Source of the DNA: a virus
Virus record (IMG/VR): IMGVR_UViG_3300009093_000003
Coordinates: 1-64,000 of that record
Length of the DNA stretch: 64,000 bases
Strand: one strand, 5' to 3'
Both the position numbers and the translations under genes were made by a program. Under the pieces are notes generated by a model. It saw nothing but the letters and a program-made list of their open reading frames with translations, did no database searches and had not been told where the DNA came from. Numbering within the stretch: position 1 is the first letter of the stretch; every line of letters begins with the position of its first letter. Shown here piece after piece: positions 1 to 64,000 of the stretch.

Positions 1-216
1 ACAGGGGTGCTGCATCTGCGACAGGTTACAGGGGTGCTGCATCTGCGACAGGTGACAGTGGTGCTGCATCTGCGACAGGTGACAGTGGTGCTGCATCTGC
101 GACAGGTGACAGTGGTGCTGCATCTGCGACAGGTTACAGTGGTGCTGCATCTGCGACAGGTGACAGTGGTGCTGCATCTGCGACAGGTTACAGGGGTGCT
201 GCATCTGCGACAGGTA
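1..216 (+). repeat. 8 x 27-bp tandem coding repeat
   Basis: Unit ACAG(G/T)GGTGCTGCATCTGCGACAGGT(T/G/A), contiguous with no spacers. Confidence 0.95.
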
Positions 217-413
217 AACACGGGATTGCTATCGCAAACGGCATTGAGGGGAAAGCAAAAGCATCGAAAGGGAATTACATTGTTATTGCTGAATGGGAAT
301 ATAAAGATGAATGGAGCCGGAAAGATGTAAAATGCTTTTTGGTGGATGGAGAAAAAATTAAAGCCGATACCTATTACATGCTTGTTAATGGTGAGGCCAA
401 AGAGACAGCATAG
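3..413 (+). CDS. 5'-truncated phage protein with (GAASATG[D/Y][S/R]) nonapeptide repeats (DUF7666-like C-terminus)
   Basis: Frame +3 is open from 3 to TAG 411-413: RGAASATGYRGAASATGDSG...GKAKASKGNYIVIAEW...VDGEKIKADTYYMLVNGE. This is the typical C-terminus of the family; the tracked 7..330 ORF is a shadow frame. Confidence 0.85.
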   Translation, partial: RGAASATGYRGAASATGDSGAASATGDSGAASATGDSGAASATGYSGAASATGDSGAASATGYRGAASATGKHGIAIANGIEGKAKASKGNYIVIAEWEYKDEWSRKDVKCFLVDGEKIKADTYYMLVNGEAKETA

Positions 414-615
414 TTTTTCAAACGTTTCTATGCGGTACGCTACGGGGGCTTAATTGCCCCTTTGGCGGTGGAAGCCCATCGGGACAATAATTATTAACAA
501 CTAAAAAGGAGGTAACTTTGAACATAGGCATTTAAATTTTGACAAAAAAAATCAATCTTCGGCAACCCATCGCTATAAAACAGCATGGGCATTGCCGGTT
601 AAAAGGGTATCAATA

Positions 616-813
616 ATGAACGAAAACATCACCGCTGCATCATTTGCAGCAAAAGATCATTGGGCTTGCGCACTGGTGGAGAGGGCCGGGGAACTATGCG
701 ATTTGTGCATCGAGGCACATGACATGGTAAAGGCCTATAAATACAGTGCCATTGTTATAAGGCTTATAAAGTACAGAACCAATTTGCTGACCAGGTATTC
801 GGCTGCGTTATGA
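616..813 (+). CDS. hypothetical protein
   Basis: ORF with ATG at 616; stop overlaps next start (ATGA). Confidence 0.55.
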   Translation: MNENITAASFAAKDHWACALVERAGELCDLCIEAHDMVKAYKYSAIVIRLIKYRTNLLTRYSAAL

Positions 814-1073
814 AAGAAATCTCAAAAGATTATTTTGAAAAACTTAGAACATCTGCCTATTTATTCAACCAAGATGCAATAGACGCCGTTAAACAAAAGA
901 TTGATAATGACGATAATTTGGATTGGGAAGAAAAGGATTATTTACGTGACTGTCACCGTGAATTATACCAAATGATTGAATTAATAAATCACGTTCCCAC
1001 AAAAAAAGAGATTATAGAATGTGTGGATGAAACAATAAACTATTATCTTCCTCCAAGCAGGCAGAGGAAATAG
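810..1073 (+). CDS. hypothetical protein
   Basis: 87 aa ORF coupled to upstream gene. Confidence 0.65.
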   Translation: MKEISKDYFEKLRTSAYLFNQDAIDAVKQKIDNDDNLDWEEKDYLRDCHRELYQMIELINHVPTKKEIIECVDETINYYLPPSRQRK

Positions 1074-1101
1074 AATAATGTATTAACTGGGTTGAAAAAT
1101 T

Positions 1102-1497
1102 ATGAGAGAAATAAAGTTTAGACAGCCAATATTTGACGGCAACGGGGACTTTAAAAAGTTCCATTACTGGGGGCTTATTGGAGATGAGTTTATTAGTCTA
1201 TATTCAATGCGCTATCCAAATCAAGAATTTACCGGCCTACAGGATAAAAACAGCAATGATGTTTATGAGGGGGATGTTTGCAAGGTAATACATAACGAGG
1301 GTATCTCATGGGAGAAAACATATACCGATATTGGAGTAGTTGAGTTTTCCAGAGCGTCCTTTGGGGTTAAGTGCCTTAGCAAACAAAACAGGCTGGCAAA
1401 AGATGAAAGCAAACGATATTTCTTTTTAAGTTTTCATAAAGACAAATCCTTTGAAGTGATCGGAAATATTTACCAAACCCCGGAATTATTAAAATGA
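1102..1497 (+). CDS. YopX family protein (copy 1)
   Basis: MREIKFR...FTGLQDKN..VYEGDV...EVIGNIYQTPELL signature. Confidence 0.9.
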   Translation: MREIKFRQPIFDGNGDFKKFHYWGLIGDEFISLYSMRYPNQEFTGLQDKNSNDVYEGDVCKVIHNEGISWEKTYTDIGVVEFSRASFGVKCLSKQNRLAKDESKRYFFLSFHKDKSFEVIGNIYQTPELLK

Positions 1498-1817
1498 AAA
1501 CGCAACTAAAAATCACCCCATCAAAATCGGTAATAACAGGTCGTAATGGCACCGTTGCCGGGCTTATGGCATTGGCTCAATCGATTGAAAGGGGTAAGAA
1601 AAATAGAACCATGAAAATAGAAATCACACGCGGCCAGGTTTATAAAACCAAAATGCTGTCCCGGTTTTCTTCCGAAACAAAAACGTTAAGCCCCATTAAG
1701 ATATTGGCGCACGTTGAGGGATTTGTTATCTTTAAGCGGGACAATGAAAAACAGGCCGTTGAAACCAAGTCGTTTATCTCAACCTATTTGAAAGCTTGTA
1801 AATACAAATTATGTTAG
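1494..1817 (+). CDS. hypothetical protein
   Basis: ATGA-coupled ORF. Confidence 0.55.
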   Translation: MKTQLKITPSKSVITGRNGTVAGLMALAQSIERGKKNRTMKIEITRGQVYKTKMLSRFSSETKTLSPIKILAHVEGFVIFKRDNEKQAVETKSFISTYLKACKYKLC

Positions 1818-1847
1818 TCACCGAATTAAAAGCCAAAGTAAAGAAGC

Positions 1848-2900
1848 GTGGGATCCATTACAACAAATGGTTTCCTGTCTATAAATTTAAAGGAGCAACA
1901 ATTCTGTTGCACTACTTTGATGAAAAACTTGAATTTAAATTATCTGAAATTGAAAGAATTGAAGCTTAAAAAATTTGTGCCTTTTCTAATAGCCAGGAAC
2001 CTAAACATTTTAATGTATGGGGGCGGCGTAAATACGTGGGCATTATTGCTGGAAGCCACAGAACTCGGTATAATATTCGACTTTATATTTTTTTCAGACA
2101 CAGGCGGCGAACGCCTGGCAACATACGCTCATGTAAACTACGCCTCTGCATGGTGCGTGGCACATGGGCAACCACCAATAACTATTTTGCGCAAAAGGGA
2201 TAAGAACAAAAAAATATTGACGCTTTACGATGATGTTATATCAAGAGGCGCATTACCGGCCATTGTTTACGGGTATAAAACATGTTCTCAAAAATTCAAG
2301 AAAGCCCCGGCTGATATATTTTTAAACAACAATAAATTAGTAAAATCTTGCTGGGCAAACGGATTTAAGGTTAACAAGTATATTGGTTTTGATGCTGATG
2401 AGGAACATCGTACACAAGATGATTTTACAGATGAGAAGTATAACAACGTGTATCCGCTTGTTATGTGGAACTGGGGGCGCTTTGAGTGTGTAAAAAAGAT
2501 TTTAGATACTGGCGAACCAATGCCCCCCAAAAGTTCATGTACCTACTGCCCATCAATGAAGCCGTGGGAAATTATAGAATTGTATTTAAGCGATCAGAAA
2601 GCCTTTTATGATGCGGTTGAAATGGAAAGAGTAGCAGCACCGAACTTGAATAATATTGATGGCTTGGGGAGGCATTGGTCATGGTGGGATATTATAGTGG
2701 CTTACCGCTACTTCCGGTTTTTCTTAAAAAATCCATTTGGAAAAAAAATCAATCCGCGTATTAAGAAAATGGTTAAAAGAATCCAACGCAGCAGACCGGA
2801 GAAACTTCGCCCTATGATGCAAAAAAATAAAACAGCCGAAAATCTAATTTGTGACATTTTTAAAACTAATGTTGAGGCTTGCCACAACTGTATGACTTAA
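1848..2900 (+). CDS. PAPS-reductase-family (PP-loop, adenine nucleotide alpha hydrolase) protein; true start probably ~1959-1977
   Basis: YGGGVNT, FSDTGGE, CSQKFK, YIGFDADEEHR, YPL, KSSCTYCP motifs. Confidence 0.8.
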   Translation: MGSITTNGFLSINLKEQQFCCTTLMKNLNLNYLKLKELKLKKFVPFLIARNLNILMYGGGVNTWALLLEATELGIIFDFIFFSDTGGERLATYAHVNYASAWCVAHGQPPITILRKRDKNKKILTLYDDVISRGALPAIVYGYKTCSQKFKKAPADIFLNNNKLVKSCWANGFKVNKYIGFDADEEHRTQDDFTDEKYNNVYPLVMWNWGRFECVKKILDTGEPMPPKSSCTYCPSMKPWEIIELYLSDQKAFYDAVEMERVAAPNLNNIDGLGRHWSWWDIIVAYRYFRFFLKNPFGKKINPRIKKMVKRIQRSRPEKLRPMMQKNKTAENLICDIFKTNVEACHNCMT

Positions 2901-2905
2901 AAAAA

Positions 2906-3262
2906 ATGAAATTAACAGTAGTTGAATGCCGCGTAATCCTTTATCCATACATTAACCCAGGCAAGGTTGATAAGCGGTATAAATCTGGATACAGAATAAA
3001 GGCACATGCCCAGGTTAAAACCGAATTGGAGTTTACGCTTCAAGAAAAAACAGGTCGTTACCAATTGCATGAGGTGCTTGAAATAATTGGATATGGGCGG
3101 TATATGGTTGTATACCGCGATGGCGAACTCATAAATACAAAAATGGTAAGGGTATCTGATTTTGGATTTACCACTAAGTTTACAATTCCAAAAGAGGTAG
3201 AAGCAATATCGGTTGGACAAGTAGTTTCAGAATCATCAAGTTATGCAACTCCAAAGCTATGA
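2906..3262 (+). CDS. hypothetical protein
   Basis: ORF with ATG 2906 after A-rich leader. Confidence 0.6.
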   Translation: MKLTVVECRVILYPYINPGKVDKRYKSGYRIKAHAQVKTELEFTLQEKTGRYQLHEVLEIIGYGRYMVVYRDGELINTKMVRVSDFGFTTKFTIPKEVEAISVGQVVSESSSYATPKL

Positions 3263-3352
3263 GAACAGTAATGTACATATTGGCTGCCACCACCCGCGAA
3301 AACGCTGATGAAGCCGTTAAAATAGTTTTTTTAAAAGTTAATAATTGAGGTT

Positions 3353-3526
3353 ATGGACAAAATGACTTACATCGCCCTACGCCAGCGTCACCCTATCAAA
3401 CCTATAAAAGGATGGGCGGTTTGGCAATCCGGTAAAATCATTTTTGATAGCAACTTTAAGGGCTTATGTGATTATTTCGTTCAAACCAATGCACTTAAAA
3501 ATACATGCGTTAAACCGATAAGATGA
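3353..3526 (+). CDS. small hypothetical protein (57 aa, not in ORF track)
   Basis: MDKMTYIALRQRHP...KPIR*; stop overlaps ATG of next gene. Confidence 0.5.
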   Translation: MDKMTYIALRQRHPIKPIKGWAVWQSGKIIFDSNFKGLCDYFVQTNALKNTCVKPIR

Positions 3527-3717
3527 AAAAGTTAACTTCAAATCCGCAGTTAAACGCACCTTTAAACTTAGTTGCTGCTCATGCTAAATTAACCGGCCTT
3601 GTGTCGTCAAAAGATATTTTCCTGCAAATGCGGGAAGAAGAAGCCGCCCAGGACAAACAACGGGAACAGCAAAACACTTTCGAGCGGTTAAGCGAAACTC
3701 TTTATTTACAACATTAA
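3523..3717 (+). CDS. hypothetical protein
   Basis: 64 aa ORF. Confidence 0.55.
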   Translation: MKKLTSNPQLNAPLNLVAAHAKLTGLVSSKDIFLQMREEEAAQDKQREQQNTFERLSETLYLQH

Positions 3718-3924
3718 GATAATTAACAATAATTTTTAACAATTAAATCAAAAAGGAGAGAACAGATCATGGCTATAATAAAATATTTTATTATATTTGT
3801 TGTGCGTAGTAATCAATCTTTAAATGACAAATATTTTCACTTAAAATATTTCCGGCCAGTAATGGTACTTCTCTCCATTGGATTGATTTACTACGCACAT
3901 TACTGCGCCGGATTATTTCTCGCT

Positions 3925-4488
3925 ATGGCTATCTATTTAGAAGAAAACTGGTTGCCGGTTAAAGGTTTTGAAGGAATATATGAAGTTAGCGATTGTGGAA
4001 ACGTACGAAGCTTAACACGGTTGTATAAAAGTGATAATTTCAACAAAGTTTTTATTGGAGAACGCTTAACAGATTTTAAACAGCCACGTTTTGGTTATCA
4101 CGTTGTAACCTTATATAAAAAGCCATACAGAAAGTGTACGCGCGTACATCGATTAGTTGCACAGGCATTCATTACCAACCCTTATAACCTACCAGAAGTT
4201 AACCATATTGACGGCGATAAAAGCAATAATTGCCTTGAAAACTTAGAATGGTGCACTTCGTCCGAAAATCATTATCATGCATATGCAACTGGCTTACAAA
4301 TGGCTGTTATGGGTTCAAAACACGGACATGCAAAATTAAGCGAACAGGATGTGTACGAAATAAAAATCTTATTGAAGGTACGTACATACTCTCATAAATT
4401 TATCTCAAATATTTATAATATCAGTAGGCAAGGGATTTCAAATATCCATGCAGGACACACCTGGAAACATATTCAATTACAAAAATAA
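3925..4488 (+). CDS. NUMOD4-HNH homing endonuclease
   Basis: ENWLPVKGFEGIYEVSDCGNVRS (NUMOD4), VHRLVAQAF, VNHIDGDKSNN (HNH_3); start moved to ATG 3925, downstream of the TATATTTG promoter. Confidence 0.9.
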   Translation: MAIYLEENWLPVKGFEGIYEVSDCGNVRSLTRLYKSDNFNKVFIGERLTDFKQPRFGYHVVTLYKKPYRKCTRVHRLVAQAFITNPYNLPEVNHIDGDKSNNCLENLEWCTSSENHYHAYATGLQMAVMGSKHGHAKLSEQDVYEIKILLKVRTYSHKFISNIYNISRQGISNIHAGHTWKHIQLQK

Positions 4489-4543
4489 AATCAATTCAAG
4501 CAACGGCAACTTTGCCATTTAAAAATGATTAATTAAAATTTCA

Positions 4544-5125
4544 ATGAGTACACAAACAGACGACTTTCTGCCCCAGGGGTATGAAGTCCCAAAAAGTGAC
4601 AGCAGTTATTTAAAATTAGTAGGCGGGGATAACAAGTTCCGCATTCTTTCAAAACCGATTATCGGTTGGGTTGACTGGAAAGACAAAAAGCCATACCGGT
4701 TCCCGATGGATAAAAAACCGGCAGCGCCGTTCAGCCCCACACAAGATATACGCCATTTTTGGGCGTTTGTAGTGTGGGATTATACCGCCAAAAGAATTTC
4801 CATTTTTGAGTTAACGATAAAAGGCATTCAAAATGCCATTGCCGGGCTACAGGCAAATCCCGACTGGGGATCGCCGTTAAACTATGATATCACCATCAAT
4901 AAAGTCGGGACAACAATGGCAGATACAAAATACACTACTGTGCCGTCCCCCCCAAAGCCCGTTCACGCTAAAATAGCGGAACTGTACGCCGAAACGCCGA
5001 TTAAATTAGAGGCATTGTTTGATGGGAAAGACCCGTTTGATGTCAATAAACCAGCGCCGGACACAAATCATAGTTCGCCGGCTGAAATAACTTCTGCCCC
5101 TGACGGGGATGATTTGCCTTTTTAG
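4544..5125 (+). CDS. putative single-stranded DNA-binding / recombination protein
   Basis: Phage SSB-like core (YLKLVGGDNKFRIL...YDITINK..TKYT) and acidic C-terminal tail DDLPF. Confidence 0.65.
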   Translation: MSTQTDDFLPQGYEVPKSDSSYLKLVGGDNKFRILSKPIIGWVDWKDKKPYRFPMDKKPAAPFSPTQDIRHFWAFVVWDYTAKRISIFELTIKGIQNAIAGLQANPDWGSPLNYDITINKVGTTMADTKYTTVPSPPKPVHAKIAELYAETPIKLEALFDGKDPFDVNKPAPDTNHSSPAEITSAPDGDDLPF

Positions 5126-5188
5126 ACCGGATTAACGATTTAACAAATAAGCATAAACGATTATACTTATTTAACAATAACCAATGAG

Positions 5189-5360
5189 AAAAGTAGAGGG
5201 GTAGAGCGCTCGTGTCTTGAAATAATAGACAATTTAACATAGTACGGGTTCGACAAATAGGATGGCTCAAGATGTAGGTTAGGACGAATGCGATAAACAA
5301 GATTAATAATCGGCTAAATTCTATTAACGTTAGGACTACCATAACCCTCTACTTTTTTTT
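5189..5360 (+). ncRNA. candidate structured RNA (long closing helix with nested stems)
   Basis: AAAAGTAGAGGG 5189-5200 is the exact complement of CCCTCTACTTTT 5345-5356; nested GTAG/CTAC, TCGT/ACGA, TCTTGA/TCAAGA; ends in a T-run. Confidence 0.45.
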
Positions 5361-5374
5361 AAATATTTAAACCA

Positions 5375-5698
5375 ATGAGCAGAAAATTAACATTACCCGT
5401 TGTTTCATTTAGGCAAACGCCCGAAGAACCAATTTTTATTTATGCCTTGAATAGCGACAGGCAGCCGGAATTAGGCGAATATGTTGATATGCCCGTATAT
5501 GGCAACTTTGCGCGGGTGCAAAAAGTGATATCTCACTCTCAATTGCACAAAGGACACCCTGTTATAGAAGCCTCATCGAACAAAAAATATGGCTTGCCTC
5601 AATTACCGGCCAAATTTGTAGAAGCGTACAATGATTGCCCTGCGGATAACCCGCGCGTTACCTTGTGGCTTGAAGATGTTAAAACAGTAAACCAATAA
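5375..5698 (+). CDS. hypothetical protein
   Basis: 107 aa ORF. Confidence 0.65.
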   Translation: MSRKLTLPVVSFRQTPEEPIFIYALNSDRQPELGEYVDMPVYGNFARVQKVISHSQLHKGHPVIEASSNKKYGLPQLPAKFVEAYNDCPADNPRVTLWLEDVKTVNQ

Positions 5699-5703
5699 AA
5701 ATT

Positions 5704-6174
5704 ATGGAAACAGATCAAAAACAGGAAACCGGCTTAGTCCTAACCTCAAATAAGCTTTTAAGCCTCGATAAAGCCTCCCTGACGGAGTTTGCCCAGGCGG
5801 TGACAGATAAATACCTTGACGGCTTTAGTAACCCCGCAGAGGGCAAATTACTGGCTAAAAAGATGGGTGACTTCGCCGAACTGGTAAGCAGCAACCTTTC
5901 CGATGCTGCAGCCAGCGAATTAAAACTGGCTAAGGGCGAAAAAAGGGAATTTATGGGCGCAACGGTTACAGAACAAATGTTAGGGACGCGCTACTCTTTC
6001 AAAGAATGCGGGGATCCCATCTGGAACGAGTTAACCGAAAAGATCAAAAAGCGTGAGGACTTTTTAAAAACAATTAACGGCAGCCAACAGGTGCTGATCG
6101 AGGAAACCGGCGAAGTGGTACAAATATTTGAGCCTGTCAAATCAGGCAAACTTGGTTTGGTATTTAAGTACTAA
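5704..6174 (+). CDS. hypothetical phage protein (recombination module)
   Basis: 156 aa ORF between SSB-like and RusA-like genes. Confidence 0.7.
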   Translation: METDQKQETGLVLTSNKLLSLDKASLTEFAQAVTDKYLDGFSNPAEGKLLAKKMGDFAELVSSNLSDAAASELKLAKGEKREFMGATVTEQMLGTRYSFKECGDPIWNELTEKIKKREDFLKTINGSQQVLIEETGEVVQIFEPVKSGKLGLVFKY

Positions 6175-6190
6175 TAATGGTTAAGCGAGA

Positions 6191-6385
6191 ATGAGTGATC
6201 TGCATAAAATATTTACAGCATTGATAATTAGATACGGTGGTGCGGAAAAATTACATGCAGATTTGCTATTGGAGTTGGACCGGGAATATAAAGACAGCCC
6301 CCGGCAAGCGCCCCCGATGAAAAAACTAACGCAGTATCAACAACGTAAGCAAAATGCGTTTAAAAAAATACTTCAAAATGGCTAA
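6191..6385 (+). CDS. hypothetical protein
   Basis: 64 aa ORF in operon. Confidence 0.55.
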   Translation: MSDLHKIFTALIIRYGGAEKLHADLLLELDREYKDSPRQAPPMKKLTQYQQRKQNAFKKILQNG

Positions 6386-6505
6386 GAAAACATTTTACGA
6401 TAAGGAGTTTCCCAACAAAAAGAAGTCAAATTATTCAGACAAGGAGTTAATTTACTATTTGGAAGTATTACCTATTTTAAGGAAATCAGCAATATTAAAA
6501 TAAAG

Positions 6506-6736
6506 ATGAAAGCGCCATTTACAGACGAGCAAGTAAAAAACATCAATGAGTACCAGGTTGCAGGATTTTTTCATCCTTTTACCTGCACCACTGGTAGCCA
6601 TGTTTTAGTAGCCGAAACAGACGGGTTGCATTGTCCTCTATGCCCAACCTTTCATCAGGATTGGGTACACGATGGCATGGCAGATGGCAGTATCGTAGCA
6701 CAGGGTAATAGTTTTAGGGGTAAACTTAAAAAGTAA
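6506..6736 (+). CDS. small Cys/His-containing hypothetical protein
   Basis: HPFTC...HCPLC, possible zinc ribbon. Confidence 0.65.
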   Translation: MKAPFTDEQVKNINEYQVAGFFHPFTCTTGSHVLVAETDGLHCPLCPTFHQDWVHDGMADGSIVAQGNSFRGKLKK

Positions 6737-6741
6737 AAGTC

Positions 6742-7350
6742 ATGGGCGTAAAATTCACAGAAAAAGACATAAGGGACAAAAACCTCGTTTGGAAAGACGG
6801 CAAATATCAAAAAATTGATGCTGGCACCCCTGCTAATAAGGTCAAGAAAATTGAACCAATATTCTTTAAGCCAAATGATAAAAAGGCGTATGACAGTCCG
6901 AATCTTGAAAGCACCGTTCTTGAAAACATTATGGATTTGGGGATTTCTAAACCAAAAACGCCGGCGCAATTAATGAAGTTGTTTAACGAACAACCCATGC
7001 AATTTTACAAAGAGGTTGTAACCGATTTAACCACCGTAAAAATAAAGCCTTTGACCCAAAATCGGGCATGGAAAGGACGCCGCTTTAAAAGCGACCAGTA
7101 CAAGGCTTATGCCACGGCAGTATCTTTACTGCTGCCAAACGATTTAATCGTTCCTGATGGCTTATTGCGCGTCTATTACGAATTTGGCATGAGTACCAAT
7201 TCTGATTTTGACAATCCCTGCAAAATGTTTACCGATATTTTGCAAACCAAATATCATTTTAACGATAGCCGGATTATGGAGGCTAAAATCAAAAAGGTCA
7301 TTGTCAAAAAAGGTGAGGAATATATTCGTTTTAAAATAGAGAGTTTATGA
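6742..7350 (+). CDS. RusA-like Holliday junction resolvase
   Basis: KPLTQNRAW, SDFDNPCKMFTDIL, FNDSRI (D-x-D-N-x-x-K...D motif). Confidence 0.8.
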   Translation: MGVKFTEKDIRDKNLVWKDGKYQKIDAGTPANKVKKIEPIFFKPNDKKAYDSPNLESTVLENIMDLGISKPKTPAQLMKLFNEQPMQFYKEVVTDLTTVKIKPLTQNRAWKGRRFKSDQYKAYATAVSLLLPNDLIVPDGLLRVYYEFGMSTNSDFDNPCKMFTDILQTKYHFNDSRIMEAKIKKVIVKKGEEYIRFKIESL

Positions 7351-7598
7351 AAATAGATTGCTCAACTCTCCCGGTAATGGCGGCCAATTGCAAAACCTGT
7401 CCTTTTAAAGATGTTGATGGTAAATGGCAGGACGTTCAATTGGCGAATGAAGTTATTGGCCGTACGTTGTTTAATTCCCAGCAAATATGCCACGGAATGG
7501 AGGGGGCAGGCCGCAAGCCAAACAACAGGTGCAAGGGAGCGTTTGACCACAATATGGAAATATACAGGAGGATGGGATGTGCAGATTTAGTTAAATAA
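7347..7598 (+). CDS. Cys-rich hypothetical protein
   Basis: CKTCPF...CH...CKG. Confidence 0.6.
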   Translation: MKIDCSTLPVMAANCKTCPFKDVDGKWQDVQLANEVIGRTLFNSQQICHGMEGAGRKPNNRCKGAFDHNMEIYRRMGCADLVK

Positions 7599-7602
7599 AG
7601 AA

Positions 7603-7806
7603 ATGACAGAATTAAAACTCCCGGATCATATCATTAAAAAGTCAGAGACCTGGTACTTTAACGCTAAAACACAAAAATGGTTGCACCGGGATAGGATTGA
7701 GGGATTTTTAAAAACCTATTGGGCAAACAAAACAACATCAAAAAAGCCCAAGGTAAGTTATAAAACCAATTTAAAAGCCGCTAAAAGGCGGTGGGATAAT
7801 GAGTGA
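7603..7806 (+). CDS. hypothetical protein
   Basis: 67 aa ORF. Confidence 0.55.
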   Translation: MTELKLPDHIIKKSETWYFNAKTQKWLHRDRIEGFLKTYWANKTTSKKPKVSYKTNLKAAKRRWDNE

Positions 7807-8353
7807 AATTATGGATGCAAATAAAAAATGGATGTCAAGCGGTAAAATAGGGTGCACTTTTGCTGCGCTATTCGCCAAAAATCCTGAAAGAGTTGACTGG
7901 GTAACCATCGAAAACCCATCTTATTTTTGGATACCAAAAGATAGCGCCATTGTGTCTTTGCAGTTTACCGAAATAGGGGTTACTGCAGCTGATGTTAGAT
8001 ATTGGGCTTTAAGAAATGGGTTTTATGAAGAATCGCTAACAGAAAGTTTGACCGGACTTAGATATCGAATCGGCAACAATATAGCATGGGTTCAGTATTT
8101 TGGTCCCGACAGTCACGTAAAAACCAGGCAAGCACCAATCCCGGAACTAATGTTATGTGTAAAACTCCCGGTTGTTCAATACATAAAGGTTGGGTTTCAG
8201 GGTATATTACATTTGGCTCATGCCAGTGTACATGGACTAACGCAGCGTAAGGCGGATAAACTTTGGGAAACCAGCCATATTAAAACAGCAAAAGAATTAG
8301 GTCATAATCCAACGCTGATTGAGGCCGCTAAAACAACTTTTATACATGAGTAA
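7799..8353 (+). CDS. hypothetical protein
   Basis: 184 aa ORF overlapping both neighbours. Confidence 0.7.
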   Translation: MSEIMDANKKWMSSGKIGCTFAALFAKNPERVDWVTIENPSYFWIPKDSAIVSLQFTEIGVTAADVRYWALRNGFYEESLTESLTGLRYRIGNNIAWVQYFGPDSHVKTRQAPIPELMLCVKLPVVQYIKVGFQGILHLAHASVHGLTQRKADKLWETSHIKTAKELGHNPTLIEAAKTTFIHE

Positions 8354-8774
8354 GATATTAATTATTGGTCAAGCGCCACCAGCGGTTAAGCAAATTTTTC
8401 CATATGATACCACCATGTTGTATGATTGGCTGTATGAATGCGGTATAACGAAAGAATGGGCGCAAGAACTATTTGAGTTTGAAGCCATGACAAACACATT
8501 TCCTGGGTTTGATGCTCACGGAGGGCATAAAAAACCCTCGTTAAATGAAATGAGTGCGCATTATGATGAATTTTTGCGCCATAAAATAGGTGTGGCTAAA
8601 AAAATAATTTTATTAGGGAATGTGCCCAAAGAATTTTTAAGAGGAACATCCATTTGGCACAACAATTCAATAAAGATACTTTGCCTTATACATCCATCGA
8701 GGCGAAATTACACGCTTTATATGGCAAATAAATCTAAACTGATCGGTAATTTAAAAAACTTCATCAATAGTTAA
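8346..8774 (+). CDS. uracil-DNA glycosylase superfamily protein
   Basis: ILIIGQAP (motif A) and HPSRRN (motif B); ATG 8346. Confidence 0.75.
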   Translation: MSKILIIGQAPPAVKQIFPYDTTMLYDWLYECGITKEWAQELFEFEAMTNTFPGFDAHGGHKKPSLNEMSAHYDEFLRHKIGVAKKIILLGNVPKEFLRGTSIWHNNSIKILCLIHPSRRNYTLYMANKSKLIGNLKNFINS

Positions 8775-8777
8775 AAA

Positions 8778-9725
8778 ATGATTATGAACATTCAAAATAA
8801 AATATTTAGCTTTACAGAACTTACCAGCAGCCGCAAACTAACGGTAAAAATTTTTTGTAAAGACATAATTAAAAAAGTCCTCGCTAACTTTTTAACCTAC
8901 ACATTCAACTTTGCGGCTGCGGTGTATGGAAAATTAGTTAAGGGGACTTTTTTAATTATGTTAATCAGAGTAAGCGAAAAGACGATGTACAAGGTTGCCA
9001 AAAACGGCAAAACCTATTACGATGCCTTTTTATTCGTTCTTACCCTTCGCTCTTTTCACCACAACCCCGTATTTCTTAATTTTAAACCACGATTAGCGCA
9101 TTACAGGCGACTTACAGGAATTTCTGATAGTAGGTTCAGAAAATTATTAAACCTCGCCATATCGCTTAATTTGGCTTCATACGATGGCAAGCATTTGCAC
9201 CTCTACTCTTTTACAAAAGAAAAGCGCCAGTACAAAGCCCAGCACCGCCAAGAGATAGCGCTCACCGAACTAAAACCATTTTTTTATTACAGCACATTAA
9301 AACACAACATAATTCAACAGGTAAGTAAGATAAAGTTTAAAGCAGCCTCAACCGTAAAAAATAGGTGCGGTATCAGTGTGGCCCAGGATAATACCATCCC
9401 TTACCAACGTCTTGAAATTAACCCCGAAGTAACACTGTCAGTACGATCAGCAGCTAAAATGCTTGACATCTGCCCCGCTTTCGCCTACGATATACTCCAT
9501 AGCCTAAAGGGATTTGGTTTAACGATTAATCAGAACATCGTGCATATTTCACGCGAAACATTCAGGCATTGTCTTGCCATAGGGCGGCCAAATATTCGTT
9601 TTGACACAAAAACAGGGGTTTACAGCTATGTTAAGGCAGGTTTTGCCACTATAGCAGTTTTTAAAACGTTAGTTGAACCGAAAATTACTAAAGGATTAGC
9701 TTATTACGACAACCCATATTGGTGA
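8778..9725 (+). CDS. putative HTH DNA-binding protein (replication initiator-like?); start probably ATG 8958
   Basis: Basic protein with two HTH-like segments (RRLTGISDSRFRKLL; SVRSAAKMLDICPAFAYDIL). Confidence 0.5.
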   Translation: MIMNIQNKIFSFTELTSSRKLTVKIFCKDIIKKVLANFLTYTFNFAAAVYGKLVKGTFLIMLIRVSEKTMYKVAKNGKTYYDAFLFVLTLRSFHHNPVFLNFKPRLAHYRRLTGISDSRFRKLLNLAISLNLASYDGKHLHLYSFTKEKRQYKAQHRQEIALTELKPFFYYSTLKHNIIQQVSKIKFKAASTVKNRCGISVAQDNTIPYQRLEINPEVTLSVRSAAKMLDICPAFAYDILHSLKGFGLTINQNIVHISRETFRHCLAIGRPNIRFDTKTGVYSYVKAGFATIAVFKTLVEPKITKGLAYYDNPYW

Positions 9726-9825
9726 TAATAATAGATAAGCCTAAATGTATGCTCGGTAATTAGTTAATCATAGGGTTAAGGTGGTCGCACTCACCCCGCA
9801 GGTTTTACCTTAATAGTTTGAAAAT

Positions 9826-10047
9826 ATGAATAATGAACAATTTGTTAAAACAAAATATCCTGATGCTACAATAGAAAAGTATCAAACTCACGGATTTAAA
9901 GCCAAAACTTATTATTTGGTGTGGGAAAGCCACATAAGGTGCGATCGTAAACAATTGGGAGAAGGGGCGACTAAAGCCCAGGCATGGAAAGACGCGAAAG
10001 AGTGGTTGGACGATAAAGATATACCTCTTGAAAATATTGAGATATGA
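9826..10047 (+). CDS. hypothetical protein
   Basis: 73 aa ORF. Confidence 0.6.
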   Translation: MNNEQFVKTKYPDATIEKYQTHGFKAKTYYLVWESHIRCDRKQLGEGATKAQAWKDAKEWLDDKDIPLENIEI

Positions 10048-10206
10048 ACAAGCCAAGCCCCGAAACCAACGCCAACGTGGTAAAACGAGAGCGTCATGCT
10101 ATAATTCGTGTTAAAACCGCTGCCATACGTGCTTATTTAGCACTTAACGGTACTTACCCTGCTTATGCGGGGAAATATTTGAGATATAAATTTATTTGAA
10201 AAAGTT

Positions 10207-10593
10207 ATGAGAGAAATAAAGTTTAAAAGGGCATTCTTCTTTGATGAAGCAAAAACAAAGTTTAGCCATTTCGATAGTTGGGGTGTAAATGCTGATGGCG
10301 CAAATTTTAAAAGCCCGTCGAGCAATAATTTTGCCCAGTCCTTTACTGATTTGCAATTCACCGGCCTCCAAGATAAGAACGGCGTTGATATTTATGAGGG
10401 GGATGTTGTTGAGTACGAAACAACCGAAGGTATTTTACGTACAGGCGTTGTTACATGGAGTAGTGAGTTGTGCTGTGTTATGGTTGGAGAAATGCCCTAT
10501 CAGCAGCTTTATCAGTCTGCTTTTATTCAGCCCTCTAAAGTCGTTTTCCTTGTTATAGGCAACCTGTACCAAAACCCCGAATTATTAACTTAA
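10207..10593 (+). CDS. YopX family protein (copy 2)
   Basis: MREIKFK...QFTGLQDKNGVDIYEGDVV...VIGNLYQNPELL. Confidence 0.9.
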   Translation: MREIKFKRAFFFDEAKTKFSHFDSWGVNADGANFKSPSSNNFAQSFTDLQFTGLQDKNGVDIYEGDVVEYETTEGILRTGVVTWSSELCCVMVGEMPYQQLYQSAFIQPSKVVFLVIGNLYQNPELLT

Positions 10594-10603
10594 CCAATAA
10601 ATC

Positions 10604-10804
10604 ATGAACAAACCTTTATTAAAAGCAGTGCCTGGTGAGGAGAAAACCAAATTGGATGATCTCACTATGGAGCAAATAATTGGACGCCCTGTAGCCCCCT
10701 CAAAACGCGTCATATTTGATTTTGAAGATGCTAAGGTATCCAATGAGCGGCCAAAGAATTTGTTGAGCCGGATGTTGCACTTAGCTAATAAAAGTAAGCT
10801 ATGA
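10604..10804 (+). CDS. hypothetical protein
   Basis: 66 aa ORF. Confidence 0.55.
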   Translation: MNKPLLKAVPGEEKTKLDDLTMEQIIGRPVAPSKRVIFDFEDAKVSNERPKNLLSRMLHLANKSKL

Positions 10805-10914
10805 GCAAGTCCTTTAGAAACGAAAACTTAGGCGTGAGTGCCTATAACTGGTGGAATGCCTTTGCCATTTTGCTCATCTTTTTGATTGTTGCACTTATTT
10901 TAACTGTTTGAAGT

Positions 10915-11097
10915 ATGGATTATATCTACCACGGCGATAAGTTAACGTGTCCTACGCTTAAAAAGAAGCCCTGTAAGGCCGTCAGGCGTTTGAGCGATGG
11001 AAAGTGCATCCGCGGTAAAAACGGATCAATGCTCGTAGAATTTGACGGCAATACAAGGCATATAATCATTGGCAGGCTTTTAAGAAAATTAAAGTAA
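10915..11097 (+). CDS. small hypothetical protein
   Basis: 60 aa; TAATG-coupled to next gene. Confidence 0.6.
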   Translation: MDYIYHGDKLTCPTLKKKPCKAVRRLSDGKCIRGKNGSMLVEFDGNTRHIIIGRLLRKLK

Positions 11098-11960
11098 TGG
11101 GAAATAAAACAGATATTCAATGGACAGACTTGACCTGGAACGTCAGCCGGGGTTGTAAAAAAGTTGACGCTGATTGCAAGTACTGCTACATGTACAGACA
11201 GTCGCTCAACAACACCCGCTATCAGGCAGACCAAGTTATTAAAACTAAAACGGTTTTTACGCTACCGTTGCATTACAAAGAAACGAAGTCTCAATGTTGG
11301 GAGGGCAGCCCGTTGGTATTTACCTGTTCCCTCACTGACTTCTTTATAGAGGAAATTGACGCTTACCGGGATGAATGTTGGGACATTATTAGAAAATGTT
11401 CCCACCTAACATTTCAAATACTTACAAAGCGTCCTGAACGAATTAAAGATCATCTACCGGCTGATTGGGGCGATGGATGGCCTAACGTATGGCTCGGCAC
11501 TTCAATAGGTTCAGAGGCGGGTATGGATAGACTAGGAGAATTATTACGCGCACCAAAAGCAGTAGTTAAATTCCTTTCGTTGGAACCGTTGCACGGACCA
11601 CTTGATTTGATGTATCCGAAAGATGTTTTTCCCGATGGTCCCCAAATGTGCTGCGATGGCAGAGAGTGCGGTTGCCGCGGATTACCAATTGATCCACCGA
11701 TTATTTACGGCATAGATTGGGTTATTGTGGGTGGAGAGAGCGGTAATGACATTGGCAAGTATAAATATCGGCCATGCGAAATAAAGTGGATAGAGGACAT
11801 TATTAACGCCTGTCAGTTTGTGCATACCCCTGTGTTTGTTAAACAGGTAGGTACACATCTTGCAAAGCAGTTGGGTATGAGCGAACGGCACGGAGGTAAT
11901 TTTGACGAGTTTCCTGAAAGCATTAAATTTCGTGAATTTCCTAATCCTCCAAAGAAATGA
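11097..11960 (+). CDS. phage Gp37/Gp68 (DUF5131) radical-SAM-like protein
   Basis: IQWTDLTWN, GCKKVDADCKYCY, QILTKRPERI, NVWLGTS, FLSLEPL, DWVIVGGESG, PVFVKQ. Confidence 0.92.
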   Translation: MGNKTDIQWTDLTWNVSRGCKKVDADCKYCYMYRQSLNNTRYQADQVIKTKTVFTLPLHYKETKSQCWEGSPLVFTCSLTDFFIEEIDAYRDECWDIIRKCSHLTFQILTKRPERIKDHLPADWGDGWPNVWLGTSIGSEAGMDRLGELLRAPKAVVKFLSLEPLHGPLDLMYPKDVFPDGPQMCCDGRECGCRGLPIDPPIIYGIDWVIVGGESGNDIGKYKYRPCEIKWIEDIINACQFVHTPVFVKQVGTHLAKQLGMSERHGGNFDEFPESIKFREFPNPPKK

Positions 11961-12121
11961 CCTCAATAACCGACACCCTTTTTAAGCCCACAGCAATCCT
12001 TTGCCAATGTGGCAGAGGACATTTAAACCGGATCGGCAAGATGTTAATTTGTGAGCATTGTGGTTGGTATAAAGTGCATACGGGGGGGGGGCAAATCCTG
12101 AAATTAAAGAACGAAAATTAA
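11957..12121 (+). CDS. small zinc-ribbon protein containing a G10 tract (54 aa, not in ORF track)
   Basis: MTSITD...CQCG...CEHCGW; ATGA overlap with upstream stop. Confidence 0.5.
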   Translation: MTSITDTLFKPTAILCQCGRGHLNRIGKMLICEHCGWYKVHTGGGQILKLKNEN

Positions 12122-12125
12122 ATAA

Positions 12126-12956
12126 ATGAGCACCATAAAAGTAACCTCAAAAGGTGACGGAATGGCTATTGAGGCTAATCCGATGATAAAATGCGAACAT
12201 TGGGACGATAAAACATCACCATATTATAAAAAAATATGTTGTTCCGATTGTGAAAGTGACCATTGGGAAAAATTTGACAAAGAGCATCCACCCCTACCAT
12301 TAATCGACCATCAAGGAAATGAAATTAAAGCCACTGGCGAATTTGAGGTGGAAAGGGTTTATTTTGTCAACAAAAACAAAATTTATATCAGTAAGGCGCA
12401 AGCAGAAGTAGCAGCTTTTAAATCAACCCCTGCCTACCGCCTATTATCACAAGTTGATAAAAAACTAAATAACCAAGCAGACGCGCTTGATAAAGTTAAA
12501 AAAGAACTGGAAATAGCGTGTGACACCAATGCTGTATATGGCCCCGGCGATGATAATTATGGCAGGGATAAAAACGTCCCTGTCATCCTTGAACAAGACA
12601 ATTCAAAACAGCCTGACAATCAATCTGAAAAGGTAAATGAAACAACAACGCCAGAGTTAATAATATCAGATGATCCACAAAGCGATAATTTAAAAATAGT
12701 GCGCCACGAATTTAATGATGATGAAGATAGATTTGTTATTATTCTTGGCGATGATAGTAATGATTGCGATGAGGATGCGTATAGAGTTCGGTTTTTAAAT
12801 ATAAATCAAGCTAAAAACGTTATTGCGTTCTTAAATAAAAACATTCCTTACCAACAAGGCATGATTAGCCGCGATAAGGTAGCGGAATTGATTGAAAGAT
12901 TTTTAAAGAACGAAATACACCCATCACAAATTATAACCTTAATCAACCAGTTATGA
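12126..12956 (+). CDS. hypothetical protein
   Basis: 276 aa ORF. Confidence 0.65.
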   Translation: MSTIKVTSKGDGMAIEANPMIKCEHWDDKTSPYYKKICCSDCESDHWEKFDKEHPPLPLIDHQGNEIKATGEFEVERVYFVNKNKIYISKAQAEVAAFKSTPAYRLLSQVDKKLNNQADALDKVKKELEIACDTNAVYGPGDDNYGRDKNVPVILEQDNSKQPDNQSEKVNETTTPELIISDDPQSDNLKIVRHEFNDDEDRFVIILGDDSNDCDEDAYRVRFLNINQAKNVIAFLNKNIPYQQGMISRDKVAELIERFLKNEIHPSQIITLINQL

Positions 12957-13168
12957 CAATTGAAGAAGCTGCTGAAGGATATTGCAATAGCAGAACTACA
13001 GACCACGATAAAAATATCTTCCCAACATTTTATCAATCATTTATCGCTGGCGCTGATGAAATGCGTAATCAAATCGTTGAATTGCTCAAAACCAAACTAT
13101 ACGCATTAGACTTTCGGGCTGATGAACCCGGCGTTGAAGATATTTTTAAATCAATAGAAAAATTATAG
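12953..13168 (+). CDS. hypothetical protein
   Basis: MTIEEAAE...SFIAGA, a common small phage protein pattern. Confidence 0.6.
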   Translation: MTIEEAAEGYCNSRTTDHDKNIFPTFYQSFIAGADEMRNQIVELLKTKLYALDFRADEPGVEDIFKSIEKL

Positions 13169-13170
13169 CA

Positions 13171-13554
13171 ATGAAATCAATTTTGATAATAGACGATGAC
13201 GAGATAAATAACTTTATCTCTATAAAATTAATAAAGAAAGCACTTTTAGACACTGAAATAATGGTTTGCCTTAACGGCAAATATGCTATCAATGTATTAG
13301 TTGATATTGAAAAAAAGCAGACCAAATTCCCCGATTATATTTTGCTTGATACGAATATGCCAATCATGAACGGATGGCAATTTTTGGATGAATATAACCG
13401 ATTAGGGTTTGATAAATATCCTACCAAAATTTACATGATAGCATCATCGGTGTTTTCAAACGATATTAATCGCGCCCGTTCTTATCCCGTTTTAAAAGAC
13501 TTTATCTCAAAGCCATTGAATGTTGAAAAAATAAATACCCTATTCAATAACTAA
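13171..13554 (+). CDS. stand-alone response regulator receiver (CheY-like) protein
   Basis: ILIIDDD, ILLDTNMPIMNG (phospho-Asp), SS, FISKPL. Confidence 0.93.
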   Translation: MKSILIIDDDEINNFISIKLIKKALLDTEIMVCLNGKYAINVLVDIEKKQTKFPDYILLDTNMPIMNGWQFLDEYNRLGFDKYPTKIYMIASSVFSNDINRARSYPVLKDFISKPLNVEKINTLFNN

Positions 13555-13642
13555 CCAATAAAAACGGTAGCCCAAAACATCCGATATATTGCAAAAAAGA
13601 TATAAAACTAATACATTATTAACCTTTAAAACCCAAAACATC

Positions 13643-14026
13643 ATGAACCATCTCGATCAACAAGAACAAAGACACGCCTTTCTAAAGCAGATCGGCACAA
13701 TCGTAATAATCATAGCACTGCTTGTGCTTGCATTATTAGTGGGCATTCAAAAAGCCCACGCCCAGCCACCAGGTAAACACCTACCGCAAAAAATAACGGT
13801 GGTATTTAGTGACGCCCAACTAACGTCACTGGCCGCAAAGATTGACAGCGTTACAGCGATGCTATCTATTCACAGTGATTTGCCGGCCTCTTTTATCTAC
13901 CAATTCAATCAAAGGCTTTTACAATCATTTTACCCCATTACCCACCAGGTGCAGGGGCAATTGATCGATGATAAAGCGGTTGTGCCTGATACTGTTAAGA
14001 AGAAATCAAAAACAAATAATCATTAA
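13643..14026 (+). CDS. exported protein with signal peptide
   Basis: Hydrophobic stretch ending AHA|Q; ATG 13643. Confidence 0.65.
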   Translation: MNHLDQQEQRHAFLKQIGTIVIIIALLVLALLVGIQKAHAQPPGKHLPQKITVVFSDAQLTSLAAKIDSVTAMLSIHSDLPASFIYQFNQRLLQSFYPITHQVQGQLIDDKAVVPDTVKKKSKTNNH

Positions 14027-14047
14027 CAATTTAAAAACTCAAAAATT

Positions 14048-14548
14048 ATGAACAAAACAATTTTAATTTTAATCGCATCTGCTGCTTTATTTTTAGCCGG
14101 ATGCAACTTACCCTCTCAATCTGCCGATGAAAAAGATCAATCAAGGCAAGAGCGCATACAGGCAGAAGGACAAGCGCAGGCCGGGTTGCCTGACGTACAC
14201 AACTTTACCGAAAAGAAAATGGTAAAGATGCTGTATGAATTGCGCGACAACCCAAATCTGATAAACTATGCCTACTTGTGGAGCGAAGTTTCCGGCAAAT
14301 GGATTTATTTTGGCAAATGTATCGGCTATGGCATACCTTATTCAACGCAATACTGCAACCCCGAAAAATGGGTAATTAACTTAGGCGTAGATCACACTTT
14401 GCCGCAGGCTGAACCTAACGGGCTATTTATGCCCTCAAGTAGCGAGGGTACATGGATTATGCTTATTAACCCATCCAACCCCAATGACATAAAGCCGGTC
14501 TATGTTGAACCGAAATTAATTGTTACACCTTTTAAACTACCGGAATGA
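14048..14548 (+). CDS. phage lipoprotein
   Basis: Lipobox LAG|C after hydrophobic leader; GIPYSTQY, PQAEPNGLF. Confidence 0.8.
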   Translation: MNKTILILIASAALFLAGCNLPSQSADEKDQSRQERIQAEGQAQAGLPDVHNFTEKKMVKMLYELRDNPNLINYAYLWSEVSGKWIYFGKCIGYGIPYSTQYCNPEKWVINLGVDHTLPQAEPNGLFMPSSSEGTWIMLINPSNPNDIKPVYVEPKLIVTPFKLPE

Positions 14549-14868
14549 GATACTTTTTTATCACCGTGGGAGTAATAATAGGATTATTGCTTCTCGACTT
14601 CTTAGGAAATTACTATGGCCTTTTTACCTACGGATTTTTTGCCCCTAAAATGGAAAACGTGCGTCGCAAAACTTTTGAAAACACCCAAAGCTACGTACAG
14701 GGCAAAATACAGGATTTAAGCAACTATAAGTTGCAGTCGGACACAACTAAAGACCCCGACAAAAAAGCGGCTATACGGGCTGTAATTCGCTCCCAGTTCG
14801 CCAACTTCGATATCAATCAATGCCCGGACGGATTGAAAGATTTTTTACAGGCGCAACGTGGATATTAA
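14545..14868 (+). CDS. membrane-anchored protein coupled to the lipoprotein
   Basis: N-terminal TM helix; ATGA overlap. Confidence 0.75.
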   Translation: MRYFFITVGVIIGLLLLDFLGNYYGLFTYGFFAPKMENVRRKTFENTQSYVQGKIQDLSNYKLQSDTTKDPDKKAAIRAVIRSQFANFDINQCPDGLKDFLQAQRGY

Positions 14869-14911
14869 TTATCTTTGCTATTATTTCACCTCTATTAAAA
14901 ATCAAAAACAC

Positions 14912-15478
14912 ATGAGCTTTTTTCAAAATTTACACTACTTTTTCACCAACATCGGAACAAAGGTTTCCAACTGGTTTCAAAAAGAACAGCCTGTAGTGCA
15001 GAAAGCCTACAGCGATGCAAACAACGTTGTCAATATCGTTAAGTCACTTTTGGGATCCGCAACCGGGCAAACGGTGCAATTGATTATCGAGGCATTAGCC
15101 CCCGGCGCGTCTGTACCAGTTTTTACCGCTCTCAACACGTTTTTTAATGCCTGGGGTATTGTGAGTGCCGAAGCGAATAAGCCTGCCGCAGAAATCGCCG
15201 CAGAGGGCTTTAATAAGATAGCCTCAATGACAGGGGATAACAAAACGGTAACATTGCATAGCGTTACTGCCGTGTTAGGACACGCACTGCAAAGCCACGG
15301 TGGCGGTGATGCTACGTTGCAGCAGGCGCTAACTGCGATAGGCCTCGTTCACAATCCAAACATTCTTGACGGACCCGTAACTATTACCACACCTGTAGTA
15401 GATCAATCGCAACAGGCAACAAACTTTGTACAATCAGGAAGCGGTGAAGCCCCCGAAGAACAAAACCCACCAAGCTGA
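14912..15478 (+). CDS. hypothetical Ala/Thr-rich amphipathic protein
   Basis: ATG 14912 downstream of TATCTTTG (14870-14877). Confidence 0.7.
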   Translation: MSFFQNLHYFFTNIGTKVSNWFQKEQPVVQKAYSDANNVVNIVKSLLGSATGQTVQLIIEALAPGASVPVFTALNTFFNAWGIVSAEANKPAAEIAAEGFNKIASMTGDNKTVTLHSVTAVLGHALQSHGGGDATLQQALTAIGLVHNPNILDGPVTITTPVVDQSQQATNFVQSGSGEAPEEQNPPS

Positions 15479-15557
15479 ATACGCCGGTGGTGGAATTACT
15501 TTAAAAACTAAAATAAAGTCTTATATTTAACATTTTAATTAATTAAAAACAAAAATC

Positions 15558-15902
15558 ATGTTCAACATCTTCAAAACACATTTCCGAACGCTATTAGCAG
15601 TTCTTTTAGCCTTTGTGATTTTTTCAACAACAACTTTCCAAGTATCAGCAAAACAGCATTATGGCCGCGCCTATCACGCGCCCACGGTCAAGGCCGTAAA
15701 AATAATTGCTTTTAGCATCAATGATACCCATTACGTTTATGTAGCCAGCCTGCCGGCCGAAGTGCCAACAATTTTGAGGATACCCGCGCCGCCCGTTAGC
15801 TATGGCCTGTATGTAAAAAATGAAGCGAAACCTGATAACCTGAATTACCAGCCGATAAAGTGGCGAAGTTTAGGTTTGATCGATGCGCAGAGAAATATTT
15901 AG
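15558..15902 (+). CDS. putative exported protein
   Basis: N-terminal hydrophobic leader ending VSA. Confidence 0.6.
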   Translation: MFNIFKTHFRTLLAVLLAFVIFSTTTFQVSAKQHYGRAYHAPTVKAVKIIAFSINDTHYVYVASLPAEVPTILRIPAPPVSYGLYVKNEAKPDNLNYQPIKWRSLGLIDAQRNI

Positions 15903-15923
15903 CCAATAATGGCATTTTAAAGG

Positions 15924-15957
15924 AAAGCCTGGTAGCGAAAGTTGCCGGGCTTTTTTT
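15924..15957 (+). terminator. rho-independent terminator ending the + strand arm
   Basis: GCCTGGTAGC-GAAA-GTTGCCGGGC followed by T7. Confidence 0.85.
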
Positions 15958-16139
15958 ATGGCTTATTAGCGTAATACCAAACGATCACATTAAGAAGTAA
16001 GTTTCACGGCGGCAATCATTCATCTAACAAAGTTAAGGATAAAAACAACGCTAATACCAATGATGATTAAAGCCCTGCAAAAATAAGCAAAGTAGTCTTT
16101 CATGCTTGCTTTTTACGGGGGTTGGTTAGGTAGAGTTAC

Positions 16140-16167
16140 AAAAAAGCCCCGGAACATTTACCGGGGC
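16140..16167 (-). terminator. terminator downstream of tRNA transcript
   Basis: Minus strand GCCCCGG-loop-CCGGGGC + T-run. Confidence 0.75.
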
Positions 16168-16198
16168 CATCATCTGATCAAATGGAGTTACTGCTACT

Positions 16199-16286
16199 AA
16201 TACATTTCAAGTATCGTTTCCTATCGGCCTATTGGTAGAGAAACGACAAACCTACCAAAGCACATAATCACTAAATAAAATGTACC
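16199..16286 (-). ncRNA. candidate H-type pseudoknot RNA in tRNA 3' trailer
   Basis: Minus strand stems TTGGTAGG/TCTACCAA and TGTCGTTTC/GAAACGATA are interleaved and enclosed by GGTACATTT/AAATGTATT. Confidence 0.45.
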
Positions 16287-16311
16287 ATAACCCCTGCGTT
16301 GGGTTGTGTTG

Positions 16312-16384
16312 TAGCGCGAGCCGGATTCGAACCGGCGACCTACGGGTTATGAGCCCATCGAGCTGACCGCTGCTCTATCGCACA
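16312..16384 (-). tRNA. tRNA-Met(CAT), initiator (fMet) type
   Basis: TGTGCGATAGAGCAGCGGTCAGCTCGATGGGCTCATAACCCGTAGGTCGCCGGTTCGAATCCGGCTCGCGCTA: cloverleaf, CAT anticodon, three G-C pairs in anticodon stem, unpaired 1:72; CCA not encoded. Confidence 0.93.
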
Positions 16385-16447
16385 ATATTGTAATAAATAA
16401 CTCAACTACTTGATACTGCAAATCTGCAAAATAATTCTCATATATGC

Positions 16448-16480
16448 AAAAAAGCCTCAACTTTCATCAAGGCTTTTATT
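16448..16480. terminator. bidirectional terminator-like hairpin
   Basis: AAAAGCCT...AGGCTTTT. Confidence 0.55.
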
Positions 16481-16505
16481 AACCGCATAAGGAAATCTGA
16501 CTAAC

Positions 16506-16844
16506 CTAATTGGTTAATATTATATAATTACATGCTAAATGAAATGTCATGTCAACCATAAATATCAAATATGTATATAACCAAAAATCGCGTTGCATTT
16601 TTGCCCCAACTTTAAAAAAGTTTGTCCAAAGTCTTGCAATACTAAATTTATCAATAATAAAGTGTGTTGAAAAAATCAATAACATTTGTGATAAATTGCT
16701 ATATGTGGCAAAAAATAGTGAGTAGACTAAACAATGAACAAAACACGCAAACCATCCTTTTGCAGTATATTGATTTTTGTTAATAGCCATCCAATCATTT
16801 TGAAAAACAAAGTCGCCAAATAAATGTGAAATAAATTGTATCAT
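16506..16844 (-). CDS. DUF3307 family membrane protein
   Basis: HLFGDFVFQNDWMA..K, HCLVY, THFIID, DMTFH. Confidence 0.88.
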   Translation of the reverse strand: MIQFISHLFGDFVFQNDWMAINKNQYTAKGWFACFVHCLVYSLFFATYSNLSQMLLIFSTHFIIDKFSIARLWTNFFKVGAKMQRDFWLYTYLIFMVDMTFHLACNYIILTN

Positions 16845-17025
16845 TTTGTCAGATTTTTACGCCGCCAATGAATTTTAACGGCAATCAAAATTAACAAAAA
16901 TTGGTGAATAAACCATGTTGAACTTTTCGAATAATTGATTTAAAAAGCCATATTTATGTTCCAAATGATTGCCTTTCGACACAATGTTTGTACTGATAAA
17001 TTGGCTTTTTAAATCAATCAATGTT

Positions 17026-17184
17026 TTAATTTATTGAAATTATTCTTATCCGATCAGAATTTGATTTTATCTTAGCCATTTCTGCCGCCGAAATCTTTTT
17101 TGTTTCAGCTTCCTTCATAAGCTGAGTGAAATTAACAGCATCATTACCTGTCAAGATCGGTGTTTCTTTAATTGGCTTTGCCAT
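17026..17184 (-). CDS. 52 aa protein resembling small antitoxins usually paired with GNAT toxins (not in ORF track)
   Basis: MAKPIKETPILTGNDAVNF...; upstream TACATTTG promoter. Confidence 0.6.
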   Translation of the reverse strand: MAKPIKETPILTGNDAVNFTQLMKEAETKKISAAEMAKIKSNSDRIRIISIN

Positions 17185-17216
17185 AATTGTTTTTTGAGCA
17201 TGAGATGCTCTCTTTG

Positions 17217-17242
17217 CAAATGTAAAAATTTTCGTAGATTTG
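17217..17242. promoter_or_regulatory. back-to-back Bacteroidota -7 promoter motifs (TAnnTTTG)
   Basis: TACATTTG on minus strand (17217-17224) and TAGATTTG on plus (17235-17242), each just upstream of a gene. Confidence 0.65.
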
Positions 17243-17265
17243 GGGAATTAATTACCACGAAAAAA

Positions 17266-17898
17266 ATGAAGTTTACCGAAGCACAATTAGCCACGCATTT
17301 TATTAATACGTACCTCTCTGATTTTGATGTTTATAAAGAAGTCCCATGCGCAGGCATAGTAGATATTTTTGCTGTTAAAAGAAATATTTATACATCCTTC
17401 GAGGCTAAAACTTCCTTTAGTTTTGATGTAATAGAGCAGGCAGTAAAGAATAAATCTTACTCGCATTATTCTTATGTTTTGATCCCTCACACTAAAAAAA
17501 AGTCTTTTGCTTATGAAATATGCAGAGAATATGGAATAGGCATAATAACAGTATTTTGCATGAATGATGGTAGAATGGGAAACCCAATAGAATATTTAAA
17601 ACCACGTTTAAACAGGAATATAAGAAAGCCAAAATTAGCTGATTGGATGAAGTTAAACATTGCCGGTGTCCAATCGGGACGGATAACAACATTTTCGAAT
17701 ACAGTTTCAGAGATAACAGCTTTTTTAAAAAGGCAGCGCAATCAGAGGGCTATAGTAAAAGATGTTTTTACAGGTGTTTCCCATCATTACGGATCACTAA
17801 CATCCGCAACCACTTGTATAATGAATATGTGTAGAAAGGGAGTTATAAAAGATTTTTACTTTGAAAAAGGATACATGATATTAACCGCTCATCCTTAA
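17266..17898 (+). CDS. PD-(D/E)XK nuclease-like protein (DUF2161-like)
   Basis: YKEV...VDIFAV...FEAKTSFSFDVIEQA; ATG 17266 after TAGATTTG. Confidence 0.65.
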   Translation: MKFTEAQLATHFINTYLSDFDVYKEVPCAGIVDIFAVKRNIYTSFEAKTSFSFDVIEQAVKNKSYSHYSYVLIPHTKKKSFAYEICREYGIGIITVFCMNDGRMGNPIEYLKPRLNRNIRKPKLADWMKLNIAGVQSGRITTFSNTVSEITAFLKRQRNQRAIVKDVFTGVSHHYGSLTSATTCIMNMCRKGVIKDFYFEKGYMILTAHP

Positions 17899-17925
17899 TG
17901 TGGTAATTAATTATTGACGGTTGAT

Positions 17926-17950
17926 AGCCCCGGCAAGTCCGGGGTTTTTT
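17926..17950 (+). terminator. rho-independent terminator
   Basis: AGCCCCGG-CAAGT-CCGGGGTT + T-run. Confidence 0.8.
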
Positions 17951-18020
17951 ATTTCAAAAAATTGTTGTAGGTTTGAAAACCGAAAGCTCGAACAGGGCCA
18001 GCTTGAAAGAAAGTATAGGG

Positions 18021-18052
18021 AAAAGCCTTTGCAGTTTGTTAAGGCTTTTTTT
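18021..18052. terminator. bidirectional terminator ending late (- strand) operon
   Basis: AAAAGCCTT...AAGGCTTTT. Confidence 0.7.
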
Positions 18053-18347
18053 ATTTATTGTGCTTTTTAACGTACAAATACAATCTTTCCATTACAAGCA
18101 TCATTGGCAGGTTACAAAGTATCCGCAGTAAAACCGTGTCCCATGTTTGCAGGAAATTGAAATCCCAAAACAGGTAAAAGATTGCTGCTAACCCGTAGCA
18201 CCATATTTTTGAACCAAACAATTCAAGCATTAATAACCGTAGCTTCTCATCTCCCCTCGCCTTTTTAAACTCAATCAAAATAAAGACAGACCTGGTTACG
18301 ATCCACCAAAACAATAACTGGCTTATAATCATTTCTACTGTCATCAT
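18051..18347 (-). CDS. small multi-pass membrane protein
   Basis: About 3 hydrophobic segments. Confidence 0.7.
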   Translation of the reverse strand: MMTVEMIISQLLFWWIVTRSVFILIEFKKARGDEKLRLLMLELFGSKIWCYGLAAIFYLFWDFNFLQTWDTVLLRILCNLPMMLVMERLYLYVKKHNK

Positions 18348-18553
18348 TTTCGATTTTCCAAAAGGGCTTTCAACCCCGATAATATATTGGTGTTTTCCCT
18401 GATGTTGCGATTACTATCATCCATTATCTTTTCGTTGCTCTCCCGCCACTCTTTTCGTTCTGCCCGATGGTCCTTCATAAGTTTTAAAACAAACCACGCA
18501 AGCGCCACTATAACTATTCCGGGGATACCATAGCTGTCAAGGATATTATTCAT
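18344..18553 (-). CDS. holin-like protein (single TM + coiled coil)
   Basis: YGIPGIVIVALAWFVLKL followed by charged helix, BhlA-like layout. Confidence 0.6.
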   Translation of the reverse strand: MNNILDSYGIPGIVIVALAWFVLKLMKDHRAERKEWRESNEKIMDDSNRNIRENTNILSGLKALLENRK

Positions 18554-18819
18554 TTCTTGGCAAGCTGGTTTCTCAGTTCATAAATACTATCCCCCAGCGT
18601 GTCAATCTTTTTTTCAATTGGATCAATACGCTCATTGACAATCTCCTTTAAACGCGCGTCCCGGCTCTCTGAAAAGTATTTGAAAACATAATGGATAGCA
18701 GCATAGCACAAACCAAATATCGTTGCCCAGGGCAACAATTCACCGGCGAAAGAAAACCAATTATTTTGTTGAGGTTCAGGTGCTGCCATCGTTCTCGTTT
18801 TAATCTTGTAAAAATCCAT
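18550..18819 (-). CDS. single-TM protein with coiled coil (holin/antiholin-like)
   Basis: TM segment then IDPIEKKIDTL heptads. Confidence 0.6.
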   Translation of the reverse strand: MDFYKIKTRTMAAPEPQQNNWFSFAGELLPWATIFGLCYAAIHYVFKYFSESRDARLKEIVNERIDPIEKKIDTLGDSIYELRNQLAKK

Positions 18820-19165
18820 GATTTGTCGCTGCTATCAGTACAAAAATTGTTACTAACATAGTGCCAATATCTACAACCGCCATTAAGTAATAAGGATTAA
18901 GTATTAAAAATCTGTTAACCAATAGTGTTATTACGAAGGTAAAGATAACAACAAAATAGATAACCTGTATTAGTTGCCCCTGCAAGTTTGTATTTCCTCC
19001 AAATCTTTGAAATACATACAGGGCTGATAAAATAAAGGCGTAGTTAAAGGCGCGCCAGTTGCTTTTAGTCAGCTCCTGCATTGGTATGTTCCTTAGCCAG
19101 TAAACAAATACCGTATGGCTTATTAAAAACAATATCAATGCCGCACCGATAAGCCACGTTTTCAT
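18800..19165 (-). CDS. 4-TM membrane protein
   Basis: MKTWLIGAAL...; four hydrophobic segments; ATG 19165 overlaps upstream stop. Confidence 0.7.
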   Translation of the reverse strand: MKTWLIGAALILFLISHTVFVYWLRNIPMQELTKSNWRAFNYAFILSALYVFQRFGGNTNLQGQLIQVIYFVVIFTFVITLLVNRFLILNPYYLMAVVDIGTMLVTIFVLIAATNHGFLQD

Positions 19166-19398
19166 GTTTCGGGAACGGCAACACAAACGTTGCCATTGCA
19201 GGCGCAATAATAGTTAGCCAGGCCAACGGCTGGACAGCCGACATGGTCGTGACAATTAGCCGGGGAGCATCCGCCGCCATCTAAAGGCTTAGGTCGCGCT
19301 GTGCCATTCTGATCGGCTTCCATGCAAGCCAATACAAATTCCCTTGTTTCTTCTTCGAGGGATTGTAAATAGGTGAAAATCTGTTTTTGTGTGTTCAT
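19162..19398 (-). CDS. 78 aa protein with six-Cys C-terminal mini-domain
   Basis: ...LDGGG-CSPANCHDHVGCPAVGLANYYCACNGNVC. Confidence 0.65.
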   Translation of the reverse strand: MNTQKQIFTYLQSLEEETREFVLACMEADQNGTARPKPLDGGGCSPANCHDHVGCPAVGLANYYCACNGNVCVAVPET

Positions 19399-19409
19399 TG
19401 TTTTATGAT

Positions 19410-22400
19410 TTATAGTTGTGTAATACGCGCCCCCGCATCATATGTAACACTTCCGGCCCCGACTGTCAAATTAGTTTTTACAGTAATAACCGTGCCGTTC
19501 TTTGCCCTTATTGTCACCGGGTTATAATTACTATCCGCAATTGAATTTAACGTTGTGTACGATACTGTTTGAGAAGTATTGTTTTCATCCGTATAAGTTA
19601 CCTGCACCTGGATAACATCGGTTGCGATTGCTGTTACATTTAAATATGCAGAAATGTTAAATGTTGCCGTTGATGACCCTACTGTAAACGTTGTAACGTT
19701 GCCGGCAGTAGTTTGTGCCGTCAGGTCGTTTGACGCTTGCGTTAGTGCTATGGTTGAAGGTGCCGCGGATGCGATAAGTGTTGCTACCTGGCTTGCGGTT
19801 AGTGCTGTCGGAACTGCCGTACTGCCGGTCACATTGCCCAAAATGGTGTTATTCGCCTGTGTTTGTATCTTAGCATAAGTGACAGCATTGCCCCCCAAGT
19901 CGCCGTTAACCACCTGGCTTGAGCTCATAACGTGCGAACTGTTAAAGTGAGCCACGCCAGCGCCCAACGAATTAACCGTAAGCGCATTTATAGCCACTGT
20001 GTTATCATTTAAATCGGGCGTACCAGTACAATAGTAATGTGTGCCATCAGTGCATACAAACGCATATAACTGCCCGTTAGCGGTACGCTGGTTGGCAAGT
20101 GCTAAACCACCGCTAATATTGCCAGTGAAGTTAAATGATGTATTTGCTAACGCGCCCTGTGAAATAGCCGGATCGTTGATTAACACATAAAATATTTGCC
20201 CTGTTTTACCGCCGCTAAAGTTGGCTATAACCGTGGTCGAGCTGTTATTTGTGATAAAGTAATTACCGGCAGAAATAACGGGTGCTGTGCTGTTAACAGT
20301 AAGTGTTGTAGAGGTATTGCCTAAAAATCCGTTACCCTGGCTATAGGCAGGAAGAACTGCGTATTGCTGTACATTCGGCGAAAGTGTCCCGGTGGCGCTT
20401 GCACTTAATCCATTCAGTGTTCCGCTACAAGTGCTTATAACAAGGTTTAGAGGTTTGTTATCGGTGTAAACCGACCACGCCGGTTTGTTAGCAGCTACGG
20501 CTGAATTACTAAACTGGCAGAATTGAAAGTAAGCTGATATACCAACCCCGCTGTAAGAGTTAATATTTACATCTGCATAGGTATTGTCAGTCGTCTCACT
20601 ATTGCCAAAAATGATACAATGCTCAAACATATCCCCACGATTAGCGGTTAGCGTTGTTGTACCGGTAGCAAGCAATATCCCTTCATGCCCATTATAATTG
20701 CTGAAAACCTTTATAAAAGAGTTGCTCGATCCTTCGTCATAAATCCCAACAAGGGTATTCGAGAAGAAGTCACTATTGAAGCAACGTAAAGAGGTGTTGT
20801 TTGTCCATAGGCCATTATTACAGAAAAAGCCACCGCATGTCTCGATATAAGTATCGAGGGCTAAAATATGAAATCCGTCACCGGCGCAATTGTAAGCATA
20901 ATCTGTGTTAAATCGGATGCCGTCTACATTAGGTTGAATTAAAAACCCGTGAGTTTTACCATTTATAACCACAACGTTATCAATGTCTATGCCCGATTGA
21001 ATAACCCCGTTCATGGCGGGACCGCCTGTGCCTACGGTTGGCTGTATAAACTTAATACCCTCACCAGCGGTGGACAAAGCCATATCTATATAAAAGTTCT
21101 TACAATTAGCGTCACTTGGCTGCGTAGCATTGGTCATTGTAGTAAAATCGTAAACTACCGCTGCGGAGCCTAACGAAGATGAGGCGACTAATGTAGATGC
21201 GTTAAAGCCGGAAAAACCTAAAACTGCGTTAACGTTTGCAGTAGGCGAAGTTCCCTCTAATGTTACCCCTTCCAACATCGATATGCTCGAAGATATTTTG
21301 TATCTAACGTTCCGAAGTTTAACAACTCCTATCTTTTTTAAATTGGCTGCCGCGATACAAGCGTTTATTGCCGGGGCATCATCGTGGCTGTTATCTCCTA
21401 ACGCACCGTACCATTCCGGCAACAGGTACGTACCGTCAATAACCCTAAGCCAGTAAAACCCGCCAAATGTGCTGTTAAAAATAATCCCGTTGTCAATTAC
21501 CAACCCAGATGAAGAAACAAGTTTAAATGTTCCTCCTCTATAAACAGTGTCTACCACTATTGTTGTTGCCGGAGAAGTCGTTGCCTGTAATTGTGCAATG
21601 CCTGCTACGTGCGGGACATAAGATGTTGCCACATCAGTACTGTCTGCCAATACCGGATTAAGCCTATATGGGGCTTTTATCGTCATATCAGCCGCTCGGT
21701 TTACCCAAATAGTTCGCCTGTAGGTACTGTTTTTCCAACTTAACCGGTTTAAGCTATCGGGATAAATCTTCAACCTGCCAGTTGTTGATGACGGACTAAT
21801 TGATTGTGAACCGAGATCAATGTACCCCTGTCCACCCTGTCCGGCCGCATAAAAATTAGTAGCATTGAGTGGATTTATAAAATAGAATGGATTGCCAGTA
21901 ACGTTTACTGTGTCTGAATTAAGCCAGTTTACATTCATGGCCAAGAACCCGCTCGGCTGATACCCTGCAATTCCGTTAACACTGGCGGCAAATTGTGCTT
22001 GTGACCCGCCTGTTACATCAGTTAAATAAAGATTGTGCGAGGTAAGCAACCCGTTGAAATTGCCATTTTGAACATTATAGCCGTATACGTTACTTGTCGG
22101 GGTTAAGCTAATCCCGTTATTTGCATTATAAGGAACATACCCTGTTGTTGATAATTTTGCCCACCTCGTATCGCCCTTTGGAAAGAAATTTAAAACCGTC
22201 TGCAATACTGTGCTATCTGCCTTTACAGCACCGCTTGTAGTAATTGTGGTAAAGTTCATGCCATAGCCTGCCGAGACGCTTGTAACACTGCCTGGCGCAC
22301 CGCCTGTAGCAATCAGTTTACCATTTGCATCATAACCCACGCCGCCCACTGGTGTACCGCTGCCAATATTCGGTATCAGCACCTGCCCCCAAACGTAAAG

Positions 22401-23054
22401 TGAGTTTTGAAGCCCCAAGCCTGTAAACATATGGTCAAGGGTATCAACATTTTTTAAGTTTATATTGCCTGTCTTACCAAAGAAAGCCATTTTTGTGAGG
22501 CCGGTAGAATCCTGAAAGTTCCACCTTAACTCCCCCGGTGGTGTTACCGAGGGTGTATTTATTCTTAAAGCCCATCCTCTGAATGCTGTGGTTGATATTA
22601 TACCACCCAACGACCTCAAACCATTGGTGCCCACCAAAACATCAAGCAGATCGCTTGTGGGATGTGCCCCCTGTATCACACCCTGGTTATGAACATATAA
22701 ACCAATACTTTCTGTATTATCTGTGTTTATATTCATAAATGACTTTAACTGTATTGCAGTTGTGGTAGCCAGTGAACCCGGTACTGCGGTATAAGTGCCT
22801 AATACCGTTTGTGGGGTTGGTGAGTTTAAAAGCAACGCCTGTGATTTTAAAGTATAAGGCGCTAAATCCCTTTGCAGCTGCACACTGTCAACATCTTGTG
22901 TCCACCCATACAAAGACCCGTGGTAAGTCCACCAGTTTTTGGTGCTGGGCTCAAAATATTTCGTGTTTGTTGTTATCGGCCCCACCGGCGATATTGGCTG
23001 TGCAAACGCAGCCGCCGATATAAAGAGCAATAAGATAAAGCTTAGTTTTTTCAT
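19410..23054 (-). CDS. tailspike/tail-fibre-like protein with pectate_lyase_3-type beta-helix and N-terminal signal peptide
   Basis: PEWYGALGDNSHDDAPAINACI motif then Asn/Gly-rich beta-helix repeats; N-terminus MKKLSFILLLFISAAAFA|Q. Confidence 0.85.
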   Translation of the reverse strand: MKKLSFILLLFISAAAFAQPISPVGPITTNTKYFEPSTKNWWTYHGSLYGWTQDVDSVQLQRDLAPYTLKSQALLLNSPTPQTVLGTYTAVPGSLATTTAIQLKSFMNINTDNTESIGLYVHNQGVIQGAHPTSDLLDVLVGTNGLRSLGGIISTTAFRGWALRINTPSVTPPGELRWNFQDSTGLTKMAFFGKTGNINLKNVDTLDHMFTGLGLQNSLYVWGQVLIPNIGSGTPVGGVGYDANGKLIATGGAPGSVTSVSAGYGMNFTTITTSGAVKADSTVLQTVLNFFPKGDTRWAKLSTTGYVPYNANNGISLTPTSNVYGYNVQNGNFNGLLTSHNLYLTDVTGGSQAQFAASVNGIAGYQPSGFLAMNVNWLNSDTVNVTGNPFYFINPLNATNFYAAGQGGQGYIDLGSQSISPSSTTGRLKIYPDSLNRLSWKNSTYRRTIWVNRAADMTIKAPYRLNPVLADSTDVATSYVPHVAGIAQLQATTSPATTIVVDTVYRGGTFKLVSSSGLVIDNGIIFNSTFGGFYWLRVIDGTYLLPEWYGALGDNSHDDAPAINACIAAANLKKIGVVKLRNVRYKISSSISMLEGVTLEGTSPTANVNAVLGFSGFNASTLVASSSLGSAAVVYDFTTMTNATQPSDANCKNFYIDMALSTAGEGIKFIQPTVGTGGPAMNGVIQSGIDIDNVVVINGKTHGFLIQPNVDGIRFNTDYAYNCAGDGFHILALDTYIETCGGFFCNNGLWTNNTSLRCFNSDFFSNTLVGIYDEGSSNSFIKVFSNYNGHEGILLATGTTTLTANRGDMFEHCIIFGNSETTDNTYADVNINSYSGVGISAYFQFCQFSNSAVAANKPAWSVYTDNKPLNLVISTCSGTLNGLSASATGTLSPNVQQYAVLPAYSQGNGFLGNTSTTLTVNSTAPVISAGNYFITNNSSTTVIANFSGGKTGQIFYVLINDPAISQGALANTSFNFTGNISGGLALANQRTANGQLYAFVCTDGTHYYCTGTPDLNDNTVAINALTVNSLGAGVAHFNSSHVMSSSQVVNGDLGGNAVTYAKIQTQANNTILGNVTGSTAVPTALTASQVATLIASAAPSTIALTQASNDLTAQTTAGNVTTFTVGSSTATFNISAYLNVTAIATDVIQVQVTYTDENNTSQTVSYTTLNSIADSNYNPVTIRAKNGTVITVKTNLTVGAGSVTYDAGARITQL

Positions 23055-23066
23055 TTTCTTTAAAAA

Positions 23067-23630
23067 TTAAGGTTGCACACCTGAAATTAAAATATAGCCT
23101 GTCGTTGCTATAGGGTACCCCCATGTAATTGAAACAATACCGCTTGTTGGATTCCCTGGCGTAGCATAAACATAGTCCGGCGCTGTGCCGTTATCCGGCG
23201 TAAAGCCGCCTAAGCCGTCAGCAACAAATATTTGAACGTAAGGCGTATTCCCGAAACGTGAGTAATAGGCCGTTTGATATGACAGTAAAGCAACTGTGGT
23301 TTGATTTGTAAACGGAAAAGTATCACTATTAACTATTGAACCGGTTGTTGTCACATCAATGATTACTCCCGGATTTTGAGCGTTAGGATCAATAGAACCA
23401 CCTGCATACTGCCCCACAAAGGCGCTTAAACACGCATAGGCTGCTTGAAATGTTGCAGACGAAGTATCACCCAGCGAATATCTGTTTTGTACCGCTAATA
23501 CGCTCCTGTTGCCCTTAATAGCAGTATCCCAATTAACATTCAATGCCCCGTTCTGTAAAGCGGTATTATAACCTAAAACAAGGTTAGCAATTTTCAGTTG
23601 ACCAGTTAATATTTCGTCACTTACTGCCAT
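23067..23630 (-). CDS. putative tail/virion structural protein
   Basis: T/G/S-rich; located in tail module. Confidence 0.65.
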   Translation of the reverse strand: MAVSDEILTGQLKIANLVLGYNTALQNGALNVNWDTAIKGNRSVLAVQNRYSLGDTSSATFQAAYACLSAFVGQYAGGSIDPNAQNPGVIIDVTTTGSIVNSDTFPFTNQTTVALLSYQTAYYSRFGNTPYVQIFVADGLGGFTPDNGTAPDYVYATPGNPTSGIVSITWGYPIATTGYILISGVQP

Positions 23631-23631
23631 A

Positions 23632-24111
23632 TCACATTAATTGAGAAACTATATTTTGATTGACCCAATAATTAGCCATAATTATACAGGCGTTTGCCGA
23701 GGCAGCGCCTGCCAACCCTGCAAGGTTAAACCTCAATGCAGCCTGTAGTGACAACTGGCTTTTTTCAAGGTTACAGTTATTCCCCTGGCAACCGCAATTC
23801 GTTGCATTGAATTGTGCAAGATAGGCGTTCCAGTAATATCCCTGTGCCACTATGTACACCGTTGTGACCCACGGCGACCCCGAAACGTTATCGGTTACGG
23901 TACATACAAATTTTAACCAAACATCTGCCGGAAACGTATAGGTAGCCGTCAGGGTTGAACCCATATTTATCGTTTGCAATAAAGTTCCTGCTGAATTGTA
24001 AATGGTGAGTATGCGGGAACTAACAACCCCGTAACTTCCTGTATCTGTATAAATAATACTACCGCCAGTGAGGCTGTTTTCTACTGCGGTTCCACTTGGT
24101 GTACTCGGCAT
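23632..24111 (-). CDS. putative tail/virion structural protein
   Basis: Beta-rich N-terminus, CGC motif, helical C-terminus. Confidence 0.65.
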   Translation of the reverse strand: MPSTPSGTAVENSLTGGSIIYTDTGSYGVVSSRILTIYNSAGTLLQTINMGSTLTATYTFPADVWLKFVCTVTDNVSGSPWVTTVYIVAQGYYWNAYLAQFNATNCGCQGNNCNLEKSQLSLQAALRFNLAGLAGAASANACIIMANYWVNQNIVSQLM

Positions 24112-24123
24112 GGTTTAAATCAT

Positions 24124-24750
24124 TTAATGGTAGTACAAGGCGTATAGACTGCTGCCGGTTAAAGGCGGCGCTACAGTGGTAATCACATTACCAGCCACCG
24201 TAAAATCAATATTGTAAATTAAAAATACAGTTGGCTGCGTAGACGGTGATGGTGTGTAAATCAACGCTATAGCACCCTTAATAGGCGTATTGGCTAAAGT
24301 AAAAGTTTGATTGCTGCCATTGATTGCACCGGTTGGTATTTCACTGGAAACCAATGTACCAATAACTCCCGCCGAAGCCGATGCTTGTTTTTGCTGCAAA
24401 GATAGCTGCGATTGCGTTACCGGTATTTCAAGCATAACATTTAAAGTATCACTATTAGCTGCGCTGGCCGGAAGATTATTAATACCCCAAACAAATACCG
24501 GTAAGCCATTTGATCTGAACCAGGCAAACTCGTTGTCATTTGGTAAACCTATGGATCCCGGATGCGTGGTGTCGTAAATTTCTTTCAATGAACTTACATC
24601 CAACGGAAAATTATTTACGCCCGAAATGATTAACACCTTGCTAACCACATCCATATTTACTTGGTAGATATCGTTAGAACTTGAAATTAGCACTTCCAAA
24701 ATAGCCTCCTTTTTTATTTGTAAAGATAAATCTTTTTCGTAAATTAGCAT
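24124..24750 (-). CDS. putative tail-associated structural protein
   Basis: C-terminal EIPTGAINGSNQTFTLANTP...DFTVAGNVIT repeat-type domain seen in phage tail proteins. Confidence 0.65.
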   Translation of the reverse strand: MLIYEKDLSLQIKKEAILEVLISSSNDIYQVNMDVVSKVLIISGVNNFPLDVSSLKEIYDTTHPGSIGLPNDNEFAWFRSNGLPVFVWGINNLPASAANSDTLNVMLEIPVTQSQLSLQQKQASASAGVIGTLVSSEIPTGAINGSNQTFTLANTPIKGAIALIYTPSPSTQPTVFLIYNIDFTVAGNVITTVAPPLTGSSLYALYYH

Positions 24751-24823
24751 ATAAAATAAAAACGCTGTTGCAGAGCGTATCGAAAATATTAATTGTCCTG
24801 TTTTGGTGTCATAACTGCAACTT

Positions 24824-25375
24824 ATGATTTCCGAAATGGGACTTTTAAATTTTATGCCAAAGAGGCTTTTACCAATAGAAGAAATACTTAAATCTAAGTA
24901 TAAAGAAAACCTTGAAACAGGGTGTTGGGAGTGGTTAGCCGGAAAGAATAAAGCAGGCTATGGAGTGATAGGTCACAACCATACTCCATATTTAGCACAC
25001 AGATTGTCATATATCATCAATATTGGAGAAATTCCTAACGGGTTACTGGTCTGCCATAAGTGCGATAACCCACCATGTATAAATCCAGATCACTTATTCT
25101 TAGGTACACCTAAAGATAATGAAGCGGACGCCCGTAACAAAGGCAGGAAAAGAGCGAAAGAACACCCAAGCCTTGAATGTTATAAGTGCGGTTGTCGTTG
25201 CGACGATTGTAAAAGATTAGAATACGAAAGAAAAAAGAAAGCAAGGTTAAAAAACCCCGAAGTATTTAGTGAAAGAGGAAAAAAGTACTACAAAAATAAT
25301 AAAGACAAGGCCAGTGCTTATGGGAAAGAATACTATCTGCGAAATAAGGAAATAGTAAAAAAAAAGAAGTGTTGA
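24824..25375 (+). CDS. HNH homing endonuclease inserted antisense in late region
   Basis: [35 protein letters not shown]. Confidence 0.92.
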
Positions 25376-25395
25376 GAATAGAAGGATAAGAAACG

Positions 25396-26667
25396 CTAAA
25401 AAGAAACTCCTATCTTAATGCCTTTGTCAATTTCTTTTTGAATTTCTGAAACTGTGGCGCAGGTTACTTTTACTCGGTAACCCTTTATCTGATCGGCCAC
25501 TTTATTTATTTTAGTAGCGCAATCTTCCAGTGAGTTTCCCGTCATCACCACAACCCCTACACAATCGTTTTTATCTATGGTATTTGGTACGACGTAGTAG
25601 ATTTCATCCACAATTGTATAATTACGCAGTTTAATCCATTTAGCCACCTCTTTAGGGAACGATATGCCCACCCAATGCTCCATAGCAAAATCACATGTAA
25701 TAACTAAGGTCATCGCAAAAGGTTCAGAATATTCCGCATCTAAAAACTCGCCGTTCCCACCAGACCATAGTATTTCTGAAAAATTACTTATCCACTCATA
25801 ATAAGCCTCACTTACTGGCGATGGTTGTCTACAGCAGCAATCAGTAACGTAACCGACACCCTTCTGGGTCACCCTCATTTCCGCACTGAAAAAATTTCGA
25901 TAGTTATTTATTTTAAGTGTTTCAGATATTTTAGTATTAAAATCCTTTATCGGTTCAAATAAAGTGCTGTATGGCTTTATCTTAGCTGCCCAACCCATAT
26001 CCTTAACCTCAAAACCAACCGCCACCTTAGATGGGTATTTACCTCCCACCGTGTAAAGATCGGCAGCCAACTCAATTCCGTCGATAGGTGAAAATACCGA
26101 AAAATCTAAAAGGTTCTTTACGGGGCCTAATTCACCTTCCAATTTGTCAAGCAGAGGGGACACTAAATCATAACTGGCGCTGTGAAAAGTTTCTATCGTC
26201 CCCCTAAATTGCGATACTTTCACATACACATTCTCGTGTTTTTGGAGGTACTTTCTCAAGTCGTCTAAGCCATGAACCTCTGCGTATTCCGGTACAGGTA
26301 ATCCCAACTCTTTAAAGTATTCCAACGTTTCAACACGTTCAAGTTCTAAAGCATCTGCCTTTCCGCTTGCCCATACACGCTTGCCAATTGAAATAAGGTA
26401 ATCGGACCAATCAGAAAAACCGCAGTCCGGGAAAACAAATAGATCAACCGCGTCAATATAATTCCAAAAGTCGTTTACTTTTTCAACGCCCTCTGTTTCA
26501 AGCAAGCCCTCCCCGATTTGCGCGTCATTGAATTTAGGGAAAGCAGTGCGCCAAAATGGGTCGTGGTAGTAAACGTGTTTAAAGTCACGCGCAAGCCGCT
26601 CCGCCACTTTCATGTACATACCTGGCGCCACCACCATTGCTGTTTTTGTCCCTAAATACTCTGCCAT
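25396..26667 (-). CDS. ATP-grasp fold enzyme (PurD/GAR-synthetase-like fold)
   Basis: LELERVETLEYFKELGLPVPEY, YVKVS, GFEVKD, SAEMRV; ATG 26667 after TATATTTG. Confidence 0.7.
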   Translation of the reverse strand: MAEYLGTKTAMVVAPGMYMKVAERLARDFKHVYYHDPFWRTAFPKFNDAQIGEGLLETEGVEKVNDFWNYIDAVDLFVFPDCGFSDWSDYLISIGKRVWASGKADALELERVETLEYFKELGLPVPEYAEVHGLDDLRKYLQKHENVYVKVSQFRGTIETFHSASYDLVSPLLDKLEGELGPVKNLLDFSVFSPIDGIELAADLYTVGGKYPSKVAVGFEVKDMGWAAKIKPYSTLFEPIKDFNTKISETLKINNYRNFFSAEMRVTQKGVGYVTDCCCRQPSPVSEAYYEWISNFSEILWSGGNGEFLDAEYSEPFAMTLVITCDFAMEHWVGISFPKEVAKWIKLRNYTIVDEIYYVVPNTIDKNDCVGVVVMTGNSLEDCATKINKVADQIKGYRVKVTCATVSEIQKEIDKGIKIGVSF

Positions 26668-26829
26668 AACTTTAAATAAACCACCAACAAATACCGGCGA
26701 TTGAAGCCAATAATGTAATTGCAACTATAAATTTAAATACCGATTTCAAACCTTCGGATTTTGTTGTAATAAGTGCCAAATATAACAGTATTGCGACTAT
26801 GCTTTCTATACATATTTTGGCTATGATTA

Positions 26830-27261
26830 TCACAACGCGTAAATTTCATCTTCGTACTCTTTCCAGCTAACTTTTGCCGAAGCAATCACCGCCATTTCCA
26901 CTGATGTAGCGATAAGGTGCTGATCGCGATAGGGACAATCTACGGCCATTCCTGGTTCTTCTTCGTCATCAACCTCACCACGTTTTCGCTTTTCCTCAAA
27001 TTCAAAATCAAATTTATCAACATCCTCAAAAGTTACTTTTCCTTCATGGCGCAATAGTGCCATTTCAGTAAGCTCATGTATCAACACAGCCATTGCATGT
27101 ATTTCTACCTTCATTTGGCTTATACGTATTTGTAATACGCCGTCAACATCAAAAAAATAGTCGCCTACGGTTTCGTACCGTTGCTGATGGTGTGGGATAA
27201 ACTCAATATTAATTTTGGTCAACATTGGTTTCTTGGTAATTCTTGGTTTATAATCTGCCAT
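26830..27261 (-). CDS. hypothetical protein with HExxE metal-binding-like motif
   Basis: AVLIHELTE ... YRDQHLIA. Confidence 0.7.
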   Translation of the reverse strand: MADYKPRITKKPMLTKINIEFIPHHQQRYETVGDYFFDVDGVLQIRISQMKVEIHAMAVLIHELTEMALLRHEGKVTFEDVDKFDFEFEEKRKRGEVDDEEEPGMAVDCPYRDQHLIATSVEMAVIASAKVSWKEYEDEIYAL

Positions 27262-27266
27262 AATCT

Positions 27267-30200
27267 TTATTTATTTATCTGCATTGCGGGATCGACCACA
27301 ACTGACCTCCCTTTTTCATCAACATTCTTACTTGCAAAGGGCACCCCGCTTTCAAGTTTTTGAATTACATATCTCATCTTCCCTTTTTTAATATTAGGCT
27401 CCCTTTGTTTAGGATCAATAAGTTTAGCAAGTTGCTGCATTGCTGCAGGTTCAACTTCTCCTTTTAATGTTTCTGCACCAAATTTAGTTAAAGCATTTAA
27501 ATTTGTAATGTGCTGTGTCAAGCTAACCAGCCGCTTTATTTCCTCTGCCTGTGGCACACGGTATGCAAGTCCGCTAATCGTTGCCAACCCGGCAGCGCCT
27601 ATAGCATCATCGTGTTTGCCAAACTTAGTTAATAATTGCCTAAAACTTGCGCCAACCTGCGCCGCAAGAAATACCGGGTGCTCGGTTAAAAATTCAGGCA
27701 TCTCTACGCCAAATACCTTTACCTTATTAAAACCAGTCTCTCCAGGTTTTTTTTTATGGCCTGGTTGATAAAACCCGCCAAATGCCTGCGGGTTAAAAAA
27801 GCCAAGCAATAATGCGGCTCCGCCGACGCTGCCTTTTTTTAGATGTTCAAGTATTATATCCGCTTCTTCGGGCTCCAAGTTATCAAATCCCTTTAACATA
27901 GCCCTGCTAAGCCGTGCGATCCCTGATACCGACCCGAATGAGTATTTAGCGCCTTCAAGCACAATATTGGTAGGCACCTTTACAAAAGGTAGTAAAATAC
28001 GAAAGGCGGCTGCTGCTGTTCTTGCTGTAGATGATTTGCTCTTTTCAAGTTTACCAACTGCATTTTCATAAATAGATGATAGTTCGTTGTCGCCCATAAA
28101 AATAGCCCTATCGCCGTCTTTATAAGCACCTAACCTGTTTTGAGCATCAATAACCGGGTCAAGCGGGTCGAGGCCAGCGCGTATCGCCTTTGCCGCACGT
28201 TTGGCATACGACAACTCAAATGCAAAGCGTTTTATCGGAGCTTTTATAGCGCTGTGCAGGTGCCCGAAAAATTCTTTGGCCTCTGACGGCAGGTTAGCGC
28301 CGCGCTCTTTGTATAATGCCGTAAGGTTGCTGCCCCCTTGCGATAGTTCCTGCCACGCATCTTTCATACCTATGGTTGCTGCCCTGGCATACGCCTGCGA
28401 TATGGAACCTACGCTTCCGGTTAAATCCGCGGCTTGTTTCAATTCAGAACGGGATACACTCCCTTCAATTTTTGATAGCTTTGATATTTTTGGCAAAATA
28501 GCCGACCATCCCTTACCAATTGCTTCTGTAAACGGTTTTATACCGGCTGTTACAATACCCGTGGCCGCCAATTTGCCTAATACGGTAACGGAAGCAAGTT
28601 TTGCCTGCCTGCCGTAACGTACGGCTATATCAACCGCTTTCCTGTTCCATGATTTTTTGCTGTTTTCAATATCGTTGATTTTTTTGTTTATCCGTTGCTG
28701 CTCCCGGTTAATTTCAGCCCGGATATTCAAATAATCAACGTCAACTAATATTTTCTTAAAAACTTTTTTCTCATAGTTTTCATCTTTAAGGTTAGCAAGT
28801 TTGGTCTTTTGTAATTTCTTTGCACGGCTAAGCCTTAACTCGTTTTGTTCCCGCAGATAATCATTGAAGCCATCTGCAACCACTGGGATAATATCGTCTT
28901 TAGTTATTCCATCAAGATGATCTTTAAGGTCATTGTAAATTTTATCGGCAACCTGTGCGATAGATATAGCACCATCCAAAACATAGTTTCGCGCCAGCTT
29001 AGTTAACGGCACAATCATTTCAACTGGGATTTTATTAGCCCCGGCAGATGAACGTGCTTTTTTGGCGATTAAATGAAGATCAGCCAATATCCCTTCCCGT
29101 TCTTTGCGCAATGATGCTTTGGTTATCTCCCGTTTTGCATTACGTTCCTCGCTTTCTGCAACCAGCTTAACTTTTGATACGGTTGTTTTATCCTGTAGTT
29201 TACGTATTTCTTCTTCCCGGTCAGCAAGTTTATTTTCCAGCTCCTCAATACGTTTTGTTCGTTTAATCAATTCAGCCTCATCCCTTGCGTCCAATGGCTC
29301 CATATTATTTGCCATCTTTGCCCGCCGCAAGATATTAACCCGCGTATAATCTTCGTCAAGCGCCCCCTGGCGGTCGCCCAACGCCCGGCCTGTTTCGTTA
29401 CCGGCTATTTCGGTTGCCTGCCTGTTTAGTTCAATTAAATCCTCATTACGGGCATACTCAATTTGATTATTGGCAATATTATCAGGATTACTCTCACTAT
29501 CTTTAAATAAAGCCCGTTGTTTAGCGTTTAACTTTGCTTTATGATAACGTAACGCAGATTGCTCCTCGGCGGTTATGGGACGTGGATTATCAATCAAATC
29601 TTTCGCAAATTTATCGGGGTTCATATCGCCGCTATCCACAAGGCGCTTGCCTTCCGCTTCTATTTCCTCACGGGTTTTATGTGTCCTGTCAATGCTTTTA
29701 CCGCGCTCCGCCTCAACATCAGCATTCCTCACCCCGGTTGGCTCACTCGTTTCTATTTTTGAAATATCTTCGGGCTTACCACCTGATTTTTCCCATAGGT
29801 GCTGTAAATGTTCGCGTATCTTTTCGCCAACCTCATCGATAAGCGTTTTGGCAAATTGTTTAAACTCACCTTTGGCCTCTTTAAAAATAAGTCCGGCATA
29901 CTCATAAAATTCTTTATCAAACAATTCCTTTCCGGGAACGCCGGTACGAAAAGTGCCGCTAAACTTTTTACGCAGTTCTACGCGCCGTGCTTCTTCGTCG
30001 GCTGTAAGGATTGGCTTATCCGGTTTCTTAAAAGTTGCTTTGCTCTTTGGGCTTTTGCCTCTTTCAGCGCTTTCGCCTGGTGGATCTTTTCCAGCATTTC
30101 CAACGCCGTCATTTTCGGGTTGTTGAATAGCTTTCTCATCAGTTGAAGCTTTCGCAGGTTTTTGGCTGCCGCTGTTTCGTTCTTCGTGTTCATCTTTCAG

Positions 30201-32690
30201 GTCTTGAATAGATATTCCATGTTCATTTTTTAAAATAGTGTTCAGTTCTGAATGTTCGGCAAGTGGTAGTTTAGAAAGTTTGCCGGTTTCTTCCGCGGTT
30301 AAACCAGCATCACGGGGAAAAAGGTCTGTCCCGGACTTAATCGCTTTTCGTGTTTCTAAACGGGCTTTAACTGCGTCGATATATTTTTTACCGTCTTCGC
30401 TTAAATAATTGTTCCCGTCATATTCGTGTAAATAACCTTTTTTAACTAAGTTTTTGTACGCACCCTTTAGCATGGGTGGTACATCCTCTATGTTTATAGA
30501 GTTAACTGTTCGCCCATCCAATCCAACTTCTTTTTCATCATCTTTCTCAAACGGATCAAAAGCAGGCTTGTCTTTAAATTGCGAAAATAAAATTTCGCCA
30601 TCACTATCTTTCAACCCGTATTTAGCTGAAAGCTCGTTTGATGCTATTTTTTGATTTGCCTTGATTTGTTTGTTTGGCGTAATACCCGGTTCAGTTTTGG
30701 CCTCCCCGGATTTTACTTTCAGTACCCCTTTTTCATCTTTTTGATCTTCTTCATTTCCTTTTTGGGCATCTTGGCCGCTTTGGGCTTCTTCTCCTTTTTT
30801 GGAGCCATCATTTTTGCTTTCATCGCTTTTTGGATTAGTTATTTGATTATTCGTAGTTTCTTCATCAGGCTTGTTACCAGCCACCGCCGCGCCTCCGGGT
30901 GCATTCTCCTGTGGTTGGTCAGGTAATGGTTTCGCATCAGGTGCACTATTTTGGGTTGCCGCAGCATCACGCTCGGTTTTTTCAAGGTCATATCTGCTTT
31001 GTGTAATTTCTTCGCTTTTGCCATTTACTGTTTTAAAAAATAGACCTTCATCATCTCCCGTTCCTTTGCTATAGGTCATTTTGCTGCCCGTAGCCAAGTC
31101 TTTCAACTTGTCGTTAGCTTGTTCTATCTTATCGGTTAATAGTTGCTCCTGTGGTGTTATTTGCTCCTGGAAAGCCGGGTCAAGCGCCTGGCGTTGCTTT
31201 TGTACCTCATTCAACTGCTTTTGCAAGTCATTACGCCCTATAACAAGTTCAACCGCTTTATTAGCTTTTTCAGGCGGTAATCCCTTTGGTAACACTTTGG
31301 TCACTTTAGCCAGTTCATCAACATGGGCATTCGTAGCCTGTATTTCTTCCGGCGACCAGCCTTGTTGCTGCCCCTGTTGCGCAATAAATTCTTTGGTTTT
31401 AGCCACGTTCTCATCACTGCTGTCATGCAGTAAATTATCAACCACCGCATTTTTATACTGGCTAAACGGCGTTAACTTGGTTATGTCGCCTATCGAGCCT
31501 GCCGCGCCGAACATCGCACCCGTCTTTATTACATTGCCCAACCCCTCAACCAAATTACCAGGCGTCTCATTAAACACCGGCTGATCGGTAGTAGCGTCAA
31601 CGCCTTTTTTAAGGGCGAAGTCTGCAACATTCAAAGCACCCAAGTTAACTATGGCATGTTGTGTGTTTTTAAGATAATTTGTACCCGCTTGCAATGCTTT
31701 ATCCTGCCAATCTTTTGCGCCTTTTTTTAACAGGTCGGTAAATCCCTGTGCCGTTATTTCTTTGCCAGCCGCCTCTTTTATGGCATTGGCTGTTATTTCT
31801 GAAACCACATCGTTTTTTAAGCCGGTACCCAATGATTTGAAAATACTACTACCAGCTTCGCCCATTAAAAAACCGTTCACCGCCCCCGTGCCTAAGATAA
31901 AAGCGTTTTTAACAACGGGGTTGATTTTTGCTCCATTCGCTTCGGCTTTGTCCATTGTCTCTTTGCCCTGTCCCATCCCCTGCAAATATAGCGTTGCTCC
32001 GCCTGTACCCTCTGCCGCGGCCATGGCTGGGATATATTCGGCAAGTCCCCCTAAGTTCGACATCACCTTACTATCCTCAACCCGTGCTTGGTCACCTTTC
32101 GACAAAAAATCAGTTGCTGTATCGGCTTTTTTAAAGGCATTATCAAAATCGTGCGTATCCGTAAAGCCTAATCCTGCCTGTGCGTTTTTACCCAACTGTG
32201 CAAGATAGGCCGCGCCCTTAACAACCTGTAACGCACCTTTGGTGGCTTTTTGGGCAATATACTTTGTGGTGTTTACAACTTTGCCAATCGGGGTTTGAGA
32301 ATAGGCGTATGCCTCTTGTTCTGCTTTTGGCGTAGCAACAATACTTTCGGCATCGTGCGCTTGCTGCACCTGCTGATTATGGCTGTTTAACGCTGTTTGT
32401 TCTTGTGGCGACAAACTTTTCCAATAAGCCTGTAAAGATGGGTCAACCGGGATATTTTGGGAATGATTTGAGCCACTGGCAGATTGCTCGGCACCACGCT
32501 GCACATCTTCTAAGGCTTTCTTTTGCTGAATATCCTGTGCAGTAGGTTGATAGCCATGCGTAAAATCGACCGATTGTTGTTTTTTTTTTGGCGATAACAA
32601 TCCTAATGGGTCGGATTGCTTCGCCGGTGGTTTTAGTATCCCTAACGGGTCTTTAACTGGTGGGTCTTGTGTAGTTACGCCGCCGTCCAT
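27267..32690 (-). CDS. large internal virion / ejection protein (1807 aa)
   Basis: Size, helical Ala/Gly/Lys-rich composition, PFVKVPTN motif, position after two smaller ejection-type genes. Confidence 0.7.
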   Translation of the reverse strand: MDGGVTTQDPPVKDPLGILKPPAKQSDPLGLLSPKKKQQSVDFTHGYQPTAQDIQQKKALEDVQRGAEQSASGSNHSQNIPVDPSLQAYWKSLSPQEQTALNSHNQQVQQAHDAESIVATPKAEQEAYAYSQTPIGKVVNTTKYIAQKATKGALQVVKGAAYLAQLGKNAQAGLGFTDTHDFDNAFKKADTATDFLSKGDQARVEDSKVMSNLGGLAEYIPAMAAAEGTGGATLYLQGMGQGKETMDKAEANGAKINPVVKNAFILGTGAVNGFLMGEAGSSIFKSLGTGLKNDVVSEITANAIKEAAGKEITAQGFTDLLKKGAKDWQDKALQAGTNYLKNTQHAIVNLGALNVADFALKKGVDATTDQPVFNETPGNLVEGLGNVIKTGAMFGAAGSIGDITKLTPFSQYKNAVVDNLLHDSSDENVAKTKEFIAQQGQQQGWSPEEIQATNAHVDELAKVTKVLPKGLPPEKANKAVELVIGRNDLQKQLNEVQKQRQALDPAFQEQITPQEQLLTDKIEQANDKLKDLATGSKMTYSKGTGDDEGLFFKTVNGKSEEITQSRYDLEKTERDAAATQNSAPDAKPLPDQPQENAPGGAAVAGNKPDEETTNNQITNPKSDESKNDGSKKGEEAQSGQDAQKGNEEDQKDEKGVLKVKSGEAKTEPGITPNKQIKANQKIASNELSAKYGLKDSDGEILFSQFKDKPAFDPFEKDDEKEVGLDGRTVNSINIEDVPPMLKGAYKNLVKKGYLHEYDGNNYLSEDGKKYIDAVKARLETRKAIKSGTDLFPRDAGLTAEETGKLSKLPLAEHSELNTILKNEHGISIQDLKDEHEERNSGSQKPAKASTDEKAIQQPENDGVGNAGKDPPGESAERGKSPKSKATFKKPDKPILTADEEARRVELRKKFSGTFRTGVPGKELFDKEFYEYAGLIFKEAKGEFKQFAKTLIDEVGEKIREHLQHLWEKSGGKPEDISKIETSEPTGVRNADVEAERGKSIDRTHKTREEIEAEGKRLVDSGDMNPDKFAKDLIDNPRPITAEEQSALRYHKAKLNAKQRALFKDSESNPDNIANNQIEYARNEDLIELNRQATEIAGNETGRALGDRQGALDEDYTRVNILRRAKMANNMEPLDARDEAELIKRTKRIEELENKLADREEEIRKLQDKTTVSKVKLVAESEERNAKREITKASLRKEREGILADLHLIAKKARSSAGANKIPVEMIVPLTKLARNYVLDGAISIAQVADKIYNDLKDHLDGITKDDIIPVVADGFNDYLREQNELRLSRAKKLQKTKLANLKDENYEKKVFKKILVDVDYLNIRAEINREQQRINKKINDIENSKKSWNRKAVDIAVRYGRQAKLASVTVLGKLAATGIVTAGIKPFTEAIGKGWSAILPKISKLSKIEGSVSRSELKQAADLTGSVGSISQAYARAATIGMKDAWQELSQGGSNLTALYKERGANLPSEAKEFFGHLHSAIKAPIKRFAFELSYAKRAAKAIRAGLDPLDPVIDAQNRLGAYKDGDRAIFMGDNELSSIYENAVGKLEKSKSSTARTAAAAFRILLPFVKVPTNIVLEGAKYSFGSVSGIARLSRAMLKGFDNLEPEEADIILEHLKKGSVGGAALLLGFFNPQAFGGFYQPGHKKKPGETGFNKVKVFGVEMPEFLTEHPVFLAAQVGASFRQLLTKFGKHDDAIGAAGLATISGLAYRVPQAEEIKRLVSLTQHITNLNALTKFGAETLKGEVEPAAMQQLAKLIDPKQREPNIKKGKMRYVIQKLESGVPFASKNVDEKGRSVVVDPAMQINK

Positions 32691-32691
32691 G

Positions 32692-34110
32692 TTATTTTAA
32701 AGTGCCTAATTTTTTTGCTTCTTCAATTTGTTGTTCCGTATAGCCCATTTTTAATAAGTCTTTATGGGAATATGATTTGCCGTCAGTCGCTTTATAAGTT
32801 TGATTTACCGGCACTCCAACATGCTTTTTCCCGCCAGGTGTTTCCAATGCTGAAATATCCACCTTTTCGCCGGTCACCTCATTTATCATTTCATTCAGTT
32901 TGATTTTGGCGTTTTTGTCTTTAGGGTCAATCCAAACAGTTCTTGCCGGAGCTGTTTCTACCCACGCGCTGTTAGCGTTATCCCACTTTCTTTTAGGCGG
33001 GATAGTAAAGGCTATTTGACCTGCTACATTTCTGCCTGTCCCCTTTTCGATCTTTAAATTTCCTGCATACGATGGATCTGCCGCTATTTTAGCCTGCAAT
33101 TGCTCACCGCTTTCAAGAACGCCGTCTAAAATGTCGCCTACAAGTTTTTGCCTGTAGGTCGGCGTGTTAGATTGCCCGGCAACATCGTTTTTAACCGGCC
33201 ACGTTCCGTACTTATTGTAATACTGTATATCGTCGAACGACGGCCTTACCGGGTCCTGCGGTTTGTACCCCTCAACCTCCCTCGTCTTTGGCTTGTCGTA
33301 AAAGCCTTTGTCATCCCCCCTTGCAATCATATCCTGCCTCACGCGCAATGCCAATGTCGTTTTTGGGTCATCTGTAACGATCTGCGGGTATTTGTCATGT
33401 AAATACTTTTGATAGTTAGCATCGGCTGTGGCATAGTTCAATGTATGCTCATAAGCGTCCTGAAACGGCACAATTCTATTTTGAGTAAGCGTGGCCATCT
33501 TCTTGCCCAAAATGTTCTGTACGGGGCTTAAAACACCGTTATCGTAGGTAACGCTTGATCCCTTTAATATCATATCCTTGTGTTTCTGATATTCAGCATC
33601 TATTTTAGCGGGATCAACGCCTCTTTCAAAACCGGTCACATCTTTAATAGTTCCCGGATCATCCCACGGTTTTTGCATTTGCGACTTTAACTGCTGCGCC
33701 GAATTGTCGTCAAGCATATACGGGTTTTTGAAATGCTCCATAGCTACCTGTCGTTCAAAAACGCCTTGTTTCTTACTCCCCTCTGCCCATGCGCCCAAAT
33801 CAGTTAACTGTTGCCTTACCTGCGCCAGCGCCAATGCTTTTTTAGTCGGGTCTTTTTCGTTTTCAGCCTGGATAGCTGAAGTTTTTATATCACCATATTT
33901 TTTGAGGTATTGTTGCCGGTCGGCATCATTACGCAATACAGTAGGGTCATAGCCTTTGGCAAGTTCATCCCCCAACATCTTTACTTCCTGGTCATGCTTT
34001 GCCTGACGTTGCGCCAGTATTTGCCCGTACTGCTGAATAGCAGGATGTGGGTCGAACACCTGGGCTGCCCCCTCACCAATGCCGATATCAAGTCTTCCTA
34101 CGCCCGGCAT
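32692..34110 (-). CDS. internal virion / ejection protein
   Basis: Gln-rich helical protein; start ATG 34107 or upstream. Confidence 0.6.
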   Translation of the reverse strand: MPGVGRLDIGIGEGAAQVFDPHPAIQQYGQILAQRQAKHDQEVKMLGDELAKGYDPTVLRNDADRQQYLKKYGDIKTSAIQAENEKDPTKKALALAQVRQQLTDLGAWAEGSKKQGVFERQVAMEHFKNPYMLDDNSAQQLKSQMQKPWDDPGTIKDVTGFERGVDPAKIDAEYQKHKDMILKGSSVTYDNGVLSPVQNILGKKMATLTQNRIVPFQDAYEHTLNYATADANYQKYLHDKYPQIVTDDPKTTLALRVRQDMIARGDDKGFYDKPKTREVEGYKPQDPVRPSFDDIQYYNKYGTWPVKNDVAGQSNTPTYRQKLVGDILDGVLESGEQLQAKIAADPSYAGNLKIEKGTGRNVAGQIAFTIPPKRKWDNANSAWVETAPARTVWIDPKDKNAKIKLNEMINEVTGEKVDISALETPGGKKHVGVPVNQTYKATDGKSYSHKDLLKMGYTEQQIEEAKKLGTLK

Positions 34111-34835
34111 TATATTAATGGTTGATAAAGTGACTGATCTACGCCGTTCCATTGCTTAAACATCCCCGGATAGGGAACAGGCGAAGCGCCACCGAACGGA
34201 TTAGGCGGGGTTGCATTTATATTAGGTGAGCTTGGGTTTGTCGCTGCAATAGGGTCAAGATTATACCGCTGCCCCATTGTTTGAGACGGGTTATTGGCTT
34301 TATAGTTAAGAACCGTTTCACCCAATTGCTGCGCACCGCCTGCTAAATTATTGAAGTTTTGCATCGAAGCGCCACGGTATGCCTGCATTTGATTAAAATC
34401 GCGCGTAAACTTGTCAAAAACATCACTTTGTTGTTTTTGTAGTTCCTGCCCGGCCAACTTCTCATTTTCATTGATAAAGTAACGCTGGTTGGTTTGTCGC
34501 GCCTGTGCGTCCTCTGCGTCCAGCTTGGCTTTCGCTTGGTTACCCTGCCTGTTGATAGCAGCAATAGCGCCACCCGGATTATTGCTGTTTTGCGCCGCTG
34601 CTATGGCTGCAGCCTCGCTTTGATTGATATTACCAACCGCGTTATTATACTGCTGCTGTGGTATCCCTAATTGCGCCATTTGCCTCGCTATCTCACGATT
34701 TTCAAAAAACTCACGGGGTATATTATAAACAGGGTCTTTAGGTTTAATAGCGTTTGCCTTCGCATTTTGCGCAATTCCTTCTCCCGCATTTAGCAGGAGT
34801 CCGGCACCGCCTATTATCAAGCCACCGAGGGGCAT
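34110..34835 (-). CDS. small ejection (pilot) protein
   Basis: N-terminal MPLGGLIIGGAGLLL then Gln/Ala-rich helices. Confidence 0.65.
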   Translation of the reverse strand: MPLGGLIIGGAGLLLNAGEGIAQNAKANAIKPKDPVYNIPREFFENREIARQMAQLGIPQQQYNNAVGNINQSEAAAIAAAQNSNNPGGAIAAINRQGNQAKAKLDAEDAQARQTNQRYFINENEKLAGQELQKQQSDVFDKFTRDFNQMQAYRGASMQNFNNLAGGAQQLGETVLNYKANNPSQTMGQRYNLDPIAATNPSSPNINATPPNPFGGASPVPYPGMFKQWNGVDQSLYQPLI

Positions 34836-34847
34836 CGTAATAATTGT

Positions 34848-35237
34848 TTAAATGGTTAATAGTGTTAAATTTTCCTTAACTGTCATTCCCTGTTTTATCA
34901 GGTGATCTATTGCCCGGTTATTTTTGCCATGCAATATGCACTCAAACTTAGGCATAATTTTTAATATTTCAGAAAACCATAATTTTAGTATCTCCGGCGT
35001 ACGGTATTCAACGTTTATCCCGAAGCTGTAAAGCAACCCGGTCGATAGTACGGTAAACCCAAAATCACCTACTTTATAACATACCAATGGCATCATTTCG
35101 CTTGTCTTGCAAATCTCATCAAACGTATGCCAGGCAAAATCTTTATCCGAAATATGGTACTTTGGCAACTCAACATCACCGTCAAAGGCTTTTAAAATAA
35201 AAGGCAACAATTCTTCAACGGGGATTTGGGTCAGCAT
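34848..35237 (-). CDS. GNAT-fold-like virion assembly protein (T7 gp13-like position)
   Basis: LYSFGINVEYR...KNNRAIDHLIKQG; located just before the ejection genes. Confidence 0.55.
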   Translation of the reverse strand: MLTQIPVEELLPFILKAFDGDVELPKYHISDKDFAWHTFDEICKTSEMMPLVCYKVGDFGFTVLSTGLLYSFGINVEYRTPEILKLWFSEILKIMPKFECILHGKNNRAIDHLIKQGMTVKENLTLLTI

Positions 35238-35731
35238 TATTGTTTTTGTTTAATCGCGGATACCGCTTGTGATAATCTGAAATTAGGGTCATTAGATGCT
35301 TGTGACATTACCTTTTCCCTTGCTATAAGTGCTTTTACATAATCCCCATCATCGGGGCCGAATACAGGAACCTCTCCGGGCCTGCTAACCGCTCTCTTTA
35401 AAATGTCCTGTACCCGTGGGTCGTTCTGGTACTTAGCCTGTATAATAGCTACGTCCAATCCCGGTATGTTTTGCCCATTCCCATAATGCCCATAATATTG
35501 ATGAAAAACAATTGGATTGGTTAGCGGGTGCGCCCAGCCACCAACATAATCAGCATAGGCATCAAAGTCTTTCCATGCGTACCCGTTTTTATTGGCTTGC
35601 TCAAATTCCTGCCGGGTTATTCGTGCGCCGTGTTTCCCAATCACCACATCAGGGTCATTGGTTTTAGTGTAGTTTGGCGATATGGGGTCTCCCGTTACTG
35701 GCATAATTATCCTTCTACTTTTTTGAACCAA
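35237..35731 (-). CDS. hypothetical protein
   Basis: 164 aa ORF. Confidence 0.65.
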   Translation of the reverse strand: MVQKSRRIIMPVTGDPISPNYTKTNDPDVVIGKHGARITRQEFEQANKNGYAWKDFDAYADYVGGWAHPLTNPIVFHQYYGHYGNGQNIPGLDVAIIQAKYQNDPRVQDILKRAVSRPGEVPVFGPDDGDYVKALIAREKVMSQASNDPNFRLSQAVSAIKQKQ

Positions 35732-36164
35732 AGGTCACTACTTTGGATATATCGACACCCATATCAATAGCAATACAAAATTTTATTTCATCAATAATTT
35801 GCTTGCGAATTTTATCATCAAGTTCTTTTTTGTTAGATTGGATGGTACTGCGATATTCACGGAAAGCTGTATTTTGGTTTATATCCGGGTTACACATATT
35901 TAATACGCCAATATGACGATAAACAGGGTTTTTTATTGTTTTAACCGTCATAAGAGAAGTGCCGTCATTATTTAGTTTTAAAAAACCAATTCTAACGCAA
36001 TCATTAGGTAGTTCATTATCGCTTGATAAATCTTCTGTCTCTGATATAATTTCACTGCCCTCTCCTTCGTGTGGAGTTGAAAAAAAGTAAATACATTCCT
36101 CAAAGCTTAACGCTTTCAGGTCTGTGTACCCAACGGATTTTGTGCAATTTTCTGTGTATGGCAT
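35715..36164 (-). CDS. hypothetical protein (AT-rich insert)
   Basis: 149 aa ORF. Confidence 0.6.
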   Translation of the reverse strand: MPYTENCTKSVGYTDLKALSFEECIYFFSTPHEGEGSEIISETEDLSSDNELPNDCVRIGFLKLNNDGTSLMTVKTIKNPVYRHIGVLNMCNPDINQNTAFREYRSTIQSNKKELDDKIRKQIIDEIKFCIAIDMGVDISKVVTFGSKK

Positions 36165-36179
36165 GATTTTTAAATTAGT

Positions 36180-37130
36180 TTATAAAGGCCTCGAACCCAA
36201 AAATACTGGTTTGCTGCGCACCGATATTGAAAACAAAGTTAATGGAGTTGAGCCATTAAAAGTAATTAATTCAATTATAATGAAAGAACCCCTAAGTCCG
36301 ACGCCATTTGTAATTCCACCATTATCATTTTCATCTCCTAAAAACGAAGCGGAATAAACCCCATCATTTTGGTAGGATATAACTTCTAAACCGCCGTCCT
36401 GTAGTTTTTGCTTTATAAAGTCTGTATCAATCAATGTGCTTATTTGGCCTAAACTTGTCTGCACACCGTCTTCGGTGGTAATCAACAATTGATTTGCCTG
36501 GTAGGTCAATGCCTCAAAATCTTTTACGATCTGCGGGTCTTTGGCCTCGACAAATTTTATTGAGCTCTGAAATTGTGTGCCAAAAAAGTTATTGGTACTG
36601 CCCGATTGGTCGCCGTTGTCAAATGCCCATAAAGCGCCGTTGTTAGCAACTATCGTTCTTGTGTACAATGACCATCCGAAATCAGGATAAAACGTGCGCG
36701 TATCGCTCCATATAGCCATACCGCGCTTTGCTGAATTGGTTGCTGAATAAACAATGGTAGTGCCGGGATTGCTTGAAACTGGTTTTACGTTGAAAAAAGC
36801 GATCACACAATTGGCATCCGAATAAAACTGTAAATTTCCGTCTGATAACGGTGTAATATTTTCTACGTACAACCCTGCTGTTGTCCTGGGAACTATTGTA
36901 GCGCCCGGCGCCACCAACTCTACTTCACCACCACCCGATATGGATTGAACAATAAAACTTACCTGGTATTCCTGACCAGTTTTTACAGGATAGCTTTCAA
37001 GTGTAATATAACCCCCGTTGCACGATGAATGTACCGCTGTTCCATCGCCAGGAACAGACCAACCTGTATCATTGGCTGCAACCAGCAAATTAACTTGTAT
37101 CGGAGTATTTTCTAACGCGCTGTATGACAT
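36180..37130 (-). CDS. tail protein (muzzle C-terminal-like part)
   Basis: ATG 37130 (MSYSALEN); NNFFGTQFQSSI..VKDFEALTY..GLRGSFIIIEL resembles the end of crAss-type stabilization proteins. Confidence 0.65.
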   Translation of the reverse strand: MSYSALENTPIQVNLLVAANDTGWSVPGDGTAVHSSCNGGYITLESYPVKTGQEYQVSFIVQSISGGGEVELVAPGATIVPRTTAGLYVENITPLSDGNLQFYSDANCVIAFFNVKPVSSNPGTTIVYSATNSAKRGMAIWSDTRTFYPDFGWSLYTRTIVANNGALWAFDNGDQSGSTNNFFGTQFQSSIKFVEAKDPQIVKDFEALTYQANQLLITTEDGVQTSLGQISTLIDTDFIKQKLQDGGLEVISYQNDGVYSASFLGDENDNGGITNGVGLRGSFIIIELITFNGSTPLTLFSISVRSKPVFLGSRPL

Positions 37131-37131
37131 A

Positions 37132-40100
37132 TCACATTGTAAGGCAAATAATTTGTATTGTTGTCGGGTCGTTAACCGTTCCAGTAAAAGTAAGAAAATA
37201 GTCGTTCGGGCCGGTATATAAAACTGAACTAACCTGTACACCGCCAACGAATAGCGCTAAATACGTGTGTCCAGGGAAAGACGGTGTGCCAGTACCGGTT
37301 ACCTTTACGGTTAACCCTGCTCCGCCTGTGGTTGTATATGCAGCATAAATACGCTGCCCGTTGCTCATAGGGAAGCCTGCAAATACCGGTGTGCCCGAAC
37401 AGGTGCCGTTGGCTACCGCCGAAATACCAACGTTGTACTGGCTGTAGATACTGTAGTTACCTGCCGCAGCCGCTAAGGTTGTCGCCGTAAACGTCCCGGT
37501 TTGCGCACCTATGGTCAATGTTGTGCTTACCGAGGTTGAATTGCTTGCACTGGTGGTAAGCCGCACCTGTATACTGTCCCCGGCTACCGTTGTGCCGGCC
37601 GCGCTTGTCCATGCACCACCATTGATGCTGTATTGTCCGCTGCCGCCCGATATGCTAATCGGTACAGCAATATTCGGCCCCGATACCGTCACGTTGTTGA
37701 TACTTGGCTCCACGGTATTCAATGGCTGCCCTGTGATCGCTATGAAGCTAAAAGGATTTACCGTTGTATCACCCGCTATCCAGTTTAAACAATTGTTGAT
37801 TGTGGTTAACGAGCCGCCAGGGGGAGTGAAACTAAACATCGCTGTATCGCCGCCGCTATAGCCCGGCGTTGGGGTATAGGTAACAACCCCGGTAGCGCCG
37901 TTATAGCTTGCGGTGCAATGCGCACCGTTAGGCGTAGCCGAAACATCGCCGGGGGTAATGACATAGCTATTAAATGGGTTCCAATCGGCCAGCGTGAACG
38001 GGAAAAAGAAAAGTTGTCCACCGTCTGCCTCAATGGTTAATACCGCTTCTTCGTAATAATCACTATAGTAAAAATTTATACGTTTTCCCTGTGAGTACGC
38101 CAGTTGCAATAGGTTCTGAAAAAACTTCGTCATTTTACCGCTTATCGGCTCTATCCGGCCTGCAACAATACGGTAAGGCAATGATTTATTAGGGTCAATA
38201 AAATACATGGTACTATATCGCCTGCAATATGCCTTTGTTAAGCCTATGCCAACGTTTTCGTTATCGTACCGCCCGTTATTAAGCAATATTGAACTTATGG
38301 ACTGGCCTGTAAGTTCATCGTTCAATACCGTATACGCTTCATTAACCGGTATCCTGAAAACGCCTAATTCCTGCAATACCCATAGTTCCTGCCCCACTTG
38401 GTCCATAATTTGAATACCGCCCTTGCTTGATGATGTTTGCCCGTTATTGTTGCCGTAAATATGCGCGGGATAAGCCCTGTTTAGCCCGTTTATGCGGCTC
38501 CCCAAAACATATGGCTGCCCGGTAATTATCAGCGCCTGTTGCTCGCTTTGCTCAAGCACATCATAATAGGTTCGTACCCGCCCATAGGAATGATAGTTCG
38601 ATTGGTAAAAGTCACTGTAATTTAAGTCTGTTGCCAAAACGCCTATCGGTGGATTTGTATATGGCTTTATCGGGTCAGGGAACTGCCTGGTCTTATAATA
38701 AGCGCCTACGCTAATATTAAATGCAGTTTGGGTAATTACGCCGTTTACAACCGGTATCGGTTCACCGATCTCAAACCACTCTGTGGTGTTAAGCGCAGTG
38801 CTTGCCGTGGCTGATTGCGGCGCAAGGGAATAAAGCCGCATAAATATTGCCCGGCCATCGATCTGAAAACCGTTGTAATAAATATGCCCGTTGTTAAATG
38901 TGAACGCTGCTGAATTTTCAACCTTTACCAAATAAGTCCCGGCATCATAGCCTAAAACGGCTAAGTCAACACACGGCTGATTGAAAAAGTTGTTCCCATT
39001 GGTTACTAAGGATACGATTGTTAATGACCATCCGGTGCCGCCTGTTACCGTTCCTGTGAGCACATCACCCACGGTATAGCCACTCCCAGCGGTGGTTATC
39101 ACAACGCCTGTTACAACGTTCCCGGCCACTGTTACCGTGCCTATCGCGCCAGTCCCGGTACCGCCTGTCAATGATACGTTAGTGTATGTTCCATTAGTGT
39201 ATCCGGTTCCGGGTGTAATGCTAAAGGTATTTACAGCGCCGATAGATGCGATCCAGTAATGCAGCGTACACCTGTCGCCAGGCGCAAAGTCATACACCAA
39301 ATTGGTGCTTACTCCCTGCTGTGAATATTCGGCGTTTAATAGCGATAATGAGTTGAGGCTAAAAACCAGTATGCCGCCCTCTGCCGTAGCAAGATTGCCG
39401 AATGTCTTTGGTAGGACAGCGTAGTATTGCCCCGCTTCCGCACCTCCGGTAGTCCCGCCCACATTGGTAATGTAGTCACCCGTATTATAGGTATCATTAT
39501 GCCCAAGGTTAGTGTAATCCGCTCCGGCCACGACAAGGTTTGCCGGGCTTGCCGGGGTTGTTATTTGGTAGGTGTCGCCAATGTTCCCGCTATTTATAGC
39601 CAAACCGGGGCTATTGGTACGCGCATCCCAGCTGCCCTTAAATGTTACCAGGGTAGAGATAACATCCAAAACCTTCAATACGTTTGGCTTAGTAACCATT
39701 ATCTGCCCGAAAGCCGCGCCTGCCGGGGCTGCTGTTGTATTTATAGTAAAGTTTAGTTGTGTGGCATTACCGTTCTGCTGCGCGTATGAGGGTAATGTAA
39801 CTATATTGCTGTTGTCTGTTGTTACCGGCATTGGCCTCATCTTATAGTCGAACCAGCCTATTGCCGTTTGTACCGAGCAATTGTCAAGCATGGTCGGTAT
39901 GGAGTTGGCTACCGAAGCACCGGCGAAATAAAGTTCTACCGAAAAGGTTTGCAACCCGAAATATGGTGCATCCGTCCAAAATATCTGGTAGCCCCCGCCC
40001 GGCGCTGTTTGATAACTACCGCTCAATGTTTCTGCAATAGAGGTCACCACGGCCAGTAAATTGCCATCCTGCGCTATCGGTACAGTATATGAAAAATTTC

Positions 40101-41427
40101 TTATGGAGCTTGCGTTTCTGATGTCTGCATCAATAATAACCACCACGTCATTTGTATGCGGCGTACCCGTTAAAATTATCCACATATTCCTGCGATGGTT
40201 CCCGGCGCCGCTACCTGATGCACCGGGGAATGATGGGCCTGCCGTCAGCGGATCGGGATAGGTATTTGCCGGGATAGCAATATTCGGATTATAGCCAACA
40301 CCGGCCACGGTAACAGGCGTAACGGGGCGTGGATAAAGCATTTTCCAGTCGCCCAAAGCCGGGATATTGCCGTTAAGCAGCGCCCCCGCGTTCGCCGGCC
40401 ATATCACATCATAAAGCAGGTCGGTAAAATTACTGTCAACCGGTATGGTAACAGTATTGTTGTAAAACGTAAAATAATAGGTACTTGTGCCGGGGTCGTA
40501 TGCCTCGTGTATTTCTGTAGATACGTCAACCTGCGTATTAGGCAATGATTTTATGTAAGCAACATCAACCGATTTTATGATTTGGAACTGGCCGCTGTCA
40601 TCAAACTGCATAGCAACGTTAATGGTTACCAACCGGGTTGACCAAAGTTGAACGGCTACCACGATGTAATTATTTTGCGATACCGCCGCGCCAAGCGTTG
40701 GGGTATTTTCCTGGTATGGCGTAAACCGCTTGCCGCGCGTGCCCGGCGCTGAATAGTTAAAGTCAGCATTTATTCCATAAACTAAAAACTGCGGTAGCTT
40801 TGAAAAAAGCAGGTTTGCGGGTTGCCCCAGGTCGCTGCCGTAACCGGATGTAATCACGTCAGGGCTTGTGGCATTGGGAACAGGCACAATAGGTGCCATA
40901 TTCTGCGGTTTTAACAGTGATAAATCTTCCCATATCACTGTCGGGCCATAATCACCTGCAGCCAGCGTTTGCAAGTTGCAATAACCCACTTCAAGGTCTT
41001 TAGCCCACCATATCAAATAAGTTTTATTGATTAAAATTGCTGTTACCTGGTTCTGCGGGTTGAGTGGTAATAATGTTGCGCCACCGCTATCGGTAATATC
41101 GGTGTAAATAACGCTGTAGGTATTGGTTGCGTTGCTGTAAAGGATTATTTGGCAGTTCCCGGCACTGTTGTAACGAAAACCAACAATTTCTCCAACGTCA
41201 TCAAATTTTCCGCCGCCAATGACCGAATTTATGCCGGGAAGTAAAGATCCGGAAAGTTCAATGGTTGATTCAATATTTGTGTCGTAGCCTAACTCTTGGC
41301 CTTTCGTCCCTACGTTTCTCAAATTGACACGACTGACGGCATCGCGCGGGTCGATGTCTTCAAATGCACTTTCGGTGTCCATGCCACCGGCATTTCCAGT
41401 TCGCTTGTAATTGTCGGTTTGAGCCAA
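37132..41427 (-). CDS. tail stabilization / muzzle protein (crAss-like; P22 gp10 analogue)
   Basis: N-terminal GGMDTE...D..A.N.R motif, 1431 aa, beta-rich, follows ring genes; TTG start. Confidence 0.72.
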   Translation of the reverse strand: MAQTDNYKRTGNAGGMDTESAFEDIDPRDAVSRVNLRNVGTKGQELGYDTNIESTIELSGSLLPGINSVIGGGKFDDVGEIVGFRYNSAGNCQIILYSNATNTYSVIYTDITDSGGATLLPLNPQNQVTAILINKTYLIWWAKDLEVGYCNLQTLAAGDYGPTVIWEDLSLLKPQNMAPIVPVPNATSPDVITSGYGSDLGQPANLLFSKLPQFLVYGINADFNYSAPGTRGKRFTPYQENTPTLGAAVSQNNYIVVAVQLWSTRLVTINVAMQFDDSGQFQIIKSVDVAYIKSLPNTQVDVSTEIHEAYDPGTSTYYFTFYNNTVTIPVDSNFTDLLYDVIWPANAGALLNGNIPALGDWKMLYPRPVTPVTVAGVGYNPNIAIPANTYPDPLTAGPSFPGASGSGAGNHRRNMWIILTGTPHTNDVVVIIDADIRNASSIRNFSYTVPIAQDGNLLAVVTSIAETLSGSYQTAPGGGYQIFWTDAPYFGLQTFSVELYFAGASVANSIPTMLDNCSVQTAIGWFDYKMRPMPVTTDNSNIVTLPSYAQQNGNATQLNFTINTTAAPAGAAFGQIMVTKPNVLKVLDVISTLVTFKGSWDARTNSPGLAINSGNIGDTYQITTPASPANLVVAGADYTNLGHNDTYNTGDYITNVGGTTGGAEAGQYYAVLPKTFGNLATAEGGILVFSLNSLSLLNAEYSQQGVSTNLVYDFAPGDRCTLHYWIASIGAVNTFSITPGTGYTNGTYTNVSLTGGTGTGAIGTVTVAGNVVTGVVITTAGSGYTVGDVLTGTVTGGTGWSLTIVSLVTNGNNFFNQPCVDLAVLGYDAGTYLVKVENSAAFTFNNGHIYYNGFQIDGRAIFMRLYSLAPQSATASTALNTTEWFEIGEPIPVVNGVITQTAFNISVGAYYKTRQFPDPIKPYTNPPIGVLATDLNYSDFYQSNYHSYGRVRTYYDVLEQSEQQALIITGQPYVLGSRINGLNRAYPAHIYGNNNGQTSSSKGGIQIMDQVGQELWVLQELGVFRIPVNEAYTVLNDELTGQSISSILLNNGRYDNENVGIGLTKAYCRRYSTMYFIDPNKSLPYRIVAGRIEPISGKMTKFFQNLLQLAYSQGKRINFYYSDYYEEAVLTIEADGGQLFFFPFTLADWNPFNSYVITPGDVSATPNGAHCTASYNGATGVVTYTPTPGYSGGDTAMFSFTPPGGSLTTINNCLNWIAGDTTVNPFSFIAITGQPLNTVEPSINNVTVSGPNIAVPISISGGSGQYSINGGAWTSAAGTTVAGDSIQVRLTTSASNSTSVSTTLTIGAQTGTFTATTLAAAAGNYSIYSQYNVGISAVANGTCSGTPVFAGFPMSNGQRIYAAYTTTGGAGLTVKVTGTGTPSFPGHTYLALFVGGVQVSSVLYTGPNDYFLTFTGTVNDPTTIQIICLTM

Positions 41428-41485
41428 TTTATTTTTTATTATATTTGTGGACTTTTGTATTTCATTTTAATACTTAGTGTTGTAT

Positions 41486-41520
41486 AAAAAGCCCGATTTG
41501 CGAGAAAGAGGGCTTTTTTT
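41486..41520. terminator. bidirectional terminator-like hairpin
   Basis: AAAAAGCCC...GGGCTTTTT. Confidence 0.65.
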
Positions 41521-42292
41521 ATGCCCTTGCTACTAATTTGGTATGGTATCGAAAAACTTTTTCCATTTCTGAAATCCTAACGGGATTTAGCCTTAATTTT
41601 GCCATTTTCTTCTCACGTGCGAAATCCAATCGCAACCTCTCTTTTTCACCACCACTAACACCCTTTTTGTCGATGTTATCTTTCCACCGTAGCCATGCCA
41701 TAAAAGCATCGGCGGCAAAAGTATGTATCATATACTGATTACAGTCACAGTCAAAGCCATTGGTCAAATACTCCACTAAAATACTATCGAACGGGAAGCC
41801 GGGATTAATAAGAAAACACCTTGCATTATCGTCAACGCTAAACTCACCGTAGCGCGGTGCGCCGCCGCCAAAACCATACAAATGATAATATTCGCTCCCA
41901 TCCTGGTAGTTGAGCCAAAACAAAGGCCATCCGGGCGCGCTTAATTGATCGATAAAGCCGGGAATGGTAGGTACACCCACCTGGCTATTTTGAGAGGCTA
42001 TAAACGCCTGTTTTATGGGTATAATATCCTCATTGTGCCATAGTGGTCCACCTTCGCCACACTCGTTGACAATGCCAACCATTGCATAATCCAAATAATC
42101 TGATGGAAAAGGAACTGTACCGTTAGAGTTTATTTGGAGCAATTGAGTACGAAACGAGCCAGTAACATCCATCTGAAATTTGCGCATACCCTGTAAACGT
42201 GCAATATTATACAGGCGGATAAAACGATCAGAACCTTCGTCTTTTGAGCCCAAATACTCCATTACCAATTGCTTAACGCTGATTTTACTCAT
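41519..42292 (-). CDS. tail ring / tubular protein
   Basis: Size and position; PFPSDYLDY beta-insert typical of ring proteins. Confidence 0.65.
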   Translation of the reverse strand: MSKISVKQLVMEYLGSKDEGSDRFIRLYNIARLQGMRKFQMDVTGSFRTQLLQINSNGTVPFPSDYLDYAMVGIVNECGEGGPLWHNEDIIPIKQAFIASQNSQVGVPTIPGFIDQLSAPGWPLFWLNYQDGSEYYHLYGFGGGAPRYGEFSVDDNARCFLINPGFPFDSILVEYLTNGFDCDCNQYMIHTFAADAFMAWLRWKDNIDKKGVSGGEKERLRLDFAREKKMAKLRLNPVRISEMEKVFRYHTKLVARA

Positions 42293-42933
42293 GATACTGG
42301 CTCCCCTGTTGAAATATTTTGTTGTTGTATCTTGTAATCCATTGCAAGTTCATTAAGGAGTTCAAGCATAATATCATCCTGTACGTCCTTTGGAACGTTT
42401 AGCACACTGTCAAGTATAGTCGTTCCCGGTGGGACTGCACCGACTAACTTCATATTTACCGGCCCAGTTATAATCGACGGTAAGTTTTCAAAAACGATAT
42501 TGCCATTTTCAACTTTAAAAAGCTGTATCCCCTCTTGCGCCGGGATTGGTGGCAATCCATTTTGCATAAACTCATACCGATTGCTCATCGGCACACACCA
42601 CACGTTAGGATAGCCCGTAAATGATATTTGCGCTATTTCCCGCCCTAATGGTAGCCCGGCTGGCGTGGCCGGCATAACAGCGTATTTGTTCCCCGTGGAA
42701 CTATCGGTGAGCAATGGGCAGTTGTTGAAAACACTTATAAATTGGTCATTCGCGTAGGTGGCCTCTGATAAATTTGAATTGCCATAGGCTGATTTTACCG
42801 CTGCTTTAGCAACCTTCATCGCTGTGCGTTCGGCAATAAAACGCTCACTTATTCCCGATTCTGCCGTGGGATAAGCATCGTAATGCGCCTTTATGACGAT
42901 CTGGCTAAACTTACGGTAGGTTACTTGTGCCAT
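42289..42933 (-). CDS. tail ring / tubular protein
   Basis: 214 aa; coupled between two ring genes. Confidence 0.6.
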   Translation of the reverse strand: MAQVTYRKFSQIVIKAHYDAYPTAESGISERFIAERTAMKVAKAAVKSAYGNSNLSEATYANDQFISVFNNCPLLTDSSTGNKYAVMPATPAGLPLGREIAQISFTGYPNVWCVPMSNRYEFMQNGLPPIPAQEGIQLFKVENGNIVFENLPSIITGPVNMKLVGAVPPGTTILDSVLNVPKDVQDDIMLELLNELAMDYKIQQQNISTGEPVS

Positions 42934-44102
42934 TATTGTTGTGTTTGTGCTGATTTTTCAGCGAAACTCGTTAATTCCTTATCACGCGCCGAAATTGCGG
43001 CATCGGCAAGCGCTATATCAATAATTGTACTGATATCATCATTATTCCACTTTGGCTGCACTGACGTGTTCGGGTCATATATCGGTCTTATTGAACCAGG
43101 CACAAGGCTTGACACAGTTATTGAAAAGCCTGAACCAGTCCCGCCAATATTGCCGTTTGAGGCTGATAAAGTGTCCCCGTTTTTATAAATCTTTCCCGGA
43201 TTGGTAAGCGTAACGCTTGTTACCGCATTGCCCGAAACTACGATTGTTGCCAATGCGCCATTCCCGGCGCCGCCAGTTAACGGAACGTTAGTGTATGTAC
43301 CATTAGTGTACAAACTGCCGCCTACAAGCCCGGTCAGTGTTGCAATATAGCCGTTTAGTGTGTAGCCCCAAAAAGACCAAACCGGCTGCTGCAAGTAAAC
43401 CATTTTTACCACACCAACATTTATGGGGTAAAAACCAAAATAATCGGCATATTGCGTATAAATGGCAAATTCCTGCGTTGGCGGTTCAAACTCGCTTGAA
43501 AGATGCTTGGCAATTTTATTCTTTTCTACACGCTCTATGGCTTTATCGGTTGTGCTATTCAGTGTATTAACCACCAATCCCCACCCGGTGCCGGTCAAAC
43601 CTAACGTAGCCTGTAATGCGTCTGTAATGGCATATCCTGTCCCTAACTTAGTAAATATCACCGTTGTCACCGCGCCATCTGCCACAATAACGTTAGCTAC
43701 CGCCCCGGTGCCTGTTCCGCCATCAAGTTCAACATCGGTATAAGTGCCGTCAGTATAACCGCTGCCTGGTACAATGGTTATGGTGCCTATTACGCCAGTA
43801 TCGGGTTGCGGGAGATAAGAACTTAGGCTATCCACATGAAGCAAATTCATGTCTGTAAAAAATGGCAGTTTCCCCGTAGCGTCAACCTGTAGCCAAAGCG
43901 GATCACTCATCCACTTGCTGATACTGTCGCTTATTGTTTGCTTGCGGTAGTACTCATCATACCGGGTATTGAAAAACTTTAATTCAGCGCTCTGCCAAAA
44001 CCTATTGAATTTATCAGGCGTTACGTTTGACGACACGCCGCGCGTCCCCGCCCGGTCGTTAAAAAGTTTTTTGGCGTCATCAATGTTGTATTGCACTGGC
44101 AT
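42933..44102 (-). CDS. tail ring protein with two inserted G/T-rich (GTYT) domains
   Basis: TPDKFNRF..AEL..FN N-terminus, YLQQP..W core; ATG 44102 just after TATCTTTG. Confidence 0.68.
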   Translation of the reverse strand: MPVQYNIDDAKKLFNDRAGTRGVSSNVTPDKFNRFWQSAELKFFNTRYDEYYRKQTISDSISKWMSDPLWLQVDATGKLPFFTDMNLLHVDSLSSYLPQPDTGVIGTITIVPGSGYTDGTYTDVELDGGTGTGAVANVIVADGAVTTVIFTKLGTGYAITDALQATLGLTGTGWGLVVNTLNSTTDKAIERVEKNKIAKHLSSEFEPPTQEFAIYTQYADYFGFYPINVGVVKMVYLQQPVWSFWGYTLNGYIATLTGLVGGSLYTNGTYTNVPLTGGAGNGALATIVVSGNAVTSVTLTNPGKIYKNGDTLSASNGNIGGTGSGFSITVSSLVPGSIRPIYDPNTSVQPKWNNDDISTIIDIALADAAISARDKELTSFAEKSAQTQQ

Positions 44103-44141
44103 GCTCAAAGATATAAAATAAAATTATTGATTTTGTCAAAA

Positions 44142-44168
44142 TAAAAGAGGGGGCAACCAACCCCCTCT
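44142..44168 (-). terminator. rho-independent terminator of capsid operon
   Basis: AGAGGGGG-loop-CCCCCTCT + T-rich tail on minus strand. Confidence 0.8.
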
Positions 44169-44199
44169 CAACCAATTTATAAACCTAAATTATGAACAT

Positions 44200-44505
44200 T
44201 TAATACAATCCTGCTTCGGTGTCAAGTTGCTTTTCGTATACCGGGTCGATACCAACCCGCACCTTCAACTTTTTGTACGCCGATAACAATTGGTCATACT
44301 TCGCTTGTGTTACCGTCACTGGCGGTTCTTCCGTTGACGCTTGTTCTGCGGGTGGCGCTGGAGGTTCGGGTGTTTCTTCAACGGGTGTGTCAACTACCGG
44401 CGTTTCAACCGGGTCCTGCGCCAACGTTTCGTCAACAACCGCTGGTTGCTCCGGTGCTACATATCCCGGATCTCCGGGCAATAAATTTCCTTGTTCGTCT
44501 GGCAT
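44200..44505 (-). CDS. Pro/acidic-rich small protein
   Basis: 101 aa ORF in capsid operon. Confidence 0.65.
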   Translation of the reverse strand: MPDEQGNLLPGDPGYVAPEQPAVVDETLAQDPVETPVVDTPVEETPEPPAPPAEQASTEEPPVTVTQAKYDQLLSAYKKLKVRVGIDPVYEKQLDTEAGLY

Positions 44506-44513
44506 GGCTTTTA

Positions 44514-45629
44514 TTATTTAATTTCTGTTTCCAATTGTTCCAATAACTCCAACACCACCTTTTCCTTGTCAATAGCCCTGGAGGCTATCTCATCGGCAAC
44601 CGATATTTTGCCTTCAAGCTCAAAAATAGGCGCTTCCAACTTTGCCCAGCTTAACTTGCCGGGATATTGCTCTGTCGATAATATCCCGCGTAACAAGCCC
44701 TGATTTACCAAATACTTGATTTTGGTAGTCGGGTTGTTGATGATCGCGGCAAACTGCTGCAACGCCTCTTTCGCCTTAGCATTGCGCGGGTCGTACTTGG
44801 CTTTGGCAAGAAAAGCATATTTTATCCTGTTTAAGCCTGCCGGGGTGGTATCATCGATGTTTATACCCATCAGTGACGATACGGCAAGCATTTCGGTAAC
44901 AGTGCAATTTCTTGCCTGTGTCATTGTCCTGTACGCAATATCATCAATGTCGTTGCCTTCCTCAATAATAACATCCGGGTTATTGAGTTTAAAGCATTCG
45001 ATAGGCGGGCGCCTTGTGCGTGGCTTAGGATTGTCAATATTGTAGTCGGAAAGGGTCAGCGCCTGTATGGTCAGTTGCCCGTTAGCGTCGCCGCGAACAA
45101 GCAATTTGCCGTCCTTAAATTCAAGGTCGTTCCCGGCATCGCCGAGCATCCGGTCAATTTCTTCTTTTTCGTAGTCCTTCAATTCGGGCTGTTCGCTTAC
45201 AAAGCAACCGGGTTGCCCCTGTATGTATCGCCATTTCTCCCAATCGCCTTTGCCGCCTTTCGCTGCGGGGTTCCAGGAAATGCCCTGGTTAGGGAATGAG
45301 GTTGAAGCCCGGTACCCGGTGCCAATAGGCAGCCCGGTGGCTTTATCTACCGGCCTGTTGTTGTTTCGTATTTCTTCGGGGATATTGAGCTCAAACTCAT
45401 AAAGTTTATCCTCTTGTACTACGATCTGGCCTTTCTTCGGGCGGTACGGGGCAATTTCTGCTACTGTGGCTTCCATATTTTTTTTTATTGGTTGTTGTAC
45501 TTGTGGCTGGTGCATCGGCGGCGTTGGTGCGACTGGCGTTGCTACAATGCCCTTACGCTGCTCTGCCATTCTCGCATAATGCGCCAACTGCTTTTCAGAC
45601 GGTGCTTTTTTTTCTTTTGTTGCTGGCAT
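44514..45629 (-). CDS. conserved head-module protein downstream of MCP
   Basis: 371 aa; RYIQGQPGCFVSEQ...LEFKDGKLLV; position. Confidence 0.6.
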   Translation of the reverse strand: MPATKEKKAPSEKQLAHYARMAEQRKGIVATPVAPTPPMHQPQVQQPIKKNMEATVAEIAPYRPKKGQIVVQEDKLYEFELNIPEEIRNNNRPVDKATGLPIGTGYRASTSFPNQGISWNPAAKGGKGDWEKWRYIQGQPGCFVSEQPELKDYEKEEIDRMLGDAGNDLEFKDGKLLVRGDANGQLTIQALTLSDYNIDNPKPRTRRPPIECFKLNNPDVIIEEGNDIDDIAYRTMTQARNCTVTEMLAVSSLMGINIDDTTPAGLNRIKYAFLAKAKYDPRNAKAKEALQQFAAIINNPTTKIKYLVNQGLLRGILSTEQYPGKLSWAKLEAPIFELEGKISVADEIASRAIDKEKVVLELLEQLETEIK

Positions 45630-45641
45630 ATTATTTTATTA

Positions 45642-45670
45642 AGCTGCCCCCGCTATAATCGGGGGCAGCT
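45642..45670. terminator. strong GC hairpin after MCP (terminator/attenuator)
   Basis: AGCTGCCCCCG-CTATAAT-CGGGGGCAGCT perfect 11-bp stem. Confidence 0.7.
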
Positions 45671-45681
45671 ATTTTTTGTTA

Positions 45682-47028
45682 CTAACCTTTTTTGATATAA
45701 ATACCCTGGTTTGCTCCCTGAAAGGTCAGGCCGGGGTACTCAATCTGTGCGGTGTTTTTCTGCATTGTGCCGGTTTTACCGTTTGCAGAAAGCGCGCCGA
45801 ACTCCCATGCGTACACCATTTGTCCTTCGATCAACTGGAAACGTTTGATAAGCTGCGGCATATCGTTCTTCGACATATCCCCGCTAAGGTCGCGCTTCCC
45901 GGTCGGCAGGATATAACCCGAATTTTGGTTCAGGTTGCCGGCCGCTACCGCGCCGTACATGGTTTCGTCTGAAATCGGTACGTACTTGGTAACAGAAAAC
46001 TCGCGGAACATCGGGGTGTACTTTTTAAAGCCCCGGCGCAGGTCGCTCATATCATACACAATAGCGCCGTTGATGAACTCGTTACCCAACGAAAGGTTAA
46101 AGTCACCGTTTTGGTAAGTGTCCTGCAGCCAGTCCATGCTCATCGGCGCGCCCTGCGCGGATAGTTTACGCTCAATGTCAAAAAAGGTGGACTGCACGTT
46201 GAACGACGGGTAAGTGATATTGATACCGTAGTTCTGTATCCATTGCTTTAAGCCCAGTGTACCGCTATCGGCGGTCATGTTGGTGGCAAGGTTTGAATCC
46301 AGCAGCAGCAATTCGGCTTCCTGTATCCAGCGGTCACGGTCGTTTCTTTTCATCATAGCCATATAATATTGTTGGCCGTTAAAAATAAGGTCGGTTTTCT
46401 CGATCATCGCCAGGTCGGTGATGATGTTGTCAATACGGTGCTGTGTACAGTAATTGATGTATTTGGCAATGTTACGCACCTGCGGGGTGGTGGGTGTTGA
46501 TGCTTCGCCCAAATACTTATACCCACGCGATTGCAGTTCCTGCCCGGCAAGCCCGGCAACATCTGTACCGGCAACGGTAGGGGCAATCACAAAACTAAAG
46601 TTAAAAGGCGTATTGGTATTTACCGAAACAACGTAAGATTCAACGCCGGTTTGCGCATTGTACATCACAAGGCCGGGTGCTGGTATCATACGCGTGCCGT
46701 TGGCAGAGTATGAGCCGGTGGTGATATTTACGGTCGCGGTAGTATTAACGCCGCTTGATGTAAAGTTGGCAGAGGCGGTCACGTAACCTAATGCGCGGCC
46801 AAAATCCTCGTAGTGATAAAATTGTTTGTTGGTTGTCTCTTTGGACTTGATCCTCAACTTGCCGCCGCCCAACTGGACAAGCAGCATATAGGGGTTCCAA
46901 CCGAACTTCTGAAAAAACTCCAGGTGGTTGGTTACATTGATGATATTTAACTCACTGATAAGGGTACTGCCCCTGGTTATATCCGGGGTTGAGTAGCCGT
47001 TGGGAGTGGTTACCGGTACGTTTGGCAT
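45682..47028 (-). CDS. major capsid protein
   Basis: 448 aa after scaffold gene; GTLGLKQWI, terminal EYPGL..QGAN; followed by strong hairpin. Confidence 0.8.
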   Translation of the reverse strand: MPNVPVTTPNGYSTPDITRGSTLISELNIINVTNHLEFFQKFGWNPYMLLVQLGGGKLRIKSKETTNKQFYHYEDFGRALGYVTASANFTSSGVNTTATVNITTGSYSANGTRMIPAPGLVMYNAQTGVESYVVSVNTNTPFNFSFVIAPTVAGTDVAGLAGQELQSRGYKYLGEASTPTTPQVRNIAKYINYCTQHRIDNIITDLAMIEKTDLIFNGQQYYMAMMKRNDRDRWIQEAELLLLDSNLATNMTADSGTLGLKQWIQNYGINITYPSFNVQSTFFDIERKLSAQGAPMSMDWLQDTYQNGDFNLSLGNEFINGAIVYDMSDLRRGFKKYTPMFREFSVTKYVPISDETMYGAVAAGNLNQNSGYILPTGKRDLSGDMSKNDMPQLIKRFQLIEGQMVYAWEFGALSANGKTGTMQKNTAQIEYPGLTFQGANQGIYIKKG

Positions 47029-47053
47029 GACTTTAATTTTTTAAATAAGTGAT

Positions 47054-48271
47054 TTAATCTGCTTCTTCACGTTCCACATTATTTTCCTTTGCCCTCATCT
47101 CCTGTAATTTGGCCGCCATAGCTTCTTCCAGCGTGTTGTACGCCTGTGGTGGGCTGGGGGCGACATAATTAGGGTCAATCCCCTTGATCTTCGCCATGGT
47201 AGCGCGTATGGCTTCGGTTTTTACCTGTGAAGCGACCGACGCGATGATTTTCTTATGGTCACGCAGTAATCGCACACCTTCGGCGATTTTGTCCGGGTTC
47301 CATGTTCCATCTTTGTTAGTCCACTGTTCAGATTCCATCCATTTGAAAATGTTGAAGTCTTTCATTTCCGCTACCTGTGCCGCTTTCTCATCATCAGTCC
47401 AGACATATTCCACTCCCTTGTCGTCTATGTCTATCTTAAAGTTTGAAAGTTTAGGAACGGTTTCCTCAACCTTTTTCTGCCATTTGGCGATACGTTCGGC
47501 TGCCTGGTCAGGGGTTTCCTGGGGTGCCTGTGTACTTGTTTCTGCTTTTTTTAGTTCGGGTAATATTAGTTTGCTTTGTTTATCAATCATCGCTACACGC
47601 TTGTCAAAAGCATGCATCTGCAATAATTCAAGATTTTTTTCAACCTCCCGGTTATGGGCGTTGGCCTCTTTCAGTTCCTCTTTATCTACTTCCGGGTCAA
47701 GGCCATCGGTATCAATTTTTTCAAGGTTCGTACCGTATTTGTGACGCAATTCCAGGTCGATACGCTTTGCGTCCCATGCGGGATTTTCGGCCTTTAAAGC
47801 GTTTTTCATAATATCCACGTCGGACATCGACTTATAGTCCTTTTCCTTTTCGGAGATATAGTCTTTCAGCGCCTTTGTGCCTTCTTCAGATTGGACCAGT
47901 TCAAACCATGCCTTAGCCTCGTCATTCTTGAATTTTGGCACGGCTGATTCAAGTTCTTTAGCACGAACTTCAATACTGTCGTAGTTTTTTACTTTATCCA
48001 GGGCGGCAATAAAATCAGCTTCTGTTTTGAAAAGGCCGTCAGACTTTGTGGCAAGCCATTCGTCATAGTTTACGGCAGGCGGCGCATCGGCGGGTGGTGG
48101 CGGGGTGTTCGCTCCAGGCGCAGGTGTGGTGTCATTAGTATCGGCAGGTGGCTGGTTCTCGGTGTTGATAATCTCGTCAAACTTAATTTCAGGAACTTCC
48201 GATACCGGTTTAGCCTCTTTTATTGCTTCGAGTAAAGCCGGGTCATCAAAGTTTATTTCGTCTACGTCCAT
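47054..48271 (-). CDS. capsid scaffolding protein
   Basis: Acidic helical 405 aa protein between portal and MCP. Confidence 0.7.
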   Translation of the reverse strand: MDVDEINFDDPALLEAIKEAKPVSEVPEIKFDEIINTENQPPADTNDTTPAPGANTPPPPADAPPAVNYDEWLATKSDGLFKTEADFIAALDKVKNYDSIEVRAKELESAVPKFKNDEAKAWFELVQSEEGTKALKDYISEKEKDYKSMSDVDIMKNALKAENPAWDAKRIDLELRHKYGTNLEKIDTDGLDPEVDKEELKEANAHNREVEKNLELLQMHAFDKRVAMIDKQSKLILPELKKAETSTQAPQETPDQAAERIAKWQKKVEETVPKLSNFKIDIDDKGVEYVWTDDEKAAQVAEMKDFNIFKWMESEQWTNKDGTWNPDKIAEGVRLLRDHKKIIASVASQVKTEAIRATMAKIKGIDPNYVAPSPPQAYNTLEEAMAAKLQEMRAKENNVEREEAD

Positions 48272-48378
48272 AAAGTATTTTGAATAGCGTAAAGGTAAAT
48301 TGGAATAAACAATTTATTGCAAACAACATTTTGTTTATGATTTATCATTTATTTTACTATATTTGAATAAAAAACAGT

Positions 48379-48567
48379 ATGAATTTTTCAGATGATAAAG
48401 AAAAAATACAAGCGAGAGAAACTTCTTTACGCTTAGCGATACAACTTAACTCATCGCGTGGGGTATACAACCAAGGACTGGCCCAACAAAGCCATGTAGA
48501 AGCACCATCTATTTCAAAAATACTTGGCGATGCTGATAAAATTTATGAATGGCTAATAAAGGACTAA
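48379..48567 (+). CDS. hypothetical protein
   Basis: Follows TATATTTG 48358-48365. Confidence 0.65.
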   Translation: MNFSDDKEKIQARETSLRLAIQLNSSRGVYNQGLAQQSHVEAPSISKILGDADKIYEWLIKD

Positions 48568-48755
48568 TGGCTACAATCGGGGAACAAGTTACATCAAAAC
48601 GAAAAGAGTTAAAGCTAACTCAAATGCAACTCGCCACAAAAGCTGGTATTTCATTAGACACGCTTAGCCGGATTGAAAATAACAGGAGTGTTAACCCCAC
48701 ATTGGTCGTGATTAACCTACTTCAAAAGGCATTGGGTATTAAATTTGAAATATAA
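48567..48755 (+). CDS. XRE-family HTH regulator (copy 1)
   Basis: KRKELKLTQMQLATKAGISLDTLSRIENN. Confidence 0.9.
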   Translation: MATIGEQVTSKRKELKLTQMQLATKAGISLDTLSRIENNRSVNPTLVVINLLQKALGIKFEI

Positions 48756-49171
48756 TGGAAGTGCTTGAGCAGACAAAGCATACCGTAAGCAAATACCAAA
48801 TGCTTGAAAGGTTACAATTTAGTAAAAACTTACAAATTGCTATTAAAGCGAATCAATTGCTTCTTGGTGAAATCGGTGAACAGGATATAAAGGGGTTGTT
48901 TCTTGACGCGGTTTGCCGTAATGATTATGCTGATGCTATAAAACGGGCCGACGATCATAATTTAGCCGCTATAAAAGCAAAAGATTTTTCTGTCGGAAAG
49001 TTTATGTTTATCCACCCCGATAAACTCGGATATGTCACAGGTGAAAAATATTACTTAAAAATAAAGACCGTCAATGGCTATATTCAGGTTACTCCGCCTG
49101 TTAATTCAGATGCTACAGAATTAATTTATCCAAATTTCTCTAAGTTTTTCTATGACTTTAAGTCAATATAA
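48755..49171 (+). CDS. hypothetical protein
   Basis: Coupled ORF. Confidence 0.65.
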   Translation: MEVLEQTKHTVSKYQMLERLQFSKNLQIAIKANQLLLGEIGEQDIKGLFLDAVCRNDYADAIKRADDHNLAAIKAKDFSVGKFMFIHPDKLGYVTGEKYYLKIKTVNGYIQVTPPVNSDATELIYPNFSKFFYDFKSI

Positions 49172-49173
49172 GT

Positions 49174-49365
49174 ATGGTAACAAAACAATATATGGCTGAT
49201 AAAATAAAGGCGCTTCACGAAAGAGAAGATGAATTAAATCGCCGTAACGGTGAACTTGATAAACATATCAGAATACTTAAAAACGAAAAACATAAAATAG
49301 CCAAAGCTATCTCAAGATTGGTATTGTATAGAAATGGACAGGTAAAATTTTGGAAATCATTATAA
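49174..49365 (+). CDS. small coiled-coil protein
   Basis: 63 aa. Confidence 0.55.
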   Translation: MVTKQYMADKIKALHEREDELNRRNGELDKHIRILKNEKHKIAKAISRLVLYRNGQVKFWKSL

Positions 49366-49375
49366 ATAGTAAACC

Positions 49376-49579
49376 ATGAAAATACTCGACACTTTTGAAC
49401 CCGCTTTTTTCAATAAAAAAATTATTGATGAAAAATTTACAGCGAACCTTGACATCGACTTAAATTGTAAAAGAGCTATTTTTCAGGATTATAATAAAAA
49501 CGAATTTTTTTATGAAAAAGGTCTGATACGTTCATTCAAATCGAATATACCAAAACCAACCGAATTAACCCTTGTCTAA
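49376..49579 (+). CDS. hypothetical protein
   Basis: 67 aa. Confidence 0.5.
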   Translation: MKILDTFEPAFFNKKIIDEKFTANLDIDLNCKRAIFQDYNKNEFFYEKGLIRSFKSNIPKPTELTLV

Positions 49580-50057
49580 TATGACCAAATTGGAACAAAT
49601 AGACCAACTACTTTCTATTTACCCTGAATATCTTAAATATTACATTGAAAAAAGGGTACCCGAAATTACCTATGCACAAGATTTAATGCGTGGGTATAGG
49701 TTGACAGGGAATATGTTTTATCATTATGAAGAATGTAATGGGATACTTTCATTTGATGAATGGTTGGCTAAAAGAAGAATACCGGTGACAGAAGTGTGTA
49801 TCCCTGAAACAGTGCTTATTGAAGGGAAAAAATATTATAAACTAAAATGCAGTTGTCCGTGCCATACACCAAATCGCGCTATTATCCACTTTATTGCTTG
49901 TTGTAATGACGGATTTAATTATCGGCCAGTGAATAAAAACGAAATTGATTTAAGCAGTTTAACGATTGTTGTGCCAAAATCATTCATTGAATTTCAACAG
50001 AAATATCCAAACGCTAAGAATTGGCGACATCCCCCAACAGAACCGATTGATTGGTAA
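49572..50057 (+). CDS. hypothetical protein with CSCPCH...HFIACC motif
   Basis: 161 aa. Confidence 0.6.
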   Translation: MSNMTKLEQIDQLLSIYPEYLKYYIEKRVPEITYAQDLMRGYRLTGNMFYHYEECNGILSFDEWLAKRRIPVTEVCIPETVLIEGKKYYKLKCSCPCHTPNRAIIHFIACCNDGFNYRPVNKNEIDLSSLTIVVPKSFIEFQQKYPNAKNWRHPPTEPIDW

Positions 50058-50060
50058 ACA

Positions 50061-52511
50061 TTAAGCCGCTACCGGCTGTTCTTGCTGTGGTGGGATTTGT
50101 TGTTGTCCAGGCTGCGCTTGTGGTGGTGGTTGATTTTGCTGATTTCGTTGCGCTTGTTGCTGCATGGCCGACAGCATAAATTGTTTTTGAGTTTCTTCGA
50201 CTATTCCCAATCCACTCCAAACAAATTCTGGAATATCCGCAATGGTGGCTCCCGGTTGACTTAATATAGCATCAGCAACCTTTTCTTTTAATACACCAGC
50301 CCATGTGTATGAAGCCTTCACGCCCTCGTTAGCTCCCTCCTGCTGCATTTGCTCTATCTTGTTTTTATGCGATTGTTGCTCCAATTCCATATCCCCCTTC
50401 GCCTTAACTTCCGCAGCGGCATTGGCCTGTGCAACATTGTTAGCTGAATTTTTCCTTGCCGTTTCTTCGTCTTCGGCTTTCTTTTGTTTGGCATATTGTG
50501 CCAGCATAAACGACCGGTATGTTGGATCGTCTATTAGCGATAACTCTGCCACGGCTTCCAAACCTATTTGCCCTTGTTCCAATGCTATCTCAATTAGATG
50601 ATCCCACTTCTCCTGATCGGCTTTATCCAGTACAACTTCGATTTTTGTGTCGAAGAGCAGTTGAGCAATATCTTCGCCCATATCCCTCATATACTTAATA
50701 TCATCCTCTCCTAATGCCATATTGTACCCGTCAAAGCTATCATCTTTCAAGAAAAATTTATCAAGCAACAGTAACTCCACATTCTTAGCAACACCCTTTT
50801 TAATGTTTAAAACGGTTTTGTAAACATAGTTTGACGGTTCTGCAGCAATCTCCCTGGCATCATTCAGCGTTGCGTTAGCGGTTGCCTGGTTGGTGATGTT
50901 ACCGCTTGCAAGGTTATTGTCCCCGGTTACGATTTGCAACTTTTTATAGGTTGACCAGAATTGTTCTTCCAGTTCTTTTAACTTTTGGCTTGCCGGGTGC
51001 GTATTTGGCTTTATTGGCGGTTCCTGCGGCCTGTCGTCGCCCTCTATGTCGCGGCCCATGTAATATTGATTACCTGTTTGCAGGTAGATACCCAAAAGCT
51101 GCATAGGCGATAGTACACCTAACCCCTGTCCCATGTCGATATTAGCTATGCCAAGCGTGTCAATACTAAAGCCATCCGGTGCCGTCATAGCAATTATAGC
51201 CTGCGACTTGCACCAAATGTTTTGCAGCATATCGATCATCGGCATCATTGTCTCAACCAATGATTTGTTGTTGCAATGGTGGTTATTGTGCATGTGTATG
51301 GTGTACGGGCTTCTTATCTCCACCAAATTATTATTTGGTTTCAGCATATCCTTAGCCAGTCCCCATTCCAGCACAATGTTGACGTCACCCTCTACAATGC
51401 CAACGCCGTGATAAGCTACATAATAAGGCTTAGATTGCTCTTTTCTTTCGGGTGGCAAAGCCTCTAACCTGTCCTCATACAGTTTGTCCCTGCCAAAACC
51501 TACCTTTTCCTTGCGATACGTGAGGTTATACAGCGTTTTATAGTACAAATCGACTATAGGTACGCTCACCGCGTCATAAGGCCGTGCAAGGGCTGTATTG
51601 TAGCTATAATCCCAATCACACGTCATATCGGTGGCATTGCCATAACTGCCAATAAACGTTTGCGATATTTCCCATAATTTTTCTTCGGTTACTACCGGGC
51701 TGCCGTCCGGCTTTGTGCGTCCGCTCGTGCGCAGCCTGACTTCTGATATGGCTATGTTTCGCGCTTGCCCCTGCCATTGCCAATCCTCGAAATTATCAAG
51801 TTCACTGTAAGAGCTAATAAAGCATTCGGGCTTTACCACCGGCGTTTTTATCCATCCGTTGCCGTTTAATTCAGTCAGGCAGCATGCCCAGCCGCAGCAA
51901 AAGGTATCCCATATCAAACGCTTTTTTATCACATCGTCCCATTCGTTCTGCTCAAAGACTATGTTTTCGGCCATTTGCATGATCGTTTCTTCACGAAGCG
52001 GCTTTATTTTAAACCTTACGTCGAGTTCGCGTTCTGATTTTGGGTCGTGATCTGAAAAGTGCTCTAATTGCAAACCTGATTGTTCCTGTAACCCTTGCAG
52101 AACCGGGCGGTAATTCATTTTAAACCTGGCTTCGTCTTTTTCCTTTTTCTTTTTGTCGGAGGCAAGCTGGCCGGAAGCACGGCACTTTATTTTTTCTATT
52201 CGTTCAAGGTATCGGTCGGTTTTGGCGTTGAGCAATGGGGTTGCTATGGCAAGAGGGGAATAGTCGATGTTTAGCACAATCGGCGTTCCCTCAATTTTTA
52301 TCAGGTCACGGTATTGATCTTCCGGCTGCTTGCCCATCGCGTATAAACGAGACTTTTCGTAGCGTATCATCCTGGCCGCGTATGTTTCCGCACCGTAGCC
52401 GCTTTTCCACCGGGCATAACATTGGCGAAGCACTTTTAAGCCGAAGTCGTAACTGTCTTTCCTTTTATCGGGGGATAGGGGATTTTCGGTGAGTGGTGAT
52501 TCCGGGTACAT
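50061..52511 (-). CDS. portal protein
   Basis: 816 aa directly after TerL; RLYAMGKQP..Y, LNIDYSP; Gln-rich coiled C-terminal barrel. Confidence 0.85.
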   Translation of the reverse strand: MYPESPLTENPLSPDKRKDSYDFGLKVLRQCYARWKSGYGAETYAARMIRYEKSRLYAMGKQPEDQYRDLIKIEGTPIVLNIDYSPLAIATPLLNAKTDRYLERIEKIKCRASGQLASDKKKKEKDEARFKMNYRPVLQGLQEQSGLQLEHFSDHDPKSERELDVRFKIKPLREETIMQMAENIVFEQNEWDDVIKKRLIWDTFCCGWACCLTELNGNGWIKTPVVKPECFISSYSELDNFEDWQWQGQARNIAISEVRLRTSGRTKPDGSPVVTEEKLWEISQTFIGSYGNATDMTCDWDYSYNTALARPYDAVSVPIVDLYYKTLYNLTYRKEKVGFGRDKLYEDRLEALPPERKEQSKPYYVAYHGVGIVEGDVNIVLEWGLAKDMLKPNNNLVEIRSPYTIHMHNNHHCNNKSLVETMMPMIDMLQNIWCKSQAIIAMTAPDGFSIDTLGIANIDMGQGLGVLSPMQLLGIYLQTGNQYYMGRDIEGDDRPQEPPIKPNTHPASQKLKELEEQFWSTYKKLQIVTGDNNLASGNITNQATANATLNDAREIAAEPSNYVYKTVLNIKKGVAKNVELLLLDKFFLKDDSFDGYNMALGEDDIKYMRDMGEDIAQLLFDTKIEVVLDKADQEKWDHLIEIALEQGQIGLEAVAELSLIDDPTYRSFMLAQYAKQKKAEDEETARKNSANNVAQANAAAEVKAKGDMELEQQSHKNKIEQMQQEGANEGVKASYTWAGVLKEKVADAILSQPGATIADIPEFVWSGLGIVEETQKQFMLSAMQQQAQRNQQNQPPPQAQPGQQQIPPQQEQPVAA

Positions 52512-52525
52512 ACGAAAAAATTTAC

Positions 52526-52533
52526 CAAATATA
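52526..52533 (-). promoter_or_regulatory. TAnnTTTG promoter upstream of portal gene
   Basis: TATATTTG on minus strand 14 nt before ATG; same motif also at 3792, 14870, 16886, 26777, 44106, 48358, 60679, 61152. Confidence 0.6.
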
Positions 52534-52541
52534 TAAAATAA

Positions 52542-54656
52542 TTAACCTGTATTTTTAAAAGCTAAACTTACGCCGCCGCGGGCATGTATGGGCAATATTT
52601 TCAAATTGTTCTTTTTAACTTCGTTTTTAACCTTAACACTTTCGCTCAATGCCATCAAAGCATATCCCCATGCCATACATGCGTCATATTTAGTCCTGTT
52701 ATCCGGGTCAAAGTCCCGCATATCGGTAAGAAGCCTTTTAAACCGTATTTTATGAATGTTATTAAGCGCATACTCTACCATGAATGAAAGATGCTGCTCG
52801 ATAGTGTCCTTGCTTTGCTGGCTCGGCTTGCCATATACTTCCGTCCCATCCCACCTTTTTGTTGTAACCAGGTAGCCATGCTTAACCACGCTTTCCTTTG
52901 GCGAAGCCAGTCGCCTTGACGGGCTTGTAAACCAATCTTCCCATGATGTTTCAGCACGTTCGGCAAGCATCTTTATCCCGTAATATTCGATTCCTAAAGC
53001 GATTTGCTGGTGAAAATCTTCTTTTGATTCCGGGTGTCCCAAAAACATCGCTACAGGGGCGTACGAATTGATATTAAAAGGATCAAGCGCCTTTTCGCGG
53101 GTGTGTATCATTAAACAAGCATCCGACCCGTCCTCAATAGCCGATTTCGAGTGCATGTAACTATCCATACCCGACGCACCATAAATTACATTATCAGGGC
53201 ATTTAATGTTGTTTTTATAGACGTAGCGATTATTATTTTCAATAAGTTCTAAAATATACCACATTCCGGCAGGATCGTCTTCCGGCATAGACTTTCCTTC
53301 AAGGTTGCGCCTGAATGTCATTCTTCTGCCCATTTCCTTAGCGCCTGTTTCTTCAAGTATTTCCTCAATTTTTGCTAATTGGGCATTAACATCATCAAGT
53401 TTAAATTTACACTTGTTGTTGGCTCCCTGAAAACATTCCCTCCATTCAAAAGGATTGTTCCGCATTTCTTCGGCAAGTTCTTCGGGATCCGCGGCTTTCA
53501 TATCGCGGGTCACCTGTAACCATTGTTTAGCTCCGATATATGGGTCAGGGCATGTTTCCCACTGCTTGGTAACAAAGTTCCAGTATTTGTGTGTTTTAAG
53601 CCATTCTATTTGCTGTTCGGTTGGATTTTCAATAATACTCTCACCGTATTTTCCAACATATCCCAAATAACCACGATAAGCCGGCAAGAAAAATCGCTTT
53701 AATTTTGTTTTGGTACGGCCATACTTATCTACCTTTCCTGTTATATGGTCCGAGCCATCCCATATTTCCCTAAAGTTATCACCGCCTTGGTCGCCTTTGT
53801 TTACCGTGCTGAATACCGATACCTTTCCAACAACCGTAGTACCAGTTATCAGGGTATCGCCTATTTTGTTTAAACAGGTTTTTACATTGACCTTTTTCCA
53901 CTTAGCCGCTTCATCAATAGTTACGTGACGCATTGGTCGTCCGTCATAGGCAGTTTCAGAGGTATCAAGATAGTTAACCCGGTTATTCTTTCCCCTGTCT
54001 GCCGAAAGAAACTTATTGTTCTTGCTGATACGCGGCACCTGCTTTGCTATCCAAATTTCGCTGTCATTGGCTGCGGCAATCTCCGGCATCAGGAACGGTG
54101 GAACGTTTTCAAGGCATTTACGTACCATTAGGTACATTTCAAACGCATCATCACCAGTTTTAGAGACAATCCCTGAAAGTGTATCGTTATCCAATAATGC
54201 AATAAGCACCTTTATGGAGGCCGACATTGAGGACAATCCGACACGCCGCCCTTTTATTCCTATATCTCCGAAGCAAAACCTGTCCTTTTCACACAACTCA
54301 AAAAACCGGAAATATTCAAGGGATGTTTCTTTAAATGTTGGCCGGTGCCCGTTAAGCAAAATACACCATTGATGAAAGAAATAACAGTAATTATTGAAAT
54401 AAACCGGCTCCCCTTTTATCATTATCCATGAGCCCACGTGCAAACGCTCTACTTCTTCTTCATACCATTTCAACTGATCGGTGAACCATAATTCTTGCGC
54501 AACTGTCCAATCCCATTGTTCATAGGTGGTGTCTCGAACCCAAACTTGATCTGATATTTTATTGGAAGAACGGCGTATACTGGATTGTTTTGGCGTTTTC
54601 GGGCATTCGTAACGCATACCCTGAACCTCAACAACTATTACATCACCTTGTGCCAT
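52542..54656 (-). CDS. terL: terminase large subunit
   Basis: KGRRVGLS (Walker A region), VTIDEAAKW (Walker B), GMDSY nuclease motif, KYDACMA. Confidence 0.9.
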   Translation of the reverse strand: MAQGDVIVVEVQGMRYECPKTPKQSSIRRSSNKISDQVWVRDTTYEQWDWTVAQELWFTDQLKWYEEEVERLHVGSWIMIKGEPVYFNNYCYFFHQWCILLNGHRPTFKETSLEYFRFFELCEKDRFCFGDIGIKGRRVGLSSMSASIKVLIALLDNDTLSGIVSKTGDDAFEMYLMVRKCLENVPPFLMPEIAAANDSEIWIAKQVPRISKNNKFLSADRGKNNRVNYLDTSETAYDGRPMRHVTIDEAAKWKKVNVKTCLNKIGDTLITGTTVVGKVSVFSTVNKGDQGGDNFREIWDGSDHITGKVDKYGRTKTKLKRFFLPAYRGYLGYVGKYGESIIENPTEQQIEWLKTHKYWNFVTKQWETCPDPYIGAKQWLQVTRDMKAADPEELAEEMRNNPFEWRECFQGANNKCKFKLDDVNAQLAKIEEILEETGAKEMGRRMTFRRNLEGKSMPEDDPAGMWYILELIENNNRYVYKNNIKCPDNVIYGASGMDSYMHSKSAIEDGSDACLMIHTREKALDPFNINSYAPVAMFLGHPESKEDFHQQIALGIEYYGIKMLAERAETSWEDWFTSPSRRLASPKESVVKHGYLVTTKRWDGTEVYGKPSQQSKDTIEQHLSFMVEYALNNIHKIRFKRLLTDMRDFDPDNRTKYDACMAWGYALMALSESVKVKNEVKKNNLKILPIHARGGVSLAFKNTG

Positions 54657-55014
54657 TTATTTTAGCCTTTACTTTTTTGCTGGCTTCTTCAAAGGGATTT
54701 CCAGTTGTTTTTACAATTTCAACCTCCGCTTCTTCAACTGTTTTTTCGCCAGTGGTGGGTAAAGATAATGATAAAGCAAGAAAATCTTTTTTGTTTTTTA
54801 CTACAGCAAGAAAGTTTGCAAAGGTCTGCCCATCTCCATTAAGCAATTTAAAATCTTCTTTTTTACCGCCCTCGGCTAATAATTCAAAATCATCAGCAAG
54901 TACATCACATACATGGGCGAGTTCAAGCTGTAGCTTTGATACACCTCTCCCCTCTAAATAATCAATATAGGCAAGTATTTCAGCCGATACCTCTGATAAA
55001 TCAGGTTTTTTCAT
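54643..55014 (-). CDS. possible terminase small subunit
   Basis: 123 aa helical protein overlapping terL start; position only. Confidence 0.45.
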   Translation of the reverse strand: MKKPDLSEVSAEILAYIDYLEGRGVSKLQLELAHVCDVLADDFELLAEGGKKEDFKLLNGDGQTFANFLAVVKNKKDFLALSLSLPTTGEKTVEEAEVEIVKTTGNPFEEASKKVKAKINGTR

Positions 55015-55693
55015 TTGCTTTTATTCTTTTAAATTCTTCCTGGTCAACAAAAACGCCCTTTGTCGATCCGTGCATCGGCGGCAGCATGCCCCCGCCCTGC
55101 AATAACCGGCGCTGGTGCCGCGTCAAATATACCTTTCTGAAATAAGCGCCGTCCTCAAAATTAAATGGTGTTAGCTTACCGGCCTTTAATTCGGCCATTT
55201 TCTTATCGTAATACTTCTCATAGTCGGCTTCCAGGTCTTTGCCACGCTGCGTTAGCACCCATGCATTACGCGGACGCATTTTAATTTTGCCCGGCACTTT
55301 CGTTTTTAAAACATATCCGCCTTTTTCCAATTCTTCCAAAATTTCTACAACTGGCTTTCTTAAATAATTTCGGTTGTACAACTTAAAATGTTGCCTCAAA
55401 AATACGCCAACATAGCTTATAATAATCAGCACCTCCGCCTCTAATGCTGTTATCCCGTTAAGTGCATAAAACCGCCTGAAAAGCAAATGTCCGCTAAAAG
55501 AATAGTAGTAGTCGGGCTTTTTATCGACAAAGGTATATTCGTCAAATGACTTTTGCAGTTCTTTTGCTTTCGCCTCGGCTGCCTGCGCCCGTTCTTTCCA
55601 TAGTTTACGCTCTGCGGCCATGTGCATGAGCTTTATGCCCTGTTTCTTATGCGCCGCCAGTAACTCACTGTATGTAAACTTACGAAGCCCCAT
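55001..55693 (-). CDS. winged-helix (MarR-like) protein
   Basis: LEELEKGGYVLK...WVLTQRGK. Confidence 0.6.
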   Translation of the reverse strand: MGLRKFTYSELLAAHKKQGIKLMHMAAERKLWKERAQAAEAKAKELQKSFDEYTFVDKKPDYYYSFSGHLLFRRFYALNGITALEAEVLIIISYVGVFLRQHFKLYNRNYLRKPVVEILEELEKGGYVLKTKVPGKIKMRPRNAWVLTQRGKDLEADYEKYYDKKMAELKAGKLTPFNFEDGAYFRKVYLTRHQRRLLQGGGMLPPMHGSTKGVFVDQEEFKRIKANEKT

Positions 55694-56605
55694 TTAGCTA
55701 ACCACCCCGATAATAATATCCATATTTAAAATGCACTGCCTGTTAGGCAAGATACAGCCGTGGTTACGGTACACAAGCAATTTGTCGCCAACTGACATTC
55801 GACCTGGCTTTACCTTGTCGCCGATAGCAAGTACACTGGCGTACGTAAACCGTGGTTCCGGCGTTTCAAGATGCTTTGGATAGAGTGTCCGGGCGTGCGC
55901 CTTGTCAAGATGCGGATAGTGCTTGTCAACATATTCTTCCCGCGCATCCTCGTTAGCTATCTTCCATTGCTCCCAAGCCGGATCGGGCAAATACTCCACC
56001 AATACAACATCGCCAACCGGTAAATAACCATCATTGGTTTCAATGCCTACGATTTCCCGCTCATCAACCTTGATATACTTTTGCCCGTTGTAAATAAGGT
56101 CGTACTGAAAGGCATCGACGGTGATAACAACCGTTCGAATATCTACCAATGGGTTGCAATCTTCCGGCAAATACTTTATTTTGATTTTTACCGGTTCTTT
56201 GGTTTCCAGCGACGTCGATAAAATTATACCCGACGAAGTTCTTTCATATTCACTGTGTACCTCGTCGCCAAGATAAGTTCCCGGCATACACCGGATGGGG
56301 TCAACAAGAAATAAGATCATTTTTGCCGGTATCGCAGCGCGTTCCTCGTCAATCCATTTAGCCACTTCAAACGCGCCATAGTGAACGAACGCTCGGTGGC
56401 CTGCGTACCCATCAGACAATATGTCAACCACCTTCGGATTGATCTTTCTGCGGTCGGTAGTTACGCCCCAGGCAGTATCGGCATCCTCGTCCCCTTCCTC
56501 AATCACATAACGCTCCGGCACAAACAAACCACTGTCCTGCTTAACCAGCGCTGACGATTTATCATACTCGAATTTAACTATTATATTTCCGTTGGTTGGC
56601 GTCAT
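55694..56605 (-). CDS. multi-domain GroES-like co-chaperonin
   Basis: MTPTNGNIIVK, TSSGIIL, YIKVDEREIVG, PVGDVVLVE, VLAIG...VGDKLL repeated GroES motifs. Confidence 0.7.
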   Translation of the reverse strand: MTPTNGNIIVKFEYDKSSALVKQDSGLFVPERYVIEEGDEDADTAWGVTTDRRKINPKVVDILSDGYAGHRAFVHYGAFEVAKWIDEERAAIPAKMILFLVDPIRCMPGTYLGDEVHSEYERTSSGIILSTSLETKEPVKIKIKYLPEDCNPLVDIRTVVITVDAFQYDLIYNGQKYIKVDEREIVGIETNDGYLPVGDVVLVEYLPDPAWEQWKIANEDAREEYVDKHYPHLDKAHARTLYPKHLETPEPRFTYASVLAIGDKVKPGRMSVGDKLLVYRNHGCILPNRQCILNMDIIIGVVS

Positions 56606-57585
56606 CTTGCTATCTCAATTAGTCGGGTTTCCCTTAGTTTGTTAATTTTACTCAAAAGTAATTCATCGCAAATAAATTCCCAACTATCATCATGGGCACT
56701 TTCTAAAACATACTGATATTGTCCACTCAACATTTTAGGTAATTCAACTAATGGCAAAATACCCGGCTTGTTAAATTCAGGAAATTCTTTATTGCCGAAA
56801 TATGCCGCACCCGAAAAAATGCTTTCTAACCAGCTGCAATTAGATTTAGCCCGGTTAAACTGGCTATCGGTTAACGGATAAAAAAATACCTGTGGGTTTA
56901 TGTCGTGCATCATTTTATAAAATTGCACAGTTGACCCGCCCGGATTATGAAAAAAGTTCCCGTATTTAACACGGTACTCTATCCATTCAAATTTTTGTCC
57001 AAGCCAATAAAAATGCCATTTTTTATTACTGTTGACTAATTTTACAATCCATTCTGCAACGCCAGGATAATAAATATCCCCCATATGGCTACCACCACCG
57101 CGCCACATTATCCGCTTATTTTTACCAAACGGCATTTTATCCTTTACCGGAAAGACAATTTCATTATGCGCATTCGGGATAACATGGATATTTTTATTGA
57201 ATAGTCTAAAAGAGTTCTTTATGCCCTCCGTTGCTACCCAAATTTCATCAAGAAGCGCCAACCCTTTTAATGTGTGCTTCTTGTCCCCGTTATAAACGCC
57301 AAACATGGGGTTGGTTTCCGGCACGTGCAGGCAGTCGTCGTCAAAATCACCTATGACTAACTTATGCATGTCCTTAGCCATCTTTATCAGGTTTAGATGA
57401 GATTCCGACGACGGCCTTGAAATTATAACAACATCATAGGGGTTTAAAAGATGTGATTTTATGTCGTGTTCTGTTGACCGGGTAATGGTAAAGTTTTTAT
57501 TTTTAAGATAATCCAACGGCATCATACGGTAGTATTCGGTAGCCGACTGCCAGTGATCGAAATATAAAACTTTTGTTACGCTCAT
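56602..57585 (-). CDS. glycosyltransferase (GT-B/GT4-like, phage type)
   Basis: YYRMMP, IGDFDDD, HVIPNA, WRGGGSH, PLTDSQFNRAKSN.SWLE. Confidence 0.82.
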   Translation of the reverse strand: MSVTKVLYFDHWQSATEYYRMMPLDYLKNKNFTITRSTEHDIKSHLLNPYDVVIISRPSSESHLNLIKMAKDMHKLVIGDFDDDCLHVPETNPMFGVYNGDKKHTLKGLALLDEIWVATEGIKNSFRLFNKNIHVIPNAHNEIVFPVKDKMPFGKNKRIMWRGGGSHMGDIYYPGVAEWIVKLVNSNKKWHFYWLGQKFEWIEYRVKYGNFFHNPGGSTVQFYKMMHDINPQVFFYPLTDSQFNRAKSNCSWLESIFSGAAYFGNKEFPEFNKPGILPLVELPKMLSGQYQYVLESAHDDSWEFICDELLLSKINKLRETRLIEIAR

Positions 57586-58295
57586 TTCCTTTTCATTACC
57601 CTAATGTGTTCTATATTAAAAACAAAATCCCATTTTTCGCCATGTTCCTTCATATAATCAAGGAATGCATCAGTCACTGGCTGTATCCCTGCAAAATGAC
57701 CTGTAGGAGCAAAATTAAGATCGTTGCAACAATCGTCCATTACCAAAAAACCGCCACGATATACTAACGGAGCATAATTGTTAAGGTCGGCCTCTACATC
57801 GTTATACTCATGCGACCCATCAATATACACTATATCAAAAAGCGAATTTTGATTTGCAAAATTTACCGCTTCTTCTTCTTGAGAAAAACCGCGGTATAAG
57901 TTCGGATATTCAATGTTAAACTTGTCGTGTAGTTTTTGTATGTCTCCCTGGTAATCATCTTCTGTCCACCCGGTACCAGCGCCATTCATTGGTGTGATAC
58001 CGAATATATTAGCATTTTTACTGGCTCTGTTTGATAAAATTCGGATAAGGCTTATAACCTGGCACTTGTGGCAGCCGATTTCCAAAAACCTAAAATCATT
58101 TCGCATTTCATCCACTAAAAGTTTCCACACCCAATGAAAGGCGTCCTCTCCCATCCCGAAAACATGGTCACGAACCCATTTTCTATGCGTGCTCAACTCT
58201 GTATCATCGGCGACTAATTGCGATAACAAATGTTTTAAATGATAATGCGATTCCGGCGTATCGAGCCATTCTTGTTTTAATGTTTCTAAAGTCAT
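57582..58295 (-). CDS. class I SAM-dependent methyltransferase (Methyltransf_24-like)
   Basis: FLEIGCHK, FDIVYIDGSHEY, GGFLVMDD. Confidence 0.85.
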   Translation of the reverse strand: MTLETLKQEWLDTPESHYHLKHLLSQLVADDTELSTHRKWVRDHVFGMGEDAFHWVWKLLVDEMRNDFRFLEIGCHKCQVISLIRILSNRASKNANIFGITPMNGAGTGWTEDDYQGDIQKLHDKFNIEYPNLYRGFSQEEEAVNFANQNSLFDIVYIDGSHEYNDVEADLNNYAPLVYRGGFLVMDDCCNDLNFAPTGHFAGIQPVTDAFLDYMKEHGEKWDFVFNIEHIRVMKRK

Positions 58296-58375
58296 TTCTT
58301 TGTTTTAAAATAGACATATTGAGAATAGGCGAATGCATAAAATGAACAAATCAATGCTATTATCGGTGACGTCAT
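58292..58375 (-). CDS. 27 aa hydrophobic micro-ORF (not in ORF track)
   Basis: MTSPIIALICSFYAFAYSQYVYFKTKK*; ATGA overlaps at both ends. Confidence 0.5.
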   Translation of the reverse strand: MTSPIIALICSFYAFAYSQYVYFKTKK

Positions 58376-59019
58376 AATTTTATCAATTCGTTAAATTTTT
58401 CATCAACTGTTTTTCCGTTAAGGTGAATAAAGCAGGGTTCATTTCCAAATATTTGCACCCGGTTATTATCATAAGTGTATTCTCCAGCAGCTATAAAACT
58501 ATGTGAATTGAAAATAGATTGCCCATAATCCGGCCTTATTTTTTGATGTTTTTCGTTCCCCTGCAACAAAAAACAAATGTTTAGCCATAATTGGTCATCT
58601 ATCTCATAAAATGGTGGGTAATATTCAAAAAGTTGTATAAATATCTCTGATTTTGCGTAATACAAACCACTATTTGGAAAGTTAAACCCATGTCCAAAGT
58701 CCGCATACTCATTTCTAAATGGTATCATTGACGGCGGCCACAGATTCTTTTCACAAGAAACTACCATTTGATCCGTTATCCACAATTTACTTTCAAATTC
58801 ATCAGGGCCGGCCAGCGCAACAACATCATGAGCGTCACAAAAAATAAATCGGTCAACCTCGGGATGCGATTTTAAATACTCATAGGTCGCAATAAGTTTT
58901 GTTCCGAACCCTTTCCATTCAGTTACAATAGCAACCCCATCCCACTTGTGTTTTCTAATGGAATCTAACAAGGTTTTGGCGAGCGAAATATCATTTGTTA
59001 CTGTGATTACCCTAAGCAT
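58372..59019 (-). CDS. PLOD/procollagen-type glycosyltransferase domain protein
   Basis: FIFCDAHDVV (DxxD), VSCEKNLWP, FPNSGLY, DDQLW, FIHLNG. Confidence 0.82.
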   Translation of the reverse strand: MLRVITVTNDISLAKTLLDSIRKHKWDGVAIVTEWKGFGTKLIATYEYLKSHPEVDRFIFCDAHDVVALAGPDEFESKLWITDQMVVSCEKNLWPPSMIPFRNEYADFGHGFNFPNSGLYYAKSEIFIQLFEYYPPFYEIDDQLWLNICFLLQGNEKHQKIRPDYGQSIFNSHSFIAAGEYTYDNNRVQIFGNEPCFIHLNGKTVDEKFNELIKL

Positions 59020-59635
59020 CTCTACGCCTCCATAATCCTTTTTTAAAACCTTTTTTTATACACTCAAACCTATCGCCCATGTGTTGTTCTACCAATTCGA
59101 TAGGAATAAAATCAGATGTAATATCATCTATGCAAAGTATTGCGCCGGGAAGCATCCGGTCAGAAAACCAATCCACCTCATGATTAACGGATTCTACCGA
59201 ATGTGGCCCATCTAAATGAACAAAACTATAACCTGTACAGCCTATCTCATCAATATTGTAAATTGGCACAAAATCACCAAACCTTTCAAAATATTCATCG
59301 TCTGTCATACAGAAATAATGAAAGTCAACCGGGTTTTCAGCTACGTAAGCCCATAGTGCAGCCAGCGTTTCCGCTTTCATTTGATTGGTGTAATCGAGCC
59401 GGCAGGCTTCCATGTGTTCGCGTGGCTTATACAAAATTGATCCGTATGGATCGACCGCCACAACCGTTTTACCAGGGCAATATTGCCGGACAGCATCAAT
59501 AATAGTCTTTGTTCCCAAGCCGCGGCGAAGGCCAATTTCAATGCACATTCCCGATACATATTTGCTTAGTTCGACCGATTCGGTCAAAAATTCGTATTCG
59601 CCGCTGTCGCCGCTTATTTGGTAATTATTCCCCAT
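59012..59635 (-). CDS. TylF/Methyltransf_24-like O-methyltransferase
   Basis: IEIGLRRGLG, VDPYG, FVHLDGPH, GAILCIDD. Confidence 0.82.
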   Translation of the reverse strand: MGNNYQISGDSGEYEFLTESVELSKYVSGMCIEIGLRRGLGTKTIIDAVRQYCPGKTVVAVDPYGSILYKPREHMEACRLDYTNQMKAETLAALWAYVAENPVDFHYFCMTDDEYFERFGDFVPIYNIDEIGCTGYSFVHLDGPHSVESVNHEVDWFSDRMLPGAILCIDDITSDFIPIELVEQHMGDRFECIKKGFKKGLWRRRDA

Positions 59636-60371
59636 CGTAATAATATGGCAATTCGCCTTTTTGTATCATTTCCATGTAAACCGAGGCTTCGGTAAGCCAA
59701 ACACTGGCTTCCTTTTTCTTCCATTCGGTGTAATCAGTTCCACCCCGATCAAGATTTGTGATTTTGATGTGCGGTAAAAAAGCGTTTCTAAATCCTGCAG
59801 CAATAGACCTAACGCAATAAATACTATCATCAAATCCGTACAAACTCGGCTGCGAAAGTCCGCCGCATTTGTCCATCATCAGCGGATTATACGCGGTACA
59901 AGTTCCAATAATATCAGGGCATATTTCAAGTTTGCCCTCCATTTTTGTACGATAGTGAATGTTTTCGTGATCGGGCCGTTGCCAAATGCCATAGCGTTTT
60001 AATCCCAGAATACCAATGTCAGGATGTTTTTTTATTTGCGCTTCCAATTGTTCAACCCAGCCGGCTATTGACCATGTAAGATCATCGTCACATTTTATAA
60101 CCACCTCTCCAGGCTCCCGCGCATACAACCCTTTATTTATCCCTTTTGCTGTGCCAATATTTTGTTTTAAATGCAAGATGGTCACATTTAAGCCATCTGT
60201 TGGCAAACTATCGAGATATGCTTCTGTTTCAAGTGTACACGAATTATTTACGATTATCCAGCGATGTTTTTTAAGGTCAACGGTATTCATCAAAGATGTG
60301 AGGCACTCTTTGACAATAGGCAATTTCTTATTGTCTTTCGTTGCGAAAATGCATTGAACTATGAGCGACAT
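59625..60371 (-). CDS. GT2 family glycosyltransferase
   Basis: IIVNNS, NIGTAKGINKG, KCDDD, YGFDDSIYC.R. Confidence 0.85.
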   Translation of the reverse strand: MSLIVQCIFATKDNKKLPIVKECLTSLMNTVDLKKHRWIIVNNSCTLETEAYLDSLPTDGLNVTILHLKQNIGTAKGINKGLYAREPGEVVIKCDDDLTWSIAGWVEQLEAQIKKHPDIGILGLKRYGIWQRPDHENIHYRTKMEGKLEICPDIIGTCTAYNPLMMDKCGGLSQPSLYGFDDSIYCVRSIAAGFRNAFLPHIKITNLDRGGTDYTEWKKKEASVWLTEASVYMEMIQKGELPYYYDGE

Positions 60372-60557
60372 ATTTCCTCCATCATTGATTTTGCGATTTT
60401 GTTAAGGTTTTCCAACGATGAGCAAAAGGCTATATCTTTTTTGTAACGCAGATAAGTTGCCGTGTCAAAATAACCAACGCCAATACTTTGCGATGCGAAT
60501 TGGCCGATCAATTTTTTTGGCTTATCCAGTTTGTCTATGTCAGCAATTGCGCTCATA
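60359..60557 (-). CDS. hypothetical protein (start uncertain)
   Basis: MSAIADIDK... overlaps GT2 start. Confidence 0.45.
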
Positions 60558-60711
60558 ATTTTAAAAAAGCTCATCCATCCCAAAATGCGAAGACAGCGCA
60601 AGCAAATCAAGACATTGTACCGGGATGAATGAGTATGTTTTTGGTAAAGTACACGTCACTATTGTTTGCTTGCTACGCCAAAATTAAAACTAATAATCCA
60701 TACTACCAAAT

Positions 60712-60738
60712 AAAAAAATGCCGCCCGGTTGAGCAGCA
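60712..60738 (-). terminator. rho-independent terminator
   Basis: Minus strand TGCTGCTC-AACC-GGGCGGCA + T7. Confidence 0.75.
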
Positions 60739-60774
60739 CTTTCTTTTTATGGATACGTAACAGAAGTTGAAAGG

Positions 60775-61083
60775 TTATAAACCGGCTTGAACGGTAGCAA
60801 CGCTTTCGGTAACGATGATTGTTGATACCTGGCGCATAGCGCCTGTAAAATACTGCACATCAATTGCGCAATTTCCTTTTAGGTACGCACCTGGTGTGTA
60901 GAGGTAAGGGCCTCCCACAATATTTGCCGTCAATAGCGTATATGCCGGTGTAGGTGACTGTGGAAAAGGGTCTGCTGCGGTGATCGCCCCGCAAGGGGGG
61001 AATGGGCCTGCGCCTATTGTTGCTCCCTGCACACCGTTTACGGTTGCGGCAAGGTGTACTGTTTGTTGTCCTGCTAACGCCAT
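60775..61083 (-). CDS. small Ala/Gly/Thr-rich protein, possible virion decoration protein
   Basis: Monocistronic, with own terminator; composition resembles structural proteins. Confidence 0.6.
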   Translation of the reverse strand: MALAGQQTVHLAATVNGVQGATIGAGPFPPCGAITAADPFPQSPTPAYTLLTANIVGGPYLYTPGAYLKGNCAIDVQYFTGAMRQVSTIIVTESVATVQAGL

Positions 61084-61163
61084 GATGTTTTTTTTTGATA
61101 AAGGTAAATTGTTCCTTTTAAATTTAAACTATATATTTTTCTATAGTTTATTACTTTTGTTAA

Positions 61164-61367
61164 GTGGAAATAAAAGAAAAACTTAGTTTAGGTGAGCAGC
61201 TGAAACAGGGGCGGGAGGCAAAAGGTATGACCCAGGAGGCTGTACATCAAATGTCAGGGGTAAGTGTTTTTGTCATTTCAGGATTAGAAACCGGCAGGAT
61301 TAAAAATACCAGCACCCATACGTTGAGGGGATTGCAGTATGCCCTTGATATAATATTTGAGATTTAA
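61164..61367 (+). CDS. XRE-family HTH regulator (copy 2)
   Basis: GREAKGMTQEAVHQMSGVSVFVISGLETG. Confidence 0.88.
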   Translation: MEIKEKLSLGEQLKQGREAKGMTQEAVHQMSGVSVFVISGLETGRIKNTSTHTLRGLQYALDIIFEI

Positions 61368-61462
61368 GCCACTTTAGCCCCCCAACCACCCCCAAGTATC
61401 ACCGAATCAAATAAACTTCACCACAGGCGTTAAAATCGCGTCATATGGGTGGTTTAATGGTT

Positions 61463-62170
61463 TCATATCAAAATTAATTTAGCTTGGTTTTTATTAGCTT
61501 CAAATTTTTTCAGATAATCATTATACCGATCTTCCTGCGCGTTGAAATAGTCCCCATCCAGTTCTGTAGCATAAAAATCAAATCCAAGTCCATGTGCAGC
61601 TAAACGGTGGCTACCACTTCCTAAATGCGTGTCAAGTATGTTATATCCCGGCTGCGCGTATTTTGTCAGGCACCAGCGATAAAGTTGAATTGGTTTTTGT
61701 GTTGGATGTATCCTAACTTCATTGGTAGATTTATTTCCGTTGTTTAATTTTCCATCTGCAGTACTTCCCTGCATCATACCGTTCCACATGAAAGAAAATT
61801 TACGAACACTTGATTTAAAGTTTGTCCATGCCAGTTCGCAATCGGCAAAATTAGTTCCAATATTGCATTTGTCCCAAACTATAAAACATCTGGTTGCGCC
61901 TAAATAGTCCAGAAAGTAATTACCGCCCCAAATTATCTGATGTTCTGATACCCGGAATAGTTCTTTAAAATAATCTTCTGAAGGTATTTCGTAATCCCAA
62001 AATTCCTTTTTGTACATTTTGGTTTTTGCAAGCTTTGATCTGCTGATGTTGCGATGGGCGCTTTCTTTTATCCCGTAAGGCGGATCTACAATTGCAAGAT
62101 CAAAAAACTTATCAGGATACCTTGCCATCATACCCATGCAATCCTCATTTGTTACTATACTTTTACTCAT
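61463..62170 (-). CDS. DNA N6-adenine/N4-cytosine methyltransferase (beta class)
   Basis: LAIVDPPYG, HPTQKP, ILDTHLGSGS. Confidence 0.92.
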   Translation of the reverse strand: MSKSIVTNEDCMGMMARYPDKFFDLAIVDPPYGIKESAHRNISRSKLAKTKMYKKEFWDYEIPSEDYFKELFRVSEHQIIWGGNYFLDYLGATRCFIVWDKCNIGTNFADCELAWTNFKSSVRKFSFMWNGMMQGSTADGKLNNGNKSTNEVRIHPTQKPIQLYRWCLTKYAQPGYNILDTHLGSGSHRLAAHGLGFDFYATELDGDYFNAQEDRYNDYLKKFEANKNQAKLILI

Positions 62171-62877
62171 ATCAATTCAAGTTTTTGTTGAATGTTGTTG
62201 AAGTGGGTGTGATAATTTGTCCAAATAACCTCTGAATGTTTACCTGTTAAAACCTGTTGTGTCACCATTGGTAAAAATGGCAACCATGTCGCCTTATCAT
62301 TTTCACAAACTATTGCCTGCCCTTCCCGGGACCTGCACCAATCTGCCAAACTATTAAAATCTATTTTTTTTGACGAATGAATGTAAGCCTGTCCACCAAC
62401 AGTGTATGGCGGGTCAATAAACCATGTCACAACCTGATTTGGTATTTCATCATAGCATCCCTCCATAATTTTCCAATGCCTGATTTTAAATAATTGTGAG
62501 GCTATTTTTTTGATGGTATAATTTTGTTGATTGGGCCTATGCCTTGCGCGTGGCGTTGCAATTTTTCGTGGATGAATAAATCCAAAACCAACCAAAAAAC
62601 CGACTAAATATCGTTGGGCATCGCAATCATAGACGTGATTGTTAATATTTTCTCCGGCTTTAAAACGGGGTAATGACAAAATATCCTGTTCACTACATTG
62701 TTGCAGCCATTTCCAAATCTCTGTAATAACGGGATATTTATCAACTAATAAGACATCTTTTTCCCAATATTTTAAAGCGTACCTTGCTGTACCGGCAAAT
62801 GGTTCAATAATTTTTTCATGAACAGGCGCAGGGTATAAATCAATAATATTTGTCTTTGCTCCGTAATACGACCACAT
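62167..62877 (-). CDS. Dam-like DNA adenine methyltransferase (alpha class)
   Basis: SYYGAK, IEPFAGTA, FIDPPY. Confidence 0.88.
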   Translation of the reverse strand: MWSYYGAKTNIIDLYPAPVHEKIIEPFAGTARYALKYWEKDVLLVDKYPVITEIWKWLQQCSEQDILSLPRFKAGENINNHVYDCDAQRYLVGFLVGFGFIHPRKIATPRARHRPNQQNYTIKKIASQLFKIRHWKIMEGCYDEIPNQVVTWFIDPPYTVGGQAYIHSSKKIDFNSLADWCRSREGQAIVCENDKATWLPFLPMVTQQVLTGKHSEVIWTNYHTHFNNIQQKLELI

Positions 62878-62886
62878 TTCAAAAAA

Positions 62887-63060
62887 TCATTTAGTACCAA
62901 TAAAAATCAATTTACCATTAAACCACACCTCAACGGCAGTCTCACGGCTTAGTTTTATTTTTTTAATAACGCAGTCGGTTCGACCTTCTGCCCATGCTAA
63001 TAAATCCGTGTCAGAAAGGTGCGTCTTTTCCGGTTGTTGGTGTAAGTTCTCCTGTTCCAT
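62887..63060 (-). CDS. small hypothetical protein (57 aa, not in ORF track)
   Basis: MEQENLHQQPEK...IFIGTK* fills gap between helicase and MTase. Confidence 0.45.
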   Translation of the reverse strand: MEQENLHQQPEKTHLSDTDLLAWAEGRTDCVIKKIKLSRETAVEVWFNGKLIFIGTK

Positions 63061-64000
63061 TTTCTCTTATGTTGGCTATAAATTTAAAATTGTCAATTAC
63101 TTGTTCTTTGATAGGTTCAGAATAATTTAATGACACCTGTTTAGGCGTTGGTATTAACCAGTTTGAATTATCCCATTCTCCATACATACCGCAAAACCGA
63201 CTATTATTAATGTTGTATCTCACATTACACGACCCCTGCTTTCCTAAATGACAATATTTCATTTTCTGAACATGTATTTCACTAAGTCCGGTGGTGTAGT
63301 TTCTATAAAAAGTTACGCCAATATCAGGCTTATTAAACCAGTTGCTTGACCCCGATATATCATACAAATTAGGAATTTCAAATGCCCCGGACTTGTCTTT
63401 CCTTATTTTTGTGGGATGGGCGATCACAATAGATAATATTCCATGCCTCTGGTCAAATCTTATTATTTTATCCAATTGCTTTGAAATATACATCGTTTCA
63501 TTATCCCCCTTTTCAAAATTATGTTCCAATTTATTCCATGGATCAATCAATAATCCTTTGATACCGTATTTTACTACCAAACTTTTTGCTTTAGAAATTA
63601 TATTATCCAGTGTTACATCATCATCCTCTGGCTGAATAAAATAAAAATGCTCGTTTATAAATGCTTTAGCCAATTCTTTTTCCCTACTTGAAAATATTGT
63701 TCCTTTTCTAACATGCTTACCTAATAGGCATTCACAAATCATTACGATAAAAACAGGTAGCGGTTTATGTTCCGGTGTAAATAAACCCCACTTATAGCCG
63801 TGATTTATTGAAAGCGCGCACATGACCATCAGGGCAAATGGACTTTTACCATGATTTGGTATTCCTGTTAGCACCATCATGTGGCCGGGAACAAAGGAAA
63901 CCATTTCATCAAATTCTTTTAACATACCCGTTGTATCTCCCCTCGGCAATCCGCTTTCAATATAATGCTCTACATCGTCCCAAATAGAATTTACTGTTAT
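63011..64000 (-). CDS. SF4 (DnaB/T7 gp4/Twinkle-like) helicase domain of a primase-helicase, 5'-truncated
   Basis: TGIPNHGKS Walker A, LLIDPWN, IAHPTK, DISGSSNW; frame open to window end. Confidence 0.9.
   Translation of the reverse strand: MTVNSIWDDVEHYIESGLPRGDTTGMLKEFDEMVSFVPGHMMVLTGIPNHGKSPFALMVMCALSINHGYKWGLFTPEHKPLPVFIVMICECLLGKHVRKGTIFSSREKELAKAFINEHFYFIQPEDDDVTLDNIISKAKSLVVKYGIKGLLIDPWNKLEHNFEKGDNETMYISKQLDKIIRFDQRHGILSIVIAHPTKIRKDKSGAFEIPNLYDISGSSNWFNKPDIGVTFYRNYTTGLSEIHVQKMKYCHLGKQGSCNVRYNINNSRFCGMYGEWDNSNWLIPTPKQVSLNYSEPIKEQVIDNFKFIANIRENGTGELTPTTGKDAPF

Follow-up and report, generated by a model that had tools for sequence, protein, structure and literature searches.

To our knowledge, the prevailing view is that every part of a tailed-phage particle folds and is assembled in the cytoplasm, and the locus described here raises the question of how a tailspike-like protein with an apparent secretion signal would mature and what it would then do. 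The gene, P0001 (Table 1), belongs to an uncultured 75-kb phage of Bacteroidota, of which a stretch of 64,000 nucleotides (hereafter the window) was analysed; we infer the Bacteroidota host from the Q-rule, discussed below, and from the relatives of the phage terminase and portal. Since this tailspike combines a leader with motifs for attachment of host sugars, the periplasm, rather than the cytoplasm, is probably where P0001, a predicted host-recognition part, matures.

The sole possible start in the frame of P0001, which lies on the minus strand, is the ATG at 23052-23054; upstream of it just four further codons are open, giving a total open frame of 1218 aa. This ATG is located 12 nt past the stop codon of the preceding gene, after an A/T-rich stretch. 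The concern that the true start might lie downstream of the hydrophobic stretch is eased by the ATG before the leader being the first start codon in frame. The encoded N-terminus, MKKLSFILLLFISAAAFA with the predicted cut before Q, consists of an MKK n-region, a 15-residue hydrophobic core (L4-F17 hydrophobic), and A16-F17-A18 prior to the cut, followed by Q-P. Assignment of this leader by n/h/c-region rules, together with its conservation in relatives, upholds the SPI-type signal peptide plus Gln proposed in an earlier note on this DNA. Q19 is invariant in alignments A1 and A2, as would be expected from the Q-rule for Bacteroidota Sec/SPase I substrates (Bochtler et al. 2018, PMC5837995; also PMC10653852).

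Table 1. Positions of P0001, its parts and its neighbouring genes within the window.
Feature	Position	Strand	Basis
Tailspike-like gene P0001, 1214 aa	19410..23054	minus	ORF and translation
Predicted Sec/SPase I signal peptide, aa 1-18	23001..23054	minus	sequence; same architecture in relatives
Gln19, predicted +1 residue, candidate pyroglutamate (Bacteroidota Q-rule)	22998..23000	minus	CAG read directly
Conserved mature N-terminal motif, aa 20-76, candidate particle-docking domain	22827..22997	minus	
Sequon-bearing N-terminal region, aa 56-504	21543..22889	minus	counts and shuffles
Sequon D56	22881-22889	minus	
Sequon D182	22503-22511	minus	
Sequon D204	22437-22445	minus	
Sequon D280	22209-22217	minus	
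Sequon D381	21906-21914	minus	
Sequon D433	21750-21758	minus	
Sequon D471	21636-21644	minus	
Sequon D502	21543-21551	minus	
Right-handed parallel beta-helix, tailspike depolymerase type, ~aa 537-1007	20034..21446	minus	PDB profile, AF2, Foldseek, PF12708 relatives
Conserved C-terminal beta-sandwich, ~aa 1100-1214	19413..19757	minus	pLDDT ~88
Three small conserved upstream genes (187, 159, 208 aa), candidate adaptor/assembly partners	23067..24750	minus	
Downstream run of small ORFs: one Cys-rich (78 aa), followed by four that have hydrophobic segments	18051..19398	minus	ORF list, N-termini

Other export routes were considered and rejected. Residues 1-25 contain no Cys, hence no lipobox as required of a lipoprotein (SPase II), and no twin-Arg (RR) as required of a Tat substrate. 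The type of cargo handled by the T9SS was considered because a leader occurs together with a conserved extreme C-terminal domain; searches of the whole protein against NCBIfam and Pfam gave no match to T9SS sorting domains (TIGR04183 / PF18962, TIGR04131), the last 130 aa by themselves, scanned against NCBIfam, gave no match either, and the C-terminal domain is also present on leaderless fibres.

An exhaustive phmmer search collected 152 modular relatives of P0001, of which 107 have a signal peptide followed by Gln and only five a signal peptide without it (Gln at +1 in 107/112 leader-bearing relatives). Conserved motifs of the mature N-terminus, which start exactly at the cleavage site, are found in strict association with the leader; none of the recurring classes of these motifs was seen on a leaderless protein among the relatives, and in P0048 the start falls within an apparently truncated leader. 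Signal peptide plus Gln is a trait of the P0001 family, and together with this coupling it strongly supports the proposed routing to the periplasm; predicted export of P0001 is well supported. Modules of the family are also found in leaderless fibres with classic N-termini (P0007 ‘KISELP’, P0147, P0056). All ten signal-bearing relatives that were looked up sit only on metagenome contigs of 6-77 kb, i.e. of phage size. A scan of 185,579 species genomes with the C-terminal pattern found no signal-bearing relative, and a locus search with P0001 alone as query gave no match.

P0001 itself has no match to any Pfam family at E<=0.1 (PF12708 included), to PHROGs or NCBIfam, to PDB sequences by phmmer, or to 50,697 cultured phage records by tblastn. 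A profile of P0001 and its relatives matches beta-helix enzymes in the PDB, and PF12708 is matched by 5/34 sequences of alignment A3 (32 relatives and two parts of P0001) and by the L005 fibre. An AF2 model of residues 478-1214 (pLDDT 80.8) has a tailspike-type right-handed beta-helix and a C-terminal beta-sandwich, the latter being the most widely shared module of the family; the top Foldseek hits are phage tailspike depolymerases in the PDB (E 5e-11) and ‘pectate lyase superfamily’ phage proteins in BFVD (E 4e-14). Taken together, these results bear out the pectate-lyase-type beta-helix ascribed to the protein earlier, and support P0001 as a tailspike-type depolymerase by fold, with putative enzymatic activity. 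Homology to beta-helices begins at ~aa 478; a single-sequence AF2 model of aa 1-553, which includes the stalk, had a pLDDT of 30. The conserved mature N-terminal motif (P-x-S-P-V-G-P..T-N-T-x-Y-x-E-P-S-T..W.Y) is common to P0002, P0003, P0006, P0018, P0039, P0043, P0061, P0068, P0082, and P0152, where it is joined to different bodies.

The stalk is also where the candidate glycosylation sites are located. The D-(S/T)-(A/I/L/V/M/T) sequon occurs exactly eight times in P0001, always within residues 56-504 and never within 505-1214, which confirms the clustering reported in the earlier note. When compared with shuffled sequence, the expected excess held for the first 520 aa and not for the whole protein: eight sequons were observed versus 4.5 expected for the whole chain (P=0.07) and versus 1.7 for the first 520 aa (P<2e-4), the latter statistic depending on cutting the protein at a domain boundary. 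The split at ~aa 520 is not arbitrary, as it coincides with the start of beta-helix homology. Sequons account for 8/20 Asp residues before aa 520 and 0/30 after it (Fisher p=2.3e-4).

Among the relatives, conservation of the sequons is uneven. Three of the eight lie in conserved shared modules (D280 in 27/40, D433 in 26/28, and D471 in 23/28 aligned relatives), where the motif could be structural, and across the family the observed/expected ratio (O/E) is 1.98 for signal-bearing relatives versus 0.95 for leaderless ones; against this, the leader-bearing fibre of the syntenic relative L015 has a single sequon in 1232 aa, and P0003 likewise has one. The difference persists in sequence unique to each protein (2.30 versus 0.97) and within the same phage contigs (2.18 versus 0.89), no excess being seen in leaderless relatives or in other proteins encoded by these phages. 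Along the chain of signal-bearing relatives, O/E falls from 4.3 in the first fifth to 0.47 in the last. Third-position enrichment in these proteins follows the order L, V, T, (R), I, A, S, M, a preference which, at the level of sequence, matches the published order for the O-glycosylation motif (L, I, V, T, A, S, M; PMC12871550). In Bacteroidota this motif is used in non-cytoplasmic proteins only; its Ser/Thr as a rule carries glycan at nearly full occupancy, and engineered motifs become glycosylated (PMC12871550). The claim of N-terminal glycosylation thus stands on its statistical side (O/E, gradient, and third position), although not as a load universal among relatives, and O-glycosylation of the N-terminal region of P0001 is probable.

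Synteny identifies P0001 as the last gene of a late structural operon, in agreement with its first assignment to the end of the tail operon. Signal-plus-Gln fibre genes also end the tail modules of the viral contigs L002, L003, L004, L005, L008, and L015, of which L005 and L015 are syntenic relatives of this phage; in L002, L005, and L015 lysis-type genes come next after the fibre gene. The L015 fibre shares residues 1-76 alone with P0001, and the 187-aa gene upstream, at 23067-23630 in the window, is 49% identical; this pattern reads as the usual tailspike one, with a conserved, presumably particle-binding end and a swapped body. Homologues of all three small upstream genes (35-60% identical) are found, in unchanged order, in both L015 and L005, and the three genes have no Pfam or PHROG match. 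The small ORFs downstream of P0001 lie where related phages have their holin/endolysin cassette (TM proteins and a GH25-like lysin in L002, L005, and L015); no endolysin was identified next to P0001 or in the window, Pfam and PHROG being uninformative. An integrase was found neither in the window nor in the rest of the record. The phage also has a late glycosyltransferase/methyltransferase cluster at 57582-60371.

A cultured parallel is provided by Cellulophaga phage phi18:3 (KC821620), a Bacteroidota podophage whose terminase and portal are remote relatives of the ones encoded here. Its gp085, gp086, and gp087 are, like P0001, large proteins that start with a signal peptide plus Gln, and their genes are directly upstream of the lysis genes; they differ from P0001 in having no detectable sequence similarity to it, no Pfam domains, and no enrichment of sequons (one each versus ~3 expected). 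All three are annotated as ‘structural protein’ with experimental MS/MS proteomics, although their detection could reflect co-purifying material. The phi18:3 annotations and the conserved N-terminus on a swapped body lean towards attachment of P0001 to the virion.

On balance, and with modest confidence, we favour P0001 being a Sec-exported tailspike depolymerase with a glycosylated stalk, which docks onto particles at lysis. In this proposed route, the protein would be exported by Sec in its Bacteroidota host, signal peptidase I would cleave it after Ala18, and host glutaminyl cyclase would convert the new N-terminal Gln to pyroglutamate. The general periplasmic system of the host would O-glycosylate the stalk (aa 56-504), with the catalytic helix and tip domain remaining sugar-free. 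We know of no mechanism that brings a periplasmic fibre to a cytoplasmic particle before lysis; docking of the trimer onto tail-complete particles, through the first ~60 conserved mature residues, would take place once cytoplasm and periplasm have been joined by holin lesions or by lysis, and surplus enzyme would be set free.

Alternatively, P0001 may be an exported free depolymerase and no part of the virion, with another gene encoding the receptor-binding protein. Acting in the periplasm, such an enzyme would trim host capsule, EPS, or O-antigen during polymer export, or it would be freed at lysis; in either case receptors would be stripped from infected cells and debris, or the matrix loosened for progeny. 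A Sec signal with neither T9SS domain nor lipobox predicts just this periplasmic location, the depolymerase fold is supported, and there is a bacterial precedent in Pantoea WceF, a Tat-exported tailspike-like trimer which cuts stewartan (PMC7949094). The window moreover contains other fibre-like structural genes, of 391 aa (with tail-fibre PHROG matches) and 1431 aa. A conserved mature N-terminus on swapped bodies, with co-conserved small genes upstream, is however the signature of particle docking, and P0001 has modules in common with classic leaderless fibres. The signal-bearing phi18:3 proteins are annotated as structural, and at several phage loci the sole large fibre-like genes within the examined flanks are the signal-bearing ones. 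We consider a free enzyme unlikely, if by no means negligible.

It is quite improbable that the leader goes unused for export, being bypassed by an internal start (for example GTG at Val24), left uncleaved, or removed in the cytoplasm, so that the spike assembles there as usual and the D-S/T-x motifs are structural features of the stalk modules. A GTG codon is indeed present at Val24, three sequons do fall within conserved modules, the sequon-poor L015 and P0003 proteins retain the leader, and some predicted capsid leaders of Porphyromonas phages have been ascribed to prohead-protease cleavage (PMC10367356). The near-constant Gln at +1 argues against it, since such conservation makes no sense unless these proteins are processed by signal peptidase I and glutaminyl cyclase (PMC5837995). 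The sequon excess, too, extends to non-homologous unique segments, is confined to leader-bearing proteins, and has the third-position preference of the glycosylation motif; A/T-rich sequence precedes the ATG, but not GTG24. We regard as very improbable a cell-surface or vesicle protein acting for the host’s benefit or in superinfection exclusion (a moron-like adhesin or fibre, cf. Bdellovibrio MAT fibres), for although exported fibre-like trimers exist on bacterial surfaces (PMC10769870) and a role in modifying the outer membrane has been suggested for Q-rule proteins of Porphyromonas prophages (PMC10367356), P0001 closes a late structural operon in a phage with no integrase found, has no outer-membrane targeting feature (T9SS domain or lipobox), and had no relatives in the bacterial genomes scanned with the C-terminal pattern.

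Returning to the docking of an exported tailspike at lysis, family-level statistics turn one odd gene into a general, testable rule, for which phi18:3 offers a cultured model. We tentatively raise the possibility that a large, undescribed class of Bacteroidota tailed phages builds tailspikes or fibres outside the cytoplasm, Sec-exported, pyroglutamate-capped, with stalks bearing host O-glycans, which the phage’s own glycosyltransferase/methyltransferase cluster might tailor, and attached at lysis; our literature search found no description of exported tail fibres or tailspikes in tailed phages. Maturation of a receptor-binding protein in the periplasm would imply a new assembly step, attachment at or after lysis, and would explain how such fibres could gain disulfides, pyroglutamate, and host O-glycans. 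It would place host glycans on the outermost parts of virions for a major bacterial phylum found in gut, soil, and sea, and this would bear on how Bacteroidota phages are engineered and on their host range, stability, and recognition by the immune system.

The fold of residues ~537-1007 is that of the phage tailspikes CBA120 TSP2 (6w4q), Klebsiella K2-2 TSP (8iq9), Sf6 TSP (2vbk), and Acinetobacter Fri1 gp49 (6c72), and like these P0001 is located at the end of a tail module and has a conserved N-terminal end on exchangeable bodies. Unlike these PF12708-type tailspikes, which lack a signal peptide and are assembled in the cytoplasm, P0001 combines a Sec leader and +1 Gln with a sequon-rich stalk of ~500 aa, and it has no Pfam match of its own. 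Leader architecture and Gln at +1 are shared with the Bacteroidota Q-rule Sec/SPase I substrates, which are cellular envelope proteins (PMC5837995/PMC10653852), whereas P0001 is phage-encoded; the phage-encoded Q-rule proteins that we found in the literature are all of unknown function, from Porphyromonas prophages (PMC10367356). Substrates of the general O-glycosylation system are non-cytoplasmic, a location predicted for P0001 from its leader, and like the P0001 family they carry motifs above chance; we found no phage virion protein among those described (PMC12871550), and P0001 is a candidate substrate. Exported proteins with tailspike- or tail-fibre-like folds are known from Pantoea stewartii WceF (6tgf; PMC7949094) and the Bdellovibrio MAT fibres (PMC10769870), which are chromosomal bacterial proteins, in contrast to P0001, which lies in a structural operon of a phage; the leader of WceF is of the Tat type and that of P0001 of the Sec type, and MAT fibres are displayed on the predator’s surface. 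Sec-exported/SAR endolysins (fOg44 Lys44 etc., PMC6116005) are late phage proteins that cross the inner membrane before lysis, as is proposed here for P0001, but they function in lysis and do not form virion appendages.

The tailspike-like gene lies in an IMG/VR record of 74.7 kb, rated complete by CheckV, the first 64 kb of which make up the window. The frame holds no start codon ahead of the gene's ATG and is open for only four further codons upstream; the stop of the preceding gene is 12 nt away and an A/T-rich stretch precedes the start. The N-terminus of the product (P0001) is MKKLSFILLLFISAAAFA followed by QP, with a pair of lysines and a hydrophobic core of 15 residues; Ala occupies positions −3 and −1, and Gln position +1. 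Inspection of the leader sequence found neither a Cys (lipobox) nor a twin arginine. The signal peptide and Gln claimed in the earlier note are borne out, the n/h/c layout being readable in the sequence and kept in relatives. Elsewhere in the window only two ORFs have leader-like starts. The small ORFs after the tailspike gene sit where related phages have a holin/endolysin cassette; no endolysin was recognised within the window.

Coordinates of the features discussed (in the window unless a contig is named)
Feature	Position	Strand	Remarks
Tandem heptad-like repeat GAASATG[DY][RS]	1-330	plus	window start
ORF, lipoprotein-like start (LAGC)	14048-14548		early region
ORF, leader-like start	15558-15902		early region
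Three further small membrane ORFs	18051-18819		past the multi-TM ORF
78-aa Cys-rich ORF overlapping multi-TM ORF	18800-19398	minus	right after tailspike
Tailspike-like gene (P0001)	19410-23054	minus	single ORF, 1214 aa
HNH endonuclease	24824-25375	plus	opposite strand, within tail module
Portal	50061-52511		
Large terminase subunit	52542-54656		
Methyltransf_24/CmcI-like sugar O-methyltransferase	57582-58295	minus	
PLOD-type glycosyltransferase	58372-59019	minus	
Methyltransf_24	59012-59635	minus	
GT2 glycosyltransferase	59625-60371	minus	
Three leader + Gln fibre-like genes	L003:5249-6196, 8747-10345, 13980-15497	plus	leaderless 850-aa fibre adjoining
Leader-bearing 763-aa ORF overlapping 324-aa ORF	L004:7200-10414	plus	324-aa ORF carries the conserved C-terminal domain
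Two leader + Gln fibre-like genes	L008:7910-11626	plus	
804-aa protein, leader without Gln	L009:5800-8214	plus	P0001-type C-terminal domain
Gene with long GAASATG[DY][RS] repeat	L014:9720-10712	plus	runs past record end

Sequence searches of Pfam, PHROGs, NCBIfam and the PDB with P0001 itself returned no match, nor did tblastn against 50,697 cultured phage records. Exhaustive phmmer over 1.8 billion representatives gave 356 relatives, every one modular. The shared modules are the helix part (aa ~475–1010; the relative P0010 is 48% identical across aa 478–1200), a C-terminal domain of ~110 aa, which is the commonest among the relatives, and two stalk modules (aa 250–310 and 385–488). A profile of the helix group matched β-1,3-glucanase, AlgE4/AlgE6 epimerases, iota-carrageenase and phage Phi92 gp150 in the PDB, and the AF2 model made with the helix-group alignment (pLDDT 80.8 for aa 478–1214) shows a long parallel β-helix, then a disordered linker and a C-terminal β-sandwich. 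Foldseek placed phage tailspike depolymerases at the top (CBA120 TSP2, Klebsiella K2-2 TSP, Sf6 TSP and Fri1 gp49) and, against BFVD, phage proteins named 'pectate lyase superfamily'; domains found in the relatives are PF12708, a GDSL esterase and an endosialidase N-extension. The earlier description of a β-helix tailspike holds in substance on the PDB profile, AF2, Foldseek and PF12708 in relatives, although the Pfam model is unmatched by P0001.

A leader was called where Lys or Arg lay close to the start, a 10-residue window was hydrophobic and position −1 held a small residue. Of the 152 relatives listed, 107 have a leader with Gln at +1, five have a leader without Gln and 40 have none. The mature N-termini form recurring classes, each beginning exactly at the cleavage site, and that of P0001 (Q-x-P-V-S-P-V-G-P..T-N-T-x-Y-x-E-P-S-T-G..W.Y) occurs on ten or more bodies that are otherwise unlike. 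None of these classes was seen on a leaderless protein among the 152, P0048 beginning within an apparent truncated leader. Leaderless relatives have classic fibre starts (P0007, 'KISELP'; P0147; P0056) with the helix or C-terminal domain in common, so these are modules that ordinary phage fibres have. All ten leader-bearing relatives checked were metagenome-only, on contigs of 6–77 kb, and none turned up when 185,579 species genomes were scanned by pattern. The 804-aa protein of contig L009, which has a P2-like order of baseplate and fibre genes, starts with MKKLIASLLIAATFQASA followed by AG; leader-bearing fibre-like genes may therefore extend beyond Bacteroidota phages.

P0001 contains exactly eight O-glycosylation sequons, D-(S/T)-(A/I/L/V/M/T), at D56, 182, 204, 280, 381, 433, 471 and 502, and none in aa 505–1214, as the earlier note had counted. 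Against shuffled sequence, the eight compare with 1.7 expected in the first 520 aa (P<2e-4) and with 4.5 expected in the whole protein (P=0.07). Sequons account for 8/20 Asp residues before aa 520 versus 0/30 after (Fisher p=2.3e-4), and this break falls where the β-helix homology begins, at about aa 478. In shared modules, D280 is kept in 27/40, D433 in 26/28 and D471 in 23/28 aligned relatives.

Across all relatives, leader + Gln proteins have 822 sequons versus 415 expected (observed/expected, O/E, 1.98) and the others 102 versus 107 (0.95; Mann-Whitney p=1.3e-6), counts that are not independent events because the representatives are inter-related. Permuted control motifs were mostly near 1, each equal between the two groups. 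In segments that BLAST matched to none of the other members, O/E was 2.30 versus 0.97, so that the excess is more than inheritance with shared modules. In the window and five phage loci, the nine leader + Gln proteins carry 55 sequons (25.2 expected, O/E 2.18) and the 151 others 88 (99 expected, 0.89). The N-to-C gradient of P0001 recurs in leader-bearing proteins generally, with O/E by chain fifths of 4.26, 2.53, 2.04, 1.30 and 0.47; their first 120 mature residues contain 205 sequons (39 expected) and their last 120 residues 10 (61 expected). The load is not universal, the leader-bearing fibre of L015 (1232 aa) and the relative P0003 having one each. Enrichment at the third residue, after D-S/T, is L 4.5x, V 3.3x, T 2.8x, R 2.4x, I 2.3x, A 1.7x, S 1.5x and M 1.4x, and no other residue reaches 1; the reported ranking for glycosylated sites is L, I, V, T, A, S, M, and Bacteroidota O-glycosylation is confined to non-cytoplasmic proteins, with motifs mostly near-fully occupied and engineered motifs glycosylated too (2025 review, PMC12871550). 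The window also has a late-strand cluster of glycosyltransferases and methyltransferases upstream of the packaging genes (57582–60371, minus), which could tailor a lipid-linked glycan (LPS, capsule, or a putative outer O-glycan of the exported spike).

The terminase and portal have PHROG family matches and are 21–26% identical to those of podophages of Cellulophaga, Flavobacterium, Maribacter and Tenacibaculum, which makes the phage distantly related to Bacteroidota phages. The record is probably circularly permuted through the GAASATG[DY][RS] repeat gene, and a similar repeat lies at the end of L005. Leader + Gln fibre genes close the tail modules of IMG/VR contigs L002, L003 (three), L004, L005, L008 (two) and L015, followed in L002, L005 and L015 by small membrane proteins and a GH25-like lysin. 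Contig L015 (71.7 kb) is syntenic with the window phage: its fibre is preceded by homologues of the window's 486-, 1807-, 442-, 208-, 159- and 187-aa genes and by the HNH gene at the same site, and the fibre itself is common to P0001 over aa 1–76 only. In L005 the upstream genes are as in the window and the fibre is different again. A fixed N-terminus, swapped body and co-conserved small upstream genes are what is usual for a tailspike that docks to the particle. Some phage contigs carry two or three leader + Gln fibre-like genes, in L003 beside a leaderless fibre of 850 aa, and exported and cytoplasmic fibres may therefore share one particle. The overlapping ORFs of L004 are either one frameshifted fibre gene or an assembly error.

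The leader, Gln, fold, gene position and sequon statistics are the basis on which we propose that P0001 is a tailspike depolymerase that matures outside the cytoplasm; export is well supported and O-glycosylation probable on the sequon statistics. P0001 would be exported by Sec and cut after Ala18, and Gln19 cyclised according to the Q-rule (PMC5837995, PMC10653852). The stalk would be O-glycosylated by the host periplasmic system, and holin lesions or lysis would then merge the compartments, allowing the mature N-terminus to dock to particles. Fibres of T4 have long been known to attach spontaneously to fibreless particles in vitro. The main rival is that P0001 is a free depolymerase, periplasmic or released, for which the Tat-exported, tailspike-like Pantoea WceF is a precedent (PMC7949094); the constant N-terminus on exchanged bodies leans towards attachment to virions instead. 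Weaker explanations are an unused leader, against which the sequon excess of leader + Gln proteins counts, and a surface-displayed moron like the Bdellovibrio MAT fibres (PMC10769870).

As to precedents for an exported tailspike, full-text literature searches turned up no account of tailed phages whose tail fibres or tailspikes are Sec-routed or glycosylated by the host; phage-encoded exported endolysins are known (PMC6116005) and Q-rule proteins of unknown function have been noted in Porphyromonas prophages (PMC10367356). In Cellulophaga phage phi18:3 (KC821620), gp085, gp086 and gp087, encoded directly upstream of the lysis region, begin MKNKITIIMILMSISFGYSQ, MKKTIYILSILLLTISGVSAQ and MKHTFSIVLFFILSIGLNAQ, and the record describes each as 'structural protein; annotation based on experimental MS/MS proteomics analysis'; mass spectrometry has thus found proteins with Q-rule leaders in particles purified from a cultured relative. 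Homology between these three and P0001 was not detectable. They share with P0001 the Q-rule leader but, unlike it, are sequon-poor, with one each versus ~3 expected.
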